DNA from: an uncultured Cytophagia bacterium
GTDB taxonomy: Bacteria; Zhuqueibacterota; Zhuqueibacteria; Thermofontimicrobiales; Thiofontviventaceae
Length of the DNA: 64,000 bases
Assembly (NCBI GenBank): GCA_964498785.1
Contig: CAZCJL010000021.1
Coordinates: forward strand, 2,818 to 66,817
Direction: 5' to 3'
In this document: positions 1-64,000 of the stretch, one piece after another
How positions within the stretch are numbered: the first letter of the stretch is position 1
How the letters are laid out: the number at the start of each line of letters is the position of its first letter
The notes under the pieces: model-generated
What the model saw: the letters and a program-made list of their open reading frames with translations, nothing else
Databases searched by the model: none
Told to the model about the DNA's origin: nothing
Translations under genes and position numbers: made by a program

Positions 1-88
1 GAAGCCTGATTATTCCCAACGCAGCAACAAACATAAAAGAAGCGCCCAATACCAACAATATTGCTGCAATCCATTCCATAATAATCAT
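1..88 (-). CDS. mrpG: Na+/H+ antiporter subunit G (MrpG/MnhG). The gene is 5'-complete; its 3' end (C-terminus) runs off the window.
   Basis: The reverse strand from ATG at 86-88 reads [29 protein letters not shown]..., a typical MnhG N-terminal TM helix. Its ATG overlaps the mrpF stop (ATGA), and it is the last gene of the mrpA-G operon order. Confidence 0.7.
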
Positions 89-369
89 AACACCCTCTTT
101 TCTAAATATCGTGCAAAGGCAACAGTCCCCAGAAATGTGATAAGAGCTAACAGGACAGTTGCATTCAGATAAACAATTTCTTTGGTTAAAGCGACGTAAC
201 TAATAATAACGCCTAAAATTAACAACGTTATTAAATCCATTGCAACGATTCTGTCGGGCAAGCTCGGGCCAAGTACTAATCGTATAAAAGCTAAAATAAG
301 CGCTACAAATAATATAAACAGAGAGATTGCAGCCGCGTATTCTATCGGTGTAGATAATTCGAAAATCAT
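85..369 (-). CDS. mrpF: Na+/H+ antiporter subunit F (MrpF/MnhF)
   Basis: A 94-aa 3-TM protein with MnhF-like sequence (…[21 protein letters not shown]…). Its position in the operon is consistent. Confidence 0.8.
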
Positions 370-713
370 CGGTATAATTCCAATATTTTTTTTTCTAATC
401 CATTTTTGATTTGCTGTTTTAACTTACCAACATCATGTATGTACATAGCATGAATATATATTACCCTTCGATCTGTTGAAACATCCAGAGATAACGTTCC
501 CGGGGTCATGGTAATCAGATTATTCAATGAAAGAATTTCCATATCAGTATCGACATCCATCGGGATGGCAATTACTCCGGGTTTCATATAATGTTTTGGA
601 GTGAGGATGTCATAAGATATCTGTAAATTTGCCTTAATAACTTCTTTAATGTAAAAAAACAGGAAAAAGATAAACGTTGGAATTTTTAAAATCAGTGAAA
701 TTAATTTTTTCAT
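366..713 (-). CDS. mrpE: Na+/H+ antiporter subunit E (MrpE/MnhE)
   Basis: 115 aa, MnhE-like, and translationally coupled (4-nt overlaps) with mrpD and mrpF. Confidence 0.75.
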
Positions 714-2203
714 AGTTGAACTCCTAATACAGCTTTAATATATTCTGCCGGATGAATGAGTTGTTCTGCCGCTTTTAAAGCGACATTGAAAAAAGGTTCA
801 GTCATTAAACCGATAATGATTGTGATACCCGCCAATAATGCAATCGGAAAGATCAACGAAAATTCCGGTTTCTGAGATGTATCATCATCCGCTTTATTCG
901 GGGCGGCTTTCCAGAATGCTTCGGCCCAGATTTTGGTCATCGAATAGAGCGTTAAAATGCTGACAATGAGCGCCACAATAACGATTGCATATTGCCCGAC
1001 TTCCAAGCCCGCTTTTATTAAAACGAATTTCGCCCAGAATCCTGATAACGGTGGAATGCCAGCAAGTGAGAATGCAGGAATGACAAAGAGCAGGGCTAAA
1101 AAGGGATAGCCTTTATACAAGCCACCGAGTTTTTTTAAGTTATACGTGCCTTTTAAACGGTTCGCAACACCTGCGATCAAAAAGAGGTTCGTTTTTACGA
1201 CAATATGGTGAATGATGTAAAAAACAGATCCTGCAATCGCTAATTTAGTGAAAATACCGAGTCCCATGATCATGTAACCAATTTGGCTAATGATGTGGAA
1301 TGAAAGAATTCGCCGGAATTCGAATTGTGAAGCCGCAGCTAATACGCCGGTAACCATGGTTAGACCGGCAATCCACAGAATCAAGGGGTGGTTGAATCCG
1401 GTATCAACGACAAAGAACAAGGTAAAACTACGGATCATTGCATAGACGCCGACTTTTGTGAGCAACCCGGCAAAAATCGCGGAGATCGCCGCGGGAGGAG
1501 TATGATAGGACGCTGGCAGCCAAAAGAACATGGGAAACGCCGCGGATTTAATTCCGAAAGCAACAAGAAATAGCATTGCAACAATGTTAATGACTTCCGT
1601 ATCAGGCAATGTCCTTATTTTTAATGCAAGATCCGCCATGTTCAATGTACCGATTTGACCGTAAAGGATTCCCAGTCCTGACAGAAAAATCGCCGACGAA
1701 ACAAGATTTATTGTTACATACTTCACGCCGCCTTCCATTTGTTTTTTATCGCCGCCCAGCACCATCAGTACAAATGAAGACATGAGCATCACTTCAAACC
1801 AGACGTAGAGATTAAAGATATCGCCGGTCAGAAAAGCGCCACAAACGCCCATGAGCAAAAAATTGAGCAATGGGAAAAAGCCAAATTTTTGTCTCTCAGG
1901 ATCGATATTAATAATTGAATAGATATTTACCGTGATCCCCATAATTGCAGTGATAATAATCATCACTGCGCTAAATAAATCAGCGACCAGGGTTATACCA
2001 TAAGGCGCCGGCCAGTTTCCCATTTGCACCGCCTGGATACCATGTTCATTTATCTGATTAAACAGTAAAACAGATACGATAAATAACACGGAATTACCAA
2101 TCAGGCTGATATATTTTTGTGAATTTCGCCAGCGATATGAAAATAACAAAATAATTGCTGTGGCTAAAGGAATTAAAATCGGAAGCGGGATCAGCACTTT
2201 CAT
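710..2203 (-). CDS. mrpD: Na+/H+ antiporter subunit D (MrpD, NuoN/NuoM-like proton-pumping subunit)
   Basis: A 497-aa polytopic membrane protein with complex-I antiporter-like motifs (…[31 protein letters not shown]…). Confidence 0.85.
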
Positions 2204-2547
2204 TCATCTGTTCCTTTCATCATATCCAGGTCGTCAGTTCCGATAGTTTGATGCGAGCGGTGCAATAATACTAACATAAAAGCAAGCACGCCAAAGCTAA
2301 TCACAATCGCTGTCAAAATTAGCGCCTGAGGCAACGGATCTGCCGAATTCGCTGAGATTGAGCCTGCGCCTTCGGGAATAAGAGGAGCCACTGCACGTGT
2401 GAGTCCTCCTGCTGTGAAGATGAGCAGATTGGTTGCCTGGCTCAGTAGAATTAAGCCAATAACCAGTTTAATAAAACTACGCCGGAGCATCGAATAGATA
2501 CCTGCGGCGTAGAGTAAGCCAATTAAAAATGCTAACATTACTTCCAT
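2200..2547 (-). CDS. mrpC: Na+/H+ antiporter subunit C (MrpC, NuoK-like)
   Basis: 115 aa, beginning [44 protein letters not shown], a classic MnhC/NuoK fold. Confidence 0.85.
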
Positions 2548-2548
2548 A

Positions 2549-2962
2549 TTATTCCTCCATTAGTAGGAACACCACGTTTAGTAAAACCCCGACGACGACA
2601 AGATAAACGCCGATATCAAAAAACAGTGGCGTGCTTACACCGATTTTCAACAATGAGGGTATGTAAATAACAAAGAATTCAACGGTTTTGAATGGGGTTC
2701 CGGTGAACATGGTTATCGCACCGCTTAACAGTGCTAATGATAAACCGGATCCAATTAAATAAATGGGTTCAATCCGTAATTTACCACGTGCTGATTGTAC
2801 ATCGTACGCAATGGCATACAGGATAAAACCGGCAGCAGCCAGCAGACCACCTACGAATCCACCGCCCGGAGCGTCGTGACCGCGTATCAATGTAATGAAT
2901 GAAAAGAAGACGAACAACGGTAATAAATTTCTGCCAGCAATGCGTAAAATCAGAGATTTCAT
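2549..2962 (-). CDS. mrpB: Na+/H+ antiporter subunit B (MrpB/MnhB)
   Basis: A 137-aa 4-TM protein of the MnhB type, lying between mrpA and mrpC. Confidence 0.8.
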
Positions 2963-5281
2963 TTAATTGTCCTTTTGTTTCGTTTTTAATTTCAGGATTG
3001 CAAATACACCGATTGCCGCAATTGAAAGCACAGTAATTTCGCCCATTGTATCAAATCCCCGGAAGTCCACTAAAATTACGTTCACAATGTTTCTACCATG
3101 TGCTATTTTCAGGCAATTATCATTAAAATATTGTGAAACGCTTTCAGCGATCTGTAGATAATGTGTGGATAGTACCAGTATTGTCATAACAATTCCAATT
3201 GAGGCCGAGACAATGAAATCACGAATTCTTGACTTCCATGCTGATATTCTTGCAAACGAAGGTAAATGATACACTACCAAAAGAAGAAGGATAACCGTCA
3301 ATGTCTCAATCAGGAATTGTGTGATTGCAAGGTCGGGTGCACCGAAAAGGATGAAGATAGTTGCCAGTCCATAACCGACTACCCCCAATGAAATGACAGC
3401 CGTAATTCGGGAACGGGTTAGTATGGATAAGAAGGTGGCGCCAATCATGATGAGGACGAGTATAAACTCGTAGAAATTGACCTCAAATTTTATGTGTGCA
3501 AAAGTTAATCCGCATAGCCTGGAAATTTGTACAGACAACAGAATCGCTGTGCTTAGAAGAATTGTCATTAAATAGTAGCGCAAGTAACCATTTTGTAGAA
3601 TTCGTGTTTGCAAACTGGCAAATGCTAATAGACCATTCAGGCCTTTTTTAAACAGAACTGTCGGGGTAAACGGCTCTGCAAAAGAGAATCTTTTCCGGTT
3701 TTGACGTAAAAAGTTTCGTGCAAAATAAAGCGCTATGCCTAGAATTAACGTAATAACGCTTAATAAAAACACCACATTGATACCGTGCCATAATTTTAAA
3801 TGGACAATGTGTTCTTCCGCGCGAATTGCTGTGACAGAAGATGATATTAACGGAAAAGCGATAAAATGAGGAAATAATCCCAGAATAAGACCAATAAATG
3901 CCAACACCAGTGGACCAAACCATAGTGTGATGGGAGTTTTCTTTGATGTTGCAGGTGTTTGATCATTTTTACAAATAAACGGGCAGATCCCCACACTCGC
4001 AGCAACTGTCACGTTGGCCACATTTGCAATGATACCCGCAATCGTGATAAGGATGGGCGCTGTTTCGATGTAAAGATTAGCCTCATAAAGTAATTCTTTA
4101 GAAATAAATCCCAAAAGCGGGGGAAATCCTGACATGGATAATGCAGCCAATCCTGCGGCGATTGCTGTCATTGGCATGGATTTTACCAATCCCCCCAGAA
4201 CCTGAACATCCCGCGTGCCGGTTTCATGGTCGATAGCGCCGGCAACCATAAATAATGCGCCTTTGTAAAGTGAATGCACAATTAAATAAACCATAGCTGC
4301 TTTTATTGCCATGGTAGTGCCAATTCCCAATAGCATTGTAAGCGCTCCCAGCGCGCTGATTGTCGTGTATGCAAGCAGCTTTTTTAAGTCAACTTGCGGT
4401 AACGCCTGTAACGCGCCGATGAGCATAGTCATTACGCCAATAAAAGTGACTATGTAATGCCACTCCCCCGTGCTTCCTAAAACAGGATGTAATCTGGCTA
4501 ACAGATAAATCCCGGCTTTAACCATTGTTGCTGAGTGCAGGTATGCACTCACCGGCGTTGGCGCTTGCATTGCACCGACCAGCCAAAAATGAAAGGGAAG
4601 CTGAGCCGATTTGGTGAATGCTCCAATCAGAACTAGTAATAAAACAGGCAAATATAATCCGGACGAGCGAAGCACTTCCGGATTTTTCAAAAGTTCAGTA
4701 AATTCATAGGTTCCGGAAACAGTGCCAATTAAAACAAAACCAGCCAGCAGAGCAAGTCCGCCCAATCCGGTCACTAAAAGCGCCTGCAGGGCAGCATATC
4801 GGGATTTCTCACTTTCGTTATTAAATCCAATCAGTAAGTAGGATGTGAAACTGGTCAATTCCCAAAAGATGAAAATGGTGATCAAATTTCCCGCTAAAAC
4901 AACTCCCAACATCGATCCCATAAATAGAAGCAGGTAGATATAAAAACGATTCAAATAGTGATGACCGTGCAAATATCCGCTACCGTAAATAACGATCAAG
5001 GTTCCGATTCCACTGATGAGTAGTCCAAATATCAGGCTTAATCCATCCAAATATAGGGAAAAATAGATCCCCAGGGCGGGAAACCACGATTTTAAAATGT
5101 AGTAAGTTTGAATTTCGGATGAAATACACACTTTTGGGATATAGCTGGTCAAGTAAAGAAAAATGCTCAATGGAAGAATTGCTAAAAGTTTACCGGTTTT
5201 ATCTCTTAACACCCGGTTGATAACCGGGATAAATATGGTGACTATGAATAGAGCGAGAATGGCGCCTATCAGTATACTCAA
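2963..5281 (-). CDS. mrpA: Na+/H+ antiporter subunit A (MrpA, NuoL-like with C-terminal MnhB-like domain)
   Basis: A 772-aa polytopic protein carrying NuoL/ND5-type antiporter motifs. It is the first gene of the operon, sitting downstream of the 880-bp promoter region. Confidence 0.85.
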
Positions 5282-5696
5282 CTTTAGAAACCTCGTATTT
5301 TTTTGAATGATATTTCAATTAATAATTGTTTAAAGGATCATTATTTATTCCATAAGGCTTTTTCATTATCGCATAACCCATTCCTGGCGGATTTATTTTA
5401 TCACAGAGCTGTCGAAAATATAATACTATAATATTGCAAATTTTCGACCTGGAAGCAACTATTTTTGTCAATTGAGATTAATTAATTAATTTTGAATGAA
5501 TCGAAATCTCATTTAATTGGAGCATTTTGATTTTTAATATCACGACCAGGAATTATTAAAAGGTAAATCTACAAAACAAATTTAATAATGTCAATAAAAA
5601 TGTTAGCCTCAATAATTCATACGCCACAAAAACGCAGCGACGCAACGCATTTTTCTTAACACAAGCTCACTACAAATTTTAAAATCTTCTTTGTAT

Positions 5697-5760
5697 TTGA
5701 TAATGATAGCAGATGTTCGCTTTTGTTTTGAATTTATATTTTGATAATTGGAATTTATCA
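5697..5760. promoter_or_regulatory. Two Fur-box-like AT-rich palindromes in the mrpA / giant-surface-protein divergent promoter region
   Basis: The sequence tTGATAATGATAGCagatg at about 5697-5716 matches the first 10-11 nt of the Fur consensus GATAATGATAATCATTATC. A perfect 6-7-6 palindrome TGATAATTGGAATTTATCA lies at about 5742-5760. Both sit in the 880-bp non-coding gap between divergent genes. Confidence 0.3.
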
Positions 5761-6164
5761 CGCCAAAGATGGATGCGTCCTCCGGCGCTTATGTGCTTTG
5801 TTACTTGAAAATTGTAGTATATAAAATTCATTTTAGAATTTTAGGTATTATCAAAATTTTGCAAGGGTTTTTCAACGATTCTTGAGTTTCAGGAAAGCCT
5901 GTAAAGGTTTTGCATTTCAACTGTTGATAAAATAGTACGTTATAATTAGATTGAATATTTCGTTTCGAATTTCAGGTATTAAATGGCGCAAATCAATTTT
6001 CGACTTATATGTTTGATTTTGTTAACTAATATCCGCATTTTACTGATATTGGATGTATTTAACTCTTACCTGTTTGCGAATAACTATTTGCTTGTCAGTG
6101 AAATATAAATTAGCAATCTATTCCGAGAGCCTCGAATCAAGAATGAACTATTTGTGTCTTAGCC

Positions 6165-9100
6165 ATGAAATCACATTGTGTTTTCAAAATCATTATCGCA
6201 TTTTTACTTGTTCTGTATAAAATTGCCATTTCACAGAGTGATTTTAGCTCCTCATCTTCAAATATTAGCTCCACACAATTTATACCTGGTATATATTACA
6301 AGTATTTTCATGGAACCTGGACAAAATTACCGGTTTTTAATGATGAAAAACCGGTGGCGTCCGGAATTATCAATAATTTTGATATTAGCAATCGCCAGCA
6401 GGACGATCATTTTGCTTTTCAATTTCAGGGATATATTCATATTTCACGAGCTGGAAAATATCAATTTTATTTGAAATCTGATGACGGGGCCAAACTTTTT
6501 ATTAACGGAAAATCAATTGTTGATAACGACAACATGCATGTTGCACGAGAACGGAGCGGATCTGTTCAATTAAGCGAAGGCGTGCATTCCATTGAGTTAC
6601 ACTATTTTGAAAGGGAGGGCAGACAAGTATTGGAGCTACGTTACTCTGGTCCCGGAATAAAGAAAACAAAAATACCGGATCAGGTGTTATTCCGGGAGCA
6701 AATTGCAGGTTTTCCCATGCCCTGGCAGAACGAAGATATCGGACGGGTCTCGATTGGTGGTAGTGCATTCTATAACAATGGAAAATTTATTGTAAAAGCC
6801 TCTGGTGATGATATTTGGGGAGATGACGATGAATTTCATTTCGTCTATTGGCCAATGAATGCTGATGTTGAAATTATTGCAAAAATCAACTCAATAACTG
6901 ATACCGACGACTGGGCAAAGTCAGGGATAATGATTCGCGAATCTTTGAAAGATGATTCAAAACATGCTTTTATGCTAGTCACTCCGGATGAAGGATCCGC
7001 ATTTCAACGCCGCATTATAGATAAAAAAAATAGTTATCACTCCGGAAGCAGCGGTTCCGTTCCCATCTGGCTAAAACTGGAACGGATTGGAAATACATTT
7101 ACAGGTTACAAATCCAAAGATAGTCTGAACTGGATTCGGGTGGGAACCGAGCAGATCAAAATGGAGGATGAAACATACGCCGGAATTGCCCTCACCAGTC
7201 ATGATGATAGAAAATTGTGTACGAGCAATGTCCTAATTTATCTAAGTGGTGTTTACGATGATATCATTTTGACGCCTGAATTTCCTGTATTACCAGCAGA
7301 TGGTAAAAGTACAGTGAGCATTAAATCTGATCCATTATACGGATTTAAGGGCACGATCGTACCACAAGGAACACCGGTCACTGTAACCACAGACATGGGT
7401 AAAATTATTTCAATCGATAAAAATACCGAAATTTCAGGCGTGCAGGTGATGACCGATGAGCAGGGCCAAATCAGTTTTGAGTATCAGGCTGCAAATGAAC
7501 CGGGGATTGCGAAAGTATTTGCTAAAAGTGTTTTCGGAGACGCTAGCGGGGAAACGACCGTCGAACTATTGGGAGAAAACATCCAGCTTGTTTCAACAAA
7601 CTCTGACGTGACAGAGTTATCACAGGGACAGAAAAACATTCCTGTTTCAATGCGCATCCGAAATGAGGGTGTAATGACATCGCATCTTAGCGATGCTGAT
7701 TTAATCATATCCGGAACCGGATCGATTTCAGCCAGAAATCATTTTGATGTTCAGCGAACAGACACTCTGTCGATAGTAAGGCCAGCACAATCTGCAGAAT
7801 TGACTTTTATTGTGTCAGCTCATCCGGATGCTGATACAGTTACATATTCCATTGACGGGCGGTTGGTGACCGAAATTGGAACTTACACCAATTGCCTGCA
7901 TCAACACCAATGGCAGGTTGAATCTACACCCGCGTTACGAATTGAATCTATCGACGCGTTTGCAGACGATATATTTCAAGGACAGGACGGGCTAATTGTG
8001 ACGATGGAAGTGGTAAATAATGGTATGGCAACAGTGGATTCAGTTGACGCAGGATTAACATTTTGGCGCCAGGGTAATGATATTAGCCTGGAATATCAGG
8101 TAACACTAAGTGAGGACACTCCTCAAATAATAGATGGCCATTCAAAAATAACGATAATGTTTTTGGTGAATGTCTCCACATCCGCGACTCTTGATACGAT
8201 TGATATTATTGGTCATTTATCCGGTGTGGATGTGAATTCCGGAATAAAATATCACGCAGATTCTGATGATGCAATAGACAGATGGCTTGTTAAACGAGCC
8301 GAAGGTATTCTTTTTCAGGCTATTGATGTTTCGCATAAATACGCGATTATCGGACAGCAGGAGCCCTGGACTATTCGTACTCATGTGAGAAATGTGAGCG
8401 GTGTTGATTTGGAACTGGATAGTGTACAGGTAAAATTCAACATTTTTAATGAAGATGTGACAGATGAATACAATTTTATTTATCCGGAAACATTTTTAGG
8501 AACCCAAACAGTAGCATTTAATAACGAAGCTGAGGACAGTTTGCAAATTCACGTCAATTCATTCGGCGCCTCAGCCGGATTATTGGAAATAACGATTTTC
8601 ATTTATTGTCATGCACGAGATTTTCATTTTACAGTCAATGATTCAAGCCCGCGCGGGCTGGGTTATATTTTCATCTATGGACCGCCGGAACTGCAAATTT
8701 CCACGGAGATTGATAGCTGTTTTCATATTACTGAAAATGGAGACGGGCTTGTTAATCTGGATCAATCATTTGCAGTGAAGGTACTGGTGCGAAATATTGG
8801 AGATGAAGAGTTAAGTAATGTTGGCGTTACCATTTTGTCTAATGAAGAATGTATTTCAATATCAGATACGTCCCAAATTGCATCATCTGTTTTGAAAAAT
8901 CGATCAGCAACGCTTTTTTATAATTATATCGCGCAGGCAAACCTGGTTCCTGCCGTGGAATATTTTAATGTCCGGGTTGATAGTGCTTTTGGTTCAAAAA
9001 GCGGAGAGCCGGCTAAAATTAATCCGCTTTCCGATATGAACGCCCGGGTAACAATATTCCGCCCCGCTGAATTGCACATTACCGCAGATTCTCTGATTGA

Positions 9101-10919
9101 AACGCCAACAGATAAAATTTTTCCGGTCGATGTTACTGTGATTAATCCAAACGGCCATGCACAATGTGATAGCAGTGGCGAACTGACAATTAAATTACCG
9201 GACGGCTATTTTATTCGGGGTGAAAATTTGACGAAACGATTTCTACCGAATAAAAGCATTTCATGGAACGTTCGTTCGCCATCGAACGCGGTTGAAACTG
9301 ATTCAATTTTAATCTTCATCAGCCGGCGTTCCTATGATGTAAATATGCTTACACCGGCGATAGTCGGAACGGATTCTATCTTTGTAAAAGTAAATACACT
9401 TGAATCATTTGTTAATATAAAAAATGTGACGATTAATTCTCCAAATGGCGCGCGTGACGATACGTTATCAACCGGTCAGACATTTCAGGTATCAGCGATC
9501 ATTGGTCAGCAAATGGCAGCAAATATCAACGCAGTGATGGATATTCCGCCAGGTTATTCAATCGTGAGTTCGGAAAAAATTGATGATGACACACTCTTAT
9601 GTACATGGACGCTCACGGCGCCAAACTATCCGCATTACCAGCCAGAGATGTTCATTCTTAATGCAAGCGGAAATTTGGTTACTGATACCACAAAAATTGT
9701 CGGCATCCCGGATTCTTCTTTGTCAGTCGTGACCGTCAATCGAGCCAATCTCACTGTTGAAGCGGAGATTATCGATCCTCCGAAAGCAGTGGAAGGTCAG
9801 GTTCAGCCAGATATGGAATTTGTAATTTGCGGATATGTAAAAAACAACGGAGATGCTTCTATTTACGGCACTGGAAGCTTACGCCTTGATATTGAAGATC
9901 AAACACATTTTCAGATCATTGGGCCGGATGTGTTGCCAGCGAGTGAAGATTCGGTTACCTGGACGATCCGAACAGCAGCCGAATTACCGCAAGATAACTG
10001 GGTATTAAAAGTCAGGCTGCAGGATATTCCAGAAGATATCAATACGAATTCTGATGCATTCGTTGAAAAGGATTATAAAGATATCGCGGTGACCTCTGCC
10101 AGTGGCGGTGTCGGACGGTTGGAATTAATGATAAGGAAAATACCGGATATTGCGCAAACATCCATTGTTGCCGGTGAAACCAAAATTTTACTGGGTATTA
10201 CCTGCACCAACCTGTCGGTGGATAACGAAATTCCGATTCTGCTCCATTCATTTAAATGCGACACTTATGGTGAAAACGGTGATTTAATTTATCCGTTTCA
10301 AACAATGTCGGAAATTCGCATTGTTAATAGCCGAAAGCAAGTGGTTGCTCAAAGCACTGAAATTTATGCCAACCCGGTGACAATCGAATTCCATATACCA
10401 GACACGATTAAGGCGCAGCAATCAGACAGCCTCTTTTTTGAAATTGATTTTAATGAACAACTGGATCGCCGGTTTAAAATTTATATTAAAGACAGTTCGT
10501 ATGTTCGCGCAACATCGATTGTAGATGTTTACATGGTGAATGGTTTGGGGAATTCACACGGGAACTTAGATATTAGCTCGAATTGTCCGGTAATCATTCA
10601 GCGGAATTTGAAGAAATCGTTTCGCTGCTATCCCAATCCGTTTGGAAGCTCGAACAGAAGTAGCACGAATTTTGTGTATTATTTGGATCAAAATACCGCT
10701 GTGCAGCTTAAAATATTTACACTTCTGGGAGAACTGGTCTGGGAAGCGTCTTTTCGCGAAGATGAACCCCAGGCAAAAAAAGGATTACATGCCTCTGATG
10801 ATATTCGATGGGATGCCAAAAATATGCGCGGTAAAGAAGTGTTGAACGGTGTTTATATTGCTTGCATCCGTACTGGCGACGGCAAAACCGCAATCACCAA
10901 AGTTGCAGTCTTGAAATGA
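6165..10919 (+). CDS. Giant secreted cell-surface protein: signal peptide, PA14 domain, ConA-like/jelly-roll domain, multiple CARDB/Ig-like repeats and a C-terminal T9SS (Por) sorting domain
   Basis: - The N-terminus MKSHCVFKIIIAFLLVLYKIAISQ is a signal peptide.
- PA14 motif: GYIHISRAGKYQFYLKSDDGAKLFINGKSIVDND…ELHYFEREG.
- There are repeated '…V.V.N.G…' CARDB-like units.
- The last ~85 aa (CYPNPFGSS…VYIACIRTGDGKTAITKVAVLK) match the T9SS CTD pattern (YPNPF…, terminal beta-strands).
- There is no SD upstream. Confidence 0.8.
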   Translation: MKSHCVFKIIIAFLLVLYKIAISQSDFSSSSSNISSTQFIPGIYYKYFHGTWTKLPVFNDEKPVASGIINNFDISNRQQDDHFAFQFQGYIHISRAGKYQFYLKSDDGAKLFINGKSIVDNDNMHVARERSGSVQLSEGVHSIELHYFEREGRQVLELRYSGPGIKKTKIPDQVLFREQIAGFPMPWQNEDIGRVSIGGSAFYNNGKFIVKASGDDIWGDDDEFHFVYWPMNADVEIIAKINSITDTDDWAKSGIMIRESLKDDSKHAFMLVTPDEGSAFQRRIIDKKNSYHSGSSGSVPIWLKLERIGNTFTGYKSKDSLNWIRVGTEQIKMEDETYAGIALTSHDDRKLCTSNVLIYLSGVYDDIILTPEFPVLPADGKSTVSIKSDPLYGFKGTIVPQGTPVTVTTDMGKIISIDKNTEISGVQVMTDEQGQISFEYQAANEPGIAKVFAKSVFGDASGETTVELLGENIQLVSTNSDVTELSQGQKNIPVSMRIRNEGVMTSHLSDADLIISGTGSISARNHFDVQRTDTLSIVRPAQSAELTFIVSAHPDADTVTYSIDGRLVTEIGTYTNCLHQHQWQVESTPALRIESIDAFADDIFQGQDGLIVTMEVVNNGMATVDSVDAGLTFWRQGNDISLEYQVTLSEDTPQIIDGHSKITIMFLVNVSTSATLDTIDIIGHLSGVDVNSGIKYHADSDDAIDRWLVKRAEGILFQAIDVSHKYAIIGQQEPWTIRTHVRNVSGVDLELDSVQVKFNIFNEDVTDEYNFIYPETFLGTQTVAFNNEAEDSLQIHVNSFGASAGLLEITIFIYCHARDFHFTVNDSSPRGLGYIFIYGPPELQISTEIDSCFHITENGDGLVNLDQSFAVKVLVRNIGDEELSNVGVTILSNEECISISDTSQIASSVLKNRSATLFYNYIAQANLVPAVEYFNVRVDSAFGSKSGEPAKINPLSDMNARVTIFRPAELHITADSLIETPTDKIFPVDVTVINPNGHAQCDSSGELTIKLPDGYFIRGENLTKRFLPNKSISWNVRSPSNAVETDSILIFISRRSYDVNMLTPAIVGTDSIFVKVNTLESFVNIKNVTINSPNGARDDTLSTGQTFQVSAIIGQQMAANINAVMDIPPGYSIVSSEKIDDDTLLCTWTLTAPNYPHYQPEMFILNASGNLVTDTTKIVGIPDSSLSVVTVNRANLTVEAEIIDPPKAVEGQVQPDMEFVICGYVKNNGDASIYGTGSLRLDIEDQTHFQIIGPDVLPASEDSVTWTIRTAAELPQDNWVLKVRLQDIPEDINTNSDAFVEKDYKDIAVTSASGGVGRLELMIRKIPDIAQTSIVAGETKILLGITCTNLSVDNEIPILLHSFKCDTYGENGDLIYPFQTMSEIRIVNSRKQVVAQSTEIYANPVTIEFHIPDTIKAQQSDSLFFEIDFNEQLDRRFKIYIKDSSYVRATSIVDVYMVNGLGNSHGNLDISSNCPVIIQRNLKKSFRCYPNPFGSSNRSSTNFVYYLDQNTAVQLKIFTLLGELVWEASFREDEPQAKKGLHASDDIRWDAKNMRGKEVLNGVYIACIRTGDGKTAITKVAVLK

Positions 10920-11285
10920 AAACCGATTCTATCAATTAGAGGGACAGAATCAGTGGATAGAACAAATCAAATTGCGTTACTGCTTGTTACCTTTTACGCA
11001 TTTTCGATGGCGTCAGCCATCGGAAATAATCTGGTAACTAATTGCTGGCGTTCTGATGAAACGAATATTTAGTCCTGTTATTTTTTTGTGAAGAGAATCA
11101 GGATTCCACGTGAACAAATTATGAAGGCAAATTCAAACGGAGCTAAAAATAATTCGTATGTTATGCTGATCATTAGCGTGCACTGTTCCGAAGTTATTCT
11201 TAAGATAGATATCTGCTGTAGTGGACTTAGATTTATAAAGTACATTTATTTTTCTGTATTATGAATAAAAAGAGACGGCTGAATC

Positions 11286-11831
11286 ATGAAACAATCTTCT
11301 TCAATTATACAAACCTGCCAGGAAAGTGTTACCGCTGAAAATTATTATCACAGAAATCGTGGCTTTAGCTGCGTCGGGCTGGTGAGTCCCAGGGATAAAA
11401 AAAATATTGGCTCGGTGATAAGAGCTGCCGGTTGTTTTAAAGCAGCATTTGTTGCTGTCAGTGGCAGTTCGGTACAGGAAAAATATCTTCGGGCAGATCC
11501 AATGAAGATGAATCGTCATTTGCCTGTGCTGCAAGTTTCAGAAATACACAAAGTGCTTCCATTTCAATGCGTACCGGTTGCAGTGGAGTTGGCAGATCAG
11601 GCGATGTCGTTAGTCGATTATCTGCATCCCGGGCGTGCGTTTTACATTTTTGGTCCGGAAAACGGATCGCTCGGTTCCAAAATTTTAAATTGGTGCCAGG
11701 ATGTTGTTTACATACCGGTATCGAATTGTCTGAACCTGGCTGCTGCGGTGAATGTTGTGCTTTATGACCGTCTCATCAAAATGGAAACCAATCAAGGTAA
11801 AATTATAAATTATTCTGACAAAATAATTTAG
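11286..11831 (+). CDS. SpoU/TrmH-family RNA 2'-O-methyltransferase (SPOUT)
   Basis: Motifs NIGSVIRAAGCFKAAFVAVSG, …FYIFGPENGSLG… and VYIPVSNCLNLAAAVNVVLYD are hallmark SpoU motifs 1-3. Confidence 0.75.
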   Translation: MKQSSSIIQTCQESVTAENYYHRNRGFSCVGLVSPRDKKNIGSVIRAAGCFKAAFVAVSGSSVQEKYLRADPMKMNRHLPVLQVSEIHKVLPFQCVPVAVELADQAMSLVDYLHPGRAFYIFGPENGSLGSKILNWCQDVVYIPVSNCLNLAAAVNVVLYDRLIKMETNQGKIINYSDKII

Positions 11832-12197
11832 CCGTAGAGCTATTTCCATCCATTTCAAACAACTACATGTCTTGAAAAACTTCTTGCAAAATCTGGCCTC
11901 CTTCATGGAAAGAGTTTTCTTTGTTATTTACAGTCTTTTAAGTTTTCAGAATTAACTTTCTTCCTGGTCATTCCGATATAATCTTAAATTGCTCAATCTG
12001 ATTTATAATACGCTGCTACTATGGAATGAATTCTATAACAGTGGACATTTTTCCGCAGTTGTTATGAGATTATGGGACATAACTCCAATAAAAAGTATTT
12101 AAACCTGCAAAAAAAATCAGGAATAAATATTGCATAAAAATGATAACTAATGATAATCTTTAACACTTAAAAAACGCATGAAAGGAGGTGAAAATAT

Positions 12198-12413
12198 ATG
12201 GCAGTAGAAAAAACCATCGCTTCTTCAAGCCTGGTAGAAGTTATCGACAGAGTGCTGGATAAGGGTATTGTAATCGACGCCTGGGCTCGTGTATCTTTAG
12301 TAGGTATTGAATTATTGGCTGTAGAAGCCCGCGTTGTTTTAGCTTCTGTAGAAACATATCTAAAATATGCTGAAGCAATCGGCTTAACAGCTACAGCGGC
12401 ACAACCCGCATAA
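12198..12413 (+). CDS. gvpA: Gas vesicle structural protein GvpA
   Basis: 71 aa: [64 protein letters not shown]. This is near-identical to the canonical cyanobacterial GvpA core. A strong SD (AAAGGAGGTG) lies 7 nt upstream. Confidence 0.97.
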
Positions 12414-12594
12414 GTTCATTCATTTTGTGAATCGGGAATTTTTTGTCGAAGCACCCTGAAAATGTGATTCCCTCCGATTAAAAGGGCTTTTATTAAAGCG
12501 TGTTTCGCCATAGATTTCCTGATTTTTTTTGAATTGATTTTCGGAAAACACAATTTCACTGTCGTTCTTCGAATGCGAAAGGGAAATAAGGTTT

Positions 12595-13230
12595 ATGGAT
12601 TTGATTTACAACGTGCAGAAGCTCACAAAGGAAATGATTACAGGTTATGATTTGCGGGTGGCAAAAATTGAAGAAGTATTAACTTCAGCTTATGATGTAT
12701 TAGAAGATTGTCGGGAAAGTAGAAAGAACGTTCGCGAACAGCTCAAACACAGTCTTGCCAATAAAAACTCGTTGCGCCGAAAAGATTTTGATATGATCGT
12801 ACAAGATTTACATCAATCGCAAGTTGAATGTGAAGCTCGAATCAAAGAAACGGTGCACATATTTACCAGGGAAAATAAATATCTTGCTGGGCAATTTTTC
12901 GAATCATTAATAACCGGCAAAATTGAACAGTCTAAAAAGGCTGTTAACAAAATTGAAAAAAACGGGAAAGAGATTCAGCACACAATTAAAACGTTTCAAC
13001 AAGAACAAAAACAAATTGCAACGGATTTGCATTCGTTTCTGGAAAAATGTGAATCGATCCGTATTAAAGATTTTAAAAAAATGATTGAAAAAATTCGTAT
13101 CCGTCAATGTGAACGCAGTGAAAAGATTAAACAGTTCTTAAAAAAAATATCTGAAGAACATAAGCAAATGCGTGCTGTTTGGCAAAATATATCGACTGAT
13201 AAAGCAAAATCACGTAACACGGATGCGTGA
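12595..13230 (+). CDS. Coiled-coil repeat protein in the gvpC position (candidate GvpC-like gas-vesicle shell or scaffold protein)
   Basis: 211 aa, Lys/Glu/Gln-rich with predicted coiled coil. It has an internal repeat about 95 aa apart (SLRRKDFDMIVQDLHQSQVECEARIKE vs SIRIKDFKKMIEKIRIRQCERSEKIKQ). It lies immediately downstream of gvpA, where gvpC sits in cyanobacterial and Serratia clusters. Confidence 0.45.
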   Translation: MDLIYNVQKLTKEMITGYDLRVAKIEEVLTSAYDVLEDCRESRKNVREQLKHSLANKNSLRRKDFDMIVQDLHQSQVECEARIKETVHIFTRENKYLAGQFFESLITGKIEQSKKAVNKIEKNGKEIQHTIKTFQQEQKQIATDLHSFLEKCESIRIKDFKKMIEKIRIRQCERSEKIKQFLKKISEEHKQMRAVWQNISTDKAKSRNTDA

Positions 13231-13262
13231 TTTTCACAAAATGAAGTTAACGGAGGTACATA

Positions 13263-14618
13263 ATGTCAAATTTAGATGATATGATGCGACTGAAAGAGGA
13301 GATCATCGCTTCGTTTGACGAGCGAATGAATACTCTTGCAAATATAGTTGAATCAACAACTGATCTCGCACAGTCAACACGAGAAATGACTGAACGACAT
13401 CGAAATGATCATCTTCTTATGAAAAATAATTTACAGTCACAATTAAGTGAATTTAGAACAAAATTGAGCGACGATAATTTAAAGCGCCTTGTTGCGACAA
13501 AGCATGAATTTAATGAAAGAATGAGTCAATTAACTGACTTGCTTGCTGCGTTTAAACCGGACGGAAAGTCGGAGTTGACACATTCAGTCAGAGAAACATT
13601 AGAAAAATTTCGTTCGGTGCGACTCGATGAATTCAATGTATTTTTGGAAAAATTACAGCAGCGTATTTATGAAATTAAAGACGAAGTTCATTCGACGATA
13701 GATGGGTTTAAGGAATCTCGGCATGAAATATCTGCCGCATTAGAGCGAAATTTGTCTGAATTTAATAAACAGCTTAAAAATTATCGGTCAACGCTTTCGA
13801 ACAACGAAAATAACAGATATAAGCAGGCGCAGGCAGAAATTCAAGAACGTACCATTTATCTGAATACTCTTTTTGGCGACGTCTCACGTTTGTTAAGCGA
13901 TTTTCGCACGGATCACCAGAAAATGTCGTCGATGTTAAAGGAGATGTTAACATTTAAGGGTTTCAATAACCAGCGGTTGAGCAATTTTCAAAATATGATG
14001 GATAATATTCTGGATCATCAGAAAAAGCGTGTTCACGATACAACCCAAATGATCTCAGGTTTTAATGAGTGGCATGATGATATAAAAAATGAATTGCATG
14101 ATCTGCTTTCTACTGTAAAATTGAATTTAGCGCAATTTAACGATGAACGCGTCAATTTAGCTCATGAAGAAATGAGTGAGCGCGTGGAATATATTTATCA
14201 AATGAAAAAAGACATCTCCACCATGCTGGGAAATTTGCGTAGTGAAAGCCAAAAAGTAGCGGACGAATGGAAGAATATCGCCAGAATAATAGACCAAAAA
14301 AGAAAAAAATCAGAAAAGGAACACATAAAGATTATTTCAGAAGAAGAACCTGAAATAAAAGCGCCAAAACCAGCGCCAGAAATGGAGAAGCAGGAAATTG
14401 TATCGAAAATGTATGCTTCGAAAACAGCGTCTGAAAATGATAACGACCCGAGTGACAAAATACTGGCTATTATCGCGCAACATGCTGATGAGGGAATTAA
14501 ATTGGCTGAAATTGGCAAGATTGTGAATAAAAAATGGCAGTCACTAATTCCTTTTACAAAAACACTTATGGAGCAGGGAAAGATAAAAAAAGAGGATACT
14601 GTGTATTTCCCGAATTAA
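13263..14618 (+). CDS. Large coiled-coil repeat protein (second GvpC-like candidate) with a C-terminal winged-helix-like segment
   Basis: 451 aa. A recurrent x[DEGN]F[RNKQ] motif appears at residues 64, 83, 116, 124, 149, 167, 213, 234, 242, 267 and 292. There is a clear internal duplication of about 118 aa (residues ~116-167 vs ~234-292). A Pro/Lys/Glu linker (EEEPEIKAPKPAPEMEKQE) precedes a C-terminal globular segment (ILAIIAQHADEGIKLAEIGKIVNKKW…). Confidence 0.45.
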   Translation: MSNLDDMMRLKEEIIASFDERMNTLANIVESTTDLAQSTREMTERHRNDHLLMKNNLQSQLSEFRTKLSDDNLKRLVATKHEFNERMSQLTDLLAAFKPDGKSELTHSVRETLEKFRSVRLDEFNVFLEKLQQRIYEIKDEVHSTIDGFKESRHEISAALERNLSEFNKQLKNYRSTLSNNENNRYKQAQAEIQERTIYLNTLFGDVSRLLSDFRTDHQKMSSMLKEMLTFKGFNNQRLSNFQNMMDNILDHQKKRVHDTTQMISGFNEWHDDIKNELHDLLSTVKLNLAQFNDERVNLAHEEMSERVEYIYQMKKDISTMLGNLRSESQKVADEWKNIARIIDQKRKKSEKEHIKIISEEEPEIKAPKPAPEMEKQEIVSKMYASKTASENDNDPSDKILAIIAQHADEGIKLAEIGKIVNKKWQSLIPFTKTLMEQGKIKKEDTVYFPN

Positions 14619-14665
14619 ACTGAGCTGAACCTGAAACCTAATATTACGCCTGGGAGAAATAGTCT

Positions 14666-15580
14666 ATGAACAATAATTCCACCGTCGTTCTTGAGCCGCT
14701 ATTAGATGATGAATATGTAATTACTCCGTATTTGAAAGATATCCTCGAATCAGCAAGCAATTACATGGATGCTGGTTATCCGATTCATTTCTGTGGACCG
14801 GCAGGAACTGGCAAAACATCTCTTGCTATGTATCTGGCAGCAAAATATAACCGACCGATCGTAATGATGCACGGGGATAATGAATTTGTTACCTCAGATT
14901 TAATTGGCGCTGAGCACGGAATTCGATCTCGAAAAGTGGTGGACAATTTTATTCATCATGTTTATAAAACCGAGGAACGCATCGACCGACAGTGGATGGA
15001 TAAACGACTTTCTCTGGCATGTAAAAAAGGTTTCACGTTAATTTATGATGAGTTTACCCGGTCAAAACCAGAGGCCAATAATGTATTGCTTTCAATCCTG
15101 GAAGAAAGAATGCTTGACCTTCCCGCACAAGTGAAGGGGGATGTTTATATAAAAGTACATCCTGAATTCAGGGCAATTTTCACAAGCAATCCGCAGGAAT
15201 ATGTTGGCATACATCGGGCGCAAGATGCATTGTTAGATCGGATGATTACAATTGATTTACAGCATCTTGATTTGGATACGGAAATTCGGATTACACAAAA
15301 AAGAGCTGACCTCACTTATAAGCACGCCAAAAAAATAGTGAATATTGTCCGCAATTTTCATATAAAAAATGGTAATGAAAAAATTTCCACATTGAGAGAT
15401 GCCATAAAAATCGGTAAAATTTCCAAATTGATGAATATCACACCATCTAAATCACAAAATAGATTTCGGAAAATATGTGTTGATATTTTAACATCAGATC
15501 CTCACATTCACAAATTTAATGGCGCTCCAAAATCTCAGTCCTTGAAATTTCTGGATGAACTTATCGAAGTATATTGTTAA
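14666..15580 (+). CDS. gvpN: Gas vesicle protein GvpN (MoxR/CbbQ-type AAA+ ATPase)
   Basis: 304 aa with Walker A (HFCGPAGTGKTSLA), Walker B (LIYDEF) and CbbQ/NirQ/GvpN-type architecture, lying between the gvpA and gvpO/F genes. Confidence 0.9.
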   Translation: MNNNSTVVLEPLLDDEYVITPYLKDILESASNYMDAGYPIHFCGPAGTGKTSLAMYLAAKYNRPIVMMHGDNEFVTSDLIGAEHGIRSRKVVDNFIHHVYKTEERIDRQWMDKRLSLACKKGFTLIYDEFTRSKPEANNVLLSILEERMLDLPAQVKGDVYIKVHPEFRAIFTSNPQEYVGIHRAQDALLDRMITIDLQHLDLDTEIRITQKRADLTYKHAKKIVNIVRNFHIKNGNEKISTLRDAIKIGKISKLMNITPSKSQNRFRKICVDILTSDPHIHKFNGAPKSQSLKFLDELIEVYC

Positions 15581-15601
15581 TATAACAGAAAGGGGTGAAT
15601 T

Positions 15602-15856
15602 ATGGCGCTTCAAAAGGTTATCGCTGCAATTAGCAACTTTTTTGAATCTGTATTAAATAAAAAGGGTCGGGTGATTGAGGTGAAAACTCAGGAGCGCGGC
15701 TGGTCTGCCTTGGTGGAAACAGTGGAAGAAGCCGAGTACATGCGCAAAATTGCCCAGGATGATCTGCTTGCTGTATATGAGGTTCACGTTGATCAAAATT
15801 ATGAAGTGGTTGACTACAGTCGAAAAAGTTTGCGTTCGAGAAAAGAAGCTGCATAA
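15602..15856 (+). CDS. gvpO: Gas vesicle protein GvpO
   Basis: 84 aa. The motif …GRVIEVKTQERGWSALVETVEEAEYMRKIAQDDLLAVYEVHVDQNYEVVDYSRK… matches the GvpO pattern (GW-V-VE-VE…LLA-YEV…G-VV-Y-R). An SD (AAAGGGGTGA) is present. Confidence 0.8.
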   Translation: MALQKVIAAISNFFESVLNKKGRVIEVKTQERGWSALVETVEEAEYMRKIAQDDLLAVYEVHVDQNYEVVDYSRKSLRSRKEAA

Positions 15857-15865
15857 GGTTTAAAA

Positions 15866-16192
15866 TTGAAAGGCGGTATTGGTATGTCACAAATTAAAGG
15901 ATTAAGTAATATTCGCTCCAGCCAGAGAATCCATCTAAGTTCTATTTCTAAAAAAGGACGTTCGAAATTCTTGACGCTGTTTATGTTGGATAATGAACGG
16001 CAATTATTGCAGAAAGATAGTGATATTTTGAAACAACGGCAATCAAGAAATCAGGAGCGGATTAAAGCAATTAACGCTGAGATTAATGAAAAACTGCAGC
16101 ACGATAGTGCAATGATTAATAAAAATGAAAAGGGACATTCTTTGATAAGAAAAATTCCGGAAAAGTGGAAGACTGCAAAAATCGATGTTTAA
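15866..16192 (+). CDS. Small basic coiled-coil protein of unknown function inside the gvp cluster
   Basis: 108 aa (or 102 aa from the second Met, MSQIKGL, at about 15884). It is rich in K/R/Q and sits between gvpO and the first gvpF/L. I recognised no known family. Confidence 0.4.
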   Translation: MKGGIGMSQIKGLSNIRSSQRIHLSSISKKGRSKFLTLFMLDNERQLLQKDSDILKQRQSRNQERIKAINAEINEKLQHDSAMINKNEKGHSLIRKIPEKWKTAKIDV

Positions 16193-16224
16193 AAATAGTG
16201 AAAGCGAAAAGTAATGGTGGAAAA

Positions 16225-17238
16225 ATGGCGGCAAAATATTTATACGGATTTATTGAGACTGATCGTGAGGAGAATTTCGGGAATATAGGCGTCGGTAATC
16301 AGAACAGGGTAACGACAATTCGTTATCGTGATGTTGCAGCAGTTGTTAGTGATCATCCTGTGATACAGTTTGATCAATTAGATGAAAGTCAGTTAACGAA
16401 CTATATTCAAAAACATCAGGTGGTTAATGAAAAGGTGCTGGAAAAACATACCATCATTCCGTTGAGGTTCGGAAACATTGCCCAAAATGCAGCAGATGTT
16501 CTGAAAATATTAAAACATGCTTATATTCAATTTAAAACACAACTGGATCAGTTGCAGGGAAAAATCGAACTTGTCATTCAGGCTACCGCGAACAAACAGG
16601 TCTGGTTGAAGGAGATCGTCGAGACAAATACGACGATAAAAGATTTGACAAAGAAATTGGATAAATCCGATGCGCAGGAGAAAATTCCCATCCAGGTCGA
16701 AATCGGAAAAATAATTCACAATACAATCGTACATAAAGAAAAAGAGATAGTCGTTGATATATTGGCAACACTTCGAAATGGCGGAAGTCCATATAGATCG
16801 GATAAATTACTGACCCAGGATATGATAATGAATATGTCCTTTTTAATTGATAGAACTGCTGAGTCTGCGTTTGATCAAAAATTAAATGAATTAGGGCAAC
16901 GATATGCAAATGATCTCACTTTCAAGTATATTGGCCCGCTACCGCCGTACAGTTTTACACAATTGAATTTAAAAACCACTGATTTGAATTTCATTAATAA
17001 TGCGCGAAAAATGCTGAATTTGCCAGGGAAAGCCTCAAAAAAGGAGATCAAAAAAGCGTATCGAACAATGGCGTCAAAATATCATCCGGATAGGACTGGA
17101 AATGATTCTCAAAAATTTAATGAAATTCACAACGCGTATCGCACTCTGGAAGTGTTTTGCAATAATTACCGCTATTCATTTGATGAAAAAACAATAAGTG
17201 AAACAGTGCTTATTGATGAACATTATAAAGAAGAATAG
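16225..17238 (+). CDS. GvpF/GvpL-family gas vesicle protein fused to a C-terminal DnaJ J-domain
   Basis: The real start is MAAKYLYGFIE at 16225, with a GGTGGA SD 5 nt upstream; the 16165 ORF start is an upstream extension. GvpF/L hallmarks are present: YLYGFI…VTTIRYRDVAAVVS…IPLRFG…KYIGPLPPYSF. The last ~70 aa (LPGKASKKEIKKAYRTMASKYHPDRTGNDSQKFNEIHNAYRTLEVF) form a J-domain with an intact HPD motif. Confidence 0.8.
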   Translation: MAAKYLYGFIETDREENFGNIGVGNQNRVTTIRYRDVAAVVSDHPVIQFDQLDESQLTNYIQKHQVVNEKVLEKHTIIPLRFGNIAQNAADVLKILKHAYIQFKTQLDQLQGKIELVIQATANKQVWLKEIVETNTTIKDLTKKLDKSDAQEKIPIQVEIGKIIHNTIVHKEKEIVVDILATLRNGGSPYRSDKLLTQDMIMNMSFLIDRTAESAFDQKLNELGQRYANDLTFKYIGPLPPYSFTQLNLKTTDLNFINNARKMLNLPGKASKKEIKKAYRTMASKYHPDRTGNDSQKFNEIHNAYRTLEVFCNNYRYSFDEKTISETVLIDEHYKEE

Positions 17239-17242
17239 TAAT

Positions 17243-18004
17243 ATGGGAAAATATATTTACTGCATTGTCGAAAACAGAGACCATCCGCAATTTACATCGA
17301 AAAATATTGGCAAAGAGTATTCTCCTGTTTATACCCTTAAATATAAAGATATTGGGGCAGTTATTAGTGAATCTCCGATTACAAAATATTCGTTTATTAG
17401 TGATAATTATATTGCACATCAAAAAGTAATTGAAGAATCTCAATCATACAATTTAAATCCATTACCAGTTCGGTTTTGCACAATTGCAAATAATGAGGAG
17501 AGCATTTGTGCAATATTAGATAAACGATATGAAGATTTTCAAGCGAATTTAAAACAGATGCAGGGAAAATACGAACTTGGTTTGAAAGTATTTTGGAAAG
17601 ATAATATTGCCTATGATGAAATTTTGCTGAACAATCCATCTATTCAAGCAGAGCGAGATCGATTGAAATCAATGGATCCTGAAAAAACCTATTTTCTACG
17701 TATCCGCGTTGGAGAGCTGGTTGAAAAAGCGATTACTGAAAAACGCGAACGTGAAATGCAAGAATTCATCAATCGTTTTCAGAATATTTGTTATGATTTA
17801 TCCATGGGACGTATCATTGGCGATAAGATGATATTTAACGCAGCATTTTTAGTCGATCGTGGCCAGGAAAAATTATTGGACGAAGAAGTGAATCGAATTG
17901 CTTTTGATAATGAATCTCGTTTGAAAATTAAATATGTTGGACCGGTTCCTCCATATAATTTTGTAGAAATTACGATAAATACGAATGAACTCGGTTTAAA
18001 TTAG
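17243..18004 (+). CDS. gvpF: GvpF/GvpL-family gas vesicle protein (paralog 2)
   Basis: Starts MGKYIYCIVE at 17243, after the upstream stop at 17236-17238. Motifs YIYCIV…YKDIGAVISE…PVRFCT…KYVGPVPPYNF are present. Confidence 0.8.
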   Translation: MGKYIYCIVENRDHPQFTSKNIGKEYSPVYTLKYKDIGAVISESPITKYSFISDNYIAHQKVIEESQSYNLNPLPVRFCTIANNEESICAILDKRYEDFQANLKQMQGKYELGLKVFWKDNIAYDEILLNNPSIQAERDRLKSMDPEKTYFLRIRVGELVEKAITEKREREMQEFINRFQNICYDLSMGRIIGDKMIFNAAFLVDRGQEKLLDEEVNRIAFDNESRLKIKYVGPVPPYNFVEITINTNELGLN

Positions 18005-18018
18005 GGATAAAATAAATA

Positions 18019-18249
18019 ATGGCGTTCATCATCGATGACATTTTATCACTGCCGGTTAAAGGAATCATCGGAATTTTCAAAGAAATTCATAACTACGCAG
18101 ATAAAGAGTTAAACGATATAGATTTCTGGCAACAAAAATTGCTCGAATTACAACTTCGTTATGAAATGGGGGAAATAGAGGAGCTGGAATTTAAACAACA
18201 GGAGAAAGATATTGTACAACGAATTTCCGAAATTCAAGAACGAGGATAA
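18019..18249 (+). CDS. gvpG: Gas vesicle protein GvpG
   Basis: 76 aa. MAFIIDDILSLPVKGIIGIFKEIHNYADKEL… matches the GvpG N-terminal MFLIDDLL…P pattern, and its position after gvpF is canonical. Confidence 0.8.
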   Translation: MAFIIDDILSLPVKGIIGIFKEIHNYADKELNDIDFWQQKLLELQLRYEMGEIEELEFKQQEKDIVQRISEIQERG

Positions 18250-19048
18250 TTTATATCTTTACTGTGTGCGGGAGAGGCGTGCCAATGAATTAAACGTGAC
18301 CGGTATATTTAATCAGGAAAAGGTTTTTTCGATCGTTTGTAAAAATTTAGAAGCAATTGTCAGTATTGTCCCGCAAAATCAATTTGATGATACTGATATA
18401 AAGAAGAAGGCACGGGAAGATATCAACTGGATAAAGGAAAAGGCGCAACTCCACGAGGCAATTGTGGAAAAAGCGATGTATCATTCATCAGAAATATATC
18501 CGGTTATTCCCATGCGGTTTGGAACGATTTTCAAATCAAAAGAAAAAATTAATCACCTGCTAACAAAGCACTACCATCAGTACAGCAATACAATTGCCCG
18601 TCTGACAAAAAAACAGGAATGGAGTGTAAAAGTATATCTGACGCATCAGGATCGGATCACCGATCATGTTGTTAGCACCAACGAATTTATCAAAAAAGAA
18701 CAAGCAGATGTCGCGGTTTTACCAAAAGGAATGGCCTATTTCATGCAAAAAAAACTTAACGAAATGGTAAAAAACGCTGTTGACGACAAAATGAATCAAT
18801 ATGTTCACGATATCATTGAGAGATTGGAAAAACATTCAACAGGACGTCACGAAGGAAAATTACTGGGACCGGAATTTACCGGGAAGAAAGCAACAATGGT
18901 TCTGAATGCAATTCTCCTGATTCATGAGGAAAGTGTTTTGGATTTAATTGAGGCAATACAGAAACTTCAGGATGAAATGAATGTTTTCGGGTTCCGGTTT
19001 GAATATAGCGGTCCGTGGCCTCCGTATCATTTTGTGGAGTCGCAGTAA
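18212..19048 (+). CDS. gvpL: GvpF/GvpL-family gas vesicle protein (paralog 3, GvpL-like)
   Basis: 278 aa with motifs LYLYCV…PMRFGTIF…FEYSGPWPPYHF. Its annotated start overlaps gvpG by 38 nt, so the start is uncertain. Confidence 0.7.
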   Translation: MYNEFPKFKNEDNLYLYCVRERRANELNVTGIFNQEKVFSIVCKNLEAIVSIVPQNQFDDTDIKKKAREDINWIKEKAQLHEAIVEKAMYHSSEIYPVIPMRFGTIFKSKEKINHLLTKHYHQYSNTIARLTKKQEWSVKVYLTHQDRITDHVVSTNEFIKKEQADVAVLPKGMAYFMQKKLNEMVKNAVDDKMNQYVHDIIERLEKHSTGRHEGKLLGPEFTGKKATMVLNAILLIHEESVLDLIEAIQKLQDEMNVFGFRFEYSGPWPPYHFVESQ

Positions 19049-19049
19049 A

Positions 19050-19589
19050 ATGAATAATACTTTTGCAGAAAAAGAGGTGACGCTGCTGGATGCGCTGGAC
19101 AGGGTTATCGAAAATGGTGCGGTCATAAGTGGTGATCTTACATTAAAAATGGCTGATATTGATTTGATCTATATTGGATTGCGGCTTATTGCAACATCCG
19201 TCTCAAAAGTTGAAAGCATGAATGGTTCGTCCCATCAATGCCCGGATCGGGAACCCACGGAACATGAATCAAATTACATACAAAAACTTGACTCTGAAAT
19301 TATAAAAGCAGAGCAGAATATTTCACAGTTGATTGAATTGCAAAATCCTGAAAAAACAGAGCAGGGACTGGCGCAAATAGTTTTGACTCTTGTGGTTTTA
19401 TTAAAAAGACTTATGGAACGGGAAGCCATGCGCAGAATTCAGCGCGGAGCATTATCCAATGTTGCAATTCAGAAACTGGGGTTGACGTTTATGGCGCTTG
19501 ATAAAAAGGTGGACGAACTCAAGTGTGTTTTTGGTCTCAAAGATGATGATTTAAATATTGATTTAGGCCCTTTGGGAAATTTGATGTAG
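19050..19589 (+). CDS. Fusion of a GvpJ/GvpM-like (GvpA-fold) domain and a GvpK domain
   Basis: The real start is probably MNNTFAEKEVTLLDALDRV at 19050, just after the gvpL stop. The N-domain LLDALDRVIENGAVISGDLTLKMADIDLIYIGLRLIATSV is GvpA/J/M-like. The C-domain GLAQIVLTLVVLLKRLMEREAMRRIQRGALSNVAIQKLG…DELKCVFGLKDDD matches the GvpK consensus (LVQLVLTVVELL…LEREAVRR…G.L…E.LG). Confidence 0.7.
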   Translation: MNNTFAEKEVTLLDALDRVIENGAVISGDLTLKMADIDLIYIGLRLIATSVSKVESMNGSSHQCPDREPTEHESNYIQKLDSEIIKAEQNISQLIELQNPEKTEQGLAQIVLTLVVLLKRLMEREAMRRIQRGALSNVAIQKLGLTFMALDKKVDELKCVFGLKDDDLNIDLGPLGNLM

Positions 19590-19629
19590 CAATTATTACT
19601 GCAATTTTGCAGTAAGTCAGGAGATAAAT

Positions 19630-19950
19630 ATGTCGGAACAGATAACCCACGGACTTCATTCCACAAATCTCGCGGATATTTTAGAGAGAGTATTGGATAA
19701 GGGGATTGTAATTGCCGGAGATATCCAAATTAAGCTTGCGGATATTGAGTTGCTAACGATAAAAATACGACTTATGGTGGCGTCTGTAGATAAAGCCGTT
19801 GAAATGGGAATTAATTGGTGGGAAAGTGATCCTTATTTAAATAATAATTCCAACGAATTAATCGAAGAAAATAATCAATTAAAAGAAAAATTAAATAAAA
19901 TTGAACGACAACAACAGCAGCGTAAACGAGGGTTAAAAGATGGAGAATAA
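19630..19950 (+). CDS. gvpJ: Gas vesicle protein GvpJ
   Basis: 106 aa. [57 protein letters not shown] shows a GvpA-fold plus the GvpJ-typical 'WW…DP.L' region and a basic C-tail. Confidence 0.85.
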   Translation: MSEQITHGLHSTNLADILERVLDKGIVIAGDIQIKLADIELLTIKIRLMVASVDKAVEMGINWWESDPYLNNNSNELIEENNQLKEKLNKIERQQQQRKRGLKDGE

Positions 19951-20470
19951 TAAAAAGAAAAAAGAGAAAGAACATGAGGTTAAAATAGATTTTGGGTTAG
20001 GAGGTTTGTTTAAAGGGCTCGGCAATCTGGTTGACCTTGTGTCTGAAATGTCTGAAAAAGGGGAGCAGATCAAGGAAAGAACGCAGGAATTTTCTGGTAA
20101 AGGTCCGTTCAAGGATGTGAACGGAGTTTATGGATTTTCAATTAAAATGGGCGCGAGTGGAAAACCTGAAGTAAATTCTTTTGGAAATGTAAAGAAAAGT
20201 CAAAACGGGCCTGTGGTTGATGAGGTGAGAGAACCGATGGTCGATATTTTTGAGGAAGATGATGAAATTCAGATCATCGCGGAAATGCCAGGTGTGGCTA
20301 AAAATCAAATCAAATTAGAATTGAATGGTGATGTGATGATGATTAGCGCGCAAAATAACAAACGAAAGTACCAGAAAGAGCTATTGTTACCAACACCAGT
20401 GAAAGAGCAGACAGTGGTCTATTCTTATAAAAATGGTATTCTTGAAGTTAAATTGGCGAAAAATTCATAG
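19940..20470 (+). CDS. Hsp20/alpha-crystallin small heat-shock protein (GvpH-like)
   Basis: 176 aa. The alpha-crystallin domain REPMVDIFEEDDEIQIIAEMPGVAKNQIKLELNGDVMMISA…VVYSYKNGILEVKLAK follows a Lys-rich N-terminus. Confidence 0.8.
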   Translation: MENNKKKKEKEHEVKIDFGLGGLFKGLGNLVDLVSEMSEKGEQIKERTQEFSGKGPFKDVNGVYGFSIKMGASGKPEVNSFGNVKKSQNGPVVDEVREPMVDIFEEDDEIQIIAEMPGVAKNQIKLELNGDVMMISAQNNKRKYQKELLLPTPVKEQTVVYSYKNGILEVKLAKNS

Positions 20471-20500
20471 CACTATTGAAAAAAGGATCCGGAGAGTCGA

Positions 20501-22639
20501 ATGGCGGAATCTACTGACAAAACGATTATACGATTGAGGGTAGCCGAATCGATGGCAAAAGATGTTGGCCGCGGGATTGCGCGCATCGACCCTGTTGATA
20601 TGAAGGCAATAAATGCCAGCGTTGGTGATATTGTTGAGATTGCCGGAAAAAGAAAAACAGTTGCCAAACTGATGCCCACGTATTCTGAATATCGGGAAAA
20701 AGGTTTAATCCAAATCGACGGCCTGATTCGAGAAAATGCCAAAGTGGGGCTGGATGAGCGCGTCGGAATCAAAAAAATCGAATCCCAACCGGCGACTAAA
20801 ATAATACTGGATCCGCTGTCCATTATTTCCGGTAGTTTACGAGAAAGCCGTTATATTGGTCGATTAATTGAGGGATTACCATTACAAAAGGGCGACCGCA
20901 TCCGGGCGAATTTAATCGGTTCCCGGTCCCAGGATTTTACTGTCATTGATACGAATCCGGGAGGAGTGGTGATGGTTCAGCCGTCCTCTCTTATTCAGAT
21001 TAAATCCAGAGATGAACAGAAGAAAGCTGGTCAAAAGATATCTTATGAAGATATTGGCGGTCTTCACAAAGAGATTCAACGAATCCGCGAAATGATTGAG
21101 CTTCCGCTAAAATATCCTCAAATTTTCCAACGGCTGGGAATTGACCCGCCAAAAGGAGTGCTGTTACTGGGGCCACCGGGAACCGGAAAAACGCTAATTG
21201 CCAGGGCGGTTGCAAACGAAACAGAAGCCTCATTTTTTGCGATCAATGGTCCGGAAGTGATTCATAAGTTTTACGGTGAAAGTGAAGCAAAACTACGCAG
21301 CATTTTTGAACAGGCAAATAAACAAGCGCCGAGCATCATTTTTCTCGACGAAATTGATGCGATATCACCAAAACGTGAATCTGTGGTTGGTGATGTTGAA
21401 AAAAGAGTTGTGGCTCAATTATTAGCTCTTATGGATGGACTTGCCAGCCGGGGACAGATTATCGTAATTGGCGCGACAAATATTCCCAATGCAATAGACC
21501 CGGCACTGCGCCGCCCCGGACGGTTTGATAGGGAAATCACCATTGGTGTTCCCGATAAAAAGGGGAGAGAACAGGTTCTGGAAATTCATACTCGTGGTAT
21601 GCCTCTGGCGGCAGATATTGATTTAAAAAGACTTGCCGAAATGACCCATGGCTTTGTCGGTGCAGATTTAGCAGCGCTATGCCGCGAATCGGCAATGAGC
21701 GCTTTGCGTACTATTTTCCCTAAAATCGATTTTGGTATGGATTCCATTCCCTATGAGACTATCCTGGAACTGGAAATAAACATGGACCACTTTTATGAGG
21801 CAATGAAAGAGGTAGAACCCTCTGCCACCCGTGAGGTATCTGTAGAAGTACCGAATGTCCGTTGGGATCAGGTTGGAGGATTGCAGGACGTAAAACAAAA
21901 ATTAATTGAAGCAATTGAGTGGCCGTTAAAATATGCGGAATTATTCGAAATTGCCAAAACGACTCCGCCGAAAGGAATTGTTTTACACGGACAACCGGGG
22001 ACCGGGAAAACATTATTGGCTAAAGCAGTGGCCACAGAAAGCGAGGTGAATTTTATTTCCATCAAAGGGCCGGAATTATTATCGAAATGGGTTGGTGAAA
22101 GCGAAAAGGGCGTTCGGGAGCTTTTTAAAAAAGCACGCCAGGCGGCTCCGTGCATACTCTTTTTTGACGAAATTGACGCCATTGCACCGGTTCGAGGCAG
22201 TGGCGGCTCAGATTCGCATGTTACAGAAAGAGTTATTAGTCAATTGCTCACTGAATTGGACGGTATCGAGGGCTTAAAAAACGTTGTCGTGATTGCGGCA
22301 ACAAACAGAATCGATATTATTGATGCGGCAGTATTACGACCGGGTCGATTTGATTTTTTGATCGAGCTTCCGGTGCCGGATCCTGAATCCAGAACAAAAA
22401 TATTCAATGTTCATTTGCATGATAAACCATTAGATAAAGATGTGAAGATTTCGAATTTGGTCAATGATACAGAAGGATTTGTAGGAGCAGACATCGAATC
22501 AATTTGTCGATATGCTTCCATGCTGGCAATTCGTGATGTAGTGGAGTCGCAAAAAGGGGATCAATTTGATTTAGAAAAGCTTCGATTAACTATGAAACAT
22601 TTTAAAATAGCGATTAACGATGCCGGTCAAAGGACTTAA
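20501..22639 (+). CDS. CDC48/VCP/VAT-type AAA+ ATPase (N-domain plus tandem D1 and D2 rings)
   Basis: 712 aa with an N-terminal double-psi-barrel-like segment. There are two Walker A sites ([22 protein letters not shown]), two Walker B sites ([18 protein letters not shown]) and second-region-of-homology motifs. Confidence 0.85.
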
Positions 22640-23105
22640 ACAGATAAAAACGCTTTCTTCAACTCGTCGAATTTCTGATAAAAATGGTCTCAATAAAATC
22701 AGTTCTTTAACAGTTATCAGGCACGTTCAAGCTCCTCCTGTAAAGAATCACCAGTCATATTCGCCAAAGACATGGGTTTTTATTGCAGAGCCAAAATTTG
22801 TGCGTTACCGGCAAAGTTTGCTTATCGAACGCTCTGAGGAACCTATGACTGAACTTTTCCAGGAAGCAGAAGCTGTTATTGTTATCGCTGAAATTCCGGG
22901 TGTTGCAGGAACAGACGATTTGAAATTAACGGTGGAAGGGGATATTTTAATTCTTGAAGCAATGGTCCGGGGGAAACAGGCCAATCGAAAATATTTTAAA
23001 GAAATCATCATCCCATTTCAAATAAATGAACGAGATATTGTTTTTTCATTAAACAACGGACTATTTGAAATTAAGTTATTTCCCCTAACCAGGAGGCATA
23101 AATGA
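22620..23105 (+). CDS. Divergent Hsp20/alpha-crystallin-like protein
   Basis: The C-terminal ~85 aa resemble an alpha-crystallin domain ([37 protein letters not shown]…[14 protein letters not shown]). The annotated N-terminus overlaps the AAA+ gene by 20 nt, so the true start may be internal (e.g. MTELF at about 22845). Confidence 0.55.
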
Positions 23106-23491
23106 GTTATATAAAAGTAATGGTCGTTGATGATAACGATGAAATACTTGATTTATTTAAAGATTTATTTCAAGAATTAAAATACCATGTGATGCTGGCA
23201 CATGATGGTAATGAGGCATTGCAATTATTCAAAAAAGAACAACCAGATGTAATTTTTCTGGATATTAGGATGCCTGGCCCGGATGGTATCGAAACACTTA
23301 AAAAATTAAAGCAAATTGATAATGGTAATAATGCAACAGTTGTGATGATAACAGGTTACGGTGATATTGAAACAGCCAGGCAGGCGATGCAATTGGGCGC
23401 TTACGAGTATCTTACAAAACCAATTGATTTGAATGCAATCAAGTCGATCTGTGAAGAAGTTATAGAAGAAACGGTGGTTGTGAATGCCTGA
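23102..23491 (+). CDS. Stand-alone response-regulator receiver domain (CheY-like)
   Basis: 129 aa. VMVVDDNDEILDL…DVIFLDIRMPGPDG…MITGYGD…KP shows the Asp pocket, the phospho-acceptor D in LDIRMP and the conserved K. There is no output domain. Confidence 0.85.
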   Translation: MSYIKVMVVDDNDEILDLFKDLFQELKYHVMLAHDGNEALQLFKKEQPDVIFLDIRMPGPDGIETLKKLKQIDNGNNATVVMITGYGDIETARQAMQLGAYEYLTKPIDLNAIKSICEEVIEETVVVNA

Positions 23492-24110
23492 TTTGATTTA
23501 TGTGCCAATCGTTCATACAGAAGCAGATTTGGGTACTCTTGCCAAATCGTTCAAAAATGAATATACGAAAAAATATTCAAGGCAGCGTTATGAAAACCAT
23601 GTTCAGACTATTCAGAGAATGTGGGATGAAATTAGTGTTTCATTATTAAAGATGGATCTGGAATGGCACAAAATACGGATATATCAGGATGGCCTTCCGG
23701 TATGTGGAAAAGAAGCTGAAATTGTCACAGAATTAGCCGCGCAGGGAAGCCGAAATCATCAATTAGTATTATTACTGATTGAAAAAGGTGCTCATTTAGA
23801 GGGAACTGAAGACAAAAAATTGCTATTAGAGGAATATCAGCATTATCAGAATATTTTTAATGCCAAAAGTCCTGTTATAAAAAACAGGTTGCTACACAAT
23901 TATCAAAAGAAAAGCGAGAAATTGTTGTACCAGCGGGATCAATTTGTTGCGAAACAAATTACAAACACACTGCGAGCGGGTGAAACCGCAATCCTGTTTA
24001 TGGGAATGCTCCATCATGTTGAACAATTTCTTGATAAAAAGATTCGTATTCAATACCTGATCCGCAGGCTTCCGTTGCATAAAAATGCTCGGTTAACAAC
24101 TGTCGAGTAA
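23484..24110 (+). CDS. Hypothetical protein of unknown family, translationally coupled to the receiver gene
   Basis: 208 aa with an 8-nt overlap with the receiver gene. I recognised no motif. It is the last gene of the plus-strand gvp block. Confidence 0.4.
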   Translation: MPDLIYVPIVHTEADLGTLAKSFKNEYTKKYSRQRYENHVQTIQRMWDEISVSLLKMDLEWHKIRIYQDGLPVCGKEAEIVTELAAQGSRNHQLVLLLIEKGAHLEGTEDKKLLLEEYQHYQNIFNAKSPVIKNRLLHNYQKKSEKLLYQRDQFVAKQITNTLRAGETAILFMGMLHHVEQFLDKKIRIQYLIRRLPLHKNARLTTVE

Positions 24111-24112
24111 AA

Positions 24113-24556
24113 TTATGGTTCAGTTTTTCTTTTCTGAAACGCTTTGTTTAAGATAATCTGAGTGGCTTCGGGAATATCGATAGATATTAATTCGTCATGC
24201 GAAAACCATCTGGCGTCTTTAGCGTCTGTATCAGCAGAAAGTTCACCATTTAGATAGATCGCCTCATAATCGACTAAAATATAGTGATATTGCACAGTTC
24301 CATTTTCATCTTTCAGAATCAAATCCAAGACGTCAATCACCTCGCCAATAGTTACTTTGATATTACATTCTTCCATAATTTCGCGTGCACAGGCTTTTTT
24401 TAGTTCTTCGCCAAGTTCAACAAGGCCGCCAGGCAAAGCCCAGAGACCAGCGCTTGGATCTTTACTTCGCTGGATTAATAATACTTTCTCGTTTTTATTG
24501 AATACAACGGCGCCAACGCCAACCATCGGATAGTCCGGATATGCGCGTCCTTTCAT
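24113..24556 (-). CDS. NUDIX hydrolase
   Basis: The Nudix box GGLVELGEELKKACAREIMEECNI matches GX5EX7REUXEEXGU. Confidence 0.85.
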   Translation of the reverse strand: MKGRAYPDYPMVGVGAVVFNKNEKVLLIQRSKDPSAGLWALPGGLVELGEELKKACAREIMEECNIKVTIGEVIDVLDLILKDENGTVQYHYILVDYEAIYLNGELSADTDAKDARWFSHDELISIDIPEATQIILNKAFQKRKTEP

Positions 24557-25230
24557 GAAAACATTCTCCGAAATTTTTTATAATCCGGAATGATTACTTT
24601 TCGACCTTCCCGAATAATGAGTTTTTCGTCTTCTAAATATTTAAATACCCTGGAAATAGTTTCCCGGGATGTGCCCGACATATTCGCCATGTCTTGTTGG
24701 AGCGGAATACGCGGAATTTCCATAGTGTTCTGTTTTCCTTTACCTTGATCTTCCGCCAGCATTGACAGGGTGGAGGCTACCCGTCCCATTGCATCTTGTA
24801 GCGAAAGGCTTTTAATTTGCGTATCACTTCGCCTGATTCTGGCAGCCAACTCTTTTAACAAACCAATCGCGATTTGCGGATAATCTTCCATTAACTTTAA
24901 AAAATCTCCCCTGCGTAGAATAAGTACTTGAGAATCTTCAACTGCGGTGACACTGGCAGACCGTGACTTCCCATCGAGCAAAGACATTTCACCAAAAAAG
25001 CCACCACTCTCTAAAATGGATAAAATAACCTCCCGTCCGTCATCGCTCATGCGGGAAACCTTCACACGTCCCTTCTGAATAAGAAACATTGAATTACCCG
25101 GATCTTCCTCAATTAAAATTATGCGATCCTTTTCATATTTTTTGCTGACACATAGATTACGGATTTGTTCAAGTTCTTCTTCATCTAATTGAGAAAAAAT
25201 AGGCACTCGTTTAAGAAGTGACGTCTCCAT
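24553..25230 (-). CDS. Crp/Fnr-family transcriptional regulator (cNMP-binding domain plus C-terminal HTH)
   Basis: 225 aa with a cNMP-binding beta-roll (…FFGEMSLLDG…RSASVTA…) and a C-terminal HTH (SGTSRETISRVFKYLEDEKLI). Confidence 0.85.
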   Translation of the reverse strand: METSLLKRVPIFSQLDEEELEQIRNLCVSKKYEKDRIILIEEDPGNSMFLIQKGRVKVSRMSDDGREVILSILESGGFFGEMSLLDGKSRSASVTAVEDSQVLILRRGDFLKLMEDYPQIAIGLLKELAARIRRSDTQIKSLSLQDAMGRVASTLSMLAEDQGKGKQNTMEIPRIPLQQDMANMSGTSRETISRVFKYLEDEKLIIREGRKVIIPDYKKFRRMFS

Positions 25231-25266
25231 AATTTTAAAGCCTCCCCTTTTTTTTTGATTAAACGC

Positions 25267-25896
25267 TTATCTTTTTTGTGATATTTCGTTTACCAATTCA
25301 TACACCTTTTCCATTGCGTCATCAGCTTGTTTTTGTAAGATTCCTTTTCGATCTTTTGAAATCTGGTCAATATTTTCTAAATAAAAAGGTTTACCAATTT
25401 TAACGGAAACTTTCACTGGTTTGGGGAACTTTGCTCCGGGAGGAAGAACTTGATCGGTTCCATAAATTGCAACTGGTACAATCGGACAATTTGCATGTTG
25501 GGCCAGGCGTACAAATCCTGTTCGAATACGGTGTTTTTTCCCTTCTATTCGTTTTCGGGTCCCTTCTGGCGCCATAAATAAAATTTCATCTTGTTTGAGG
25601 ATATTTACTGCACGATTGAAGGCCTCCTTATCAGAGGAATCTCGCACAACCGGGAAAATACTTACTGCTTGTAACCACCAACGAAGCAAGGGAACTTTGA
25701 ATAACGAATCTTTTGCCATTGTGTGAACACGGTGTTTTATACCTACAGAAAGCGCTACGATATCCATGTTGCTATTGTGGTTGAAAATGCCAATGAAGGG
25801 ACCTTTGGGGGGATAATTTTCAAGACCGGTAACAGTTGCGCGTAAGTAAATTCGAGCTACAAATCTGAGAATAAAGGCAGAAATCCAATATATCAT
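25267..25896 (-). CDS. plsC: 1-acyl-sn-glycerol-3-phosphate acyltransferase
   Basis: Carries the HX4D motif (FNHNSNMD) and FMAPEGTR motifs of LPLAT/PlsC acyltransferases. Confidence 0.8.
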   Translation of the reverse strand: MIYWISAFILRFVARIYLRATVTGLENYPPKGPFIGIFNHNSNMDIVALSVGIKHRVHTMAKDSLFKVPLLRWWLQAVSIFPVVRDSSDKEAFNRAVNILKQDEILFMAPEGTRKRIEGKKHRIRTGFVRLAQHANCPIVPVAIYGTDQVLPPGAKFPKPVKVSVKIGKPFYLENIDQISKDRKGILQKQADDAMEKVYELVNEISQKR

Positions 25897-25949
25897 TTAT
25901 TCCTCATACGTATTAAATTTTTTTAAAATACAATATAAAAGTGTGAAAA

Positions 25950-26543
25950 TCAAGATTTATTTTTATAGAGATTATTTTCATAAATAAGAGTTTCAACGTG
26001 CGGTGGAATCATGTACTTGACAGATTGTCCGTTACGAATCCGACGCCGGATATCTGAGCTTGAAATAGCAATCAGCGGATTATCCATGATTTTCATTTTC
26101 GTAACATATTCATTCGGCGCGTCTGCAATTATAGTTCCGGGGCGGCGGTAAACAACGACATGACACGCGTTCAGGATTTCGTCGGGTTTATACCAGCTTG
26201 AAAAATTCTCCAGATTATCTGCTCCGATGAGAAAAAATAAGTTTTCCCGGGATATTTTTAAAGTACGACGATAATGTAAAATCGTCTTTAGCGAGTATGA
26301 GACGTTTTTATTTTTTAATTCAAAATCAGAAATATTAAATGAGGGATTTCCCTGAATAGACAACTGAAGCATTTGCCAGCGAATATCAGCGGGTGTGATT
26401 CTCTTATCTTGTTTATGAGGTGGAATAGCAGCCGGGATAAAGATAATTTTACGAAGATCTAATTCATCGCGAATCCATTCTGCTAATAGTAAATGTCCGA
26501 TATGAACAGGATCAAAGGTTCCCCCGTATAAACAAATTTTCAT
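25950..26543 (-). CDS. nadD: Nicotinate-nucleotide adenylyltransferase
   Basis: The N-terminus MKICLYGGTFDPVHIGHLLLAE carries the (H/T)xGH motif of the nucleotidyltransferase superfamily. The length and …ISSSDIRRRI… region fit NadD. Confidence 0.85.
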   Translation of the reverse strand: MKICLYGGTFDPVHIGHLLLAEWIRDELDLRKIIFIPAAIPPHKQDKRITPADIRWQMLQLSIQGNPSFNISDFELKNKNVSYSLKTILHYRRTLKISRENLFFLIGADNLENFSSWYKPDEILNACHVVVYRRPGTIIADAPNEYVTKMKIMDNPLIAISSSDIRRRIRNGQSVKYMIPPHVETLIYENNLYKNKS

Positions 26544-26559
26544 CTCACAATCCTTGGTG

Positions 26560-27363
26560 CTAGTTCTCCTTTATGTCGTTATTTGATTGTTTTTCAGCGA
26601 GTTCCTGGAGTGAAATCTTAACACCAGGTACTCGTTTGCCTTTCGGATATTTAGAAAGATAACGTTTGTATTCTGCCAGTGCTCGATCATACTCGCCTTC
26701 TTTTTTCAAGCACACTGCTAACCAGTATTGCGCTTCTTTTGCCCAACTTGTATCATAATAATTATTCACAACACTCTCATAATATAAAATAGCTGCATCG
26801 TAGTATGTCAATTTACGATAGAGTTCTCCGTTTTTGTATTCTTTCTTTGCCAGCTTTTCTCGACATCTCGTCATAATATCATTCGCTTCATCCTTATAAT
26901 CACCATCCGGGAATTCTTCCATAAAGTGTTGCAGCTTTTCTATCGCCTGCAATGTATATGTCTGATCCAGTGAATATTTGGGCGATAGCTTATAGTTCGA
27001 CAGACCGACTTTATATAATGCATCGTCCTTATAGGAGCTATTCGGGAACATACGCACTAATTTTTCATATTCAGCAATTGCCAAAATATATTCTTTTAAT
27101 TTAAAATGACATTCTGCCAAATAATATTGGGCTTTATCGACGACATTGTGGCCAGGGAAATTTAATACAATAATTCGAAATTCAGTTTTTGCATCCAAAT
27201 AGTCGCCATCGTCAAATTTTTTAATGGCATAGTTTATTCTTTCCTCCGCGGATAAGTCTTTTTTAGGACGGTTGCTTCCGCAAGAAATGATGATGATACC
27301 AGATAGAAAAATTAAAAAGAATCGTTTTAACATGAAATAATCCTCATTTGCTTCTAAACGCAT
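26560..27363 (-). CDS. BamD/YfiO-like TPR lipoprotein (outer-membrane assembly factor)
   Basis: There is a lipoprotein signal (…LSGIIIISC) and TPR repeats with a BamD-like pattern (…YYLAECHFKLKEY…AEYEKLVRMFPNS…). The probable true start is MLKRFF at about 27333. Confidence 0.65.
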   Translation of the reverse strand: MRLEANEDYFMLKRFFLIFLSGIIIISCGSNRPKKDLSAEERINYAIKKFDDGDYLDAKTEFRIIVLNFPGHNVVDKAQYYLAECHFKLKEYILAIAEYEKLVRMFPNSSYKDDALYKVGLSNYKLSPKYSLDQTYTLQAIEKLQHFMEEFPDGDYKDEANDIMTRCREKLAKKEYKNGELYRKLTYYDAAILYYESVVNNYYDTSWAKEAQYWLAVCLKKEGEYDRALAEYKRYLSKYPKGKRVPGVKISLQELAEKQSNNDIKEN

Positions 27364-28015
27364 AAAACATATAAATAATAACTCCTGAAATCCCCATAAT
27401 AAAAACCGGTTCTAAAACCTTTTTATAGCCGTTAAATTCAGGAACCGGTGCTAATGTAAATGAAATGTGCGTATTTTGGAGTTCGGAAATCGTTTTTCGG
27501 TCTACATAATCTGAATACGAATCCGTACATTCTCCCATCCAAATGATTTTGCTATTATTCTTAAGACGTGAAAACTTTGTCCAAAGTTTTAGTATAAATT
27601 TTCGTTGAACAGGATTAGATTTCCAGAAGGTATCGTTACTTAAATAATTAACATTCAGTTTAATAATTTTATATTCAATAACAATGGAATTTTGATTTAA
27701 TCCCGCACCAGAGTCGTTTAGTGTGGCAATCGAGTCACAGTGCATCTTTTGCAGAGATTTAATATACCAATTTTCTATAAACCATCCGTTTGCATTTTCA
27801 GGATCAGCGTTTCGCACATAAATTGTTTTATCGTGGCATAAAATTCCGGAACTATCGATAGTTTCACTTACCACGTTCTCGGCAAGCAGGTTGAATATTT
27901 TATAATTATCCATTTCCTCAACAGGTTCCTGGCCGATCACTGATCCGAAAAAAAATAGAACAGTTATAAAAAAATATGCCATATAAAGTTGGTTTTTCTG
28001 ATACGAAAACAACAT
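27344..28015 (-). CDS. Hypothetical secreted protein
   Basis: The ORF was trimmed to the first Met that does not overlap the upstream gene (MLFSYQ at 28015, or MAYFF at 27982). An N-terminal hydrophobic signal follows. No family was recognised. Confidence 0.4.
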   Translation of the reverse strand: MLFSYQKNQLYMAYFFITVLFFFGSVIGQEPVEEMDNYKIFNLLAENVVSETIDSSGILCHDKTIYVRNADPENANGWFIENWYIKSLQKMHCDSIATLNDSGAGLNQNSIVIEYKIIKLNVNYLSNDTFWKSNPVQRKFILKLWTKFSRLKNNSKIIWMGECTDSYSDYVDRKTISELQNTHISFTLAPVPEFNGYKKVLEPVFIMGISGVIIYMFYAFRSK

Positions 28016-28046
28016 TTCATATACTCTTTTGCTTGTTTGAAGTTCC

Positions 28047-29075
28047 CTATAAATGAAACAGCAGCGAAAAGAAATGCCAGCGATTAAAGCTGTGTTCTTT
28101 TTCTTGATAAACAAACGAGTACTGGAGAGAATAATTATGATGACCAAACTCATTTTGTTTTTTGTGAAATAGCTTTGAATCGATTAAACCGACTCCAAAT
28201 GAATAATTATTATGCTTGGTATAATTTTCTTGAAAATATCCGCCTTGAATCGCTGCAATACCCCAGAAAGTTTGTTCAAAGCCGAAGTGCACTTCCCTGA
28301 CGTTTTCTTTGTTTTCTTCTGTAAGATTGCGGACATCCAGAGAAAACGTGGCGCCGGAAAAAGGTCGGTAAGAAATTCCGATATTCATGGTTTCATCGAA
28401 CATTCGTTCCACCGGTGTTCTGTAATTTGGTAATTCTTTGGGAAAATCAATATACGATAGGCCGACATTTATATGTGGATTTGGTTTCATCAAAATCCCG
28501 TAGCCAAACCCAAATCCGCGTTCTAATCCATTTTCGGTTTCTTTATAATAAAATGTACCGCTAAATCCCATTGAAACTTTTGATGCCAACTCAATATGTG
28601 AAAAGACTGTATGCGAACTGTTATTCCATAAATCGTTGAAATTAAAAAACTCAACCTGCTGCCTGGCCAAAACGTTGTTTAATGACTCTTCTCCGAATAT
28701 GATCCCGACAGTTAAAAACTTTGCAGTGAAAATCGCCGACTTTATGAGCAGGGCGGAGGCATTTAGCAAATTCGCATTTTCGATCTTTTCGGTAAAATTA
28801 TTAGAGTAATGTCTGGAAGACACAAGAGATGATATTGGATTTAGAAAAACCGTTAATCGATATTGTTTTTCCGTTTCATAGAGATTAAATGCTCCGGGAT
28901 TATAAAACACTGCTTCCAGGTCGTCTTCAACAGAAGTAAAAGCGCCTCCCATTGCCAGAGGTCGTTGTTTTACATTGCTCAACGTTCCAAAATAATGTGT
29001 TTGCGCATTACTTGCGTGAATATTAAACCAGAATAAAATGATTGTCAGAAAAAAAAAGACGGGGTAATTATTCAT
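28047..29075 (-). CDS. FadL/PorV-like outer-membrane beta-barrel protein (NPA-hatch motif family)
   Basis: It has a signal peptide and then RPLAMGGAFTSVEDDLEAVFYNPGAF, the GxGGA…D…NPAG hatch signature of FadL/TodX/PorV-type OM channels. An aromatic C-terminus (…HFFSLLFHL) is also present. Confidence 0.55.
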   Translation of the reverse strand: MNNYPVFFFLTIILFWFNIHASNAQTHYFGTLSNVKQRPLAMGGAFTSVEDDLEAVFYNPGAFNLYETEKQYRLTVFLNPISSLVSSRHYSNNFTEKIENANLLNASALLIKSAIFTAKFLTVGIIFGEESLNNVLARQQVEFFNFNDLWNNSSHTVFSHIELASKVSMGFSGTFYYKETENGLERGFGFGYGILMKPNPHINVGLSYIDFPKELPNYRTPVERMFDETMNIGISYRPFSGATFSLDVRNLTEENKENVREVHFGFEQTFWGIAAIQGGYFQENYTKHNNYSFGVGLIDSKLFHKKQNEFGHHNYSLQYSFVYQEKEHSFNRWHFFSLLFHL

Positions 29076-30612
29076 TTATCACCCCCTGGTTTTTTTTGAA
29101 TAAGGCAATAGACAGCGGAACTAAATTTAGGATAGAAATAGCCATCGAAAAGATATTACCATGTATCGTAAAAAACGTGTGTTCATTTCTTAACTGAACG
29201 TCATTTACCAGAAACAAACGTTCAAAAATTGGCGATTGATCAGATATCCTGCCATAAGTATCAATGAACATTGAAACGCCGGTATTCGCACATCTGGCAA
29301 TACTAATTCTGTTTTCGATTGCTCTGAAAACAGCAGCTTGCGCGTGATGATAGGGGGCAGAACTTCGCTTGAACCACCCATCATTTGTAATGATGGTAAG
29401 CAGTTGAGCGTTGCCATCTGTTACAAATCGTCGAACCAGTTCCGGAAATAATGATTCAAAACAAATGATAAGCGAAATCCTGATTTCTTTTTGTTGTGAT
29501 GTGTTTTTGTCTGTAATCGGAACGAAAAATGTTTTTATGGATTCTCCGGGAGAAAAATTACCTTCGCCCATTTCAAGGCTCTCTAAAAAATCCCGAAACT
29601 TTGGGAATACTTCTGTAAACGGCACTCTTTCTCCAAAGGGAACGAGGTGGAGCTTGGCATAACTTTCCAATAACTGTTTGTTTGGTTCCACCAGAAAAGC
29701 AGAATTGAACGTTTTATAATCTTGATTAGAATAGAATTGATAATCGTGGGCGCCTGTTAGCAGGGGGATGTTAATCGTATTTACTAAATTTCTTATGTTC
29801 GATAAATAGCTGTGATCGTATCGTAGATATGTAGGCACAGCAGTTTCCGGCCAGATGATTATCTCCGGATTGAGATGCGCGGCTGCCTGCGTGAGACTGT
29901 CATAAATTGCATAATTTTCTGACCAGAAATCAGAATCGTTTTTTAAAAACGGATCAATATTTCCCTGAATAAGCGCAACTCGTATTTTTTCGTGCAGTTG
30001 ATTGTCCGGCCTGGGAATCACCCATTTGCCGTATAGCCATGGAAAAATGAATAATACGATTAAACACAAGTAGAGTGCAATTGCATAAGTTAACTTACGA
30101 TGATTATAAAAAATCGCCATAATAACCACGTTTATGCACACAATCCAAAATGACACTCCATAAACACTCGTAAAGCTGGCATATTGAATCAGGGAGAGAT
30201 AATACGTTTGTGAGTAGGCCAGAGATGTCCAGGGAAATCCCAATACTCCGAGTGATCGGATATATTCAATTCCGGTCCATAAAAAAGGAATAGAAAGAAA
30301 TAAATAATTCATACCGAGACGTTGACGAAGGAATGTATAAAAAATGGCAAATAAGATAAAATAGACCGGCAAATAAAGGATTGCCGCGATACTTCCGGGG
30401 ATAGTGACCCAGTTAATCCAGTACAGGGTGCCCATGTTAAAAAAGAGACCGGACAAATATCCCCATTTGATTGCGCCTTTATAATTTTCGTTATTTAAGA
30501 GAACAAAAAGAGGTATTAATCCAAAATAAGCCAGAAAACCTAGTTTAAAAGGTGGAAATGAAAGCGAAAGAACTATTCCACAGAGTAATGCCAAAAATAA
30601 ATTTTTATACAT
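29068..30612 (-). CDS. lnt: Apolipoprotein N-acyltransferase
   Basis: 514 aa with N-terminal polytopic TM segments and a C-terminal CN-hydrolase domain (…ALIQGNI…IIWPETA…). Confidence 0.85.
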   Translation of the reverse strand: MYKNLFLALLCGIVLSLSFPPFKLGFLAYFGLIPLFVLLNNENYKGAIKWGYLSGLFFNMGTLYWINWVTIPGSIAAILYLPVYFILFAIFYTFLRQRLGMNYLFLSIPFLWTGIEYIRSLGVLGFPWTSLAYSQTYYLSLIQYASFTSVYGVSFWIVCINVVIMAIFYNHRKLTYAIALYLCLIVLFIFPWLYGKWVIPRPDNQLHEKIRVALIQGNIDPFLKNDSDFWSENYAIYDSLTQAAAHLNPEIIIWPETAVPTYLRYDHSYLSNIRNLVNTINIPLLTGAHDYQFYSNQDYKTFNSAFLVEPNKQLLESYAKLHLVPFGERVPFTEVFPKFRDFLESLEMGEGNFSPGESIKTFFVPITDKNTSQQKEIRISLIICFESLFPELVRRFVTDGNAQLLTIITNDGWFKRSSAPYHHAQAAVFRAIENRISIARCANTGVSMFIDTYGRISDQSPIFERLFLVNDVQLRNEHTFFTIHGNIFSMAISILNLVPLSIALFKKNQGVINE

Positions 30613-30653
30613 AATTTGTTACGAATTCCCGGGAACGATATATTGGTAAAAAA

Positions 30654-30683
30654 TAATCAGATATTTTACAACTCATATCTGAT
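30654..30683. promoter_or_regulatory. Perfect 10-bp inverted repeat (AATCAGATAT-N10-ATATCTGATT) upstream of lnt
   Basis: Read directly from the sequence. It lies 40-70 bp upstream of the lnt start codon inside a 454-bp non-coding gap. Confidence 0.3.
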
Positions 30684-31066
30684 TAAAATTAAATACGAAC
30701 GAATTAAAGGACTCGATTTTTTATAAAGCAACACCAGTCAATAAAAAAAAGGGCTGAAAATTAATGGACGTTTGAACCGTGGAGATGGGTGATCTCTGTA
30801 TAAAGAGCCCGAACAACTGCCATTGTAGTTAGACGCTCAATTATCCGCGATTTTTACATTGCCTTCATCAACATGCGATAAATCTATCAGATCTGGATTT
30901 TGCGTTTACTATACCGATAAATATCAGTTAATACCACAGTCCCTGAGCTGAAGTTTCCGTACTTTCCATTTATGTGGTTACGCTTGGGCAGTACTTCTCA
31001 ACGGATCACTCTTAAAAACTGTAATTCGTCGATGCCCTTAATCCAGCCCTATGCACACTAATTGTG

Positions 31067-31378
31067 TTATGATTCCAGAGGTTGCTTTAATACTTCTTTT
31101 AGTAACTTACCTGCTTTGAAATGCGTTTTTCTCCGCGCCGGAACATAAATTATTTCACCGGTTTTAGGATTGCGGGCTTTAGGCTTTGGTTTTGTTGTTT
31201 TTACTTCAAATACACCAAAATCCCGAATTTCTATCCGCACTTCAGGATCAGCTTCTGCCATAAATTCACGCAGAGTGGTAAAAACGCCATCAACGATTTT
31301 TTCTGTAACATAAATTTTTTCACCGACCAACTTTGCTGTTCGTTTTGAGACATCTTTCTTGGTTATGGTTTGTTTCAT
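31067..31378 (-). CDS. HU/IHF-family DNA-binding protein
   Basis: 103 aa. …IRDFGVFEVKTTKPKPKARNPKTGEIIYVPARRKTHFKAGKLLKE… has the HU/IHF arm motif. Confidence 0.8.
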   Translation of the reverse strand: MKQTITKKDVSKRTAKLVGEKIYVTEKIVDGVFTTLREFMAEADPEVRIEIRDFGVFEVKTTKPKPKARNPKTGEIIYVPARRKTHFKAGKLLKEVLKQPLES

Positions 31379-31414
31379 AACTTCTGCTCCTTTGTTTATT
31401 TAAATTTGATTCAG

Positions 31415-33634
31415 TTACTTTTCAGCTTGATTTAATATGCGGTAATTTCCGTCTATCCGTTGAACACTGATGACTCCTTTTATTTTGCGAACCCGGTTCA
31501 TGATGCGGTTGAGATGGTTTAAATTTAAAACTTCTATTACCATGACATTGCTTGCCAGTGTGTCCTGAGTTTTCAAATCCATGCTTACAATATTTGTGTT
31601 CATCGATATGAGTGAGTCTGTAATATCACGCAAAAATACTCGGTTGTTTTCGGCAATCACATTAATTTTTGCCACAAATTTTTTGCTGTTATTAACCGCC
31701 CATTGCACGTCAATGTTTCTGTCTTCCTCTTCTAACAGTTTTGGTACATTTTTACAATCAGTACGATGGATAACAACGCCGCGTCCTTTTGTAATAAAAC
31801 CAATTATCCGGTCACCTGGAAGTGGTTGACAGCATTTTCCGAAGTTAATGAGTAAATTATCCAACCCCTGTACTTTGACTGTATTATCAATACCCCAGGC
31901 TAATTTGATAAAACGCTTCAGAAAGGAATCAATTTTGTCCGACTGAATGTTATCCGGGGCAATTTTATGTACAATTCTGGTCGGCGTTAAATCTCCTCGT
32001 CCTATGGCTGCATAAAACTTTGCAGCATCATTATAATTAAACTCTTTCGCAATCTGTTTAATTTCATCATTTTTTAACGATATATTAAATTTTATCAGTG
32101 TTTTATTTAATAGTTCTTCTCCCAATTTGCTGCTTTGCGCAAATTGTGTTTCTTTAATCCACCGCTTTATCTTATTTTTTGCTTTATTTGTTTTGACAAA
32201 TTTCAACCAGTCTTGATTTGGATGCTGATTGTTAGATGTAATAATTTCCACCATATCACCATTTTTAAGGCAGTGGTTTAACGGAACCATTTTACCATTC
32301 ACCTTCGCTCCGATGCAATGAAAACCAACATCCGTGTGAATATGAAAAGCAAAATCAATCGGTGTGGAATCATTCTCTAATTGCCAAAGATCATGATCTG
32401 GTGAAAATACAAAAATCTCATTTTGAAATAAATCATCGATTTTTAAGCTCTGGATAAATTTATCCGGGTCCTTTGCATCATCAAAAATTTTCTGTCGTAG
32501 CTGAATTAGCTTTTCTTCAACTTCATCTAATCGTTTCCGGCCTTCTTTGTAGAGCCAATGTGCCGCGATTCCGGTTTCTGCTTCGTCATTCATTTTTTCG
32601 GTTCGAATTTGAACCTCAACCACCTTTTGATTTTCATGGCCATTTGAATTCGGTGTATAAATAACTTTTGCATGGATAGATTGATATCCATTTTCTCGCG
32701 GGTTTTGGATATAATCAGAATAAAGCTCATGTACAGGTACAAATTCATTCTGAACCACAGATAATGCCGCGTAACAATCTTTAAAACGGTCATGTAAAAG
32801 GCCGTCTTTAACAATAATTCGTATTGCTAAAATATCATTTATTTTATCAAATGAGTAACCGCGGTTAATCATTTTTTTATGAATCGAATAAATGCTTTTG
32901 GAACGACCATGCACTTTACATATAATACCGGCCTTGCTTAACCCCTGCTTAACAATTGAAACAATCTGATCAATATGGGTCTCTCGCACTTCCCGGCTTT
33001 CTGCCAGCCGGGTTCTAATATTTTCATACGTTTCAGGTTCAAGGAACTTAAAAGAAAGATCTTCAAGCTCCTGTTTGATTTTTGAAATCCCGAGACGATG
33101 GGCAAGAGGCACGTAAATTGCCATTGCTTTCTCGCCAACATCTTTTATTAGTTTTGAATTTCGCTTTTCTAACGTAGCGTTGATTGCTCGCATATAGATC
33201 AAACGATCAGCAAGTTTAATAATTATCACCCGAATGTCCCGTGCGATTGATAGCACAAGCTTCCTGAGTTTGTCGGTCTGTTTTATATGTTTATTCCGAA
33301 AATGTAATTCACTAATCTGGTAAAGACCAACGACAAGATCATAAATATTTTTTCCAAATTTTTCTTTAATAACCTGTTTATCTGTCTCAGTATCAATCGT
33401 GATGGCGTGCAAGAAACCACCGATCACTGTTTCATAATCCATTCTGAGTTCAATAAGTATGTCTACAACCTTAAGACAATGCTCAAAATAAGGTTCACCG
33501 GAAATATATAATTGATCCTTGTGGGTGTTATAACTAAATTCAAACGCCTGTTTTATTAAATCTTCATTAACGTTATTGCTGTATTGTTTAATTCTGCTGA
33601 CTATCTCGGCAAATTGTTTACGATATTTTTCCAT
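31415..33634 (-). CDS. relA: RelA/SpoT-homolog (RSH) paralog 1 with degenerate hydrolase HD motif and intact synthetase motifs (RelA-like)
   Basis: 739 aa. The HD region reads …SGEPYFEHCLKVVDILIEL…FLHAITIDTETD… (HD replaced by HA) and RLIYMRA replaces RLHNMRT. The synthetase core is intact: HGRSKSIYSIHKKM…DILAIRIIV…YQSIHAKV…VEVQIRTEKMNDEAETGIAAHW. TGS and ACT-like C-terminal domains are present. Confidence 0.85.
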   Translation of the reverse strand: MEKYRKQFAEIVSRIKQYSNNVNEDLIKQAFEFSYNTHKDQLYISGEPYFEHCLKVVDILIELRMDYETVIGGFLHAITIDTETDKQVIKEKFGKNIYDLVVGLYQISELHFRNKHIKQTDKLRKLVLSIARDIRVIIIKLADRLIYMRAINATLEKRNSKLIKDVGEKAMAIYVPLAHRLGISKIKQELEDLSFKFLEPETYENIRTRLAESREVRETHIDQIVSIVKQGLSKAGIICKVHGRSKSIYSIHKKMINRGYSFDKINDILAIRIIVKDGLLHDRFKDCYAALSVVQNEFVPVHELYSDYIQNPRENGYQSIHAKVIYTPNSNGHENQKVVEVQIRTEKMNDEAETGIAAHWLYKEGRKRLDEVEEKLIQLRQKIFDDAKDPDKFIQSLKIDDLFQNEIFVFSPDHDLWQLENDSTPIDFAFHIHTDVGFHCIGAKVNGKMVPLNHCLKNGDMVEIITSNNQHPNQDWLKFVKTNKAKNKIKRWIKETQFAQSSKLGEELLNKTLIKFNISLKNDEIKQIAKEFNYNDAAKFYAAIGRGDLTPTRIVHKIAPDNIQSDKIDSFLKRFIKLAWGIDNTVKVQGLDNLLINFGKCCQPLPGDRIIGFITKGRGVVIHRTDCKNVPKLLEEEDRNIDVQWAVNNSKKFVAKINVIAENNRVFLRDITDSLISMNTNIVSMDLKTQDTLASNVMVIEVLNLNHLNRIMNRVRKIKGVISVQRIDGNYRILNQAEK

Positions 33635-33731
33635 CAGGCTCTTGGTAAATTCTATGATGCTTGCTTTTATTTACAGTACATAAACTATATATTTTTTATT
33701 AAATAATCAAGCTAAAAATAATAAAAATAAA

Positions 33732-35945
33732 TTAATATACCTCTGTTTCCGATTTAATGTCACCGTTCAATCTCTCAACACTTATCATACCATCAATATT
33801 TCGTATTTTATTGATAGCGCGCGTTAATTGATTAAGATTTTTCACTTCAATGACCAGCGTATTATGAATAAAAGCTCCTTCGGTATTTAAGATCATCCGG
33901 ATAATATTTGTTTGAATAGATGCAGTTGACTCAGATATGTCTTTTAAAAAGTTAGGGCGATTGTCGGCAAAAACTTTTAGTTTTACTAAAAATTGCCTGT
34001 CTTTATCCACATCCCATTCAACATGAACCTTTTTTTCCGGGTGTTGAAGTAAATAGCTGATTCGTGTGCAATCACAACGATGGATTTCTATGCCCCGTCC
34101 CCTGGACATAAATCCGAGTATTCGATCTCCGGGAATCGGCTGACAGCAATCTCCAAAAGCGATTAAAAAATTATTTTCCCCTTGAATTCTGATCCCATTT
34201 TTAGATGTTTTCGGATGTTTTGAAGATTTGCCATTATTTTTTTTATTCGATTTATCTGAATGTTGTTCTGGTGAAATTTTTTCCAGAACCTCTTTCACGT
34301 TTAGTTCTGCTTTACCGAGCGCGATATGTAATTGATTGATATCATCTAAGCCATAAGATTGGGCAATTCCTGTAAGATTTAAATCTTGTTCGGAAATATT
34401 TATTTTGTTAAGTTCGATACTTAATAAATCTTTACCGAGTTGTAAGCTCTGTTCGAATATAGCATCCTTAACCCAGCGTTTTATTTTGCTTTTTGCTTTT
34501 GAGGTTTTGATAAACTTCAGCCATTCTGGATTTGGTTGTGCTTTGTTAGATGTCAAAATTTCAACAACATCGCCGTTTTTTAATTGATAATTTAGCGGAA
34601 CGATTTTGCGATTTGTTTTAGCCCCGATGCAATGGTAGCCAACATCAGTATGAACACTAAATGCAAAGTCTACTGCCGTCGATTCGCGCGGCAGGCGGTG
34701 AAGATCTCCATTTGGGGTAAAAACAAAGACTTCATCACGAAAAAGGTCGTTCTTGAGATTTTCCATAAAATCACCAGAATCTTTTGACTCTTGCTGCCAT
34801 TCTAAAATCCGCCTTAGCCAGGCATACTGTTGCTCTATTTCAGATTTATTGATTTTACCTTTGTTTGTGATCCAGTGAAAGGCAATTCCGTTTTCTGCAC
34901 GCAAATCCATGTTTTGAGTACGGATTTGTATGTCCGTCATTTTCCCGTTTGGCCCGATAACAGTTGTATGAAGTGACTGATACAGATTTGATTTTGGTGT
35001 TGCAATATAATCTTTAAAATGATCATGAACCGGCGTGAATAAATTGTGCACCACTCCTAAAACAAAATAACATTGTTCGACTTTGTCTACCAAAATTTTT
35101 ACTGTGAAAGCATCGGTGATCTCCTCGAATGGCAGGTCTCGATATTTCATTTTTTCATATATTTTGAATAAGTTTTTTATTTCACAGAGAATATTAACAT
35201 TTGTAATATCAATTTTTTTAAGATCATTTTTTATCTGTGCACTGATTTTAGCGACATATTGTTCACGCGATGGGGAATCGTCAGAGATTTTCTTTTCGAT
35301 GAAGTCATATTTTTTAGGATGTAATGTTTTAAATACACGATCTTCTAATTCAGATACAATTTTGGTGATACCCAGTCGGTGGGCCAGCGGAGCATAGACA
35401 TCCATGGTTTCCGCTGCGATTCGTTTGCGTTTACGGGAAGGCAAATAGTCGAGAGTGCGCATATTATGTAGTCTGTCTGCAAATTTGATCAGAATTACCC
35501 GAATATCCTTAACCATGGAAATAATCATTTTACGAAAATTTTCCGCCTGCTTTGTTTCAAAGTTTTCGAAATTAATACCACCGATTTTTGTAACACCGTC
35601 GACCAGTAGTGCAATTTCTTCGCCGAATAAATCTTCAACCTCTTCAATTGTTACACCGGAATCCTCTGCAACATCGTGGAGTAGGGCGCTGCATATTGTC
35701 GCGGTATCCATTTGATAATCCGTCAAAATCATAGAGACAGCCAACGGATGTTCAAAAAATGGTTTTCCCGAACTTCGTAATTGATCTTGATGAGCTTTAT
35801 AGGAAAAATTGTAGGCTTTACGAATAAGTTCGACATCTAAAGCATCGTTATAGCGCCGAATTTTTTCGATAAGTTCATTAAATATTTTTATATATTTATT
35901 GTCCATACCAATGTAAATAAAAAAGTGAGAAACAATGGTTCTCAT
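33732..35945 (-). CDS. spoT: RelA/SpoT-homolog paralog 2 with intact HD hydrolase motifs and degenerate synthetase G-R-x-K motif (SpoT-like)
   Basis: 737 aa; the true start is possibly MDNKYIKIF at about 35906. The HD region is intact (…SGKPFFEHPLAVSMIL…LLHDVAEDS…RLHNMRTL). The synthetase region LCEIKNLFKIYEKM…DAFTVKILV lacks the canonical GRxK…DxxAxRII, though YQSLHTTV…IQIRTQNMDLRAENGIAFHW is retained. Confidence 0.85.
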   Translation of the reverse strand: MRTIVSHFFIYIGMDNKYIKIFNELIEKIRRYNDALDVELIRKAYNFSYKAHQDQLRSSGKPFFEHPLAVSMILTDYQMDTATICSALLHDVAEDSGVTIEEVEDLFGEEIALLVDGVTKIGGINFENFETKQAENFRKMIISMVKDIRVILIKFADRLHNMRTLDYLPSRKRKRIAAETMDVYAPLAHRLGITKIVSELEDRVFKTLHPKKYDFIEKKISDDSPSREQYVAKISAQIKNDLKKIDITNVNILCEIKNLFKIYEKMKYRDLPFEEITDAFTVKILVDKVEQCYFVLGVVHNLFTPVHDHFKDYIATPKSNLYQSLHTTVIGPNGKMTDIQIRTQNMDLRAENGIAFHWITNKGKINKSEIEQQYAWLRRILEWQQESKDSGDFMENLKNDLFRDEVFVFTPNGDLHRLPRESTAVDFAFSVHTDVGYHCIGAKTNRKIVPLNYQLKNGDVVEILTSNKAQPNPEWLKFIKTSKAKSKIKRWVKDAIFEQSLQLGKDLLSIELNKINISEQDLNLTGIAQSYGLDDINQLHIALGKAELNVKEVLEKISPEQHSDKSNKKNNGKSSKHPKTSKNGIRIQGENNFLIAFGDCCQPIPGDRILGFMSRGRGIEIHRCDCTRISYLLQHPEKKVHVEWDVDKDRQFLVKLKVFADNRPNFLKDISESTASIQTNIIRMILNTEGAFIHNTLVIEVKNLNQLTRAINKIRNIDGMISVERLNGDIKSETEVY

Positions 35946-36124
35946 GAACCTGTTTATGTCGAATAGTAAAACCGTTAATTTAACGGAAATACTTAGCGCT
36001 TAACCTGTAACACCATAATTTTTTACTGCACAAATTTCTATAAAACATCACTGGTCGAAGATGTTGCGATATCGCGTCGAGGAATTCATAAAAACCGAAT
36101 GATATATTTGGGTCCTGATTCTCA

Positions 36125-37522
36125 TCAAAAAGGAGACTTTGATTTCACAGATTCGACTTCACCGTAATACTCTGTATCCTGGCGCGGCGATAGATCTTCA
36201 AAACTAACAAATTCGTGTTTGAATACCAGTTCCACAGTTCCAATAGGGCCATTTCGTTGTTTACCGATAATAATTTCGGCGATATTTTCTCGTTCTGGCT
36301 CAACAATTCCATAAGCAGCCGGCCGGTAAATAAATAGAACCACATCTGCATCCTGTTCGATTGCGCCGGATTCTCGTAAATCTGAAAGTTGTGGCCGTTT
36401 GTCACCGCCTCGTGATTCAACAGCTCTGGATAACTGGCTCAAAGCCACTACCGGCACATCCAATTCTTTTGCAAGTGCTTTTAGCGACTGAGAAATTTCG
36501 GAAATTTCTTGCTGACGACTATCTGCTCTTTTAGGCCCGCGGATAAGCTGCAAATAGTCAATAACTAACATTTTAACATCTTTCTCATATTTTAAGCGCC
36601 TGGACTTGGCTTTTATTTCCAAAATACTTTGAGCGGGTGTATCATCCACATAAATCGGCGCTTCTGCTAATTGTCCCACTGCAAGGCTCAAATTTGACCA
36701 GAGATTTGGGGGTAATTTACCTGTTCGCACAAGATGTGAATCAACTTTCGCTTCTGCACAGAGCATACGCATGGCTAATTGATACGAAGCCATTTCCAGA
36801 CTAACAATCCCCACACCTGCATTATGCTTCACTGCTGCATTTCGTGCGATATTAAGACAAAACGCTGTTTTACCCATAGAGGGTCTGCCAGCCACGATGA
36901 TTAAATCCGAATTCTGAAAACCGGATGTCAATTCATCTAACCTGGAAAATCCGGTGGATACACCGGTGACGCCACCTTTTGTATGGTGATATAATTCAAT
37001 TTTCTCAAATGTATCTTGCAAAATAGGGTAGATAGAAGCAAACCCTTTTCTCAACCGTCGCTCAGAAAGAGTAAATATTTCTTTTTCTGCGCTATCCACC
37101 AGATCGTGTACATCGTGTGTTGATTCATAGCAACGAGTTGCAATACTCGTGGAAACGCTTAATAATTTTCGAAGCAGTGATTTTTCCAATACAATTTTAG
37201 CGTGGTATTCGACGTTTGCTGCAGAAGGTACTTTTTCTGCCAACTGAATCAAGTAATAATTACCGCCAACTGCTTCCAGATCGCCCGATTTTTGTAATTT
37301 ATCTGCCAACGTAATCACGTCTACTGGCTGCCGTTCTTCATATAAATTGTACGCTGCTTTAAATATTTTTTGATGTGCTGTTCGATAGAAAGCAGATTCA
37401 TCTAAAATTTCGACTGCTTTGCCCACAGCTTCATTTTCGATAAACATTGCTCCTAATACAGCCATCTCTGCATCAATATCCTGTGGCGGAATTCTATCTG
37501 TTTTTGGTTCACTTTTTGACAT
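36125..37522 (-). CDS. dnaB: Replicative DNA helicase
   Basis: 465 aa with an N-terminal DnaB domain (PQDIDAEMAVLGAMF), Walker A (GRPSMGKTAF) and the RecA-like H3/H4 motifs of DnaB. Confidence 0.9.
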   Translation of the reverse strand: MSKSEPKTDRIPPQDIDAEMAVLGAMFIENEAVGKAVEILDESAFYRTAHQKIFKAAYNLYEERQPVDVITLADKLQKSGDLEAVGGNYYLIQLAEKVPSAANVEYHAKIVLEKSLLRKLLSVSTSIATRCYESTHDVHDLVDSAEKEIFTLSERRLRKGFASIYPILQDTFEKIELYHHTKGGVTGVSTGFSRLDELTSGFQNSDLIIVAGRPSMGKTAFCLNIARNAAVKHNAGVGIVSLEMASYQLAMRMLCAEAKVDSHLVRTGKLPPNLWSNLSLAVGQLAEAPIYVDDTPAQSILEIKAKSRRLKYEKDVKMLVIDYLQLIRGPKRADSRQQEISEISQSLKALAKELDVPVVALSQLSRAVESRGGDKRPQLSDLRESGAIEQDADVVLFIYRPAAYGIVEPERENIAEIIIGKQRNGPIGTVELVFKHEFVSFEDLSPRQDTEYYGEVESVKSKSPF

Positions 37523-37531
37523 TTTAAATAT

Positions 37532-38230
37532 TTAATCTTTTTTGTTCAAATACAACATTTGCAATTTTTGTATATCTTCCCACGTTGCCCGTTTCCATTC
37601 CTGATGTCTTAGCAATGCAGCAGGATGATACGTTACTATCAATTTTGCACCCCGGAAATCATATATCTGGCCACGAAGCTGCTGCATCGATTTATCTGTT
37701 TCTAAAAGTACCTGTCCTGCGATCCTTCCCAGAGCCAGGATGAATTTGGGTTGTATAATATCGATCTGCATATCGAGATGTTTTTTACAAACATCGCGTT
37801 CATCAGGCAGCGGGTCTCTGTTCCCAGGCGGACGACATTTTAAAATATTGCTGATAAAAACTTCTTCCCGTTTTAAATCGATCGCCGCTAATATTTTTGT
37901 CAATAATTGACCGGCTGCACCAACAAACGGTTTTCCCTGCATATCTTCATCTGCTCCGGGCGCTTCACCGATCAACATAATATCTGTATTTGGATTACCT
38001 GCTCCGAAAACCGCATTCCGGCGCGTTTTGTAAAGGCCGCATTGTTGACAATTTTTGACTTTTAAAAAAAGTGCGTTTAATTGTTGGGCCTTGCTTTTGG
38101 GCTGTTGAGCAATTTTTGGTAATGTTTTTCTGGTCACATAAATCTCATTTCCATACAAATCTCGTTGATAGTGCAGATAATCGGAAATATCATTGATCAG
38201 TTCACCAGCAGTTCGATTGTCTTTATCCAT
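37532..38230 (-). CDS. Uracil-DNA glycosylase, family 4 (Fe-S type)
   Basis: Motifs [15 protein letters not shown] and the [12 protein letters not shown]…C pattern are typical of UdgA family 4. Confidence 0.8.
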
Positions 38231-39413
38231 TTGAGTTCATTCTTTCAATTGCTTTTTGGATAATTTTTTCAGCGACTTTAAATTTACTCAAAAGCGGTAA
38301 CTTTTCTATCTTTTCTTCACTCTCAATAATCATTACCTGATTTTCATCGCTACCAAATTCCGCACCTTGCTTCATCGGATTATTTAGTACAATAAAATCA
38401 AGGTGCTTTTGTTCTAATTTCTGAAGGGCATTGGACACTTCATTTTCCGTTTCGAGCGCAAAACCAATCAGCAGGGTATTTCTTTTGTTTTCTCCGGCTT
38501 CTGCCAAAATATCAGGTGTTTTTTTTAGTTCAACATGAAAGGAAGCTGCAGACTTTTTTATTTTATGATCACTTACCTGTTTTGGTGAAAAATCAGCAAC
38601 CGCGGCTGCCATAATCAAGATATTTGCATCGGACAATTCGTTTATAACAGCATCTTGCATCTCCTGCGCAGTTTTAACATGCAATAACTCAATTCCGTTA
38701 ATTGCTGTGAGCTGAACCGGACCGCTGATGAGCGTTACTTTTGCACCGTGCATCGCGGCTGCCTCTGCCAGAGCATATCCCATTTTCCCGGAGGAATGAT
38801 TCGTAAAAACCCGAACTGGATCCAGAGGTTCTTGTGTTGGGCCGGCAGTAACAACTACCTTCATATTTTTTAAGGAATTTGAACCGTGAAGAACACAACG
38901 GATTTTAAATAAAATATCTTTTTCCTTAGCCAAACGTCCCCAGCCATATTCACCGCATGCTAATTCGCCATGTCCCGGATCAACAATATGATATCCATGC
39001 TTTTTGAGTTTTTCTAAATTTTCCTGAAAAACTGCATTCTGGTACATTTCCTTGTTCATTGCCGGGCAGAAAATAACCGGAACCGTAGCTGCACTAATTA
39101 ACGTTGTTAGTAAATTATCCGCAATACCATTGGCAACTTTGCTGATAGTATTGGCAGTTGCCGGACAAATAACGATACAATCAGCATCTCGAACCAGATC
39201 GATATGAATTGTGCTATTTTCAAACTGATCCCAGCTAACAGAATTTTCTGATAACGTTTCAAACGTTAACGGAGTTACGAATTGTTTTGCAGCTTTTGTC
39301 ATTACAACTTTTACGTGTGACCCGGATTTTAAAAGGCTTCGGACAAGTTCACACGTTTTGTAAGCTGCAATTCCTCCGGTTATTCCTACTAATATTTTTT
39401 TATCAGTAAACAT
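38223..39413 (-). CDS. coaBC: Bifunctional phosphopantothenoylcysteine decarboxylase / phosphopantothenate-cysteine ligase
   Basis: 396 aa with an N-terminal flavoprotein domain (KILVGITGGIAAYK) and a C-terminal CoaB ligase domain. Confidence 0.85.
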   Translation of the reverse strand: MFTDKKILVGITGGIAAYKTCELVRSLLKSGSHVKVVMTKAAKQFVTPLTFETLSENSVSWDQFENSTIHIDLVRDADCIVICPATANTISKVANGIADNLLTTLISAATVPVIFCPAMNKEMYQNAVFQENLEKLKKHGYHIVDPGHGELACGEYGWGRLAKEKDILFKIRCVLHGSNSLKNMKVVVTAGPTQEPLDPVRVFTNHSSGKMGYALAEAAAMHGAKVTLISGPVQLTAINGIELLHVKTAQEMQDAVINELSDANILIMAAAVADFSPKQVSDHKIKKSAASFHVELKKTPDILAEAGENKRNTLLIGFALETENEVSNALQKLEQKHLDFIVLNNPMKQGAEFGSDENQVMIIESEEKIEKLPLLSKFKVAEKIIQKAIERMNSNG

Positions 39414-39423
39414 ATTGGTGATA

Positions 39424-39717
39424 TTATTCGTCCCGGTTCAGATATTCAAATTTTAGTTGGCCGCTCAAGATTTCTTCCAATGCTATTTTTGTTGGTTTCG
39501 GAAGTTTTAGATATTCTCTTTCCGAGCTACGATCGTTCTCGGATAATTCATCTTCATCATAGGTATCTGACTCATCATCATAGCCATATTCCAGTTCAAT
39601 TAAACGTTTTTGTTCATCATTAATTTGTTTCGCGCGTTTTGCGATGATAATAATTGCTTCGTAAATGCTATCAACATATTTTTCTAATTCATTTAAATGG
39701 ATAGGTGTACTTGGCAT
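39424..39717 (-). CDS. rpoZ: DNA-directed RNA polymerase subunit omega
   Basis: 97 aa. …YEAIIIIAKRAKQIN… is the RpoZ core motif. It is followed by an acidic tail and occupies the conserved gmk-rpoZ position. Confidence 0.7.
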   Translation of the reverse strand: MPSTPIHLNELEKYVDSIYEAIIIIAKRAKQINDEQKRLIELEYGYDDESDTYDEDELSENDRSSEREYLKLPKPTKIALEEILSGQLKFEYLNRDE

Positions 39718-40292
39718 TAACTGTTACCTCCACGATTGATTTTGGTTCGTATAATATTCAATGTTTTTTTTACGGTATTGTCTAAGTTGTTATTTTTAAT
39801 AATAAAATCAAAGTATTTTTTCTTTTCCAATTCAAGAGGAACGCGTTCTAATCGTTTGGCGATCTCCTCCCGGGATTCGGTTTTACGTTTTTTAAGCCGG
39901 TTTATCAATTCATTGACTGACGGTGGCTCCAAAAAAATTGAAATTGCGCGATTATTAAATTTCTGTTGAATGGTTAAAGCGCCATTAACATCAATGTCTA
40001 ATAAGACAACATTGCCCCAAGACAACCATTGTTCAACCAAAACACGGCTGGTGCCATAGTAATAGTGATGAACCTGCTCCCATTCTAAAAATTCGTTTTG
40101 TTCGATTTTTTTTTGAAATTCTTCTTCCGATAAAAAGAAATAATCTTTCCCATCTACTTCGCCTTGACGAGGTTTACGGGTAGTGCAAGACACAGAATAA
40201 ATAAAATCTATTTCATTATGTTTGAGTAATCTTTTTATTACCGTTGATTTTCCCCCGCCCGACGGAGAAGATAAGATCACTAATAAACTCAT
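39717..40292 (-). CDS. gmk: Guanylate kinase
   Basis: A P-loop ILSSPSGGGKST with a guanylate kinase fold, 191 aa. Confidence 0.9.
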   Translation of the reverse strand: MSLLVILSSPSGGGKSTVIKRLLKHNEIDFIYSVSCTTRKPRQGEVDGKDYFFLSEEEFQKKIEQNEFLEWEQVHHYYYGTSRVLVEQWLSWGNVVLLDIDVNGALTIQQKFNNRAISIFLEPPSVNELINRLKKRKTESREEIAKRLERVPLELEKKKYFDFIIKNNNLDNTVKKTLNIIRTKINRGGNS

Positions 40293-40555
40293 TGTACCTG
40301 TATGTCTTTTAAGTGCGATTTGTCTTTCATTGATCGTACACGGTGCGCAATAGTCTCTGGTGTATTTGCCGAAAGAACAATATGATCACTGTTCGTAATA
40401 ATAACTGATTTAGTCTTTTTACCCATTGTTGCGTCGATTAATTTTCCATTTTCACGAGCGCTGGATATAATGCTTTTCACTGGTCGTGATTCCGGAGAAA
40501 TTACAGCGACTATGCGATCGCAGTGTATATAATTTCGATATCCAATACTGAGCAT
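40289..40555 (-). CDS. remA: RemA/YlzA (DUF370) family protein
   Basis: 88 aa. MLSIGYRNYIHCDRIVAVISPESRPVKSII…GKLIDAT.GKKTKSVIITNSDHIVLSA matches DUF370/RemA. It has the conserved location between yicC and gmk. Confidence 0.75.
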   Translation of the reverse strand: MLSIGYRNYIHCDRIVAVISPESRPVKSIISSARENGKLIDATMGKKTKSVIITNSDHIVLSANTPETIAHRVRSMKDKSHLKDIQVQ

Positions 40556-40558
40556 AAT

Positions 40559-41452
40559 TTATTCTATGTTTTGAACCTGTTCTCTGATTTTTTCAACTTC
40601 TTCTTTAAGCATCACAACAACGTGAGATATATCAGCATCATAGGCTTTGGCGCCGATTGTATTGGCTTCCCGCGTCATTTCCTGTAATAAAAAATTTAAT
40701 TTACGGCCAATTGCTTGTTCTGATTCCAGAATCTCCAGAAACATTTTATTATGGCTTTTAAATCGCGTGCATTCTTCGGTCACATCAATTCTCGTGGCTA
40801 ACATCGCAACTTCCATTTCTAACCGCCCCTGATCCATTTCTTCTCCAAAGGAATTGATTGAAGTGAGATTTGCAATTTTTTCCCGCAAGCGTTCCCGTTC
40901 TTTGTTGACACGTAATTCCGCAAGTTCTTCAATTTTATATATGTTCTGATCGAGTATGTTTACACGGTTCTTTAGATCGATACTCAACTGCTGTCCTTCA
41001 TCCTGACGCATTTTATTTACATTTTCCAATGCCTGTTCTATCGAAGATCGCATTTCATCCCACAGTTCAGTCAAGTCTCCGTTCACTTCTTCGAGTAAAA
41101 ATATATCTGAAAACGGTAGCAGATGTTCTACTTTAATTTTCCCGGAAAGGTTCAAATGTTGTTTCAGAAATTTAAGTTGCTTTAAATAGTGCTGAGCCAG
41201 TTCTATATTTACTATCGCTGTTTCAGAGATGTCATTATTCGATTGTTTTACATTAATTGAAATATTAACCCGGCCGCGAACTAAATGTTTTTTCACGATA
41301 TTACGTACTTCGTCTTCAAATTGTGATAAATTTTTGGGCAACCGAACCGAGATATCTAGAAATCTGTTATTTAATGTTCGTATTTCTACAGTTATTTCTT
41401 TGTTGTTTGTCTTTACATCGCTCCGTCCATACCCTGTCATGCTTGTAATCAT
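40559..41452 (-). CDS. yicC: YicC/YloC-family stress-induced protein
   Basis: 297 aa. MITSMTGYGRS…ITVEIRTLNNRFLDISVRLP is the YicC N-terminal signature, and a C-terminal DUF1732-like region is present. Confidence 0.85.
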   Translation of the reverse strand: MITSMTGYGRSDVKTNNKEITVEIRTLNNRFLDISVRLPKNLSQFEDEVRNIVKKHLVRGRVNISINVKQSNNDISETAIVNIELAQHYLKQLKFLKQHLNLSGKIKVEHLLPFSDIFLLEEVNGDLTELWDEMRSSIEQALENVNKMRQDEGQQLSIDLKNRVNILDQNIYKIEELAELRVNKERERLREKIANLTSINSFGEEMDQGRLEMEVAMLATRIDVTEECTRFKSHNKMFLEILESEQAIGRKLNFLLQEMTREANTIGAKAYDADISHVVVMLKEEVEKIREQVQNIE

Positions 41453-41640
41453 GTTCGTTCTTCCAAATCAATAGTAAGTAGTAAATAAAAATTAACTTAG
41501 ATTATACAAAAAAAATTTGAATTTGTCAAACTTTTTTTTTCTTTTTTTATAATAAACAAATAAAAAGGCCTTATAAAAGACCTTAATATAAAAAACATAT
41601 GGATAATTATAAAAAATGACCGCGGGATGTGGGAGATTTA

Positions 41641-42669
41641 TTATTTCATACGACTGAATTTTTTCTCCTGGATTGTCAGGATTAATGAAATACGATGTGT
41701 GCCTCCCAAATCATCATGACTTAGAAATGCATAGTCAATGTTCAATTTTGGTAATTTTATTCCGGCGCCTGCTGAAAAATAGCCAATATCTGATCCCAAC
41801 CGAAGCGCAACTAAATGTTTCAATTCATACTCGATTCCAAAATGTGTATCAAAACTCATGCGCCCGAGATTGAATTGGGCTGAGTAGCGCCGATTTTCGA
41901 AACGGATATCCATATCAAAAGCCGGGATAATTCGTCCTGTGAAGAAGGGAACATCCCATATATAGGCAACTCCTGATTTTACTGTCGGAATGATTGCCTC
42001 ACGGCGACCGGTATCCCAGGCAAGCAATGTGGTTGTAATATCCTGTAAATTTACGCCGATATTCAGATTCGGCAATGCCCGATAAAGAAATCCGACATCA
42101 AAACCAAGTCCCCATGCGGAATTATCACCGATATTTTTGGTAACTATTTTGATATTACTTCCCCATGCCAGTTTTTTCGAGGCGATTTTGGCGTAGGTTA
42201 AATAGAACGCCCATTCGGCATCGTTGATTGTTTTAACGACATACGGCGTATTGATTTTGTTGTTGTCGTAAATTGCGCCCAGTTCCAGGTCGTTGCGCTG
42301 TAATGCTGTTACCGGGATATCATCCACACCAAGTCGGATAATACTCAAACCAAGCGAGGTTTTGGGGCCGGCAGGAAAAGCTGCCGCGCCGTAATTATAG
42401 TTAATGAGGCGTGCGAATCGTTCCGCATACATTCCGCTAATTTGCGGATAACCGAGCTGCGTAAGTCCGGCAGGGTTCCAATAGCCGGCTGTCACATCTT
42501 CTGCAATGGCAACAAACGCGCCACCCATTCCGAGGGCTCGCGCACCGACGCCGGTAGCGATAAATTCACCAGCATATTTTCCTTTTACCAGATCTCCGCT
42601 AAACAGATCGCGGTTTGTTATAAAACCTGTGATTAGGAAGATTATAAGTAATATGGCTTTATTTTTCAT
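41641..42669 (-). CDS. FadL/PorV-like outer-membrane beta-barrel protein (second copy)
   Basis: It has a signal peptide and then ARALGMGGAFVAIAEDVTAGYWNPAGL, the same GMGGA…NPAG hatch signature as the 28047-29075 protein. 342 aa. Confidence 0.55.
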   Translation of the reverse strand: MKNKAILLIIFLITGFITNRDLFSGDLVKGKYAGEFIATGVGARALGMGGAFVAIAEDVTAGYWNPAGLTQLGYPQISGMYAERFARLINYNYGAAAFPAGPKTSLGLSIIRLGVDDIPVTALQRNDLELGAIYDNNKINTPYVVKTINDAEWAFYLTYAKIASKKLAWGSNIKIVTKNIGDNSAWGLGFDVGFLYRALPNLNIGVNLQDITTTLLAWDTGRREAIIPTVKSGVAYIWDVPFFTGRIIPAFDMDIRFENRRYSAQFNLGRMSFDTHFGIEYELKHLVALRLGSDIGYFSAGAGIKLPKLNIDYAFLSHDDLGGTHRISLILTIQEKKFSRMK

Positions 42670-42763
42670 AGAGTTAATTACCTCGGTTAAGTCTGAATTA
42701 AATATATAATTTTTATTTTGTCACATAATATTTTCGGTTTTAAATTATCAAAAAGAATATCAG

Positions 42764-45379
42764 TCAGTTTTTAATCAATTTTTTTAATTTGCTCAGAATG
42801 TTCAGCGCCTCAATCGGTGTTATGTTATTAATATCGACATTATTTATTTCTTCTCTAAGAATATTTTCTTGTTGTACAAAAAAATCAAGTTGTTTAATTG
42901 GTTGCTGCTGGCCATGTTTTAACGCCAGTTTAGGCAGTGCATTTGGTGTCAGCTCTCCTGCTTCCAGGTTTGCTAATACCTCTTTCGCACGTTCAATGAT
43001 TGTTTTAGGCAATCCCGCAAGTTGAGCGACTTGAATGCCGTAGCTATGGTCACAGCCTCCTTCGACTATTTTTCTTAAAAATACGATTTTATCTCCCCAT
43101 TCCTTAACCGCGACATTATAGTTTTTTACACGAGGAAGAATTAATTCAAGTTCCGTTAATTCGTGATAATGGGTGGCAAAAAGTGTCTTTGCGGCAACCT
43201 GGTGGTTGTTGTGCAAATATTCAGCAACAGCCCAGGCAATGGACAGGCCGTCGAAGGTGCTGGTGCCGCGACCGATTTCATCCAGTAAAATTAAACTTTT
43301 TATGGTTGCATTATTTAAAATATTGGCAGCCTCATTCATTTCCATCAAGAATGTGCTTTCACCACCGGCAAGGTTATCCGAAGCACCAACACGGGTAAAG
43401 ATTTTGTCGACTAGTCCGATCTTTGCTGATTTTGCCGGAACAAAACTACCGATTTGCGTCATGAGAACAATCAATCCCACCTGACGTAAGTATGTCGATT
43501 TACCAGCCATGTTCGGACCGGTGATGATATGAATTTGATGCTTGTCATTATCCAGGTGCACATCGTTGGGAATAAATGATTCGCCCGGCGGAAGCAGTCG
43601 TTCCACAACCGGATGACGACCGTCGATAATATGGAGTTCATCGTTGGTATAAATGTCCGGCTTGCAATAATTATTTTCGATTGCTACTTGGGCAAAATTG
43701 GAGAGACAGTCCAGTTGGGCGATAAGGGATGCATTTTTTTGAATCTCAACGATTTTATGTCCCACAAGCTGCCGTACCTGATCAAAAAGCTGGTATTCAA
43801 GGTCGGCAATTTTTTCTTCTGCACCTAATATTTGTTCTTCATATTCTTTTAGCTCCGGTGTGATGAATCGTTCTGCATTTACAAGCGTTTGTTTGCGAAT
43901 ATAATCCTGTGGCACTTTGGGAAGATGCGGTTTTGTAATCTCGATATAATAGCCGAAAACTTTGTTATATTTCACTTTTAAAGATGGAATTCCGGTGCGG
44001 TCTCGTTCCGTTGTCTGCAGTTTGGCAATCCAGTCTTTACCGGAAAAAACGATTTCCCGTAAATGATCAAGCTCGGCATTATGCCCGCGGCGGATAAGCC
44101 CGCCATCCGAGGTAGCCAGCGGTGGGTCATCAACGATTGCCTGTTCGATTTCATTGACTAATAGCGACAGGTCTTCCAGTTCATCCCGAATATGGGAGAT
44201 GTATTCGTCTTCTAAATCTGATAGCGTCACTTTGATGTCAGGGACGTTCTTGAGCGTTTCTTTCAATGAATTTAGGTCCCGGGCGTTCGCGCGGCCGGTA
44301 ATTATTTTGGACGACATGCGCTCCAGGTCTCCAATCGATTTTAGTTTGTCACGAGTTTTTTCTCGTAAATCGGTATCTTTAACAAATTCTCCCACTGCAT
44401 CTAACCGGCGTTTAATCGGAACCGATATTGCCATCGGATGAATCATCCAGTTTACTAATAGCCTGCCGCCCATTGCGGTTTTGGTTTGATCAAGAACTGA
44501 AAACAATGTTGTGCGATCGTTGCGATCATTTAGTGAATGAAGAAGCTCGAGGTTTTTTTGAGTTGTGGGATCAACGGTTAAAAAATCTTCATTATCGCGG
44601 CGGCTGATTTTTGTGATATATTCTATATCAGAGCGCTGATTTTCTTTTACATAATGCAAAATCGCCCCGGCAGCAGTAATGCCAACTGTTAAATTCTCGC
44701 ACCCGAAGCCTTTTAATGAGGCTGTTTTAAAATGCCCTGTCAGTTTTTCATAACCATAATCCCGGGAAAAAATCCAGTCTTCCTTGACAGTCAGAAAAAA
44801 TGTGCTGCCATGATTGATTTGTTCGGTGATGTACTGCTGCTGAGATTCGGGAACAATTACTTCTGCTGGCTCCAGCGATTGCACCTGTTCCCGCATTTTT
44901 TCTTTTGGCATTTCAGAGACAAAATATTCGCCGGTTGACACATCGATGCCAGAGAGGCCGAAATTATTCTTATCAACAGAAATAGCGACCAGAAAGTTGT
45001 TGCGCTTGCTTTGCAAAATTTCATCTGAAAAAGTAGTTCCTGGTGTGACAATTTCCACTATATCGCGTTTTACGATAGTTTTTGCTTTTTTCGGGTCTTC
45101 AACCTGTTCGCAAATTGCCACTCGGTGTCCTGCCTTAATCATTTTGGTCAGATATGTATTCAGCGCGTGATACGGAAATCCGGCCAATGGCACGTCAGCC
45201 GATTTACCGTGTGCGCGAGAAGTGAGCGTAATTCCCAGGACTTCGGATGCGATTGTTGCATCTTCATAGAACATTTCATAGAAATCACCCATCCGAAAAA
45301 AAAGAATAGCGTCTTTGTGTTTGGCTTTTATCGCTAAATATTGCTCCATTAGCGGAGTTGTTTTTGATGGTTTTGTCAT
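42764..45379 (-). CDS. mutS: DNA mismatch repair protein MutS
   Basis: 871 aa. The N-terminus TPLMEQYLAIKAKHKDAILFFRMGDFYEMF contains the mismatch-binding F. There is an ABC ATPase Walker A (GPNMAGKST) and a Walker B (LILLDEIGRGTST). Confidence 0.95.
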   Translation of the reverse strand: MTKPSKTTPLMEQYLAIKAKHKDAILFFRMGDFYEMFYEDATIASEVLGITLTSRAHGKSADVPLAGFPYHALNTYLTKMIKAGHRVAICEQVEDPKKAKTIVKRDIVEIVTPGTTFSDEILQSKRNNFLVAISVDKNNFGLSGIDVSTGEYFVSEMPKEKMREQVQSLEPAEVIVPESQQQYITEQINHGSTFFLTVKEDWIFSRDYGYEKLTGHFKTASLKGFGCENLTVGITAAGAILHYVKENQRSDIEYITKISRRDNEDFLTVDPTTQKNLELLHSLNDRNDRTTLFSVLDQTKTAMGGRLLVNWMIHPMAISVPIKRRLDAVGEFVKDTDLREKTRDKLKSIGDLERMSSKIITGRANARDLNSLKETLKNVPDIKVTLSDLEDEYISHIRDELEDLSLLVNEIEQAIVDDPPLATSDGGLIRRGHNAELDHLREIVFSGKDWIAKLQTTERDRTGIPSLKVKYNKVFGYYIEITKPHLPKVPQDYIRKQTLVNAERFITPELKEYEEQILGAEEKIADLEYQLFDQVRQLVGHKIVEIQKNASLIAQLDCLSNFAQVAIENNYCKPDIYTNDELHIIDGRHPVVERLLPPGESFIPNDVHLDNDKHQIHIITGPNMAGKSTYLRQVGLIVLMTQIGSFVPAKSAKIGLVDKIFTRVGASDNLAGGESTFLMEMNEAANILNNATIKSLILLDEIGRGTSTFDGLSIAWAVAEYLHNNHQVAAKTLFATHYHELTELELILPRVKNYNVAVKEWGDKIVFLRKIVEGGCDHSYGIQVAQLAGLPKTIIERAKEVLANLEAGELTPNALPKLALKHGQQQPIKQLDFFVQQENILREEINNVDINNITPIEALNILSKLKKLIKN

Positions 45380-45393
45380 AATTTATATAAATA

Positions 45394-46266
45394 TCAGTAC
45401 ATACGTTTATCAACGCCCCAGTTCAATTTGGTTCGCAGCAGATTATAAAAATTATTCCCCTTAAATTGAACAGTTTTCGTTTTATAATTCGCTTTTTCAA
45501 TGATGATATATTCATTTATTTTGATATTGTCTGCTACCTGACCATCTGCGTTAAGAGTGGCTTCCTGATTTCTGCCGAGTGGATAAATTTGGATTTTGCT
45601 ATCTCCGGAAATAACCATCGGACGCGCTCCGAGCGAATGCGGACAAATCGGATTGATAATCATCGCATCTACATTTGGCGCGATAATAGGGCCCATCGCC
45701 GATAACGAGTATGCTGTTGAACCGGTGGGGGTCGCGATAATCACACCGTCACAAAGATAAGTTGTTAAAAAATCATCATTAATGGAAATATTAATTCGCA
45801 TTACGCGTGCGGCATTGCTTTTGTCAACGACGATGTCATTCAATCCGTAGAACGTAACGCCATTTTCCCGATTGATGATATGAGCCTTCAGAACCATCCG
45901 CTCCATGATCGTGAAATCATCACGCAGAATATCCTCGATACACTCATAAAGTTGGGAAATGGTTATTTCGGCCAGAAATCCAAGTCCGCCCAGGTTCACC
46001 CCTAAAATCGGCGTGCTGTTAGCGCCTACTGATCGCGCGGTTGAGAGAATCGTCCCGTCACCACCAAAGGCCAATACAATATCACAACTGGCACCAATGC
46101 ATTCGGCCGGACAACTTCGAACCAATTCCTGCTTAAAATCTAAATAATCGAACAGGTTTTCTTCAAGAATATAGTCGATTTTCTGGTTATCAAGCCAGGT
46201 TAAAAGATCAGGGATAACTTTACTTATAACAGGCTTTGTAATATTTCCTATTATACCAAAATTCAT
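45394..46266 (-). CDS. nadK: NAD+ kinase
   Basis: Motifs GGDGTIL, NDG and the DGVIIATPTGSTAYSLSA region of NAD kinases are present. Confidence 0.9.
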   Translation of the reverse strand: MNFGIIGNITKPVISKVIPDLLTWLDNQKIDYILEENLFDYLDFKQELVRSCPAECIGASCDIVLAFGGDGTILSTARSVGANSTPILGVNLGGLGFLAEITISQLYECIEDILRDDFTIMERMVLKAHIINRENGVTFYGLNDIVVDKSNAARVMRINISINDDFLTTYLCDGVIIATPTGSTAYSLSAMGPIIAPNVDAMIINPICPHSLGARPMVISGDSKIQIYPLGRNQEATLNADGQVADNIKINEYIIIEKANYKTKTVQFKGNNFYNLLRTKLNWGVDKRMY

Positions 46267-46283
46267 TTTGATAGTTTCCTATA

Positions 46284-46496
46284 CTAAATGAGTTCTAATT
46301 GGAAACCTTCTTCTTTTTTAACCAATTTTTTTAGCTTTTCCTCGGCCTGGTTCAACTTGTCAAAACAAAACTTCGAGTGTTTTATGCCTTCTTCAAATAT
46401 TTTCAGAGATTCTTCTAATGTCAAGCCTTCCTGTTCCAATTGTTGAACGATCTCTTCAAGACGGCTCATCGCGTGTTCAAATTTTTTTTCTGCCAT
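46284..46496 (-). CDS. xseB: Exodeoxyribonuclease VII small subunit
   Basis: A 70-aa helical protein (…LEEIVQQLEQEGLTLEESLKIFEEGIK…), located just downstream of xseA. Confidence 0.8.
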   Translation of the reverse strand: MAEKKFEHAMSRLEEIVQQLEQEGLTLEESLKIFEEGIKHSKFCFDKLNQAEEKLKKLVKKEEGFQLELI

Positions 46497-46517
46497 TGTA
46501 CCTTTACCCTGTTGGTT

Positions 46518-47759
46518 TTATTCTCCCTTATTTATTTTGTCAACTGTTCCTGAAATTTCTCCGACATTAAATTTAACATTTATCTTTTCGTTCTCAGCGA
46601 GTTGCGAAGCATTACGAACTATTTGATGATCTTGTTCGCGATAACATATACTATATCCGCGTTTTAAAATTGCTTCAGGATTGAGTGCGTTTAATTTTTG
46701 AGTGAGCGAATCTGTTTTTTCTTTAAATAAACGCAACCTGTGTTTTTGAGTTGTTTCCATTGACCGGTTCAGTTCATCCAGGCGTTGTTGATATTGTCGA
46801 ATCATATCGATTGGCCGGCGGAAACCATAGCTATGCATTAAATTTTTCAATTTTTCTTGATTGAATGAAATATCCGAGTGAATAGTGCTCACCATTTTTT
46901 GTAACAGATACCTTATTTTTGCCAGAAGTTCCGTTCGAGCGGGGACAGCTAATTCAGCCGCGGCTGACGGTGTTGGCGCTCGCAGATCAGCGACAAAGTC
47001 ACTGATGCTATAATCAATTTCATGCCCTACTGCGGAAATGACCGGTATCTTTGAATTGAAGATGGCTCTGGCAACAACTTCTTCATTAAATGCCCACAAA
47101 TCTTCAAAAGAACCTCCGCCGCGTCCCACGATTAGCACATCTACCTGTCCGTATTCATTGAATTGTTCAACTGCATGAGCGATTTCCTTTGCCGCATCAT
47201 CGCCCTGAACTTTTACCGGATACAGGATAATTTCCGTGCCCGGAGAACGGCGATTTAAGACAGTCACGAGGTCCTGGATTGCTGCGCCGGTGGGGGAGGT
47301 TATGATACCGATTCGCGCCGGAAATAGCGGGATCGGCTTTTTATGTTCCTCTTCAAACAACCCTTCTTCCTGAAGCTTTTTTTTCAGTTGCTCCAATGCA
47401 AACTGCAATTCGCCGATGCCTGCTGGTTGTATTTTGAAAATATCCAGTTGGTAAGCGCCTCGCTTTTCGTACAGCGAAATTCGACCATGCGCGATGACCT
47501 TCATCCCATCTTCCGGGGAAAATCGCACCATTTGATTTCGCCCGCGCCACATAACACATGGAATTTGCGCGTCCTTATCTTTTAACGAAAAATATAGATG
47601 CCCCGACGAATGCCGCTTAAAATTGGAAATTTCTCCTTCTACCAGAATATATTCAAAATTCGTTTCCAGTAATATCTTAATTTCGTGGGTTATTTCGCTA
47701 ACTGTGAAAACTTTCGGTTCAACGATTTCCGATTCCATGTCTATCATTATTTTATCCAT
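46518..47759 (-). CDS. xseA: Exodeoxyribonuclease VII large subunit
   Basis: 413 aa with an N-terminal OB-fold (…VEGEISNFKRHSSGHLYFSLKD…) and a catalytic region (…GIITSPTGAAIQD…VGRGGGS…). Confidence 0.9.
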   Translation of the reverse strand: MDKIMIDMESEIVEPKVFTVSEITHEIKILLETNFEYILVEGEISNFKRHSSGHLYFSLKDKDAQIPCVMWRGRNQMVRFSPEDGMKVIAHGRISLYEKRGAYQLDIFKIQPAGIGELQFALEQLKKKLQEEGLFEEEHKKPIPLFPARIGIITSPTGAAIQDLVTVLNRRSPGTEIILYPVKVQGDDAAKEIAHAVEQFNEYGQVDVLIVGRGGGSFEDLWAFNEEVVARAIFNSKIPVISAVGHEIDYSISDFVADLRAPTPSAAAELAVPARTELLAKIRYLLQKMVSTIHSDISFNQEKLKNLMHSYGFRRPIDMIRQYQQRLDELNRSMETTQKHRLRLFKEKTDSLTQKLNALNPEAILKRGYSICYREQDHQIVRNASQLAENEKINVKFNVGEISGTVDKINKGE

Positions 47760-47769
47760 TATAAAATTA

Positions 47770-47789
47770 AGCAGAGTAGTGACTCTGCT
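47770..47789 (-). terminator. Rho-independent terminator candidate for the hybrid kinase gene
   Basis: A perfect 8-bp stem AGCAGAGT/ACTCTGCT with a 4-nt loop. On the minus strand it is followed by TAATTTTAT. Confidence 0.45.
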
Positions 47790-47853
47790 TTCAGGTTAAT
47801 ATAAAATGTTACAACAATTTTTAGAATTCGGCAAGACTTTTTTTAAAAAAAAA

Positions 47854-50076
47854 TTAAACTGAGTGGTTTGATGTTTGATTAAAATGCTCAATTTGTTCTC
47901 GAAAGGTATCGATTTTATCAACAATATGCAGATAAAATGAGAAGGTGGTTCCTTCGCCAATTTGACTGTCAACTTTAATATCTCCGCCGTGACTATTAAT
48001 GATTTTCAATGAAATGGGTAACCCTAACCCGGTGCCATCTTTTTTAGTTGTGAAGAATGGTGTAAACAGTTCATCCATTTCGTATGCAGGAATACCGGTA
48101 CCAGTATCACTAATTTGTATTTCGATTTTTTTATCGTTCACATTGCGGGTTGTTATTGATAATTCTCCGCCGTCTGGCATGGAATGAATCGCGTTTTGGC
48201 AAAGATTAAGAAGTACTTGCTTAATTTGTTCCGCATCGAATAGCGTTGGTGGGATTTTATTATCGAGGATGCGTGCAATATGGATATTTTTGGCGCTGAT
48301 TTCTTCCCGCATTTCAAGAAATACGATAATTTCTTCGATTAATGTATTGATATCGCCAGTTGAAACTGCGGGTTTTGACAGTTTGGAAAAATCGAGAATA
48401 TTTGTCAATACGTTTTCCAGGCGTTTCACTTCCTCAGTAATTATTTGTGCAAAGTTAGTGAGACGACTATCCTGGTATTCTGTACGGGTTATTTTCATTA
48501 TATTTCGAGCAAAGCCGCCGATTGCCACCAACGGATTTCTGATTTCATGTGCAACATGTGCTGCCATTTTCCCGATGATTGCTAATTGTTCCGAATGTAA
48601 TAATCGTTTTTGTGTTTCTTTTAATTCCTGATATGCTTTTTCTAACTTGTTTTTTTCTTGTTCCAACTCGGAGTATGCTTCTGCGCGTTCAACTGCAATG
48701 CCTGCTTGTGAGGCAAAAATTGCCATCAAGTGTAGCATTTTATCGTCAAGAGGGCGATTGCTAAATTTATTATCAGCAATAACAACGCCGATGGTTTTGT
48801 CGCGAGCCAAAAGGGGGACAGCTAAAAATTCATCCAGGTTTAATTTCTCAAAAACAGCGTTGTGCATTTGCAAATTTATTGTAGAATGTTCGATTTTTAA
48901 TGGGATTTGTTCGGCTATTACTTTCTGGAAGATGCCATCGTTCTGATTTAGAGGAATCTTGATCTGTTGGACAAGACTCGAAAAATGGGCGTCAGTTGGC
49001 GCTTGCTTCATGCCGTATTTTTGAAGAAAATTTGGCAGGGATATTTGTTCTCTGAGCAGAGCAGACCATATCCGATTGGCTTCTTCCTGAAGGATTGGAC
49101 CAACGCCCATTTTTCCTTCCAGGGTGTTTGTTTTTTTATTGATCAGAAAAATCATTGCACGACTAAAACCAAAGGCACAACCTGCTGTAAGCGCGGTTAA
49201 AATTAAATGTAACGATTGATCCAGGTCTAATGTTCGGTTCATGAAATGGCTGATATGACCAAGCATCGACAGCTCGTGTTCTTTTTGTTCTGATTCGGTA
49301 ATATCTTGGGCAATAATGATTTCTCCGGAAATCGTATCACCTTCAAAAAGAGGGACGGTTTTAAGCTTAAGTGCAATTTGTTCGTTTCGAGCGGTTGTAT
49401 ATTTTAAGCGGTCAATTGTCGTGGACAAACCATTTCGAAGGGTTGTTTCAATATGTTTGTTGGATGTTGGTGATTGAAATAAATTTTGATCGAATAAATT
49501 TTTTCCGACAAATGCATCTGCCTTTTCCCATTTCATGATTTTAGCAAGATGGTTGTTAATTTTCATGATTTTTCCGGTATGGTCGATAGACAAAATGCCA
49601 ATGGGAATGGTATCGATCAATGATTCGAGATAATCTCGTGTCTGCTTGATTTCGTTTTGTAATTGCAGATTTTTATTATTGATATCATTGATAATGAAAA
49701 CATTTTCAATGACATTAATTAATTCCCGCATCCCAAAAGGTTTTTGTAAATAAGCACTTACGCCTACTTTTAGAAATTTCAGTCTGTCTGAAGGGGATAT
49801 TTCTTTCGCAGTGAGAAAGATAACCGGAGTATGGCTAAATTCACCATAGGAAGGATTCGTGGTTAATTCGGCATAAACCTGGCCTCCATCGAGACCGGGC
49901 ATTAAATAGTCCAGAAGGATTAAATCGGGTTTCACATCCTGAACCATATTTAATCCTTCAGCGCCATCTTTTGCACAAATGCATGTATATCCTGCTTTCT
50001 CTAAAAATGATCTTACAAGAGAATGCATTGAAATGGAATCATCAATAAATAAAATTTTTGTCTTATTATTGATCAT
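47854..50076 (-). CDS. Hybrid sensor protein: N-terminal receiver, PAS, GAF, HisKA and HATPase_c histidine kinase
   Basis: 740 aa with no TM segments, so it is cytoplasmic.
- Receiver: …ILFIDDSISM…LILLDYLMPGLDG…
- H-box: HVAHEIRNPLVAIGGFARNI.
- N, G1 and G2 boxes: …NLCQNAIHSM…DTGTGIP…GTGLGLPISLKII. Confidence 0.85.
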   Translation of the reverse strand: MINNKTKILFIDDSISMHSLVRSFLEKAGYTCICAKDGAEGLNMVQDVKPDLILLDYLMPGLDGGQVYAELTTNPSYGEFSHTPVIFLTAKEISPSDRLKFLKVGVSAYLQKPFGMRELINVIENVFIINDINNKNLQLQNEIKQTRDYLESLIDTIPIGILSIDHTGKIMKINNHLAKIMKWEKADAFVGKNLFDQNLFQSPTSNKHIETTLRNGLSTTIDRLKYTTARNEQIALKLKTVPLFEGDTISGEIIIAQDITESEQKEHELSMLGHISHFMNRTLDLDQSLHLILTALTAGCAFGFSRAMIFLINKKTNTLEGKMGVGPILQEEANRIWSALLREQISLPNFLQKYGMKQAPTDAHFSSLVQQIKIPLNQNDGIFQKVIAEQIPLKIEHSTINLQMHNAVFEKLNLDEFLAVPLLARDKTIGVVIADNKFSNRPLDDKMLHLMAIFASQAGIAVERAEAYSELEQEKNKLEKAYQELKETQKRLLHSEQLAIIGKMAAHVAHEIRNPLVAIGGFARNIMKITRTEYQDSRLTNFAQIITEEVKRLENVLTNILDFSKLSKPAVSTGDINTLIEEIIVFLEMREEISAKNIHIARILDNKIPPTLFDAEQIKQVLLNLCQNAIHSMPDGGELSITTRNVNDKKIEIQISDTGTGIPAYEMDELFTPFFTTKKDGTGLGLPISLKIINSHGGDIKVDSQIGEGTTFSFYLHIVDKIDTFREQIEHFNQTSNHSV

Positions 50077-50079
50077 ATA

Positions 50080-50172
50080 TTATTTCTTTTTCTTATGCCG
50101 ATCCTTACGAAGTCGTTTCTTTCGTTTATGAGTTGCTATTTTATGTCGTTTCCGTTTTTTTCCGCTTGGCAT
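50080..50172 (-). CDS. Unannotated 30-aa Lys/Arg-rich small protein (bS22-type small ribosomal-protein-like)
   Basis: Translated by hand: MPSGKKRKRHKIATHKRKKRLRKDRHKKKK*. A perfect SD, GGAGGTGA, lies 6 nt upstream of the ATG. It is absent from the ORF track because it is under 60 aa. Its composition and the KRKRH…KRKKRLRK pattern resemble bS22-type small basic ribosomal proteins. Confidence 0.45.
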   Translation of the reverse strand: MPSGKKRKRHKIATHKRKKRLRKDRHKKKK

Positions 50173-50208
50173 ATTAGTCACCTCCTTCCAAAGCATGCGT
50201 AAAATTAT

Positions 50209-50559
50209 TTATTCTTCTGTGTTGTTTTCATCTGATTCATTAACATAATTTCTAAAATCTTTTGAACATCGAAAAACAGGTGATTTTCGTTTGGGAATAT
50301 GGATTTCTTCCCCGGTTTTCGGATTCCTTCCAACCCGGGCTTTTCGTTCCACAACTTTGAATGTCCCGAATCCCCGGAATTCAACTGATTCTCCCTTTTT
50401 CAAAGCATAACTTAGCGTTGCAATAAATCCATCGACGACTGCTGATGTCTCAACTTTTGTAAGGCCGGTTCCCTCGGCGATGATGTTAATGATATCTGCT
50501 TTTGTCAAGGCGTTGAATCTCCTCTTTTTTCGATTTATTTTTAATAAAAAATTCGACAA
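50209..50559 (-). CDS. HU-family DNA-binding protein (second copy)
   Basis: …LTKADIINIIAEGTGLTKVETSAVVDGF…FRGFGTFKVVERKARVGRNPKTGEEIHIPKRKSPVFRCSKDF is the HU fold. The annotated N-extension of 17 aa may be spurious; an in-frame TTG at L18 is possible. Confidence 0.75.
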   Translation of the reverse strand: MSNFLLKINRKKRRFNALTKADIINIIAEGTGLTKVETSAVVDGFIATLSYALKKGESVEFRGFGTFKVVERKARVGRNPKTGEEIHIPKRKSPVFRCSKDFRNYVNESDENNTEE

Positions 50560-50575
50560 TTCAATTTATTATTTG

Positions 50576-50800
50576 TCAATGACAGGTCGAACAATTATGG
50601 CTACTGCAGGAACTACATGAACTTGATGCGTTTGAATATGCTGAACTCGTTCCTGTTGAAAAACCGAATGCGGACATCTTGCGATTTACATCAGAACCAT
50701 TGCAGTGTGGACAGCGAATGTCTGTTAACCGGGAGTCACCACGAACGAGTTCGTCAAAGATTTTATTGCATTGTTCACATTTAAATTCGTAAATTGGCAT
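50576..50800 (-). CDS. FmdB-family zinc-ribbon regulatory protein
   Basis: MPIYEFKCEQCNKIFDEL…IRCPHCNGSDVNRKMS is the FmdB CxxC…CxxC signature, followed by a Ser/Cys-rich tail. Confidence 0.75.
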   Translation of the reverse strand: MPIYEFKCEQCNKIFDELVRGDSRLTDIRCPHCNGSDVNRKMSAFGFSTGTSSAYSNASSSCSSCSSHNCSTCH

Positions 50801-51687
50801 TACAAAACCACCTGATATTTAATTCTTGGAAATCGTTGTAACAATTCGAAAGCAGACCTGACATCCTGGAATAGCAAATCAAAAAGAGTGATCTTTTGTT
50901 TTCGCTTTTTTATTGTTTTGGGTTTACCGGTTATGCCTGCTGCATCAGCCGCTAAATTGATGGCATCTTCATAAGTTCCCAGCGTATCTATAAAACCGTA
51001 TTCAAAGCCTTGTTGTCCGGTAAATACCCGCCCATCTGCGTATTTTAGCACCTGGCGACGGGAAAGGCCAGTTTCTTTAACAACAACAGTAACAAACTGT
51101 TGATATGCATTATCAATAAGATCTTGCATCAGTTTTCGCTCAGCCGGAGTAATATCTCTGTGCGGAGACCCGGTATCTTTATACTGACCGCTTTTTATTA
51201 CTTCAAATTTGATACCCAGTTTGTTCATCAATTCCCGTGTATTTGGTAATTCCGCAATTACACCAATACTTCCGGTTGTAGTACCCGGATTGGCCATAAT
51301 CGAATCTGTTCCGCATGCAATATAATAACCACCTGATGCAGCAACGCCACCCATGGAAGCAATCACGACTTTTCCTGAATCACGTACTTTCTTCACCTTT
51401 TCGTAAATCTCCTGTGAAGCAGCAATGCCGCCTCCCGGGCTATCAATTCTGAGTACAATCCCTTTTACTGAACTGTCTCTGCTGTATTTATCAAGTTGAC
51501 TGACAATATTTTCCGCGCTATAGATCACACCGGTTACTTCGACCAACGCAATTTTTTCGCCGCCTGCGGATAGATCATAATTACTTCGTGATCCGAGACT
51601 GGAGAGAAACATTGATACGGCAAAAATGAAGAAAAGAATACTGGCCAGAATAATGATTCCAATGAATAGATTTTGTCGTCTACCCAT
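50800..51687 (-). CDS. sppA: Signal peptide peptidase SppA (36K type)
   Basis: It has an N-terminal TM segment and a ClpP/crotonase fold with SppA motifs (…GIVLRIDSPGGGIAAS…ASMGGVAASGGYYIA…GSIGV…). Confidence 0.85.
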   Translation of the reverse strand: MGRRQNLFIGIIILASILFFIFAVSMFLSSLGSRSNYDLSAGGEKIALVEVTGVIYSAENIVSQLDKYSRDSSVKGIVLRIDSPGGGIAASQEIYEKVKKVRDSGKVVIASMGGVAASGGYYIACGTDSIMANPGTTTGSIGVIAELPNTRELMNKLGIKFEVIKSGQYKDTGSPHRDITPAERKLMQDLIDNAYQQFVTVVVKETGLSRRQVLKYADGRVFTGQQGFEYGFIDTLGTYEDAINLAADAAGITGKPKTIKKRKQKITLFDLLFQDVRSAFELLQRFPRIKYQVVL

Positions 51688-52169
51688 ATTTTACCTCGAA
51701 TTGATGATTAATAAATCATTACATAATTACAAATATAAATAGAGAATTATGTATTCTTTTATCTGATATTTTTCAAAAATATTTACCAATTGAACATATT
51801 ATTAAAAAATGTAAGATAATAAAATTAAATTTAAAAGTCAACACCAAAATCGATTTGATTTTTTAGATGTTATATCTCTTTAGAATGTGTTCATTCTTTC
51901 TGTCGCTTTTCATTTGAATGCATAGGTATTTAAAACGCAAATTCTCAAAGCCCGCAGAGTTTCGCAAAGATATCTTTTTAAAAGATTGATTTTTACCTCC
52001 GCGTTACATTGTGCCTTCTGCGGTTTTGTGTTGAATTAGTATCAAAAATCATATTAATTTTTTGATTTCAGAATGTGGCTTAATGATATTAGATTAATGC
52101 GGGTTTTTTAATAGGGCCAATAATCCGTGTAAATATGTGTTCCACATCATTCGGTGAACCAAGAAAGAA

Positions 52170-52197
52170 AGCACGACAATTCAAGAATCATCGTGCT
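52170..52197 (-). terminator. Terminator candidate downstream of ybjQ-like gene
   Basis: A 7-bp stem AGCACGA/TCGTGCT with a 14-nt loop. On the minus strand it is followed by TTCTTTCTT. Confidence 0.3.
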
Positions 52198-52221
52198 CAA
52201 CAAATTTGAGATAAAATCGAA

Positions 52222-52536
52222 TTATTCAACAATGACTGCTGTGCCGTAGGCAAGAATTTCAGATGCAGCGCCCATAATAAAGCTTGTGGTAAATCGAACG
52301 TTGATGATTGCATTTGCACCCATTTCCTCGGCCGAGTTCATCATGCGGTCGAGGGCTTGTTCTCTGGCTTCTGCCATTAATTTTGTATATTCTTCGATTT
52401 CGCCGCCAAATACATTTTTTAAACCAGCCAGAATATCTTTCCCGACATGGCGGGCACGGATGGTATTTCCGCGAACCACCCCCAGCGTTTTAGTAATTTT
52501 TTTGCCGGCTATTGAATCTGTTGTTACGATGATCAT
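52222..52536 (-). CDS. YbjQ/UPF0145 (DUF74) family protein
   Basis: 104 aa. MIIVTTDSIAGKKI…LGVVRGN…LMAEAREQALDRM…EMGANAIINVRF matches the YbjQ family. Confidence 0.75.
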   Translation of the reverse strand: MIIVTTDSIAGKKITKTLGVVRGNTIRARHVGKDILAGLKNVFGGEIEEYTKLMAEAREQALDRMMNSAEEMGANAIINVRFTTSFIMGAASEILAYGTAVIVE

Positions 52537-53000
52537 CTTTGAATCTCCTTATATGGGTCCGTTTTCTTTATGATTAGTTTTTCCCGCAACACGGATACGA
52601 TCAGGATAACAAATCCCGCAAGTGCTAAAACGATTCCTGTTTTTACAACGCCGACGAGCTGCGTATCTGCAAGTATATTTTCCACAGCCTGAAACAGTGC
52701 CCAGGTTATCAAAATAACTGTGCCGATGGATACGAGTACCCAGGCAATGCGACGTTCGATTCGGTTGTAAATATTTACCCAGTATTTATCCCAAATCTCT
52801 TTCGGAGGAGATTTAAAAGCCATTTGTTTTGTCACCTCCTTTAGCTTATGATATTCGTTCCATTCCTTTTTTAACGGAGGATATGTCTGTATCAATTGAT
52901 GTAATTCTTTTGATTCCTGTTGTGTCAGTTCGCCATCAATTTCGCCCATTAATAGAACCTGGAAGCGTTCCTTTTCCAGCGTTGTTATCTGTTTATTCAT
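52533..53000 (-). CDS. Membrane-anchored anti-sigma factor (putative) cognate to the upstream ECF sigma
   Basis: 155 aa with two C-terminal TM helices. It is translationally coupled (8-nt overlap) to the ECF sigma gene. I recognised no family motif. Confidence 0.5.
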   Translation of the reverse strand: MNKQITTLEKERFQVLLMGEIDGELTQQESKELHQLIQTYPPLKKEWNEYHKLKEVTKQMAFKSPPKEIWDKYWVNIYNRIERRIAWVLVSIGTVILITWALFQAVENILADTQLVGVVKTGIVLALAGFVILIVSVLREKLIIKKTDPYKEIQR

Positions 53001-53589
53001 TGAAGCAGCCCTCCAGTTTGCCTTTTAGTGCTTTCCGTGCTGAATACAATCGTGACATTACAGTGCCAATGGGACATTCCAATATGTCGGCGATTTCGTT
53101 GTAAGACATATCCTGAAAATCTTTTAAAATGATAATTTCTTTATAGCTTTCTTTGAGAGAATTAATTGCCCGCCACACGGCTGCTTTCAATTCATCATGC
53201 TCAAGACGATCCGATGCATCTTGTGAGGCGTCAACAATACTCTGGATTTCCTGATAACTGATTTCCGAGAACGGACGCGCGTGACGGGAACGGTCACGAA
53301 GATGATTAAAACAAAGGTTCCGCAATATTTGATAAAACCAGGTGAAAAACTTCCTGCCCGGCTCCAGCTTTTTAATGGAACGGTAGGCGCGAACAAATGC
53401 TTCCTGCGATAAATCCAGTGCTGCATTGTGCGAGCTAACCAAACCAAGCGCAGAATAGTAAGCTCGTTCTTTATAATGCCCAACCAGCAAACCATAAGCA
53501 TGTTTATCGCCCCGCTGGCACAACCGTATGAGCCGTTGTTCTTGAAATTCTTTATCTTCGTCCATTGACCATTCTCTCTTTTCTAACAT
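52993..53589 (-). CDS. ECF-subfamily RNA polymerase sigma-70 factor
   Basis: The sigma-2 region is …AYRSIKKLEPGRKFFTWFYQILRNLCFNHLR… and the sigma-4 HTH is …MSYNEIADILECPIGTVMSRLYSARKAL…. Confidence 0.85.
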   Translation of the reverse strand: MLEKREWSMDEDKEFQEQRLIRLCQRGDKHAYGLLVGHYKERAYYSALGLVSSHNAALDLSQEAFVRAYRSIKKLEPGRKFFTWFYQILRNLCFNHLRDRSRHARPFSEISYQEIQSIVDASQDASDRLEHDELKAAVWRAINSLKESYKEIIILKDFQDMSYNEIADILECPIGTVMSRLYSARKALKGKLEGCFNE

Positions 53590-53773
53590 TAATACACCAA
53601 TGATTCAAAATTATTCGATAAAAATAAAAAAAAATTTTACTACATCCAATAGTTTTTTGATTTTTCTAAGCAAGTTCAATATTGCTCTTGATTCTCTCGA
53701 AAATTCTGATTATATTTAATCTTTAAACGAAAACGTCTCTTTTTATCATCATTTATCGAGAGGAGGATATTTC

Positions 53774-55450
53774 ATGTATCGAATGACTTTCTTTATAACG
53801 TTGATGTTGTTTTCCGTTGTATTATTAACCATGTGCAGCAAAAAGGCGATAAAATCAAAGGCCGAAATTGATTATGTAAAAGGCCAGGTTGAAAAATTCG
53901 CACCTGTACTAATCAAATACGATGCAACTATTCTTGATTCGGGCGAAACAGCCGCTCTGGAAAAAATCGTTGAAGCAGCGAAATACATGGATGAAATATT
54001 TTTGCGCCAGGTATATCATAAAAATATGGCCATTCATGAGGCATTGTTTGCCAGCGCCGATTCTTCTGATATTCCTTATCAGCAGTTATTCACCATTATG
54101 GTCGGTCCGTTTGATCGTCTTGAAGAAGATGACCCGTTTATTAATAATGAAGAAAAACCGGATGGCGCGAATTTCTATCCCGCGGATATGTCAAAAGATG
54201 AATATATTGAATGGATCGAAAAGCATCCCGCGGATAAAGAGAAGTTTGAACACACATTTACGCTGATTCGTCGGGAAAATGGCAAACTCATTGCGGTTCC
54301 TTATTCAGAGGCTTATGCAGAATTGCTGAAGCCAGCCGCGAAGCTCCTGAAACAAGCTGCAGAATTAACAAACAATGAATCGCTGAAAACATACCTGAAT
54401 TCGCGGGCAGACGCCTTTTTAAGTAATGATTATTATCAAAGCGATATGGATTGGATGGATTTGGACAGCCAGATCGAAGTTGTGATCGGTCCGTATGAAG
54501 TGTACGAAGACAAGTTATTCAACTATAAAGCGGCTTTTGAATCGTTTGTTACCATTGTCGACCCTAGAGAGAGCAAGAAGCTGGCAACAGTGGCACAGTA
54601 TTTAACCGAGTTGGAAAACTCCCTGCCCATACCGGATACATATAAAAATTTCGATCGTGGATCAGAATCCCCGGTAAAAGTAGTGCAGGAAGTCTTCAGT
54701 GCGGGTGATACAAAAGCCGGAGTTCAGACACTGGCATTTAACTTACCAAATGATGAACGGGTTCGGGAGGCAAAGGGCAGCAAAAAAGTTATGTTGAAAA
54801 ATATCGCGGAAGCCAAATTCACTAAAATTTACCTGCCCATTTCACAGGTTGTTCTGGATGAATCGATATTGCCTCTTATTTCCTTTGATCGCTGGTTTAC
54901 TCATATTCTTATGCATGAAGTCACCCATGGTCTGGGTCCGGGACAGATTACCCTGGAAGATGGCACAGAAACGACGGTTGCCAGATTATTGAAAGAAACT
55001 TATTCTGCTATCGAGGAATGTAAAGCAGATATCGGTGGATTATACACGTTTTCCTATCTCTGTAAAAAAGGAGTGTTCCCGTTTGAATTGGAAAAAGGAA
55101 TTTACCCCACATTCCTTGCCGGGATTTTTCGCTCTGTGAGATTCGGCGCCGAAGAAGCTCATGGCAAAGCCAATATGATCAGCTTTAATTATATTATCGA
55201 AAAAGGCGGCTTTGAATATGATCCTGAAACAGAAAAGTTTCGCGTAAATAATGATAAAATCAGAACCGCAGTGAGCGACCTGTTGCATGAGTTGTTAACA
55301 CTGCAGGCAGAGGGCGATTATCAGAGGGCTGTGAACATGATTAAACAGTACGGTGAAATGCCGGAAAATATGAAAAACCTGATTGCCAAACTTACAAATG
55401 TTCCAGTGGATATTCGGCCGGAATTTGAAATTTTATCAAAAGTCAAATAA
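53774..55450 (+). CDS. Lipoprotein zinc hydrolase of the dipeptidyl-peptidase III (M49)-like family
   Basis: A lipobox (LLTMCSK) is present. The zinc motifs are HEVTHGLGPG and downstream EECKADIGG, resembling M49 HExxGH / EECRAE but with classical HExxH spacing. Confidence 0.5.
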   Translation: MYRMTFFITLMLFSVVLLTMCSKKAIKSKAEIDYVKGQVEKFAPVLIKYDATILDSGETAALEKIVEAAKYMDEIFLRQVYHKNMAIHEALFASADSSDIPYQQLFTIMVGPFDRLEEDDPFINNEEKPDGANFYPADMSKDEYIEWIEKHPADKEKFEHTFTLIRRENGKLIAVPYSEAYAELLKPAAKLLKQAAELTNNESLKTYLNSRADAFLSNDYYQSDMDWMDLDSQIEVVIGPYEVYEDKLFNYKAAFESFVTIVDPRESKKLATVAQYLTELENSLPIPDTYKNFDRGSESPVKVVQEVFSAGDTKAGVQTLAFNLPNDERVREAKGSKKVMLKNIAEAKFTKIYLPISQVVLDESILPLISFDRWFTHILMHEVTHGLGPGQITLEDGTETTVARLLKETYSAIEECKADIGGLYTFSYLCKKGVFPFELEKGIYPTFLAGIFRSVRFGAEEAHGKANMISFNYIIEKGGFEYDPETEKFRVNNDKIRTAVSDLLHELLTLQAEGDYQRAVNMIKQYGEMPENMKNLIAKLTNVPVDIRPEFEILSKVK

Positions 55451-55467
55451 GAAAAATATTAGGTGCG

Positions 55468-55494
55468 GGCGTGTATAGAGCAAGATTACACGCC
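55468..55494. terminator. Bidirectional terminator candidate between convergent peptidase and CDF genes
   Basis: A perfect 8-bp stem GGCGTGTA/TACACGCC with an 11-nt loop sits in the 60-bp convergent gap. The T-tracts are not immediately adjacent. Confidence 0.35.
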
Positions 55495-55510
55495 TGCTTG
55501 CATTTATCTT

Positions 55511-56395
55511 TTAGCCCCGCATGTAAGGCTCCACATGGATTAATGTGTGAACCGGGTGTGTAATTTTTTCTTCAATGAGCTGTTCAATTTCACGTGTTAA
55601 ATTGTGACTCTCCAAAACCGATAAATTCGGATCAACATGAATGTGAACATCAACGGATATTTCTGCGCCGATTTTTCGGGAACGCAATTTGTGCCAGTCT
55701 TTTATAGATTCATGATTTTTTAGAACTTCTTTAACTACATCGACTAATTTTTCATCAATCGCATGTTCTGTTAATTCTGCCAGTCCTTTTAAAATAATTT
55801 TAACTGCCACAAAAATAATCATCATACCCACAACTAAACCGGCGATTTGATCGCCATGACCGAAACCGAATAAACTCAGGATTCCTCCGATTAAAACCGC
55901 CACTGAGGACAGAGCGTCACTCCGATGATGCCAGGCATTTGCATACAGAGAAGGGCTATTGCGTTTTACGGCAATGTGCTTTGTCAGTTGAAAAAGTATT
56001 TCTTTAGAAATAACAGAAATCAAAGCTACGATAACGACCAACGGACCTGGAAAACTTTCAACGTGTCGATAAAGATTCGTTAGCGCTTGCCACGCAATTC
56101 CTGCCCCGACAATGATCAGAATCAGTCCGATTAATTGCGTTCCGATCGTTTCAAATTTTCCATGGCCATACGGATGCTGAGGATCCGGTGGTTTGCGGGC
56201 GACTCCCGTACTAATGATGACTGTGATATCGGTAATTAAGTCAGTAAAGGAATGGATACCATCTGCTATCAATGCAGTGGAACGGATGAATGCTCCGACA
56301 ATTATTTTTAATATCGAAAGCAATATATTGACGAACATCCCCCAATACGTGATGGAATGGATATTTCTCGTATCTTCGCTTTGATTTTTAATCAT
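55511..56395 (-). CDS. Cation diffusion facilitator (CDF) family metal efflux transporter
   Basis: 6 TM segments with motifs …LIADGIHSFTDL… and …HPYGHGKFE…, plus a C-terminal cytoplasmic domain. Confidence 0.85.
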   Translation of the reverse strand: MIKNQSEDTRNIHSITYWGMFVNILLSILKIIVGAFIRSTALIADGIHSFTDLITDITVIISTGVARKPPDPQHPYGHGKFETIGTQLIGLILIIVGAGIAWQALTNLYRHVESFPGPLVVIVALISVISKEILFQLTKHIAVKRNSPSLYANAWHHRSDALSSVAVLIGGILSLFGFGHGDQIAGLVVGMMIIFVAVKIILKGLAELTEHAIDEKLVDVVKEVLKNHESIKDWHKLRSRKIGAEISVDVHIHVDPNLSVLESHNLTREIEQLIEEKITHPVHTLIHVEPYMRG

Positions 56396-56430
56396 GGCGC
56401 CTGTACTGAATTTTTTATAAAAAGCCGAGT

Positions 56431-56721
56431 TTAAGCTTGTTGTTCAAAAAATTGTTTGATTTTTGTTTCGATAATGTTCCAGGGCAAAAACGCTGGTTTT
56501 TTGATGATGTTCAATGTTATTTCCTGGTTTTGAATGTGATATTCACCTTTAAGACCAAATCCGGAATAACTACCGGATTCATGGTCTCCGTCGAATATGA
56601 TTCCGTTCTGGCTGGCAGCTTCTTTTGCCTGCAATACCAATTTCCTCGGATCATCGTCGAGCGTCGCTGTTATCGTTCGTGCCATTGTTTTCTCCTTCCT
56701 CCGGGATGTACGGTAATTCAA
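56431..56721 (-). CDS. Small hypothetical protein downstream of (and overlapping) the HAMP histidine kinase
   Basis: 96 aa, or 84 aa from MARTITATL. It overlaps the kinase 3' end by 35-70 nt. No family was recognised. Confidence 0.35.
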   Translation of the reverse strand: MNYRTSRRKEKTMARTITATLDDDPRKLVLQAKEAASQNGIIFDGDHESGSYSGFGLKGEYHIQNQEITLNIIKKPAFLPWNIIETKIKQFFEQQA

Positions 56722-58501
56722 TTATAAATTTAGTTCCTTTTCCGATTTCACTTTCAACTTTAATTTCACCGTTGTGCTTTTGAATTATATTATAACTAAT
56801 CGATAGTCCGAGACCAGTACCAACCCCAACCCCCTTGGTAGTAAATCCCGGATCAAAAATTTGCTCCAGATGTTCTGTTTTTATTCCAGGACCGGTATCT
56901 TCAAATTCAATAAATATTCTGGAGTCTTCAAGCCTTGTGCTGATTCGAATTATTCCTTTATCCTTGATAGCCTGAACGCTGTTTGAAATAATATTCATAA
57001 ACACTTGATTTAACTCATCTGGAAAACAAACGATTTTCGGCAGATCAGTATATTTTTTGTGTATAATAATCCTGTTTTTGATTTCGTGCTGCAATAGCAT
57101 TAGCGTGCTGTCAATACCTTCGTGAATATCAACGCTTTGGTAATTCGCTTCATCAAGACGAGCAAAGGTTTTTAGGCTGCGCACAATTTTGACCACCCGG
57201 CTACTGGCTGTGACTGTCAACCGGGTATTTTCTTTCAGTACTTTTAATGCATAGTTAAATTTTTTATCATTCAGCATTTCAGATGATGATCCGATAGATT
57301 CCAGCGCTTCACAGATTTTTTTCACGGCTCGTTGTGATACATCAGCCGCGCTGTTAATCGCACCGATGGGATTATTAATTTCATGCGCAATTCCTGCGGC
57401 TAAATTACCCAGGGACGCCATTTTTGCAGTTTGTACCAGTTTTGCCTGAGTCTCTTTTAACTGACGATGAGATTCCTCCAATGCCTGGTATGCTTTTTGG
57501 AGTTCATGCGCTTTTTCCAATTCAATCGACTTTCTCTCGTTCTCTGCTTGCAATGCCCGGGCTCTTAAATGCGCCACTTCCAAATCTTTTGCTTTGTGTT
57601 CATTTTCTTTTTCGATTCGACGCCGCTCGCGTTCTTCTTCAAGCACAAGCTGTTGTTTTTCCTTGATTGTTTTCACCATTTGATTAAACGCCTCGACGAG
57701 CTGACCGATTTCGTCTTCCGTTTTCACGTCCATTCGATAGTCCCAATTCCCTGCGGCAACGATTTTTGTAGCCCGCACCAGTTCAAGCAGGGGAGAGGTA
57801 ATTCTTCTTGAAAAGAAATAACCCACTGCAATGGAAATGGACGCAATCAGAATAAAAACAATGCTGAACACGATCAAATATGGGCGCTTTGGATCACCGC
57901 CAACAACATTCAAGGTTTTAAACATTTGATTGACTTCGATGATGTGTCGGGCAAATTCAGCAAACTGTTCATCAAGGATTTTAAAAACAGTAATGAATCC
58001 CAGTTTTCGATTATTGATATAAACAGGCGCCGATATAAAAATGGAATTTGGAGTGGTACCCTCGCTGATAAAATCAGCATTTTTACGGGTAAAAAGTGCT
58101 TGCAAAATTTTCGGGGATAGCTCTGGGTATGGATATGCTGTTGAATCCTGAACAGTTGTAATGAGCTCTGACTGTGAATTATAAATAGTGATCTGGCTCA
58201 TTCCATTTTTGCTTAGTTTTTTTAAAAAACCAGCGCTCGGTATTTTCTCCCGGGATACGATTTGTTTTATTTCTGCAGAGTTGGCAATTTGTGAACAAGC
58301 TTTTAGCGCGTCGTCTTTATAAACCGAATGAAGTCTTTTGGAAACCCAGGCACCTTCTTCAACAGCGCGTTCAATTTCATCGTTGAATTTCATACGAATG
58401 CTACTCTCTAACAATCGTTTCACTAAATAATGAGACGGAATGATTAGCAGCAGGGTGGCCAGCAATAATGAAAGCGCCAATTTTGTTTGAATATGATTCA
58501 C
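56651..58501 (-). CDS. Membrane sensor histidine kinase (periplasmic sensor, HAMP, long coiled coil, HisKA, HATPase_c)
   Basis: 616 aa with two TM segments flanking a periplasmic domain of about 180 aa.
- HAMP region: …VAAGNWDYRMDVKTEDEIGQLVEAFNQMV….
- H-box: HEINNPIGAI.
- G2 box: GTGLGLSISYNIIQKHNGEI. Confidence 0.85.
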   Translation of the reverse strand: MNHIQTKLALSLLLATLLLIIPSHYLVKRLLESSIRMKFNDEIERAVEEGAWVSKRLHSVYKDDALKACSQIANSAEIKQIVSREKIPSAGFLKKLSKNGMSQITIYNSQSELITTVQDSTAYPYPELSPKILQALFTRKNADFISEGTTPNSIFISAPVYINNRKLGFITVFKILDEQFAEFARHIIEVNQMFKTLNVVGGDPKRPYLIVFSIVFILIASISIAVGYFFSRRITSPLLELVRATKIVAAGNWDYRMDVKTEDEIGQLVEAFNQMVKTIKEKQQLVLEEERERRRIEKENEHKAKDLEVAHLRARALQAENERKSIELEKAHELQKAYQALEESHRQLKETQAKLVQTAKMASLGNLAAGIAHEINNPIGAINSAADVSQRAVKKICEALESIGSSSEMLNDKKFNYALKVLKENTRLTVTASSRVVKIVRSLKTFARLDEANYQSVDIHEGIDSTLMLLQHEIKNRIIIHKKYTDLPKIVCFPDELNQVFMNIISNSVQAIKDKGIIRISTRLEDSRIFIEFEDTGPGIKTEHLEQIFDPGFTTKGVGVGTGLGLSISYNIIQKHNGEIKVESEIGKGTKFIIELPYIPEEGENNGTNDNSDARR

Positions 58502-59205
58502 TTAAGAATAAGCTTTCCTTTTGTATTTATTGAAAAGTGTCGGGACTTGAACCAATCCGATCTGTGTTGAAGCCGGCTTTTACGGCCAATAAAAAAAGAC
58601 AACATTTTATCGACATTTAATTGAAAACCGCTTGTTCGCCCTCCGGACAATAAAATTTCATCTGGTTGTTCAGGATTGCGCAGCCATTCAACGGCCTTGT
58701 GTCCTTGCTCCGCAGAAATTGGCAAAATCTGCGCACGTATTTTTATATAATAAATCTTACCTGCATCAAGTAAGCCGCTGTGGAATAATTTTAAACCGGA
58801 AATGGCTGAACCATGAGACGTTGCTTGTTCAAATGTGTCAAAATAAATAGTGGTGTCAGATTTTTCTATTTGATAACGCTCGTCCCAGATGTCATAAGAA
58901 ATTGAATATATAATCGATTTATCGAAAATTGTGGGGCCACCAGATTCTGCGACATTGATTTCAAACCGAATGATCGAAGACAGTCCGCTTTGAATTGTGC
59001 TAACTATTTTCCGGGAAAATAAATTTTCAATGGATGCTGAAATAGCAAATTGCTTTTCAATAATTTCCGGTTGAATTTTGGCAACAACAATTTCCGTTTT
59101 ATCACTGGCGTTACCAGGACAATGTGTAATGCTGATAGCCCAGAAACTTAAAAGCAATACGCGCCATATTTTTGTTGTAAATATTATTTTCAGGATAGAT
59201 TTCAT
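58498..59205 (-). CDS. DUF4390-like secreted protein coupled to the sensor kinase
   Basis: 235 aa with a signal peptide and a 4-nt overlap with the kinase start. DUF4390 proteins are typically encoded next to sensor kinases, but I assign the family from memory. Confidence 0.4.
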   Translation of the reverse strand: MKSILKIIFTTKIWRVLLLSFWAISITHCPGNASDKTEIVVAKIQPEIIEKQFAISASIENLFSRKIVSTIQSGLSSIIRFEINVAESGGPTIFDKSIIYSISYDIWDERYQIEKSDTTIYFDTFEQATSHGSAISGLKLFHSGLLDAGKIYYIKIRAQILPISAEQGHKAVEWLRNPEQPDEILLSGGRTSGFQLNVDKMLSFFIGRKSRLQHRSDWFKSRHFSINTKGKLILK

Positions 59206-59213
59206 GCCGCAAC

Positions 59214-60554
59214 CTAAAATGTATTTTCCAAACCGACGTTTAAATAAACCGGGCTTTTGCCAACGCGGTTTATGGGAACAGATAAATCGAAGCGAACAAT
59301 TCCTAGTACCGGTAGCTTGATGCGGTATCCGAGTCCTGTGGCCGCGTGAATGTCATTCAGCCGTGGTTGTTGTTTGGGCGACCAAATTCCGCCAAAATCA
59401 AAAAATGTCACTGCTGTATGTTTATGATTTGGGAAATTTTTCGTTGATAACGGGAGCCGGAGCTCGAACTGAGTGAGCATGAATTTATTGCCCCATCCCA
59501 GCGGAGTCAGGCGACCGAAGGAGTAGCCGCGCAGCGAGTAGGACCCGCCAAGATAAAAGCGCTCGTAAAACGGCGCTCGACTGGTGGTATGGCCGGCTTC
59601 AAAATGAAATGCGAACACTTGCTTATTTCGGAGTGGCCTGTAAATTCGTGCATCAAACGAAAGTTTGGGATAGAAAGTCGATTCAGACAGATTTTTATAA
59701 ATCAACTCTCCGGAGAGTGCTCCCCAATTTCCGGTAACAGGGTAGGCCGAATTATCGCGGGTATCGATTTGATAACCAGCGCCAAAAGCAATTGAGGTTG
59801 TATTTGAAAAGTCTTTTTTAAAAAACGGGTACAATTCTTTAATACGTTCCGGCCTGTTGTGAGAAATTCGTAACAAACCAAAAGCTCCGCGATAAATGTG
59901 AGTGCTCCCTCCAACTTTCATTCGAAATCCAAACGAATTTAAATAGGAAATAGTGTCTTGTGCTTCGTAATAATGAATAAATTCCTGTGATTCTTTATAC
60001 AGTTCAAAATCAATATATCCATTTGAATCGAAAAGATATGGATTGCGATAAGTGATAAAATTGCCGGAAACCCGATCCCCGATTTTCATTTGCCAGCCAA
60101 TGAGATTTCCATGTCCGAAAAAATTGTCAAACCGGAAACTGACGGGAATGATGTACCACCCATTCAAATCACTATGCCCACCTTCAAACCGATAATATGG
60201 CCAGGTGCGCTCCAATATTTCTACGACAACAATCACCAAACCTTTTTGTGAACCAGGCCGGGTATAGATTTCCGCTTCTTTAAAAAAATTGCTCTGCTCT
60301 AATCGTTCGGTATTATCAATTAATTCGGCAGGATTTAGCACATCCCCCGGCTTTATCGTCATTTGCCTGAAAATGACCTCAGGTTTTGTCTTTTTGTTTC
60401 CTTCAATTTCAATGTCTTCAATAATAAGCTCACGGCTCTTTGTTTGCGTTTCACAAAATGCAGAGCTATTCCTGAATAGGCACATCAAAAAAATGAACAA
60501 AAAAATGTATTTGTTTAATAATTTCATAAGCAAACTTGTTGTGATTAATCGCAT
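59214..60554 (-). CDS. Omp85-family outer-membrane protein with a single POTRA domain
   Basis: It has a signal peptide and one POTRA-like unit (ELIIEDIEIEGNKKTKPEVIFRQMTIKPGDVL…). The bacterial-surface-antigen beta-barrel follows, ending in the aromatic C-terminal motif …YLNVGLENTF. Confidence 0.65.
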   Translation of the reverse strand: MRLITTSLLMKLLNKYIFLFIFLMCLFRNSSAFCETQTKSRELIIEDIEIEGNKKTKPEVIFRQMTIKPGDVLNPAELIDNTERLEQSNFFKEAEIYTRPGSQKGLVIVVVEILERTWPYYRFEGGHSDLNGWYIIPVSFRFDNFFGHGNLIGWQMKIGDRVSGNFITYRNPYLFDSNGYIDFELYKESQEFIHYYEAQDTISYLNSFGFRMKVGGSTHIYRGAFGLLRISHNRPERIKELYPFFKKDFSNTTSIAFGAGYQIDTRDNSAYPVTGNWGALSGELIYKNLSESTFYPKLSFDARIYRPLRNKQVFAFHFEAGHTTSRAPFYERFYLGGSYSLRGYSFGRLTPLGWGNKFMLTQFELRLPLSTKNFPNHKHTAVTFFDFGGIWSPKQQPRLNDIHAATGLGYRIKLPVLGIVRFDLSVPINRVGKSPVYLNVGLENTF

Positions 60555-60904
60555 TGCTCAAGTTTTTTCTGATCTGATTGTTTCAATCCCTTTACAACCA
60601 GATTATACGAATCATCGATCATTGTTAATATCATATCTTCATGAATGCTACCATTTAGGATAACAGAATTCCAGTGGTCTTTATTCATGTGATAACCTGG
60701 AATAACGGCGTCATATATCGCACGCAGAGCCAATGCATGTTCCGGATCGCATTTTAAGTTTATGCGCAACGGATTTTCCTGCCAGCCAACAAGGGCATAC
60801 ATTTTTCCCATCACCTTAAATACAAGCGCGGTGGGCCCAAACGGCATTTCTTCGGTGACGCCTTTTTTCGTTAATAAATATGTTCGTAATTGTTCAAGTT
60901 TCAT
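60545..60904 (-). CDS. MmcQ/YjbR-family protein
   Basis: From the internal Met: MKLEQLRTYLLTKKGVTEEMPFGPTALVFKVMGKMYALV… is the YjbR signature. The annotated TTG-initiated N-extension is probably spurious. Confidence 0.65.
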   Translation of the reverse strand: MKLEQLRTYLLTKKGVTEEMPFGPTALVFKVMGKMYALVGWQENPLRINLKCDPEHALALRAIYDAVIPGYHMNKDHWNSVILNGSIHEDMILTMIDDSYNLVVKGLKQSDQKKLEQCD

Positions 60905-61071
60905 GTTAGTGCTATTTGATAATAAATAGAAAATAATACAATATTTCATGAACAATGTCAAGCAAAAAGAAAAGCGATTTAATCGCTCTGGTATACGCTT
61001 TTCAAAAACACCTTGTTTCTGTATCAGAAAATGTTTATATTCGGATTTTTAATGTATACAGGAGTTAATAA

Positions 61072-62397
61072 ATGAATACTGAGAAAATGAAAATGTCACC
61101 TTTCCCGCGCACTTTCTGGGTAAGTAATTCCATGGAAATATTTGAACGCATGGCCTGGTACGGTTTTTGGGCAGTATCAACGCTATATCTCACTGCACCA
61201 GTAGAGGACGGAGGACTTGGATTTTCGTCTGAACAGCGTGGATTGATCCAGGGAATTGTTCCCTTTATTCTTTACCTGCTGCCCGTGTTAACCGGAGCTC
61301 TGGCCGATCGTTATGGTTATAAAAAAACACTGATCATTGCATACTCAATTTTAACGCCAGGTTATTATTTATTAGGCCAATTCACTTCATTTCACGGATT
61401 TTTTCTGATTTTTCTTTTTGTTGCAATTGGCGCTGCTACTTTTAAGCCAATCATTGTGGGAACTATCGCCCGGGTAACAGATAAAAGCAATTCTGCGGTC
61501 GGATTTGGTATTTTTTATCAAATGGTAAACATCGGCGGATTTCTCGGGCCGATTGTCGCTGGTATTGTTCGGGCGATGGCATGGAAATATGTATTTATTG
61601 CTTCAACCGTCTGGATTGGGATTGATTTTCTTTTGGTCACAATTTTCTTCAAAGAACCAACGACAGAATCGGCGTCACAAAACAGGCGCTCGTTAGTGAA
61701 AGTTTTAAAGGACTCGGCATTGGTGTTAAAAAACTGGCGCTTTGTATTGTTCCTGTTTATTCTATCCGGATTCTGGACAGTTTGGAATCAGGTCTTTCTA
61801 TCGATGCCGGAATACATCCGGGATTTTGTCGATACGCGGGATATATTGACAACAGTTCTTGTTGTGACTCGTACTCTTGGCCTTGAAGGATGGTCTGTGG
61901 CGTTACAAAATGCGATAAGCGCCGGGGCACAGGTAAATCCGGAATATATCATTAATGTTGATGCCGGATGTATTATCTTGTTTCAGGTAATTCTTTCCTG
62001 GGCAATTTCCCGTATGAAAGACTTTAATGTTATGATTTTCGGTACGATTCTCGTAGGGGGCGGATTCGCGCTCACTGCATTTATGCAAAGTGGTTGGCCT
62101 CTTGTGTTCGCGATTGTTATTATTGCATTCGGAGAAATGATGGCTTCACCAAAAAGTCAGGAATATACCGGCCACATTGCCCCTGACGATAAAAAAGCCC
62201 TGTATATGGGATATTATTTTGTTTGTATCGCTTTAGGTAATTTGTTCGGCGGTATTCTGAGCGGGCAGCTATATGGCCATTTTGCCAGGGATTTACAGCG
62301 GCCGGATATCATGTGGCTCATTTTCGGATTGTTGGGATTGGGCACGGCATTTGTGTTATTTCTCTATAATCGATTTTTAATTTTAAGAAATAAATAG
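61072..62397 (+). CDS. Proton-dependent oligopeptide transporter (POT/PTR2)-like MFS transporter
   Basis: About 12 TM segments. It has the ExxERFxYYG-like motif (MEIFERMAWYGFW) and a PTR2-type GALADRYGYKKTL motif. Confidence 0.6.
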   Translation: MNTEKMKMSPFPRTFWVSNSMEIFERMAWYGFWAVSTLYLTAPVEDGGLGFSSEQRGLIQGIVPFILYLLPVLTGALADRYGYKKTLIIAYSILTPGYYLLGQFTSFHGFFLIFLFVAIGAATFKPIIVGTIARVTDKSNSAVGFGIFYQMVNIGGFLGPIVAGIVRAMAWKYVFIASTVWIGIDFLLVTIFFKEPTTESASQNRRSLVKVLKDSALVLKNWRFVLFLFILSGFWTVWNQVFLSMPEYIRDFVDTRDILTTVLVVTRTLGLEGWSVALQNAISAGAQVNPEYIINVDAGCIILFQVILSWAISRMKDFNVMIFGTILVGGGFALTAFMQSGWPLVFAIVIIAFGEMMASPKSQEYTGHIAPDDKKALYMGYYFVCIALGNLFGGILSGQLYGHFARDLQRPDIMWLIFGLLGLGTAFVLFLYNRFLILRNK

Positions 62398-62661
62398 TAT
62401 TGTTTCCGTTGAATATGTAAAAGATGTTATATAAAACAACAATAGATCATTGTGTTTAAGATAAATACATTCGTTTCTTAATCAACTTATTAAAAATAAT
62501 AGAAATGAATATTAAACAATGCTTCGGTCGAATATGAAAAATAAAAAGAGGCCTAATTATCTCAAATAAAATATCTTATTTCAAATATTTCGCTTGCATT
62601 TCGTTTTAAAAAAAGTATCTTATGATTGAACAAAATTAATATTTTCGTATCGGAGGAAAAT

Positions 62662-63771
62662 ATGAATATAGGTATCCCGAAAGAGATATCGATTGAAGAA
62701 AAAAGAATATTCCTGGCTCCCCAGGGGATATATTCACTGGTTAAAGAGGGTCATAAGGTGTATATCGAAAAAGGCGCCGGGTTGGATGGTCATTTCTACG
62801 ACGAAGATTTTCAAAAAGTTGGAGCAGAAATTGTTTTTTCACATGAAGAAGCATTTAAAAGAGCCGACCTGGTGGTCAAAGTAATGCCGCCAACAGAGGA
62901 GGAGTGCGAACTGCTTCGTGAAAATCATATTGTTTTCTCTTTCTTGCAATTAGCATTACGCACCGTAAAAGGGATGCAGGCCCTGATCGACAAAAAAATT
63001 ACTTCTATCGGCATAGAATTAATTGAAACAGTTGATGGAAAAAAACCGGTACTTGAAGTGATCGGTGAAATTGCCGGTAGTATGCTGCCGCAAATCGCCG
63101 GACGCTATCTGGAAGGAACCCACGGAGGACGGGGAATTACAATTAGTGGCGTCCCGGGGATACCGCCTGCTTCGATCGTTATTTTAGGCGTCGGAAATAT
63201 TGGTTCTCACGCTGTAGAGGCTTTTTTAGGGCTTGGCGCACAAGTTTATGTGCTGGATACGGACATTCAACAGCTCAGATATATTGATTTGCATTCTCGA
63301 AAACGCGCAATTACGGCGGTATCAAATAGTTTTAATATTGAACGCGCTCTAAAATTTGCTGATGTTGTTATTAGTTCGGTTTATGAATATGGTAAAAAAA
63401 CCCCTGTAATTGTGACAAAAGAGATGCTATCATTCATGAAGCAGGGAGCACTGGTAATCGATGTTGCAATCGATCAGGGAGGGAGCCTTGAAACCAGTCG
63501 TCCCACAACACATTCTGATCCGATCTATAATGTCGATGGAATCATTCATTATTGTGTGCCAAATATTTCATCGGCTGTTTCACGTACTGCTTCGCGTGCT
63601 TTAAATAATGTGATTCTGCCCTATATTTTAGAAATCGGTGAAATTGGTTTGCAGCATGTTTTAAAAACAAATCAGGAATTATTAAAAGGCGTGTTTTCAC
63701 ATGATGGTTATTGTACAAATAAAGGAATTGCCAATATCTTTTCCACCCCGTTTAAGGAACTTAAATTTTAA
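62662..63771 (+). CDS. ald: Alanine dehydrogenase (AlaDH/PNT family)
   Basis: Starts at the second Met (MNIGIPKE) with a GGAGG SD 5 nt upstream. It has an AlaDH/PNT N-domain and the NAD-binding motif ILGVGNIGSHA. Confidence 0.8.
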   Translation: MNIGIPKEISIEEKRIFLAPQGIYSLVKEGHKVYIEKGAGLDGHFYDEDFQKVGAEIVFSHEEAFKRADLVVKVMPPTEEECELLRENHIVFSFLQLALRTVKGMQALIDKKITSIGIELIETVDGKKPVLEVIGEIAGSMLPQIAGRYLEGTHGGRGITISGVPGIPPASIVILGVGNIGSHAVEAFLGLGAQVYVLDTDIQQLRYIDLHSRKRAITAVSNSFNIERALKFADVVISSVYEYGKKTPVIVTKEMLSFMKQGALVIDVAIDQGGSLETSRPTTHSDPIYNVDGIIHYCVPNISSAVSRTASRALNNVILPYILEIGEIGLQHVLKTNQELLKGVFSHDGYCTNKGIANIFSTPFKELKF

Positions 63772-63792
63772 AAAAAATCAAAAGAGTAATAT

Positions 63793-64000
63793 ATGAAGTG
63801 GATTGAGAATTTTAAACAAAAGATTACAACCCCGGAAAACGCTGCTTCGTTGGTAAATAGTGGTGATCGCATATATATATCAGGCAATGCAGCGACGCCT
63901 TATACACTGGTAAAGGCGCTTGCGGCCCGTAAGGACGAGTTACAAGACGTCGATGTGGTACATGTATTATTATTAGGAGACGATCCCCTGTCCCAACCAG
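63793..64000 (+). CDS. Acetyl-CoA hydrolase/transferase family protein (5' fragment, runs off the window)
   Basis: MKWIENFKQKITTPENAASLVNSGDRIYISGNAATPYTLVKALAARKDELQDVDVVHVLLLGD is the N-terminus typical of 4-hydroxybutyrate / acetyl-CoA CoA-transferases. Confidence 0.6.
   Translation, partial: MKWIENFKQKITTPENAASLVNSGDRIYISGNAATPYTLVKALAARKDELQDVDVVHVLLLGDDPLSQP

What the first reader, a model, noticed from the sequence alone, without database searches (positions are those of the whole stretch)
19940..23105. Chaperone-like module (Hsp20 - CDC48/VAT-type double AAA+ - Hsp20-like) embedded at the end of the gvp cluster
A 712-aa protein with CDC48-type architecture (N-domain plus D1 and D2, each with Walker A/B) is flanked by two alpha-crystallin-domain genes. 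CDC48/VAT-type unfoldases are rare in bacteria. Here one is co-oriented with the gvp genes, and its stop overlaps the next ORF. Together with GvpN (a MoxR AAA+) this gives the cluster two different AAA+ machines plus holdase-type sHsps. This is consistent with controlled unfolding and refolding of amyloid-like GvpA. The alternative is that the trio is an unrelated proteostasis module.
Basis: partly seen in the sequence, partly recalled or inferred. Interest (0 to 1): 0.7.

Follow-up and report, generated by a model that had tools for sequence, protein, structure and literature searches.

The report
Gas-vesicle-dedicated Cdc48 unfoldase chaperone module
A bacterial gas-vesicle gene cluster ends with a small-heat-shock-protein plus Cdc48/VAT unfoldase module that recurs inside gas-vesicle clusters of more than ten bacterial and archaeal lineages, so these otherwise unexplained bacterial Cdc48 enzymes most likely handle the aggregation-prone shell proteins of this organelle.

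Summary
Window 19940-23105 encodes sHsp (176 aa), a full Cdc48/VAT ATPase (712 aa; N-domain, D1, D2, all motifs intact) and a divergent second sHsp (161 aa). All three are translationally packed behind gvpJ.

In 161 Cdc48 loci from two collections, every gvp- or partner-linked copy (47) falls in one 60-member NJ clade; none of 101 copies outside it is linked. With at least 5 kb on both flanks, 16/17 clade loci carry gvp genes against 0/33 outside (p = 3.5e-12). Nine of ten named genomes have the gene inside a gvp cluster.

The trio as described is not the conserved unit. The second sHsp occurs in only four loci. The recurrent module is tail-less sHsp, often an ArsA-like ATPase, Cdc48, often a receiver domain, and a previously unannotated 208-aa protein (23484-24110) with an EreA/ChaN/TraB-like fold.

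The sHsp-Cdc48 pair is a known archaeal heat-shock operon, here recruited to gas vesicles. The clade lacks the proteasome-docking HbYX tail.

The mechanism (holdase plus unfoldase quality control or turnover of GvpA-family proteins) is inferred, not shown. I found no paper describing the linkage.

The parts
19940..20470 (+). sHsp-1: archaeal-Hsp20-type small heat-shock protein. It lacks the C-terminal IXI tail and has an N-terminal GLGGLFKGLGNLVDLV motif. Its start overlaps the gvpJ stop by 11 nt.
   Evidence: Pfam HSP20 33.7 bits and NCBIfam NF041800 160.6 bits, both above cut-off. Best PDB match is 4rzk, an archaeal Hsp20 ACD, E = 2.3e-17. An IXI tail is present in 0/24 clade sHsps against 11/13 housekeeping archaeal ones.
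20501..22639 (+). Cdc48/VAT-type double-ring AAA+ unfoldase with N-domain, D1 and D2. It has no HbYX C-terminus.
   Evidence: TIGR01243 954.5 bits. Pfam CDC48_N, CDC48_2, 2x AAA, 2x lid. VAT 5g4f 730 bits. Motif conservation, and HbYX in 0/60 clade members against 13/101 outside.
22620..23105 (+). sHsp-2: divergent alpha-crystallin-domain paralogue with a distinct 75-aa N-terminal region. It overlaps the Cdc48 stop by 20 nt and has restricted distribution.
   Evidence: BLASTP to sHsp-1 E = 3e-19. NF041800 E = 1.4e-15. Full-length homologues only in L001, L085 and L168.
23102..23491 (+). Receiver-only response regulator (CheY-like; DD, D54, T84 and K106 present). It has a 4-nt overlap with sHsp-2.
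   Evidence: Pfam Response_reg 108 bits. The same gene lies beside Cdc48/p208 in L082, L085, L167 and L168. A natural receiver-p208 fusion exists, P0361.
23484..24110 (+). p208: conserved partner of the gvp-clade Cdc48 and an unannotated family. It has an EreA/ChaN/TraB(TIKI)-like fold with invariant His11, Asp15, Glu109, Arg151 and His177. It is a putative regulated hydrolase.
12198..19950 (+). Upstream gvp genes in the same orientation: gvpA 12198-12413; two coiled-coil ORFs; gvpN 14666-15580; gvpO 15602-15856; gvpF/L with J-domain 16225-17238; gvpF/L 17243-18004; gvpG 18019-18249; gvpF/L 18212-19048; GvpJ/M-like+GvpK 19050-19589; gvpJ 19630-19950.
   Evidence: Pfam assignments of called genes on the identical contig L081. 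No terminator-like or promoter-like excess between gvpJ and the module.

Best explanation
The region is the 3' part of a gas-vesicle operon in a candidate-division KSB1 bacterium. It encodes a dedicated proteostasis module descended from the archaeal Hsp20-Cdc48 heat-shock pair.

Proposed working model:
1. The tail-less sHsp (and, in this lineage, a second sHsp) binds non-native or mis-assembled hydrophobic GvpA-family proteins (GvpA/J/M-like).
2. The stand-alone Cdc48/VAT hexamer threads them through its two active rings. This either returns them to an assembly-competent state or removes them.
3. The co-conserved receiver domain plus the 208-aa EreA/ChaN/TraB-like protein supply a phosphorylation-controlled hydrolytic or processing step.

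Shown here:
- the domain architecture and intact catalytic motifs;
- membership of a distinct Cdc48 clade;
- conserved gvp linkage of that clade across many phyla;
- the conserved partners;
- loss of the proteasome-docking motif and of the sHsp IXI tail.

Inferred only: the substrate (Gvp shell proteins), the direction of action (rescue versus removal), and any enzymatic activity of p208.
For: 1. Family and activity potential: TIGR01243 above cut-off and VAT as the best PDB hit. Walker A/B, sensor-1, Arg fingers and aromatic D1 and D2 pore loops are conserved in the linked clade.

2. Linkage. All 47 gvp- and/or p208-linked Cdc48s lie in one NJ clade of 60, and 0/101 outside are linked. With at least 5 kb on both flanks, 16/17 against 0/33 carry gvp genes, Fisher p = 3.5e-12.

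3. Named genomes with Cdc48 inside gvp clusters: Ca. Methylomirabilis limnetica, Desulfofundulus, Ca. Hakubella, an Actinomycetota MAG, Latescibacteria, Zixibacteria, Poribacteria and GCA_029262005. GTDB MAG titles add Dehalococcoidia, Desulfobacteraceae, Atribacterota, Oscillochloris, Methanoperedens and Methanoregulaceae.

4. The position within the cluster varies while the linkage persists.

5. The genes are translationally packed, with overlaps of 11, 20, 4 and 8 nt.

6. These clusters also carry other chaperone-type parts: a J-domain fused to GvpF/L, an ArsA-like ATPase, and Hsp70 in Hakubella.

7. Literature:
- Hsp20-Cdc48 is an archaeal heat-shock operon (PMC5852551, PMC12974425).
- The Hsp20-like GvpH keeps GvpM soluble (PMC6107691).
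- GvpA aggregation is proteotoxic (PMC12848028).

8. HbYX is absent in 0/60 clade members, so the enzyme is not a 20S activator.
Against: - There is no experimental or interaction evidence for any substrate.
- The NJ clade has only 51/100 bootstrap support and contains 13 unlinked members, some with full flanks: L048/L020, L029, and the L086 Bacteroidetes MAG.
- The Cdc48-p208 pair also occurs without gvp genes. L117 has it with a ClpP-like gene and Hsp20, and L024 is another case. The module is therefore not intrinsically gas-vesicle specific.
- Model gvp clusters (Halobacterium, Anabaena, B. megaterium, Serratia; PMC9501494) form vesicles without any Cdc48, so the module is accessory.
- The distance correlations with GvpN, sHsp and p208 could reflect shared phylogeny rather than function.
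- The p208 fold match is only moderate (Foldseek E = 0.028).
Confidence: 0.55

Rival explanations
1. Signal-controlled gas-vesicle removal. Cdc48 extracts shell or scaffold proteins from existing or collapsed vesicles. The receiver-regulated p208 hydrolase degrades them, giving active loss of buoyancy or recycling of shell protein.
For: - A receiver domain is conserved next to Cdc48/p208 and is sometimes fused to p208.
- Histidine kinases often flank these clusters.
- L117 pairs the module with a ClpP-like protease.
- Cdc48 enzymes are segregases in other systems (established knowledge).
Against: - No protease activity is shown for p208, and the fold family includes non-enzymes such as ChaN.
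- Many loci lack the receiver: L003, L005, L008, L012, L013.
- Active vesicle disassembly has not been reported in studied systems (own knowledge).
Confidence: 0.17
2. Generic stress-proteostasis module that merely hitch-hikes with horizontally transferred gvp islands and serves the whole proteome.
For: - The sHsp-Cdc48 adjacency also exists at 17/101 non-gvp archaeal loci and is a heat-shock operon.
- Some clade members lack gvp neighbours.
Against: - Linkage is 16/17 against 0/33.
- The module is found at different internal positions of clusters in more than ten lineages.
- The clade shows specific changes: no sHsp IXI tail, a new N-terminal motif and no HbYX.
- The host has its own bacterial proteostasis context, and the genes overlap gvp genes.
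Confidence: 0.08
3. Regulatory proteolysis switch analogous in logic to haloarchaeal GvpD-GvpE. Cdc48/p208 controls the level of a regulator or of one limiting Gvp rather than acting on shell-protein folding.
For: - Receiver-domain coupling.
- GvpD is an NTPase that lowers GvpE (PMC9501494).
- Two-component genes surround several of these clusters.
Against: - There is no transcription factor gene inside the window's cluster. The nearest is a convergent Crp-family gene.
- The presence of sHsp, ArsA and J-domain parts points to bulk handling of hydrophobic clients.
- There is no homology to GvpD.
Confidence: 0.08
4. Obligatory assembly motor. Cdc48 performs a mechanical step of shell growth, such as subunit insertion or priming, in this class of clusters, alongside GvpN.
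For: - It always co-occurs with GvpN rather than replacing it.
- It lies mid-cluster among gvpF/G/J/K in many genomes.
Against: - Well-studied clusters assemble without it.
- Its unfoldase pore loops and sHsp partner fit quality control better than polymerisation.
Confidence: 0.1

Closest known systems
Archaeal Hsp20-Cdc48 heat-shock operon (Phr/HSR1 regulon; Nitrosopumilus Nmar_0010/0011) and Thermoplasma VAT
   Same: - The same two families in the same gene order (sHsp immediately upstream of Cdc48).
- VAT is the best solved relative, and the sHsp passes the 'archaeal Hsp20' model.
- Both rings have aromatic pore loops, as in VAT.
- Such adjacency is seen at 17 non-gvp archaeal loci and described in PMC5852551 and PMC12974425.
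   Different: - It sits in a gvp operon of a bacterium.
- It belongs to a separate clade.
- It has no HbYX tail (0/60 against 13/101).
- The sHsp has lost the IXI tail and gained a distinct N-terminal motif.
- It has extra partners: p208, a receiver domain, an ArsA-like ATPase and a second sHsp.
- No Phr/HSR1-type regulator gene is adjacent.
Known accessory chaperone-like genes of gas-vesicle clusters (GvpH; hsp20 and ArsA homologues noted by Castillo and Saier 2010; GvpN AAA+)
   Same: - hsp20 and arsA-like genes inside gvp clusters are already documented (PMC2963123; PMC7325909).
- GvpH acts as an anti-aggregation factor for GvpM.
- GvpN is a cluster-encoded AAA+.
   Different: - A Cdc48/VAT unfoldase as a recurrent gvp-cluster gene was not found in any paper returned by the five full-text term queries that paired 'gas vesicle' with Cdc48-type or AAA+/unfoldase terms.
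- The sHsp is not Pfam GvpH (no hit at E <= 10).
- Cdc48 is a classical-clade double-ring threading enzyme, unlike the single-ring MoxR-like GvpN.
Sporadic non-actinobacterial bacterial Cdc48 homologues (Ziemski et al. 2018)
   Same: They are described as rare bacterial Cdc48s nested within archaeal Cdc48 and acquired by HGT (PMC6017811). This matches the present clade, which includes a small archaeal subclade.
   Different: No function or genomic context was assigned there. Here most such genes are shown to sit in gvp clusters. They are distinct from Cpa, Msm0858 and ARC: pup_AAA 414.6 bits, below the 504.75 cut-off.
EreA/ChaN/TraB-PrgY-GumN/TIKI-like superfamily (for p208)
   Different: - It scores below every curated cut-off and has no sequence hit in the PDB.
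- It is much smaller (about 205 aa).
- Equivalence of its catalytic residues was not verified.
- Its context (Cdc48, receiver domain, gvp) is new for this fold.

Membership tests
Cdc48/VAT/p97 (TIGR01243) | Whole-protein score above the curated family cut-off | tested here: met
   954.5 bits against a cut-off of 802.65
Cdc48/VAT/p97 (TIGR01243) | N-terminal double-psi barrel plus beta-clam domain (CDC48_N, CDC48_2) | tested here: met
   PF02359 88.5 bits (residues 11-94) and PF02933 36.1 bits (residues 116-172), both above cut-off
Cdc48/VAT/p97 (TIGR01243) | Two tandem classical AAA modules with Walker A/B, sensor-1 and Arg fingers | tested here: met
   D1: [31 protein letters not shown]2: [30 protein letters not shown]
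Cdc48/VAT/p97 (TIGR01243) | Aromatic pore-1 loops (VAT-like in both rings) | tested here: met
   D1 KFYG and D2 KWVG, conserved in the clade
Cdc48/VAT/p97 (TIGR01243) | C-terminal HbYX motif for 20S proteasome docking (a feature of proteasome-coupled archaeal Cdc48, not of the family as a whole) | tested here: not met
   The C-terminus is ...AGQRT. A penultimate Tyr occurs in 0/60 clade members against 13/101 outside
Cdc48/VAT/p97 (TIGR01243) | Hexameric ATP-dependent unfoldase activity | not testable with these tools
   Needs biochemistry
Small heat-shock proteins (Hsp20/alpha-crystallin) | Alpha-crystallin domain | tested here: met
   sHsp-1: PF00011 33.7 bits (cut-off 20.8) and NF041800 160.6 bits (cut-off 140). 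sHsp-2: PF00011 17 bits, below cut-off, but E = 3e-19 to sHsp-1 and NF041800 E = 1.4e-15
Small heat-shock proteins (Hsp20/alpha-crystallin) | C-terminal extension with IXI/V anchoring motif for large oligomers | tested here: not met
   Both window sHsps end a few residues after the last ACD strand. The motif is present in 0/24 clade sHsps against 11/13 housekeeping archaeal partners
Small heat-shock proteins (Hsp20/alpha-crystallin) | ATP-independent holdase activity | not testable with these tools
   Needs biochemistry
Gas-vesicle (gvp) gene cluster | GvpA plus the core accessory set (GvpN, F/L, G, J, K, O) in one co-oriented array | tested here: met
   Pfam Gas_vesicle, AAA_5 (GvpN), GvpO, three GvpL_GvpF, GvpG and GvpK
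Gas-vesicle (gvp) gene cluster | The candidate gene is retained within gvp clusters of unrelated lineages | tested here: met
   16/17 against 0/33 loci with full flanks. Nine of ten genome look-ups
GvpH (Pfam PF05455) | Match to the GvpH profile | tested here: not met
   No PF05455 hit for either sHsp at E <= 10
Housekeeping bacterial AAA+ families (FtsH, ARC/Mpa, ClpB, Cpa/Msm0858) | Score above family cut-off, or these families as the closest relatives | tested here: not met
   FtsH 520 bits (cut-off 600) and no protease domain. pup_AAA 414.6 bits (cut-off 504.75). VAT, p97 and Cdc48 fill the top PDB hits
TraB/PrgY/GumN-TIKI/ChaN/Ere superfamily (p208) | Shared fold | tested here: met
TraB/PrgY/GumN-TIKI/ChaN/Ere superfamily (p208) | Profile score above the Pfam PF01963 gathering threshold | tested here: not met
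   Best member E = 1.6e-4. The window protein scores 15.9 bits against a cut-off of 26.8
TraB/PrgY/GumN-TIKI/ChaN/Ere superfamily (p208) | Catalytic His/Glu residues at equivalent structural positions | tested here: inconclusive
   H11, D15, E109, R151 and H177 are invariant, but residue-level superposition was not available
Anti-phage defence systems (PADLOC) | Specific match to a defence-system protein model | tested here: not met
   Only generic AAA or receiver-domain hits. None for the sHsps or p208

The most novel reading that the evidence does not exclude
The sporadic archaeal-type Cdc48 enzymes of bacteria are, as a clade, organelle-dedicated machines. Together with a tail-less sHsp and a receiver-controlled EreA/ChaN/TraB-like hydrolase, they form a signal-regulated system that actively extracts and destroys gas-vesicle shell protein. 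That would be a first enzymatic route for dismantling or turning over gas vesicles, rather than only a folding aid.
Probability: 0.15. Interest if true: 0.85.

Novelty: new variant of a known kind. Interest (0 to 1): 0.66.

Why it matters
**A context for orphan bacterial Cdc48s.** The analysis gives a concrete genomic context, and so a testable function, to bacterial Cdc48/VAT homologues. These were previously noted only as rare HGT products (PMC6017811).

**A large, unstudied class of gvp clusters.** It defines a class of gas-vesicle clusters found mostly in uncultured or anaerobic lineages: KSB1, NC10, Zixibacteria, Latescibacteria, Poribacteria, Chloroflexota, Actinomycetota, Desulfobacterota, Bacillota, Methanoperedens and methanogens. 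These clusters carry their own chaperone network of sHsp, an ArsA-like ATPase, a J-domain GvpF/L and Cdc48.

**Relevance to heterologous expression.** Heterologous gas-vesicle expression for acoustic reporter genes is limited by GvpA aggregation and toxicity (PMC12848028). Cluster mining has deliberately avoided non-gvp genes (PMC10344784). The module is therefore an obvious candidate helper set to test.

**A new protein family.** The analysis also exposes an unannotated family of about 1300 cluster representatives (p208), partnered with Cdc48 and a receiver domain.

Tried and rejected
- **Literature.** Five full-text term queries returned no paper linking a Cdc48-type ATPase to gvp clusters: 'gas vesicle' with CDC48; with transitional endoplasmic reticulum ATPase; with unfoldase; with valosin; and with gvp/AAA+/gene cluster/phylogen. 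The hits were incidental. The Barthelme and Sauer review (PMC4860136) is not held.
- **Source genome.** It is not among the GTDB representatives (best hit 75%). Cluster look-up gave no names. The organism was assigned to candidate division KSB1 via MutS, 90% identical.
- **Long Cdc48 hits.** P0002 and P0005 (about 1000 aa) were checked as possible Cdc48-partner fusions. They are triple-AAA proteins with a duplicated D1, not fusions.
- **p208 and the PDB.** The p208 profile found nothing meaningful in the PDB by sequence. The afdb50 fold library was unavailable. Foldseek against the PDB was only weakly supportive.
- **Signals.** The promoter and terminator scan showed no excess over shuffles and no internal boundary.
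- **Defence system.** PADLOC gave only generic domain hits, so a defence-system reading is rejected.
- **GvpH.** GvpH identity of the sHsps is rejected.
- **First bootstrap run.** It timed out and was redone with a custom NJ. Support for the clade boundary is only 51/100, so the linkage statistics rest mainly on counts, not on the exact node.
- **GvpA distances.** The GvpA-Cdc48 distance correlation was not significant (r = 0.13).


Full report
**1. What is in the sequence**

The + strand between 12198 and 24110 carries an uninterrupted, co-oriented gene array. Pfam and NCBIfam scans, and the gene calls on the identical public contig (Logan SRR7048224, L081), identify the following:
- gvpA (12198-12413) and two coiled-coil ORFs;
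- gvpN (AAA_5, 14666-15580) and gvpO;
- three gvpF/L, the first with a C-terminal J-domain;
- gvpG, a Gas_vesicle+GvpK ORF, and gvpJ (19630-19950).

The finding's three genes follow, and then two more:
- sHsp-1 (19940-20470) starts 11 nt inside gvpJ.
- The 712-aa ATPase (20501-22639) starts 30 nt after sHsp-1, behind a GGAG.
- sHsp-2 (22620-23105) starts 20 nt inside the ATPase gene.
- A receiver-only response regulator (23102-23491) overlaps sHsp-2 by 4 nt.
- A 208-aa ORF, 'p208' (23484-24110), overlaps the regulator by 8 nt.

The next gene, a Nudix-family gene, is convergent. Consensus promoter and terminator scans show nothing above shuffled expectation inside the array. The module therefore reads as the 3' end of the gvp operon and is two genes longer than the finding's coordinates.

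MutS in the window is 90% identical to a candidate division KSB1 MutS, so the host is a KSB1 bacterium. Lnt and BamD-like genes fit a diderm.

**2.

The ATPase:
- It scores 954.5 bits on TIGR01243 'CDC48 family AAA ATPase' (cut-off 802.65).
- FtsH (520 bits; cut-off 600; no protease domain) and the ARC/Mpa model (414.6 bits; cut-off 504.75) fail.
- Pfam finds CDC48_N, CDC48_2, two AAA domains and two lids.
- The best solved relatives are Thermoplasma VAT (5g4f, 730 bits), then plant, human and yeast Cdc48/p97.
- Both rings keep Walker A/B, sensor-1 and Arg fingers. Both pore-1 loops are aromatic (KFYG, KWVG) as in VAT.

The sHsps:
- sHsp-1 passes Pfam HSP20 and the NCBIfam 'archaeal Hsp20' equivalog. 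Its closest solved relative is an archaeal Hsp20 ACD (4rzk).
- sHsp-2 is below the Pfam threshold. It is still unambiguously an alpha-crystallin paralogue: E = 3e-19 to sHsp-1 and NF041800 E = 1.4e-15.

**3. Is the module tied to gas vesicles?**

I fetched 80 Cdc48 loci from GTDB species representatives and 80 from JGI metagenomes. I added nine genome contexts by exact look-up. I searched all of them with the window's Gvp, sHsp and p208 proteins (tblastn).

- In a 161-sequence NJ tree, all 47 loci that have gvp genes and/or p208 fall into one clade of 60. None of the 101 sequences outside it is linked; these are mostly housekeeping archaeal Cdc48.
- Restricting to loci with at least 5 kb on both sides gives 16/17 against 0/33 with gvp genes, Fisher p = 3.5e-12.
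- Named examples with Cdc48 inside a gvp cluster are Ca. Methylomirabilis limnetica (NC10), Desulfofundulus sp. (Bacillota), Ca. Hakubella thermalkaliphila and another Actinomycetota MAG, Latescibacteria, Zixibacteria, Poribacteria and GCA_029262005.
- MAG titles add Dehalococcoidia, Desulfobacteraceae/Desulfobacula, Atribacterota and Oscillochloris. A small archaeal subclade holds Methanoperedens and Methanoregulaceae.
- The gene's position differs between genomes. It lies between gvpN and gvpF in Desulfofundulus, before gvpK in L085, mid-cluster in NC10, and at the cluster end here. The linkage persists throughout, which argues for function rather than accident.
- Cdc48 distances correlate with those of neighbouring GvpN (Mantel r = 0.52, p = 0.002), sHsp (0.75) and p208 (0.51). 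This is consistent with co-inheritance, although shared phylogeny could also produce it.

Caveats:
- The clade node has only 51/100 NJ bootstrap support.
- Thirteen members lack gvp or p208 in the retrieved flank. Some have ample flank: L048/L020, L029, and the Bacteroidetes MAG L086.

**4. What the conserved unit really is**

- *The second sHsp is not part of it.* The sHsp-2 type occurs only in the window, L001, L085 and a Zixibacteria MAG.
- *An sHsp-1 orthologue upstream* is recurrent: 29/60 clade loci.
- *An ArsA-like ATPase* often lies between sHsp and Cdc48, or elsewhere in the cluster (L082, L083, L085, L084, L168, L170). It is absent from the window.
- *A receiver domain* is often present.
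- *p208* lies directly or closely downstream in 30/60 clade loci and 0/101 outside.

A natural fusion of a receiver domain to p208 exists (P0361; P0364 is partial). This suggests the receiver controls p208, though a frameshift artefact cannot be excluded.

In L117 the module appears without gvp genes, as ClpP-like, Hsp20, Cdc48, an unassigned 240-aa ORF and then p208. The module is therefore a self-contained proteostasis unit that is usually, but not always, embedded in gvp clusters.

**5. Origin and clade-specific changes**

An sHsp immediately upstream of Cdc48 is also seen at 17 non-gvp archaeal loci, in Thermoplasmata, Nitrososphaeraceae and others. It is a documented heat-shock operon or regulon in archaea (PMC5852551, PMC12974425).

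The gvp-linked versions differ in three ways:
- No clade member has the penultimate-Tyr HbYX tail used to dock on 20S proteasomes (0/60 against 13/101).
- Their sHsps have lost the C-terminal IXI oligomerisation tail (0/24 against 11/13). The aligned gvp-linked ones carry a conserved N-terminal GLGGLFKG-type motif that the aligned housekeeping archaeal Hsp20s lack; a strict pattern for it matched 8/24 clade sHsps and 0/13 outside.
- The D1 sensor-1 context is GATNIPN rather than GATNR(P/V/I)N.

Ziemski et al. noted that non-actinobacterial bacterial Cdc48s are infrequent, nest within archaeal Cdc48, and were probably acquired by HGT. They assigned no function (PMC6017811). The present data give most of them a context.

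**6. Most likely mechanism (inferred)**

GvpA-family proteins are very hydrophobic, aggregate and are proteotoxic (PMC12848028). The Hsp20-like GvpH keeps GvpM soluble in haloarchaea (PMC6107691). hsp20 and arsA homologues in gvp clusters have been proposed as chaperones (PMC2963123).

In this class of clusters a J-domain is also fused to GvpF/L, and Hakubella adds an Hsp70. The best-supported reading is therefore a dedicated holdase-unfoldase quality-control system for shell-family proteins:
- the sHsp captures the client;
- the stand-alone Cdc48 unfolds and releases it;
- the receiver-controlled p208 adds a hydrolytic or processing branch.

Rivals are regulated vesicle dismantling or turnover, a hitch-hiking general stress module, a GvpD-like regulatory switch, and an obligatory assembly motor. 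Only the hitch-hiking model is clearly disfavoured by the data. None of the mechanistic steps is demonstrated.

**7. Novelty**

Already known:
- hsp20 and ArsA genes in gvp clusters;
- the archaeal Hsp20-Cdc48 operon;
- sporadic bacterial Cdc48s.

Not found in any paper returned by five full-text term queries:
- a Cdc48/VAT unfoldase clade that resides in gvp clusters across many phyla;
- its tail-less sHsp;
- the p208 and receiver partners.

Model clusters lack this module (PMC9501494). Cluster mining for reporter genes avoided non-gvp genes (PMC10344784). Both facts may explain why it has been overlooked.

I rate it a new variant of a known kind: a gvp cluster with a recruited archaeal heat-shock unfoldase module. 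It is of clear interest to gas-vesicle and AAA+ specialists, but its mechanism is untested.

Noticed in passing
window 16165-17238 (gene call 16225-17238); also L082, L084, L085, L167-L170: One GvpF/L paralogue carries a C-terminal J-domain with an HPD motif (Pfam GvpL_GvpF + DnaJ). The fusion recurs in every Cdc48-type cluster inspected with gene calls except Desulfofundulus L083. It implies Hsp70 recruitment to the vesicle assembly machinery.
   Followed up: partly
window 23484-24110; P0361, P0364: The unannotated 208-aa family (about 1287 representatives) has an EreA/ChaN/TraB-like fold and invariant His/Asp/Glu/His. It is a Cdc48 partner and sometimes occurs as a receiver-domain fusion.
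   Followed up: yes
L082 9045-10001; L083 9001-9948; L085 9085-10038; L084, L168, L170: An ArsA/Get3-like ATPase (single- or double-domain) sits between Hsp20 and Cdc48, or elsewhere in related clusters. It is missing from the window's cluster.
   Followed up: partly
window 18981-19589 (gene call 19050-19589): A single ORF combines a Gas_vesicle (GvpJ/M-like) domain with GvpK. In relatives these are separate genes.
   Followed up: no
window 12595-13230 and 13263-14618: Two long coiled-coil ORFs lie directly after gvpA, in the position of GvpC. They have no Pfam family. Weak homologues occupy the same position in L006, L010 and L011.
   Followed up: no
L117 1366-6695: The module occurs outside any gvp context, as ClpP-like protease, 277-aa Hsp20, Cdc48, a 240-aa ORF and p208, next to ruvA and uvrB.
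   Followed up: partly
L084 20977-22178: The Ca. Hakubella gvp cluster ends with an Hsp70 gene. The published description of this genome mentions only hsp20 near the gvp genes (PMC7325909).
   Followed up: no
Cdc48 residue ~324-330 (window 21470-21490): There is a clade-specific substitution next to D1 sensor-1: GATNIPN in gvp-linked Cdc48s against GATNR(P/V/I)N in housekeeping archaeal ones. Its significance is unknown.
   Followed up: no
L082 1-1383; L167 1-1595 and 13752-15906; L169 8502-9938 and 15214-20610: PAS-histidine kinases, extra receiver proteins and a sigma-54 activator flank several Cdc48-type gvp clusters. The window's cluster has only the internal receiver and a convergent Crp/cNMP-binding regulator (24553-25230).
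   Followed up: no
P0002, P0005 (not in the window): These are about 1000-aa Cdc48 homologues with a duplicated D1 module, that is, three AAA modules. They may be real triple-ring enzymes or assembly artefacts.
   Followed up: partly
window 6165-10919: A 1584-aa PA14-domain protein and a SpoU methylase lie immediately upstream of gvpA. Any relation to the cluster is unknown.
   Followed up: no

Follow-up and report, generated by a model that had tools for sequence, protein, structure and literature searches.

In one sublineage of KSB1 (Zhuqueibacterota), a member of the FCB group, a bifunctional Rel has probably given way to two adjacent genes that divide the ancestral functions between them. 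The pair lies in a 64,000-nucleotide stretch of DNA from an uncultured KSB1 bacterium, referred to here as the window. An ancestral single Rel situated between dnaB and the gene for an HU-type protein would thereby have become two neighboring genes: RSH1, a predicted (p)ppGpp synthetase whose pseudo-hydrolase domain would be dead ([hS] type), and RSH2, a predicted (p)ppGpp hydrolase whose synthetase domain has degenerated ([Hs] type). The pair would represent a convergent instance of RelA[hS]/SpoT[Hs]-type subfunctionalization in an uncultured lineage, a kind of split that is already known.

Gene layout and family membership

The initial annotation described two long RSH genes of about 738 aa, lying head-to-tail and 97 bp apart, and the reading frames bear this out. 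RSH1 (739 aa) and RSH2 (737 aa) are intact long-RSH ORFs on the minus strand (Table 1) that share 41% identity over their full length. For RSH2, the ATG at 35906 (M14) is more likely to be the start than the ATG at 35945, because its orthologs are 715-724 aa long and the pairwise alignment begins at residue 14. All five Pfam domains (HD_4, RelA_SpoT, TGS, AH-RIS and ACT) were found in each protein, and full-length Rel/RelA entries of the PDB are matched with E-values of 1e-126 to 1e-167. Against the RelA/SpoT subfamily model TIGR00691, the two score 621.7 and 724.9 bits, above the curated cut-off of 499.2 bits. By domain content and TIGR00691 score, both are members of the long RSH family.

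Neither a terminator-like site nor a stable fold (z = +1.25) was found in the 97-bp spacer. It does contain a 39-nt element that occurs once in the window, where none is expected by chance. In a set of 97 loci, all those with RSH1 have this element ahead of that gene, allowing up to two mismatches, and it is seen at no other site; it has no counterpart before RSH2 or canonical Rel, and its segment CTTGATTATT is invariant across eight lineages. It is a putative RSH1-specific promoter, from which RSH1 would be transcribed at least in part.

Table 1. Features of the RSH locus (positions in the window)
Feature	Position	Strand	Basis or remark
HU/IHF-type DNA-binding protein gene, conserved downstream neighbor	31067..31378	-	
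RSH1, downstream long RSH	31415..33634	-	ORF, domains, catalytic columns, orthologs
RSH1 SYNTH domain, residues 243-366	32537..32908	-	core residues kept
RSH1 pseudo-HD domain, residues 30-183	33086..33547	-	HD_4 score and altered columns
RSH2-RSH1 spacer, AT-rich, 97 bp	33635..33731	-	
Conserved 39-nt element TTTTTAGCTTGATTATTTAATAAAAAATATATAGTTTAT	33680..33718	-	45 nt upstream of RSH1 ATG
RSH2, upstream long RSH	33732..35945	-	ORF, domains, catalytic columns
RSH2 pseudo-SYNTH, residues 256-359 by Pfam	34869..35180	-	altered columns
RSH2 HD (hydrolase) domain, residues 44-193	35367..35816	-	Pfam HD_4 7e-47
dnaB, conserved upstream neighbor anchoring the locus	36125..37522	-	

Catalytic residues of the two copies

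MAFFT was used to align both copies to 224 homologs and to three references, B. subtilis Rel and the E. coli proteins RelA and SpoT; residue changes are numbered by B. subtilis Rel unless stated. A bifunctional Rel[HS] carries within one protein a full HD core (H53, H77, D78, E81, D82, D144 and N148) and a full SYNTH core (G240, R241, K243, D264, R269, E324 and Q326), and neither RSH1 nor RSH2 has both. The motifs read by eye in the initial annotation were in correct register, and the reciprocal loss of catalytic residues on which it had based a likeness to RelA/SpoT subfunctionalization is confirmed: the downstream copy has lost HD residues and kept its synthetase motifs, and the upstream copy combines a complete HD core with an altered synthetase.

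In RSH1, the hydrolase changes are R44Y, K45I, D78A, E81I, H147I, N148Y and T151A (Y43, I44, A77, I80, I146, Y147 and A150 in its own numbering), with A77 aligned to D78 of B. subtilis Rel and D73 of SpoT; H53, H77, D82 and D144 are retained. The HD_4 score is lower than that of RSH2 (123 vs 159 bits). The synthetase keeps G240, R241, K243, K251, D264, R269, N306, Y308, H312, E324 and Q326. Near-invariant columns are altered at 14 of 52 positions in HD and 8 of 42 in SYNTH, a difference in raw counts that is not significant (p = 0.46), and the eight SYNTH columns all lie outside the catalytic core. Each copy keeps 43 of 45 near-invariant C-terminal columns and the TGS histidine that corresponds to RelA H432, and RSH1 also contains the CCxP/HRxDC zinc-finger motifs. 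At the level of sequence, RSH1 displays the pseudo-HD, intact SYNTH and ribosome-sensing C-terminal region of the RelA functional type [hS]. With its core synthetase residues and ribosome/tRNA-sensing domains kept, and with the metal ligand D78, the catalytic E81 and several ppGpp-binding HD residues lost, it would serve as a RelA[hS]-like stringent-response synthetase.

The converse is seen in RSH2, where the HD catalytic core is intact (H66, H90, D91, E94, D95, D157 and N161 in its own numbering) and the domain is canonical at 10 of 12 positions, the exceptions being K45S and Y50F. Its synthetase carries G240C, R241E, S247K, A267T, R269K, R295H, E324D, A342F, Y346T and K347N, the altered motif beginning just upstream of the Pfam SYNTH span at C254/E255 (35181-35186); K243, K251, D264, N306, Y308, H312 and Q326 remain. 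Near-invariant columns are altered at 10 of 42 positions in SYNTH versus 2 of 52 in HD (Fisher p = 0.005). This combination of an intact HD core, lost SYNTH-critical residues and a retained pseudo-SYNTH is that of the Moraxellaceae-like SpoT[Hs], as the type is defined in PMC9974481. RSH2 C254 aligns with G251 of E. coli RelA, where the G251E substitution gives the catalytically dead form in standard use (PMC6719525); in B. subtilis Rel, hydrolase activity is abolished by H77A/D78A and synthetase activity by E324V (PMC7098656). It is by analogy with these mutants that RSH1 is considered synthetase-only and RSH2 hydrolase-only. With its Mn2+-dependent HD site complete and the ATP-positioning glycine and arginines of its synthetase gone, RSH2 would act as a SpoT[Hs]-like hydrolase whose pseudo-SYNTH and C-terminal domains serve regulation.

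The same division is found in the orthologs, comprising for RSH1 12 full-length clusters and one partial (P0013), and for RSH2 the five known (P0121-P0124 and the upstream gene of L096). Among the 224 database homologs, a broken HD core is limited to the RSH1 orthologs (the 12 full-length clusters) and, bar one G240S partial, a broken SYNTH core to those of RSH2; with the same exception, about 208 other homologs do not show the split pattern. Each of the 12 RSH1 orthologs has an intact SYNTH core but neither D78 nor E81, and each of the five RSH2 orthologs has an intact HD core but a replacement at both G240 and R269. Fixed in these clusters and orthologs and absent elsewhere, the residue pattern is not attributable to chance. 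The replacements vary across the five RSH2 orthologs (C, C, W, Y and D at G240; K, K, L, L and K at R269), and therefore point to a release of constraint. Within-clade identity is likewise reciprocal, being lower in HD than in SYNTH for RSH1 (0.61 and 0.73) and higher for RSH2 (0.76 and 0.63); canonical relatives have 0.84 and 0.82.

It is possible, though doubtful, that subfunctionalization is only partial, with RSH2 a bifunctional enzyme of strong hydrolase and weak synthetase activity, as E. coli SpoT, and the pair an example of the common RelA/SpoT[HS] state. The seven synthetase residues that RSH2 retains, the conservative nature of E324D, a SYNTH domain nearer to that of B. subtilis Rel than is RSH1 SYNTH (125 vs 89 bits), and an ortholog (P0123) with R241K and E324 retained would all suit such an enzyme, and a weak SpoT-like synthetase activity may indeed persist. 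However, every one of the five orthologs has a bulky or charged side chain in place of G240, and the equivalent G251E kills RelA; R241, A267, R269, Y346 and K347 are also altered to residues that differ by lineage, as expected of lost constraint. E. coli SpoT has none of these replacements.

History of the locus

The order coaBC-udg-dnaB-[RSH]-HU-lnt is kept in KSB1. A single canonical Rel occupies the locus in L092-L095, L008-L010 and L030, the tandem pair is found in four lineages (the window, L005, L091 and L096), and RSH1 stands there without RSH2 in L090, L006/L097, L088 and L089; no tandem pair occurs at 80 other long-RSH loci. In these relatives, the single canonical Rel or RSH2 overlaps dnaB or starts no more than 72 nt downstream of it, and RSH2 is the positional counterpart of the resident Rel, still closely linked to dnaB. 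The pair is not obligatory, several relatives having RSH1 only at the locus, and RSH2 has disappeared from it on two or more occasions, once along the L090 lineage and once in the L006/L088/L089 clade.

Phylogenies were built by neighbor-joining on corrected p-distances rather than by model-based maximum likelihood. The flanking-gene tree unites the genomes with RSH1 in one clade (299/300), whose sister is the single-Rel group. In the RSH tree, RSH2 has a long branch and groups with the Rel of this sister group (96/100), and RSH1 is placed next to the two together, with only ~35% support. The RSH1 consensus is closest to the Rel of the single-Rel sister group (0.586), and both copies fall among KSB1/Calditrichota-type Rel sequences.

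The initial annotation proposed a recent or independent duplication, and of these terms the second holds. The event was independent of proteobacterial RelA/SpoT, given the KSB1/Calditrichota-type placement, E. coli RelA as the most distant reference (0.341, or 34%), and the failure of both copies to reach the equivalog cut-offs for RelA (NF008124; RSH1 463 and RSH2 484 bits vs 728) and SpoT (NF008303; 502 and 620 bits vs 947). Membership of RSH1 in the proteobacterial RelA clade was rejected on this distance and on its RelA score. The event was old rather than recent, because the copies are only 41% identical and the split state is common to lineages whose orthologs share just 52-70% identity. 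As for duplication itself, adjacency and synteny, and these only, lead us to infer that it occurred in tandem and in place; in the RSH tree a sister pairing of RSH1 and RSH2 has no support (0/100), and in the quartet test it rarely wins (7/200). Since the copies are never sisters, either the duplication is as old as the divergence from the single-Rel sister lineage or older, or RSH1 has a different source.

Horizontal acquisition of RSH1 from a related FCB-group lineage, with insertion beside Rel and subsequent shedding of the synthetase by the resident copy, is an unlikely origin. It would account for the lack of a sister relationship, for an upstream element seen before neither RSH2 nor canonical Rel, and for three clade-specific insertions in RSH1, namely two of 6-7 aa each in SYNTH, kept in 12/12 orthologs, and a further conserved one in the pseudo-HD. 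Nevertheless, it is the Rel of the immediate sister lineage that the RSH1 consensus most resembles, and quartets place RSH1 with that group and not with more distant ones. The gene directly adjoins RSH2 in the same orientation, within a housekeeping locus that is itself conserved and with no flanking mobile-element genes, and a donor clade with a similarly degenerate HD was not found among the 224 homologs.

Specificity of RSH1 and comparison with known systems

A change of function in RSH1, toward a different product (e.g., pGpp or (p)ppApp), substrate preference or signal, is distinctly unlikely. Its eight altered near-invariant SYNTH positions are fixed in 12/12 orthologs (H286Q, F296Y, A301Q, K304R, T313A, G320N and others), and the RXKD substrate-selectivity motif, RFKD changed to LYSD in RSH1 itself, is LY(S/T/A/N)D among the orthologs and thus neither RXKD nor the EXDD of RelA; these features and the conserved insertions in SYNTH and pseudo-HD would be in keeping with such a change. 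Yet the known ATP-, Mg2+- and guanine-binding residues are all present, including Y308, and the C-terminal sensing domains are conserved. That one gene of the pair is a functionless remnant decaying toward loss is very improbable: the repeated disappearance of RSH2 from the locus and its long branch could be so explained, but both ORFs are intact in at least four lineages whose proteins have diverged to 52-70% identity, constraint is clear on the C-terminal domains of each copy and on whichever catalytic domain has not degenerated, and a synthetase unaccompanied by a hydrolase should be toxic, loss of spoT being lethal in relA+ E. coli.

A division of Rel between RSH1 and RSH2 thus remains the preferred reading, and it can be set beside several known systems. 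As in E. coli RelA/SpoT[HS], a paralogous long-RSH pair has arisen from Rel with an HD that is inactive, here by prediction, in one copy, and gmk-rpoZ lies upstream of the hydrolase-competent copy in both systems. Unlike RSH2, however, E. coli SpoT retains all synthetase residues.

RshB (Bacteroidia), RshA, RshC and RshD are lineage-specific Rel duplicates (Atkinson et al. 2011, PMC3153485) and, like them, RSH1 is a second, more divergent long RSH within the Rel of one lineage. RshB, also of the FCB group, has strong HD divergence, “similar to that for RelA”, and is confined to Bacteroides, Porphyromonas and Parabacteroides, nesting in Bacteroidetes Rel; neither a tandem arrangement nor a partner with a dead synthetase is described for the RshA-RshD duplicates (PMC3153485). 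Unlike RshB, which is compared here by description only, RSH1 nests near KSB1 Rel. Its nearest relatives are Rel sequences of the KSB1/Calditrichota type, and its best 120 homologs include no Bacteroidia-like sequence and, beyond its own orthologs, no HD-degenerate one, nor do the 224 homologs contain another. These points speak, indirectly, against RSH1 being an RshB.

The beta/gamma-proteobacterial parallel drawn in the initial annotation is sound as to the reciprocal split, but its closest analogue is not the E. coli state but the RelA[hS]/SpoT[Hs] pair of the Moraxellaceae (Acinetobacter baumannii; SpoT PDB 7QPR). In SpoTAb, the ATP/guanosine-coordinating arginines are altered, R249 to K and R277 to E in T. 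thermophilus numbering (PMC9974481), and these appear to be the same two arginines as those affected by R241E and R269K in RSH2. The KSB1 pair differs in its independent origin, in the FCB group rather than the Proteobacteria, and in the adjacency of its genes, which are dispersed in the Moraxellaceae. Further differences are a pseudo-HD in RSH1 that, with H53, H77, D82 and D144 kept, has decayed far less than the one in RelA; LYSD where RelA [hS] has EXDD; and interdomain loops, a feature by which RelA and SpoT are told apart, of canonical Rel length, the alpha6-alpha7, Core and HEL-ZFD segments not being lengthened as in RelA [hS]. In both systems, Rel is fully partitioned into a pseudo-HD synthetase and a pseudo-SYNTH hydrolase, here as read from sequence, and both copies retain the full C-terminal regulatory region.

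Catalytic residues of the tandem pair

The window encodes two long RelA/SpoT homologs (RSHs), RSH2 upstream and RSH1 downstream, which are separated by 97 bp and are 41% identical over their full length. Both carry the complete domain set of a long RSH, namely HD_4, RelA_SpoT, TGS, AH/RIS and ACT, and both score above the cut-off of TIGR00691, the RelA/SpoT subfamily model. Their fold can be regarded as already settled by sequence matches of both proteins to solved full-length Rel and RelA structures (E-values 1e-126 to 1e-167). The longest RSH2 open reading frame begins at 35945, with a second ATG at 35906 (M14). The second of these is probably the real start, since RSH2 orthologs are 715-724 aa long and RSH1 aligns only from RSH2 residue 17 onward. 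A Shine-Dalgarno sequence is not obvious at either position. No RSH, SAS or SAH gene beyond this pair was found in the 64-kb window. The pair lies inside a block of minus-strand genes (24.5-53.6 kb) that converges with plus-strand genes at 6-24 kb, and both GC skew and AT skew switch sign where the blocks meet, at ~24 kb (about 24100-24550).

Features of the RSH pair and its spacer, in window coordinates
Feature	Coordinates	Strand	RSH1 residues	Description
RSH2	33732-35945	-		intact ORF, 737 aa, first transcribed of the pair
RSH1	31415-33634	-		intact ORF, 739 aa
Conserved block TTTTTAnCTTGATTATTnnnnAAAAAATnnnTAGnTTAT	33680-33718	-		39 nt, non-coding, in the RSH2-RSH1 spacer
RSH1 insertion 1	~33173-33184		~151-154	+4 aa after the degenerate HNMR
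RSH1 insertion 2	~32792-32809		~276-281	+6-7 aa in SYNTH
RSH1 insertion 3	~32636-32656		~327-333	+6-7 aa in SYNTH

The initial annotation had read from motifs by eye that RSH1 has lost the catalytic dyad of the hydrolase (HD) domain and that the synthetase (SYNTH) motif of RSH2 is altered, and had allowed that this reading might be off register. An alignment of both proteins with B. subtilis Rel (sequence from a PDB alignment), E. coli RelA and SpoT (from MG1655) and 224 database homologs confirms the reciprocal loss and refutes the error of register. In B. subtilis Rel numbering, used throughout, the HD domain of RSH1 retains H53, H77, D82 and D144, and is changed at R44Y, K45I, D78A, E81I, H147I, N148Y and T151A. 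All residues of the synthetase core are in place (G240, R241, K243, K251, D264, R269, N306, Y308, H312, E324 and Q326). RSH2 has a canonical HD core, and its synthetase domain carries G240C, R241E, S247K, A267T, R269K, R295H, E324D, A342F, Y346T and K347N. The positions changed coincide with those of known mutants, and the register of the first reading was therefore right: C254 of RSH2 aligns with G251 of E. coli RelA, where G251E is the standard catalytically dead allele (PMC6719525), and in B. subtilis Rel the H77A/D78A allele is hydrolase-dead and E324V synthetase-dead (PMC7098656). Both proteins retain the zinc-finger motifs and the TGS histidine that corresponds to RelA H432. The three insertions of RSH1 are present in 12/12 orthologs, and are found neither in RSH2 nor in canonical Rel, RelA or SpoT.

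These states are fixed within each clade. Among the 224 homologs, a non-canonical HD core is confined to 12 full-length RSH1 orthologs, which are 58-100% identical to RSH1 and all of which lack D78 and E81. Outside four RSH2 orthologs (P0121-P0124), the sole non-canonical SYNTH core belongs to a partial sequence carrying G240S. A further RSH2 ortholog, the fifth, lies next to P0008 in the NCBI metagenome-assembled genome GCA_016931935.1; its HD domain is perfect, and its SYNTH domain has G240D, R241S, R269K, Y346G and K347S. All five change identical positions to differing residues (G240 becomes C, C, W, Y and D), which suggests that the SYNTH domain of RSH2 has been released from constraint.

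In 224 canonical long RSHs, 140 columns reach 97% invariance or more; of these, RSH2 is changed at 2/52 in HD, 10/42 in SYNTH (p = 0.005 vs HD) and 2/45 in the C-terminal region, and RSH1 at 14/52, 8/42 and 2/45, respectively. For RSH1 the asymmetry of raw counts between HD and SYNTH is not significant (p = 0.46); its SYNTH changes, which every ortholog shares, lie outside the catalytic core, and its HD changes take out the catalytic residues. Within-clade identity is 0.61 (HD) and 0.73 (SYNTH) for RSH1, 0.76 and 0.63 for RSH2, and 0.84 and 0.82 for canonical relatives. Together, the residue pattern of the two proteins is more than chance, and indicates selection.

Locus states and the origin of the second copy

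The close homologs that carry names belong to candidate division KSB1, currently Candidatus Zhuqueibacterota of the FCB group at NCBI. The pair lies within a conserved run of housekeeping genes, yicC-remA-gmk-rpoZ-coaBC-udg-dnaB-[RSH]-HU-lnt, and the locus occurs in three states. A single canonical Rel occupies the locus in the nearest sister group, S (loci L092-L095), as well as in the remoter relatives L008, L009, L010 (Caldithrix) and L030 (KSB1). The tandem RSH2-RSH1 arrangement is found in the window (also L003/L004), L005, L091, where the contig end cuts RSH1, and L096. RSH1 stands alone, in the order dnaB-RSH1-HU, in L090, L006/L007/L097, L088 and L089. Of these, L097 was the single locus matched in a metagenome scan with a degenerate DNA pattern specific to RSH1; the L006 spacer between dnaB and RSH1 recurs within that of L097 without a single change, so the two probably represent one species. 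A GTDB genome scan with the RSH1 alignment returned generic Rel genes and no RSH1 ortholog among the matches listed, and a second RSH copy within 8 kb was found at 0/80 other long-RSH loci of diverse phyla among those matches. RSH2 resembles canonical Rel in beginning close to dnaB, at a distance of 9-72 nt in the relatives and of 179-218 nt in the window's copy.

In L005, L006 and L088-L096, and presumably at ~39.4-41.5 kb in the window, gmk and rpoZ are found farther upstream, with coaBC-udg-dnaB between them and the Rel locus; this placement in the FCB group recalls the gmk-rpoZ-spoT order of E. coli (L002). All four S loci have ruvX between HU and lnt, and the RSH1-bearing loci are without it. 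The otherwise canonical Rel proteins of group S (P0125-P0148 and relatives) have RFDD, SFND, RFND, KFND or KFSD in place of RXKD, the motif usually associated with bifunctional enzymes.

In a tree of the flanking CoaBC, UDG, DnaB and HU proteins (300 bootstrap replicates), the genomes with RSH1 are monophyletic (299/300), as is group S (300/300), their sister. They divide into an RSH1-only clade, L006/L088/L089 (300/300), and a group of the four tandem lineages plus the RSH1-only L090 (221/300). On this topology, RSH2 has been lost from the locus at least twice.

The RSH tree supports the RSH1 and RSH2 clades at 100% each and joins RSH2 and group S Rel as sisters (96%). Monophyly of RSH1 and RSH2 was recovered in 0/100 replicates, and in a bootstrapped four-cluster test that topology won only 7/200 times at full length and 22/200 in the C-terminal half. 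The position of RSH1 is poorly resolved by neighbor-joining on all sequences, by clade consensus and with gamma correction. The clade-consensus tree sets it beside (RSH2,S) at only ~35% support, shared-derived residues are too few to place it, with 3 informative sites on the stem that unites RSH2 and group S, and it carries 0/19 RSH2-specific states. Its consensus comes closest to group S (0.586), and E. coli RelA is the most remote from it (0.341). Along with that value, scores below the equivalog cut-offs for RSH1/RSH2 (463/484 bits vs 728 for RelA of the E. coli type; 502/620 bits vs 947 for SpoT) exclude membership of the RelA or SpoT families. These comparisons uphold one part of the initial annotation, an event independent of the proteobacterial RelA/SpoT duplication; the trees do not recover RSH1 and RSH2 as sister copies. 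A recent event is not borne out: at 41% identity, the two genes record an old one. By position and phylogeny, we read RSH2 as the descendant of the resident Rel, and RSH1 as a copy added within this KSB1 neighborhood around the split from group S or earlier, which evolved fast after its origin. The most economical account of RSH1 is a tandem duplication in place, which the trees do not demonstrate.

The spacer element and RSH1-only lineages

At all RSH1-bearing loci (window, L003-L007, L088-L091, L096 and L097), whether RSH2 is present or absent, the 39-nt block lies 38-45 nt upstream of the RSH1 start, with two mismatches at most. It was found nowhere else in the 97 loci, including 5' of RSH2 and of canonical Rel, and occurs once in the window, where 0 chance matches are expected. 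Within it, CTTGATTATT is invariant across eight lineages whose RSH1 proteins are just 58-70% identical; the leader 3' of the block is not conserved. Conservation of the block is far above that of the surrounding proteins. Its TTG-20 nt-TAnnTT layout fits the -33/-7 promoter type of Bacteroidota, and the block is probably an RSH1 promoter of this type or a regulator binding site. Scans for consensus sigma-70 promoters and terminators around the pair gave chance-level results, the spacer folds no better than shuffled sequences (z = +1.25), and an Rfam search of the window gave no match. Read-through from RSH2 into RSH1 could also occur, since no terminator-like site separates the genes.

For the lineages in which the hydrolase-dead copy stands alone at the locus, a tblastn search of the spacers gave no significant RSH2 remnant, and the best 120 homologs of RSH2 include no RSH2-like protein from them. 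The L090 spacer (5877-5925) retains GGTATATTAA, identical to the last codons and stop of RSH2 in the window (33725-33741), within the 7-codon mini-ORF ATG AAA AAT TTA TTG GTA TAT TAA; the match is short, and the mini-ORF may be what a deletion left behind. In the RSH1-only clade (L006, L088, L089 and L097), the spacer holds another conserved motif, GTTGAAATTTnTTGnAAATTA, ~130-160 nt upstream of RSH1 and 5' of the 39-nt element.

The duplication-degeneration-complementation (DDC) model predicts fates for a bifunctional enzyme. We suggest tentatively, and with less than even confidence, that this one orthologous locus keeps the full series of them: a single bifunctional Rel ([HS]), a tandem of hydrolase and synthetase ([Hs]+[hS]), and the synthetase ([hS]) alone after clean deletion of the hydrolase copy. 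If so, RSH1-only organisms would run a stringent response with a long RSH incapable of hydrolysis, and would remove (p)ppGpp by an unrelated hydrolase, such as a small alarmone hydrolase, or by a route so far unknown. The invariant 39-nt element would then be a dedicated regulatory site that decouples expression of the synthetase from that of the hydrolase.

Predicted roles and comparison with known partitions

All enzymatic roles proposed here are predictions from residue states. RSH1 would be the stringent-factor synthetase, its conserved TGS, ZFD and ACT domains detecting deacylated tRNA on stalled ribosomes and its pseudo-HD domain serving in regulation. RSH2 would reset the system by Mn2+-dependent hydrolysis of (p)ppGpp, with its pseudo-SYNTH domain and C-terminal region as allosteric modules, a role shown for these parts of A. 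baumannii SpoT (PMC9974481). Separate promoters would permit an adjustable synthetase:hydrolase ratio, impossible with one bifunctional Rel; this advantage was proposed for RelA/SpoT by Atkinson et al. (PMC3153485). In public annotation both proteins are named 'bifunctional (p)ppGpp synthetase/hydrolase', a label that is probably wrong for each. The RSH1 orthologs MBN2012743.1 and MBN1154033.1 at NCBI are likewise labelled bifunctional synthetase/guanosine-3',5'-bis(diphosphate) 3'-pyrophosphohydrolase, and the catalytic residues of the hydrolase are absent from them; the assembly of MBN1154033.1 is among those with RSH1 alone. MBD3287755.1 is an RSH2 ortholog. A literature search combining KSB1 with ppGpp found no paper. 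Close relatives retain the unsplit, ancestor-like gene at this locus and others no longer have the hydrolase copy, so that proteins from before the split, after it and after the loss form a natural, matched series, in which biochemistry and structure can be compared to learn how a bifunctional enzyme comes to be divided.

The RelA/SpoT split is the textbook subfunctionalisation of an enzyme with two activities. To our knowledge, the Moraxellaceae are so far the one documented case in which the two activities are completely divided between a pure synthetase and a pure hydrolase, as a full [hS]+[Hs] partition (PMC3153485, PMC9974481). Known lineage-specific duplicates of Rel are RshA, RshB, RshC and RshD, with RelA-like HD divergence in RshB (PMC3153485). 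The likeness to RelA/SpoT in tandem arrangement that had been suggested for this locus is supported by the [Hs] and [hS] residue states of adjacent genes, and the pair is predicted to work like that of the Moraxellaceae. It differs from the latter in that its genes are adjacent, its pseudo-HD domain is far less eroded, RSH1 has the motif LYSD rather than EXDD, and RSH1 carries three clade-specific insertions. Unlike the loop-length tuning described for RelA/SpoT (PMC9974481), the interdomain loops of the KSB1 pair are unchanged in length, with no shift. The evidence supports an independent, convergent instance of the complete split in a distant uncultured phylum. Since this independent split changes equivalent residues, namely the RelA G251 glycine and ATP-binding arginines in one copy and the HD aspartate and ED glutamate in the other, it suggests that few mutational routes lead to monofunctionality.
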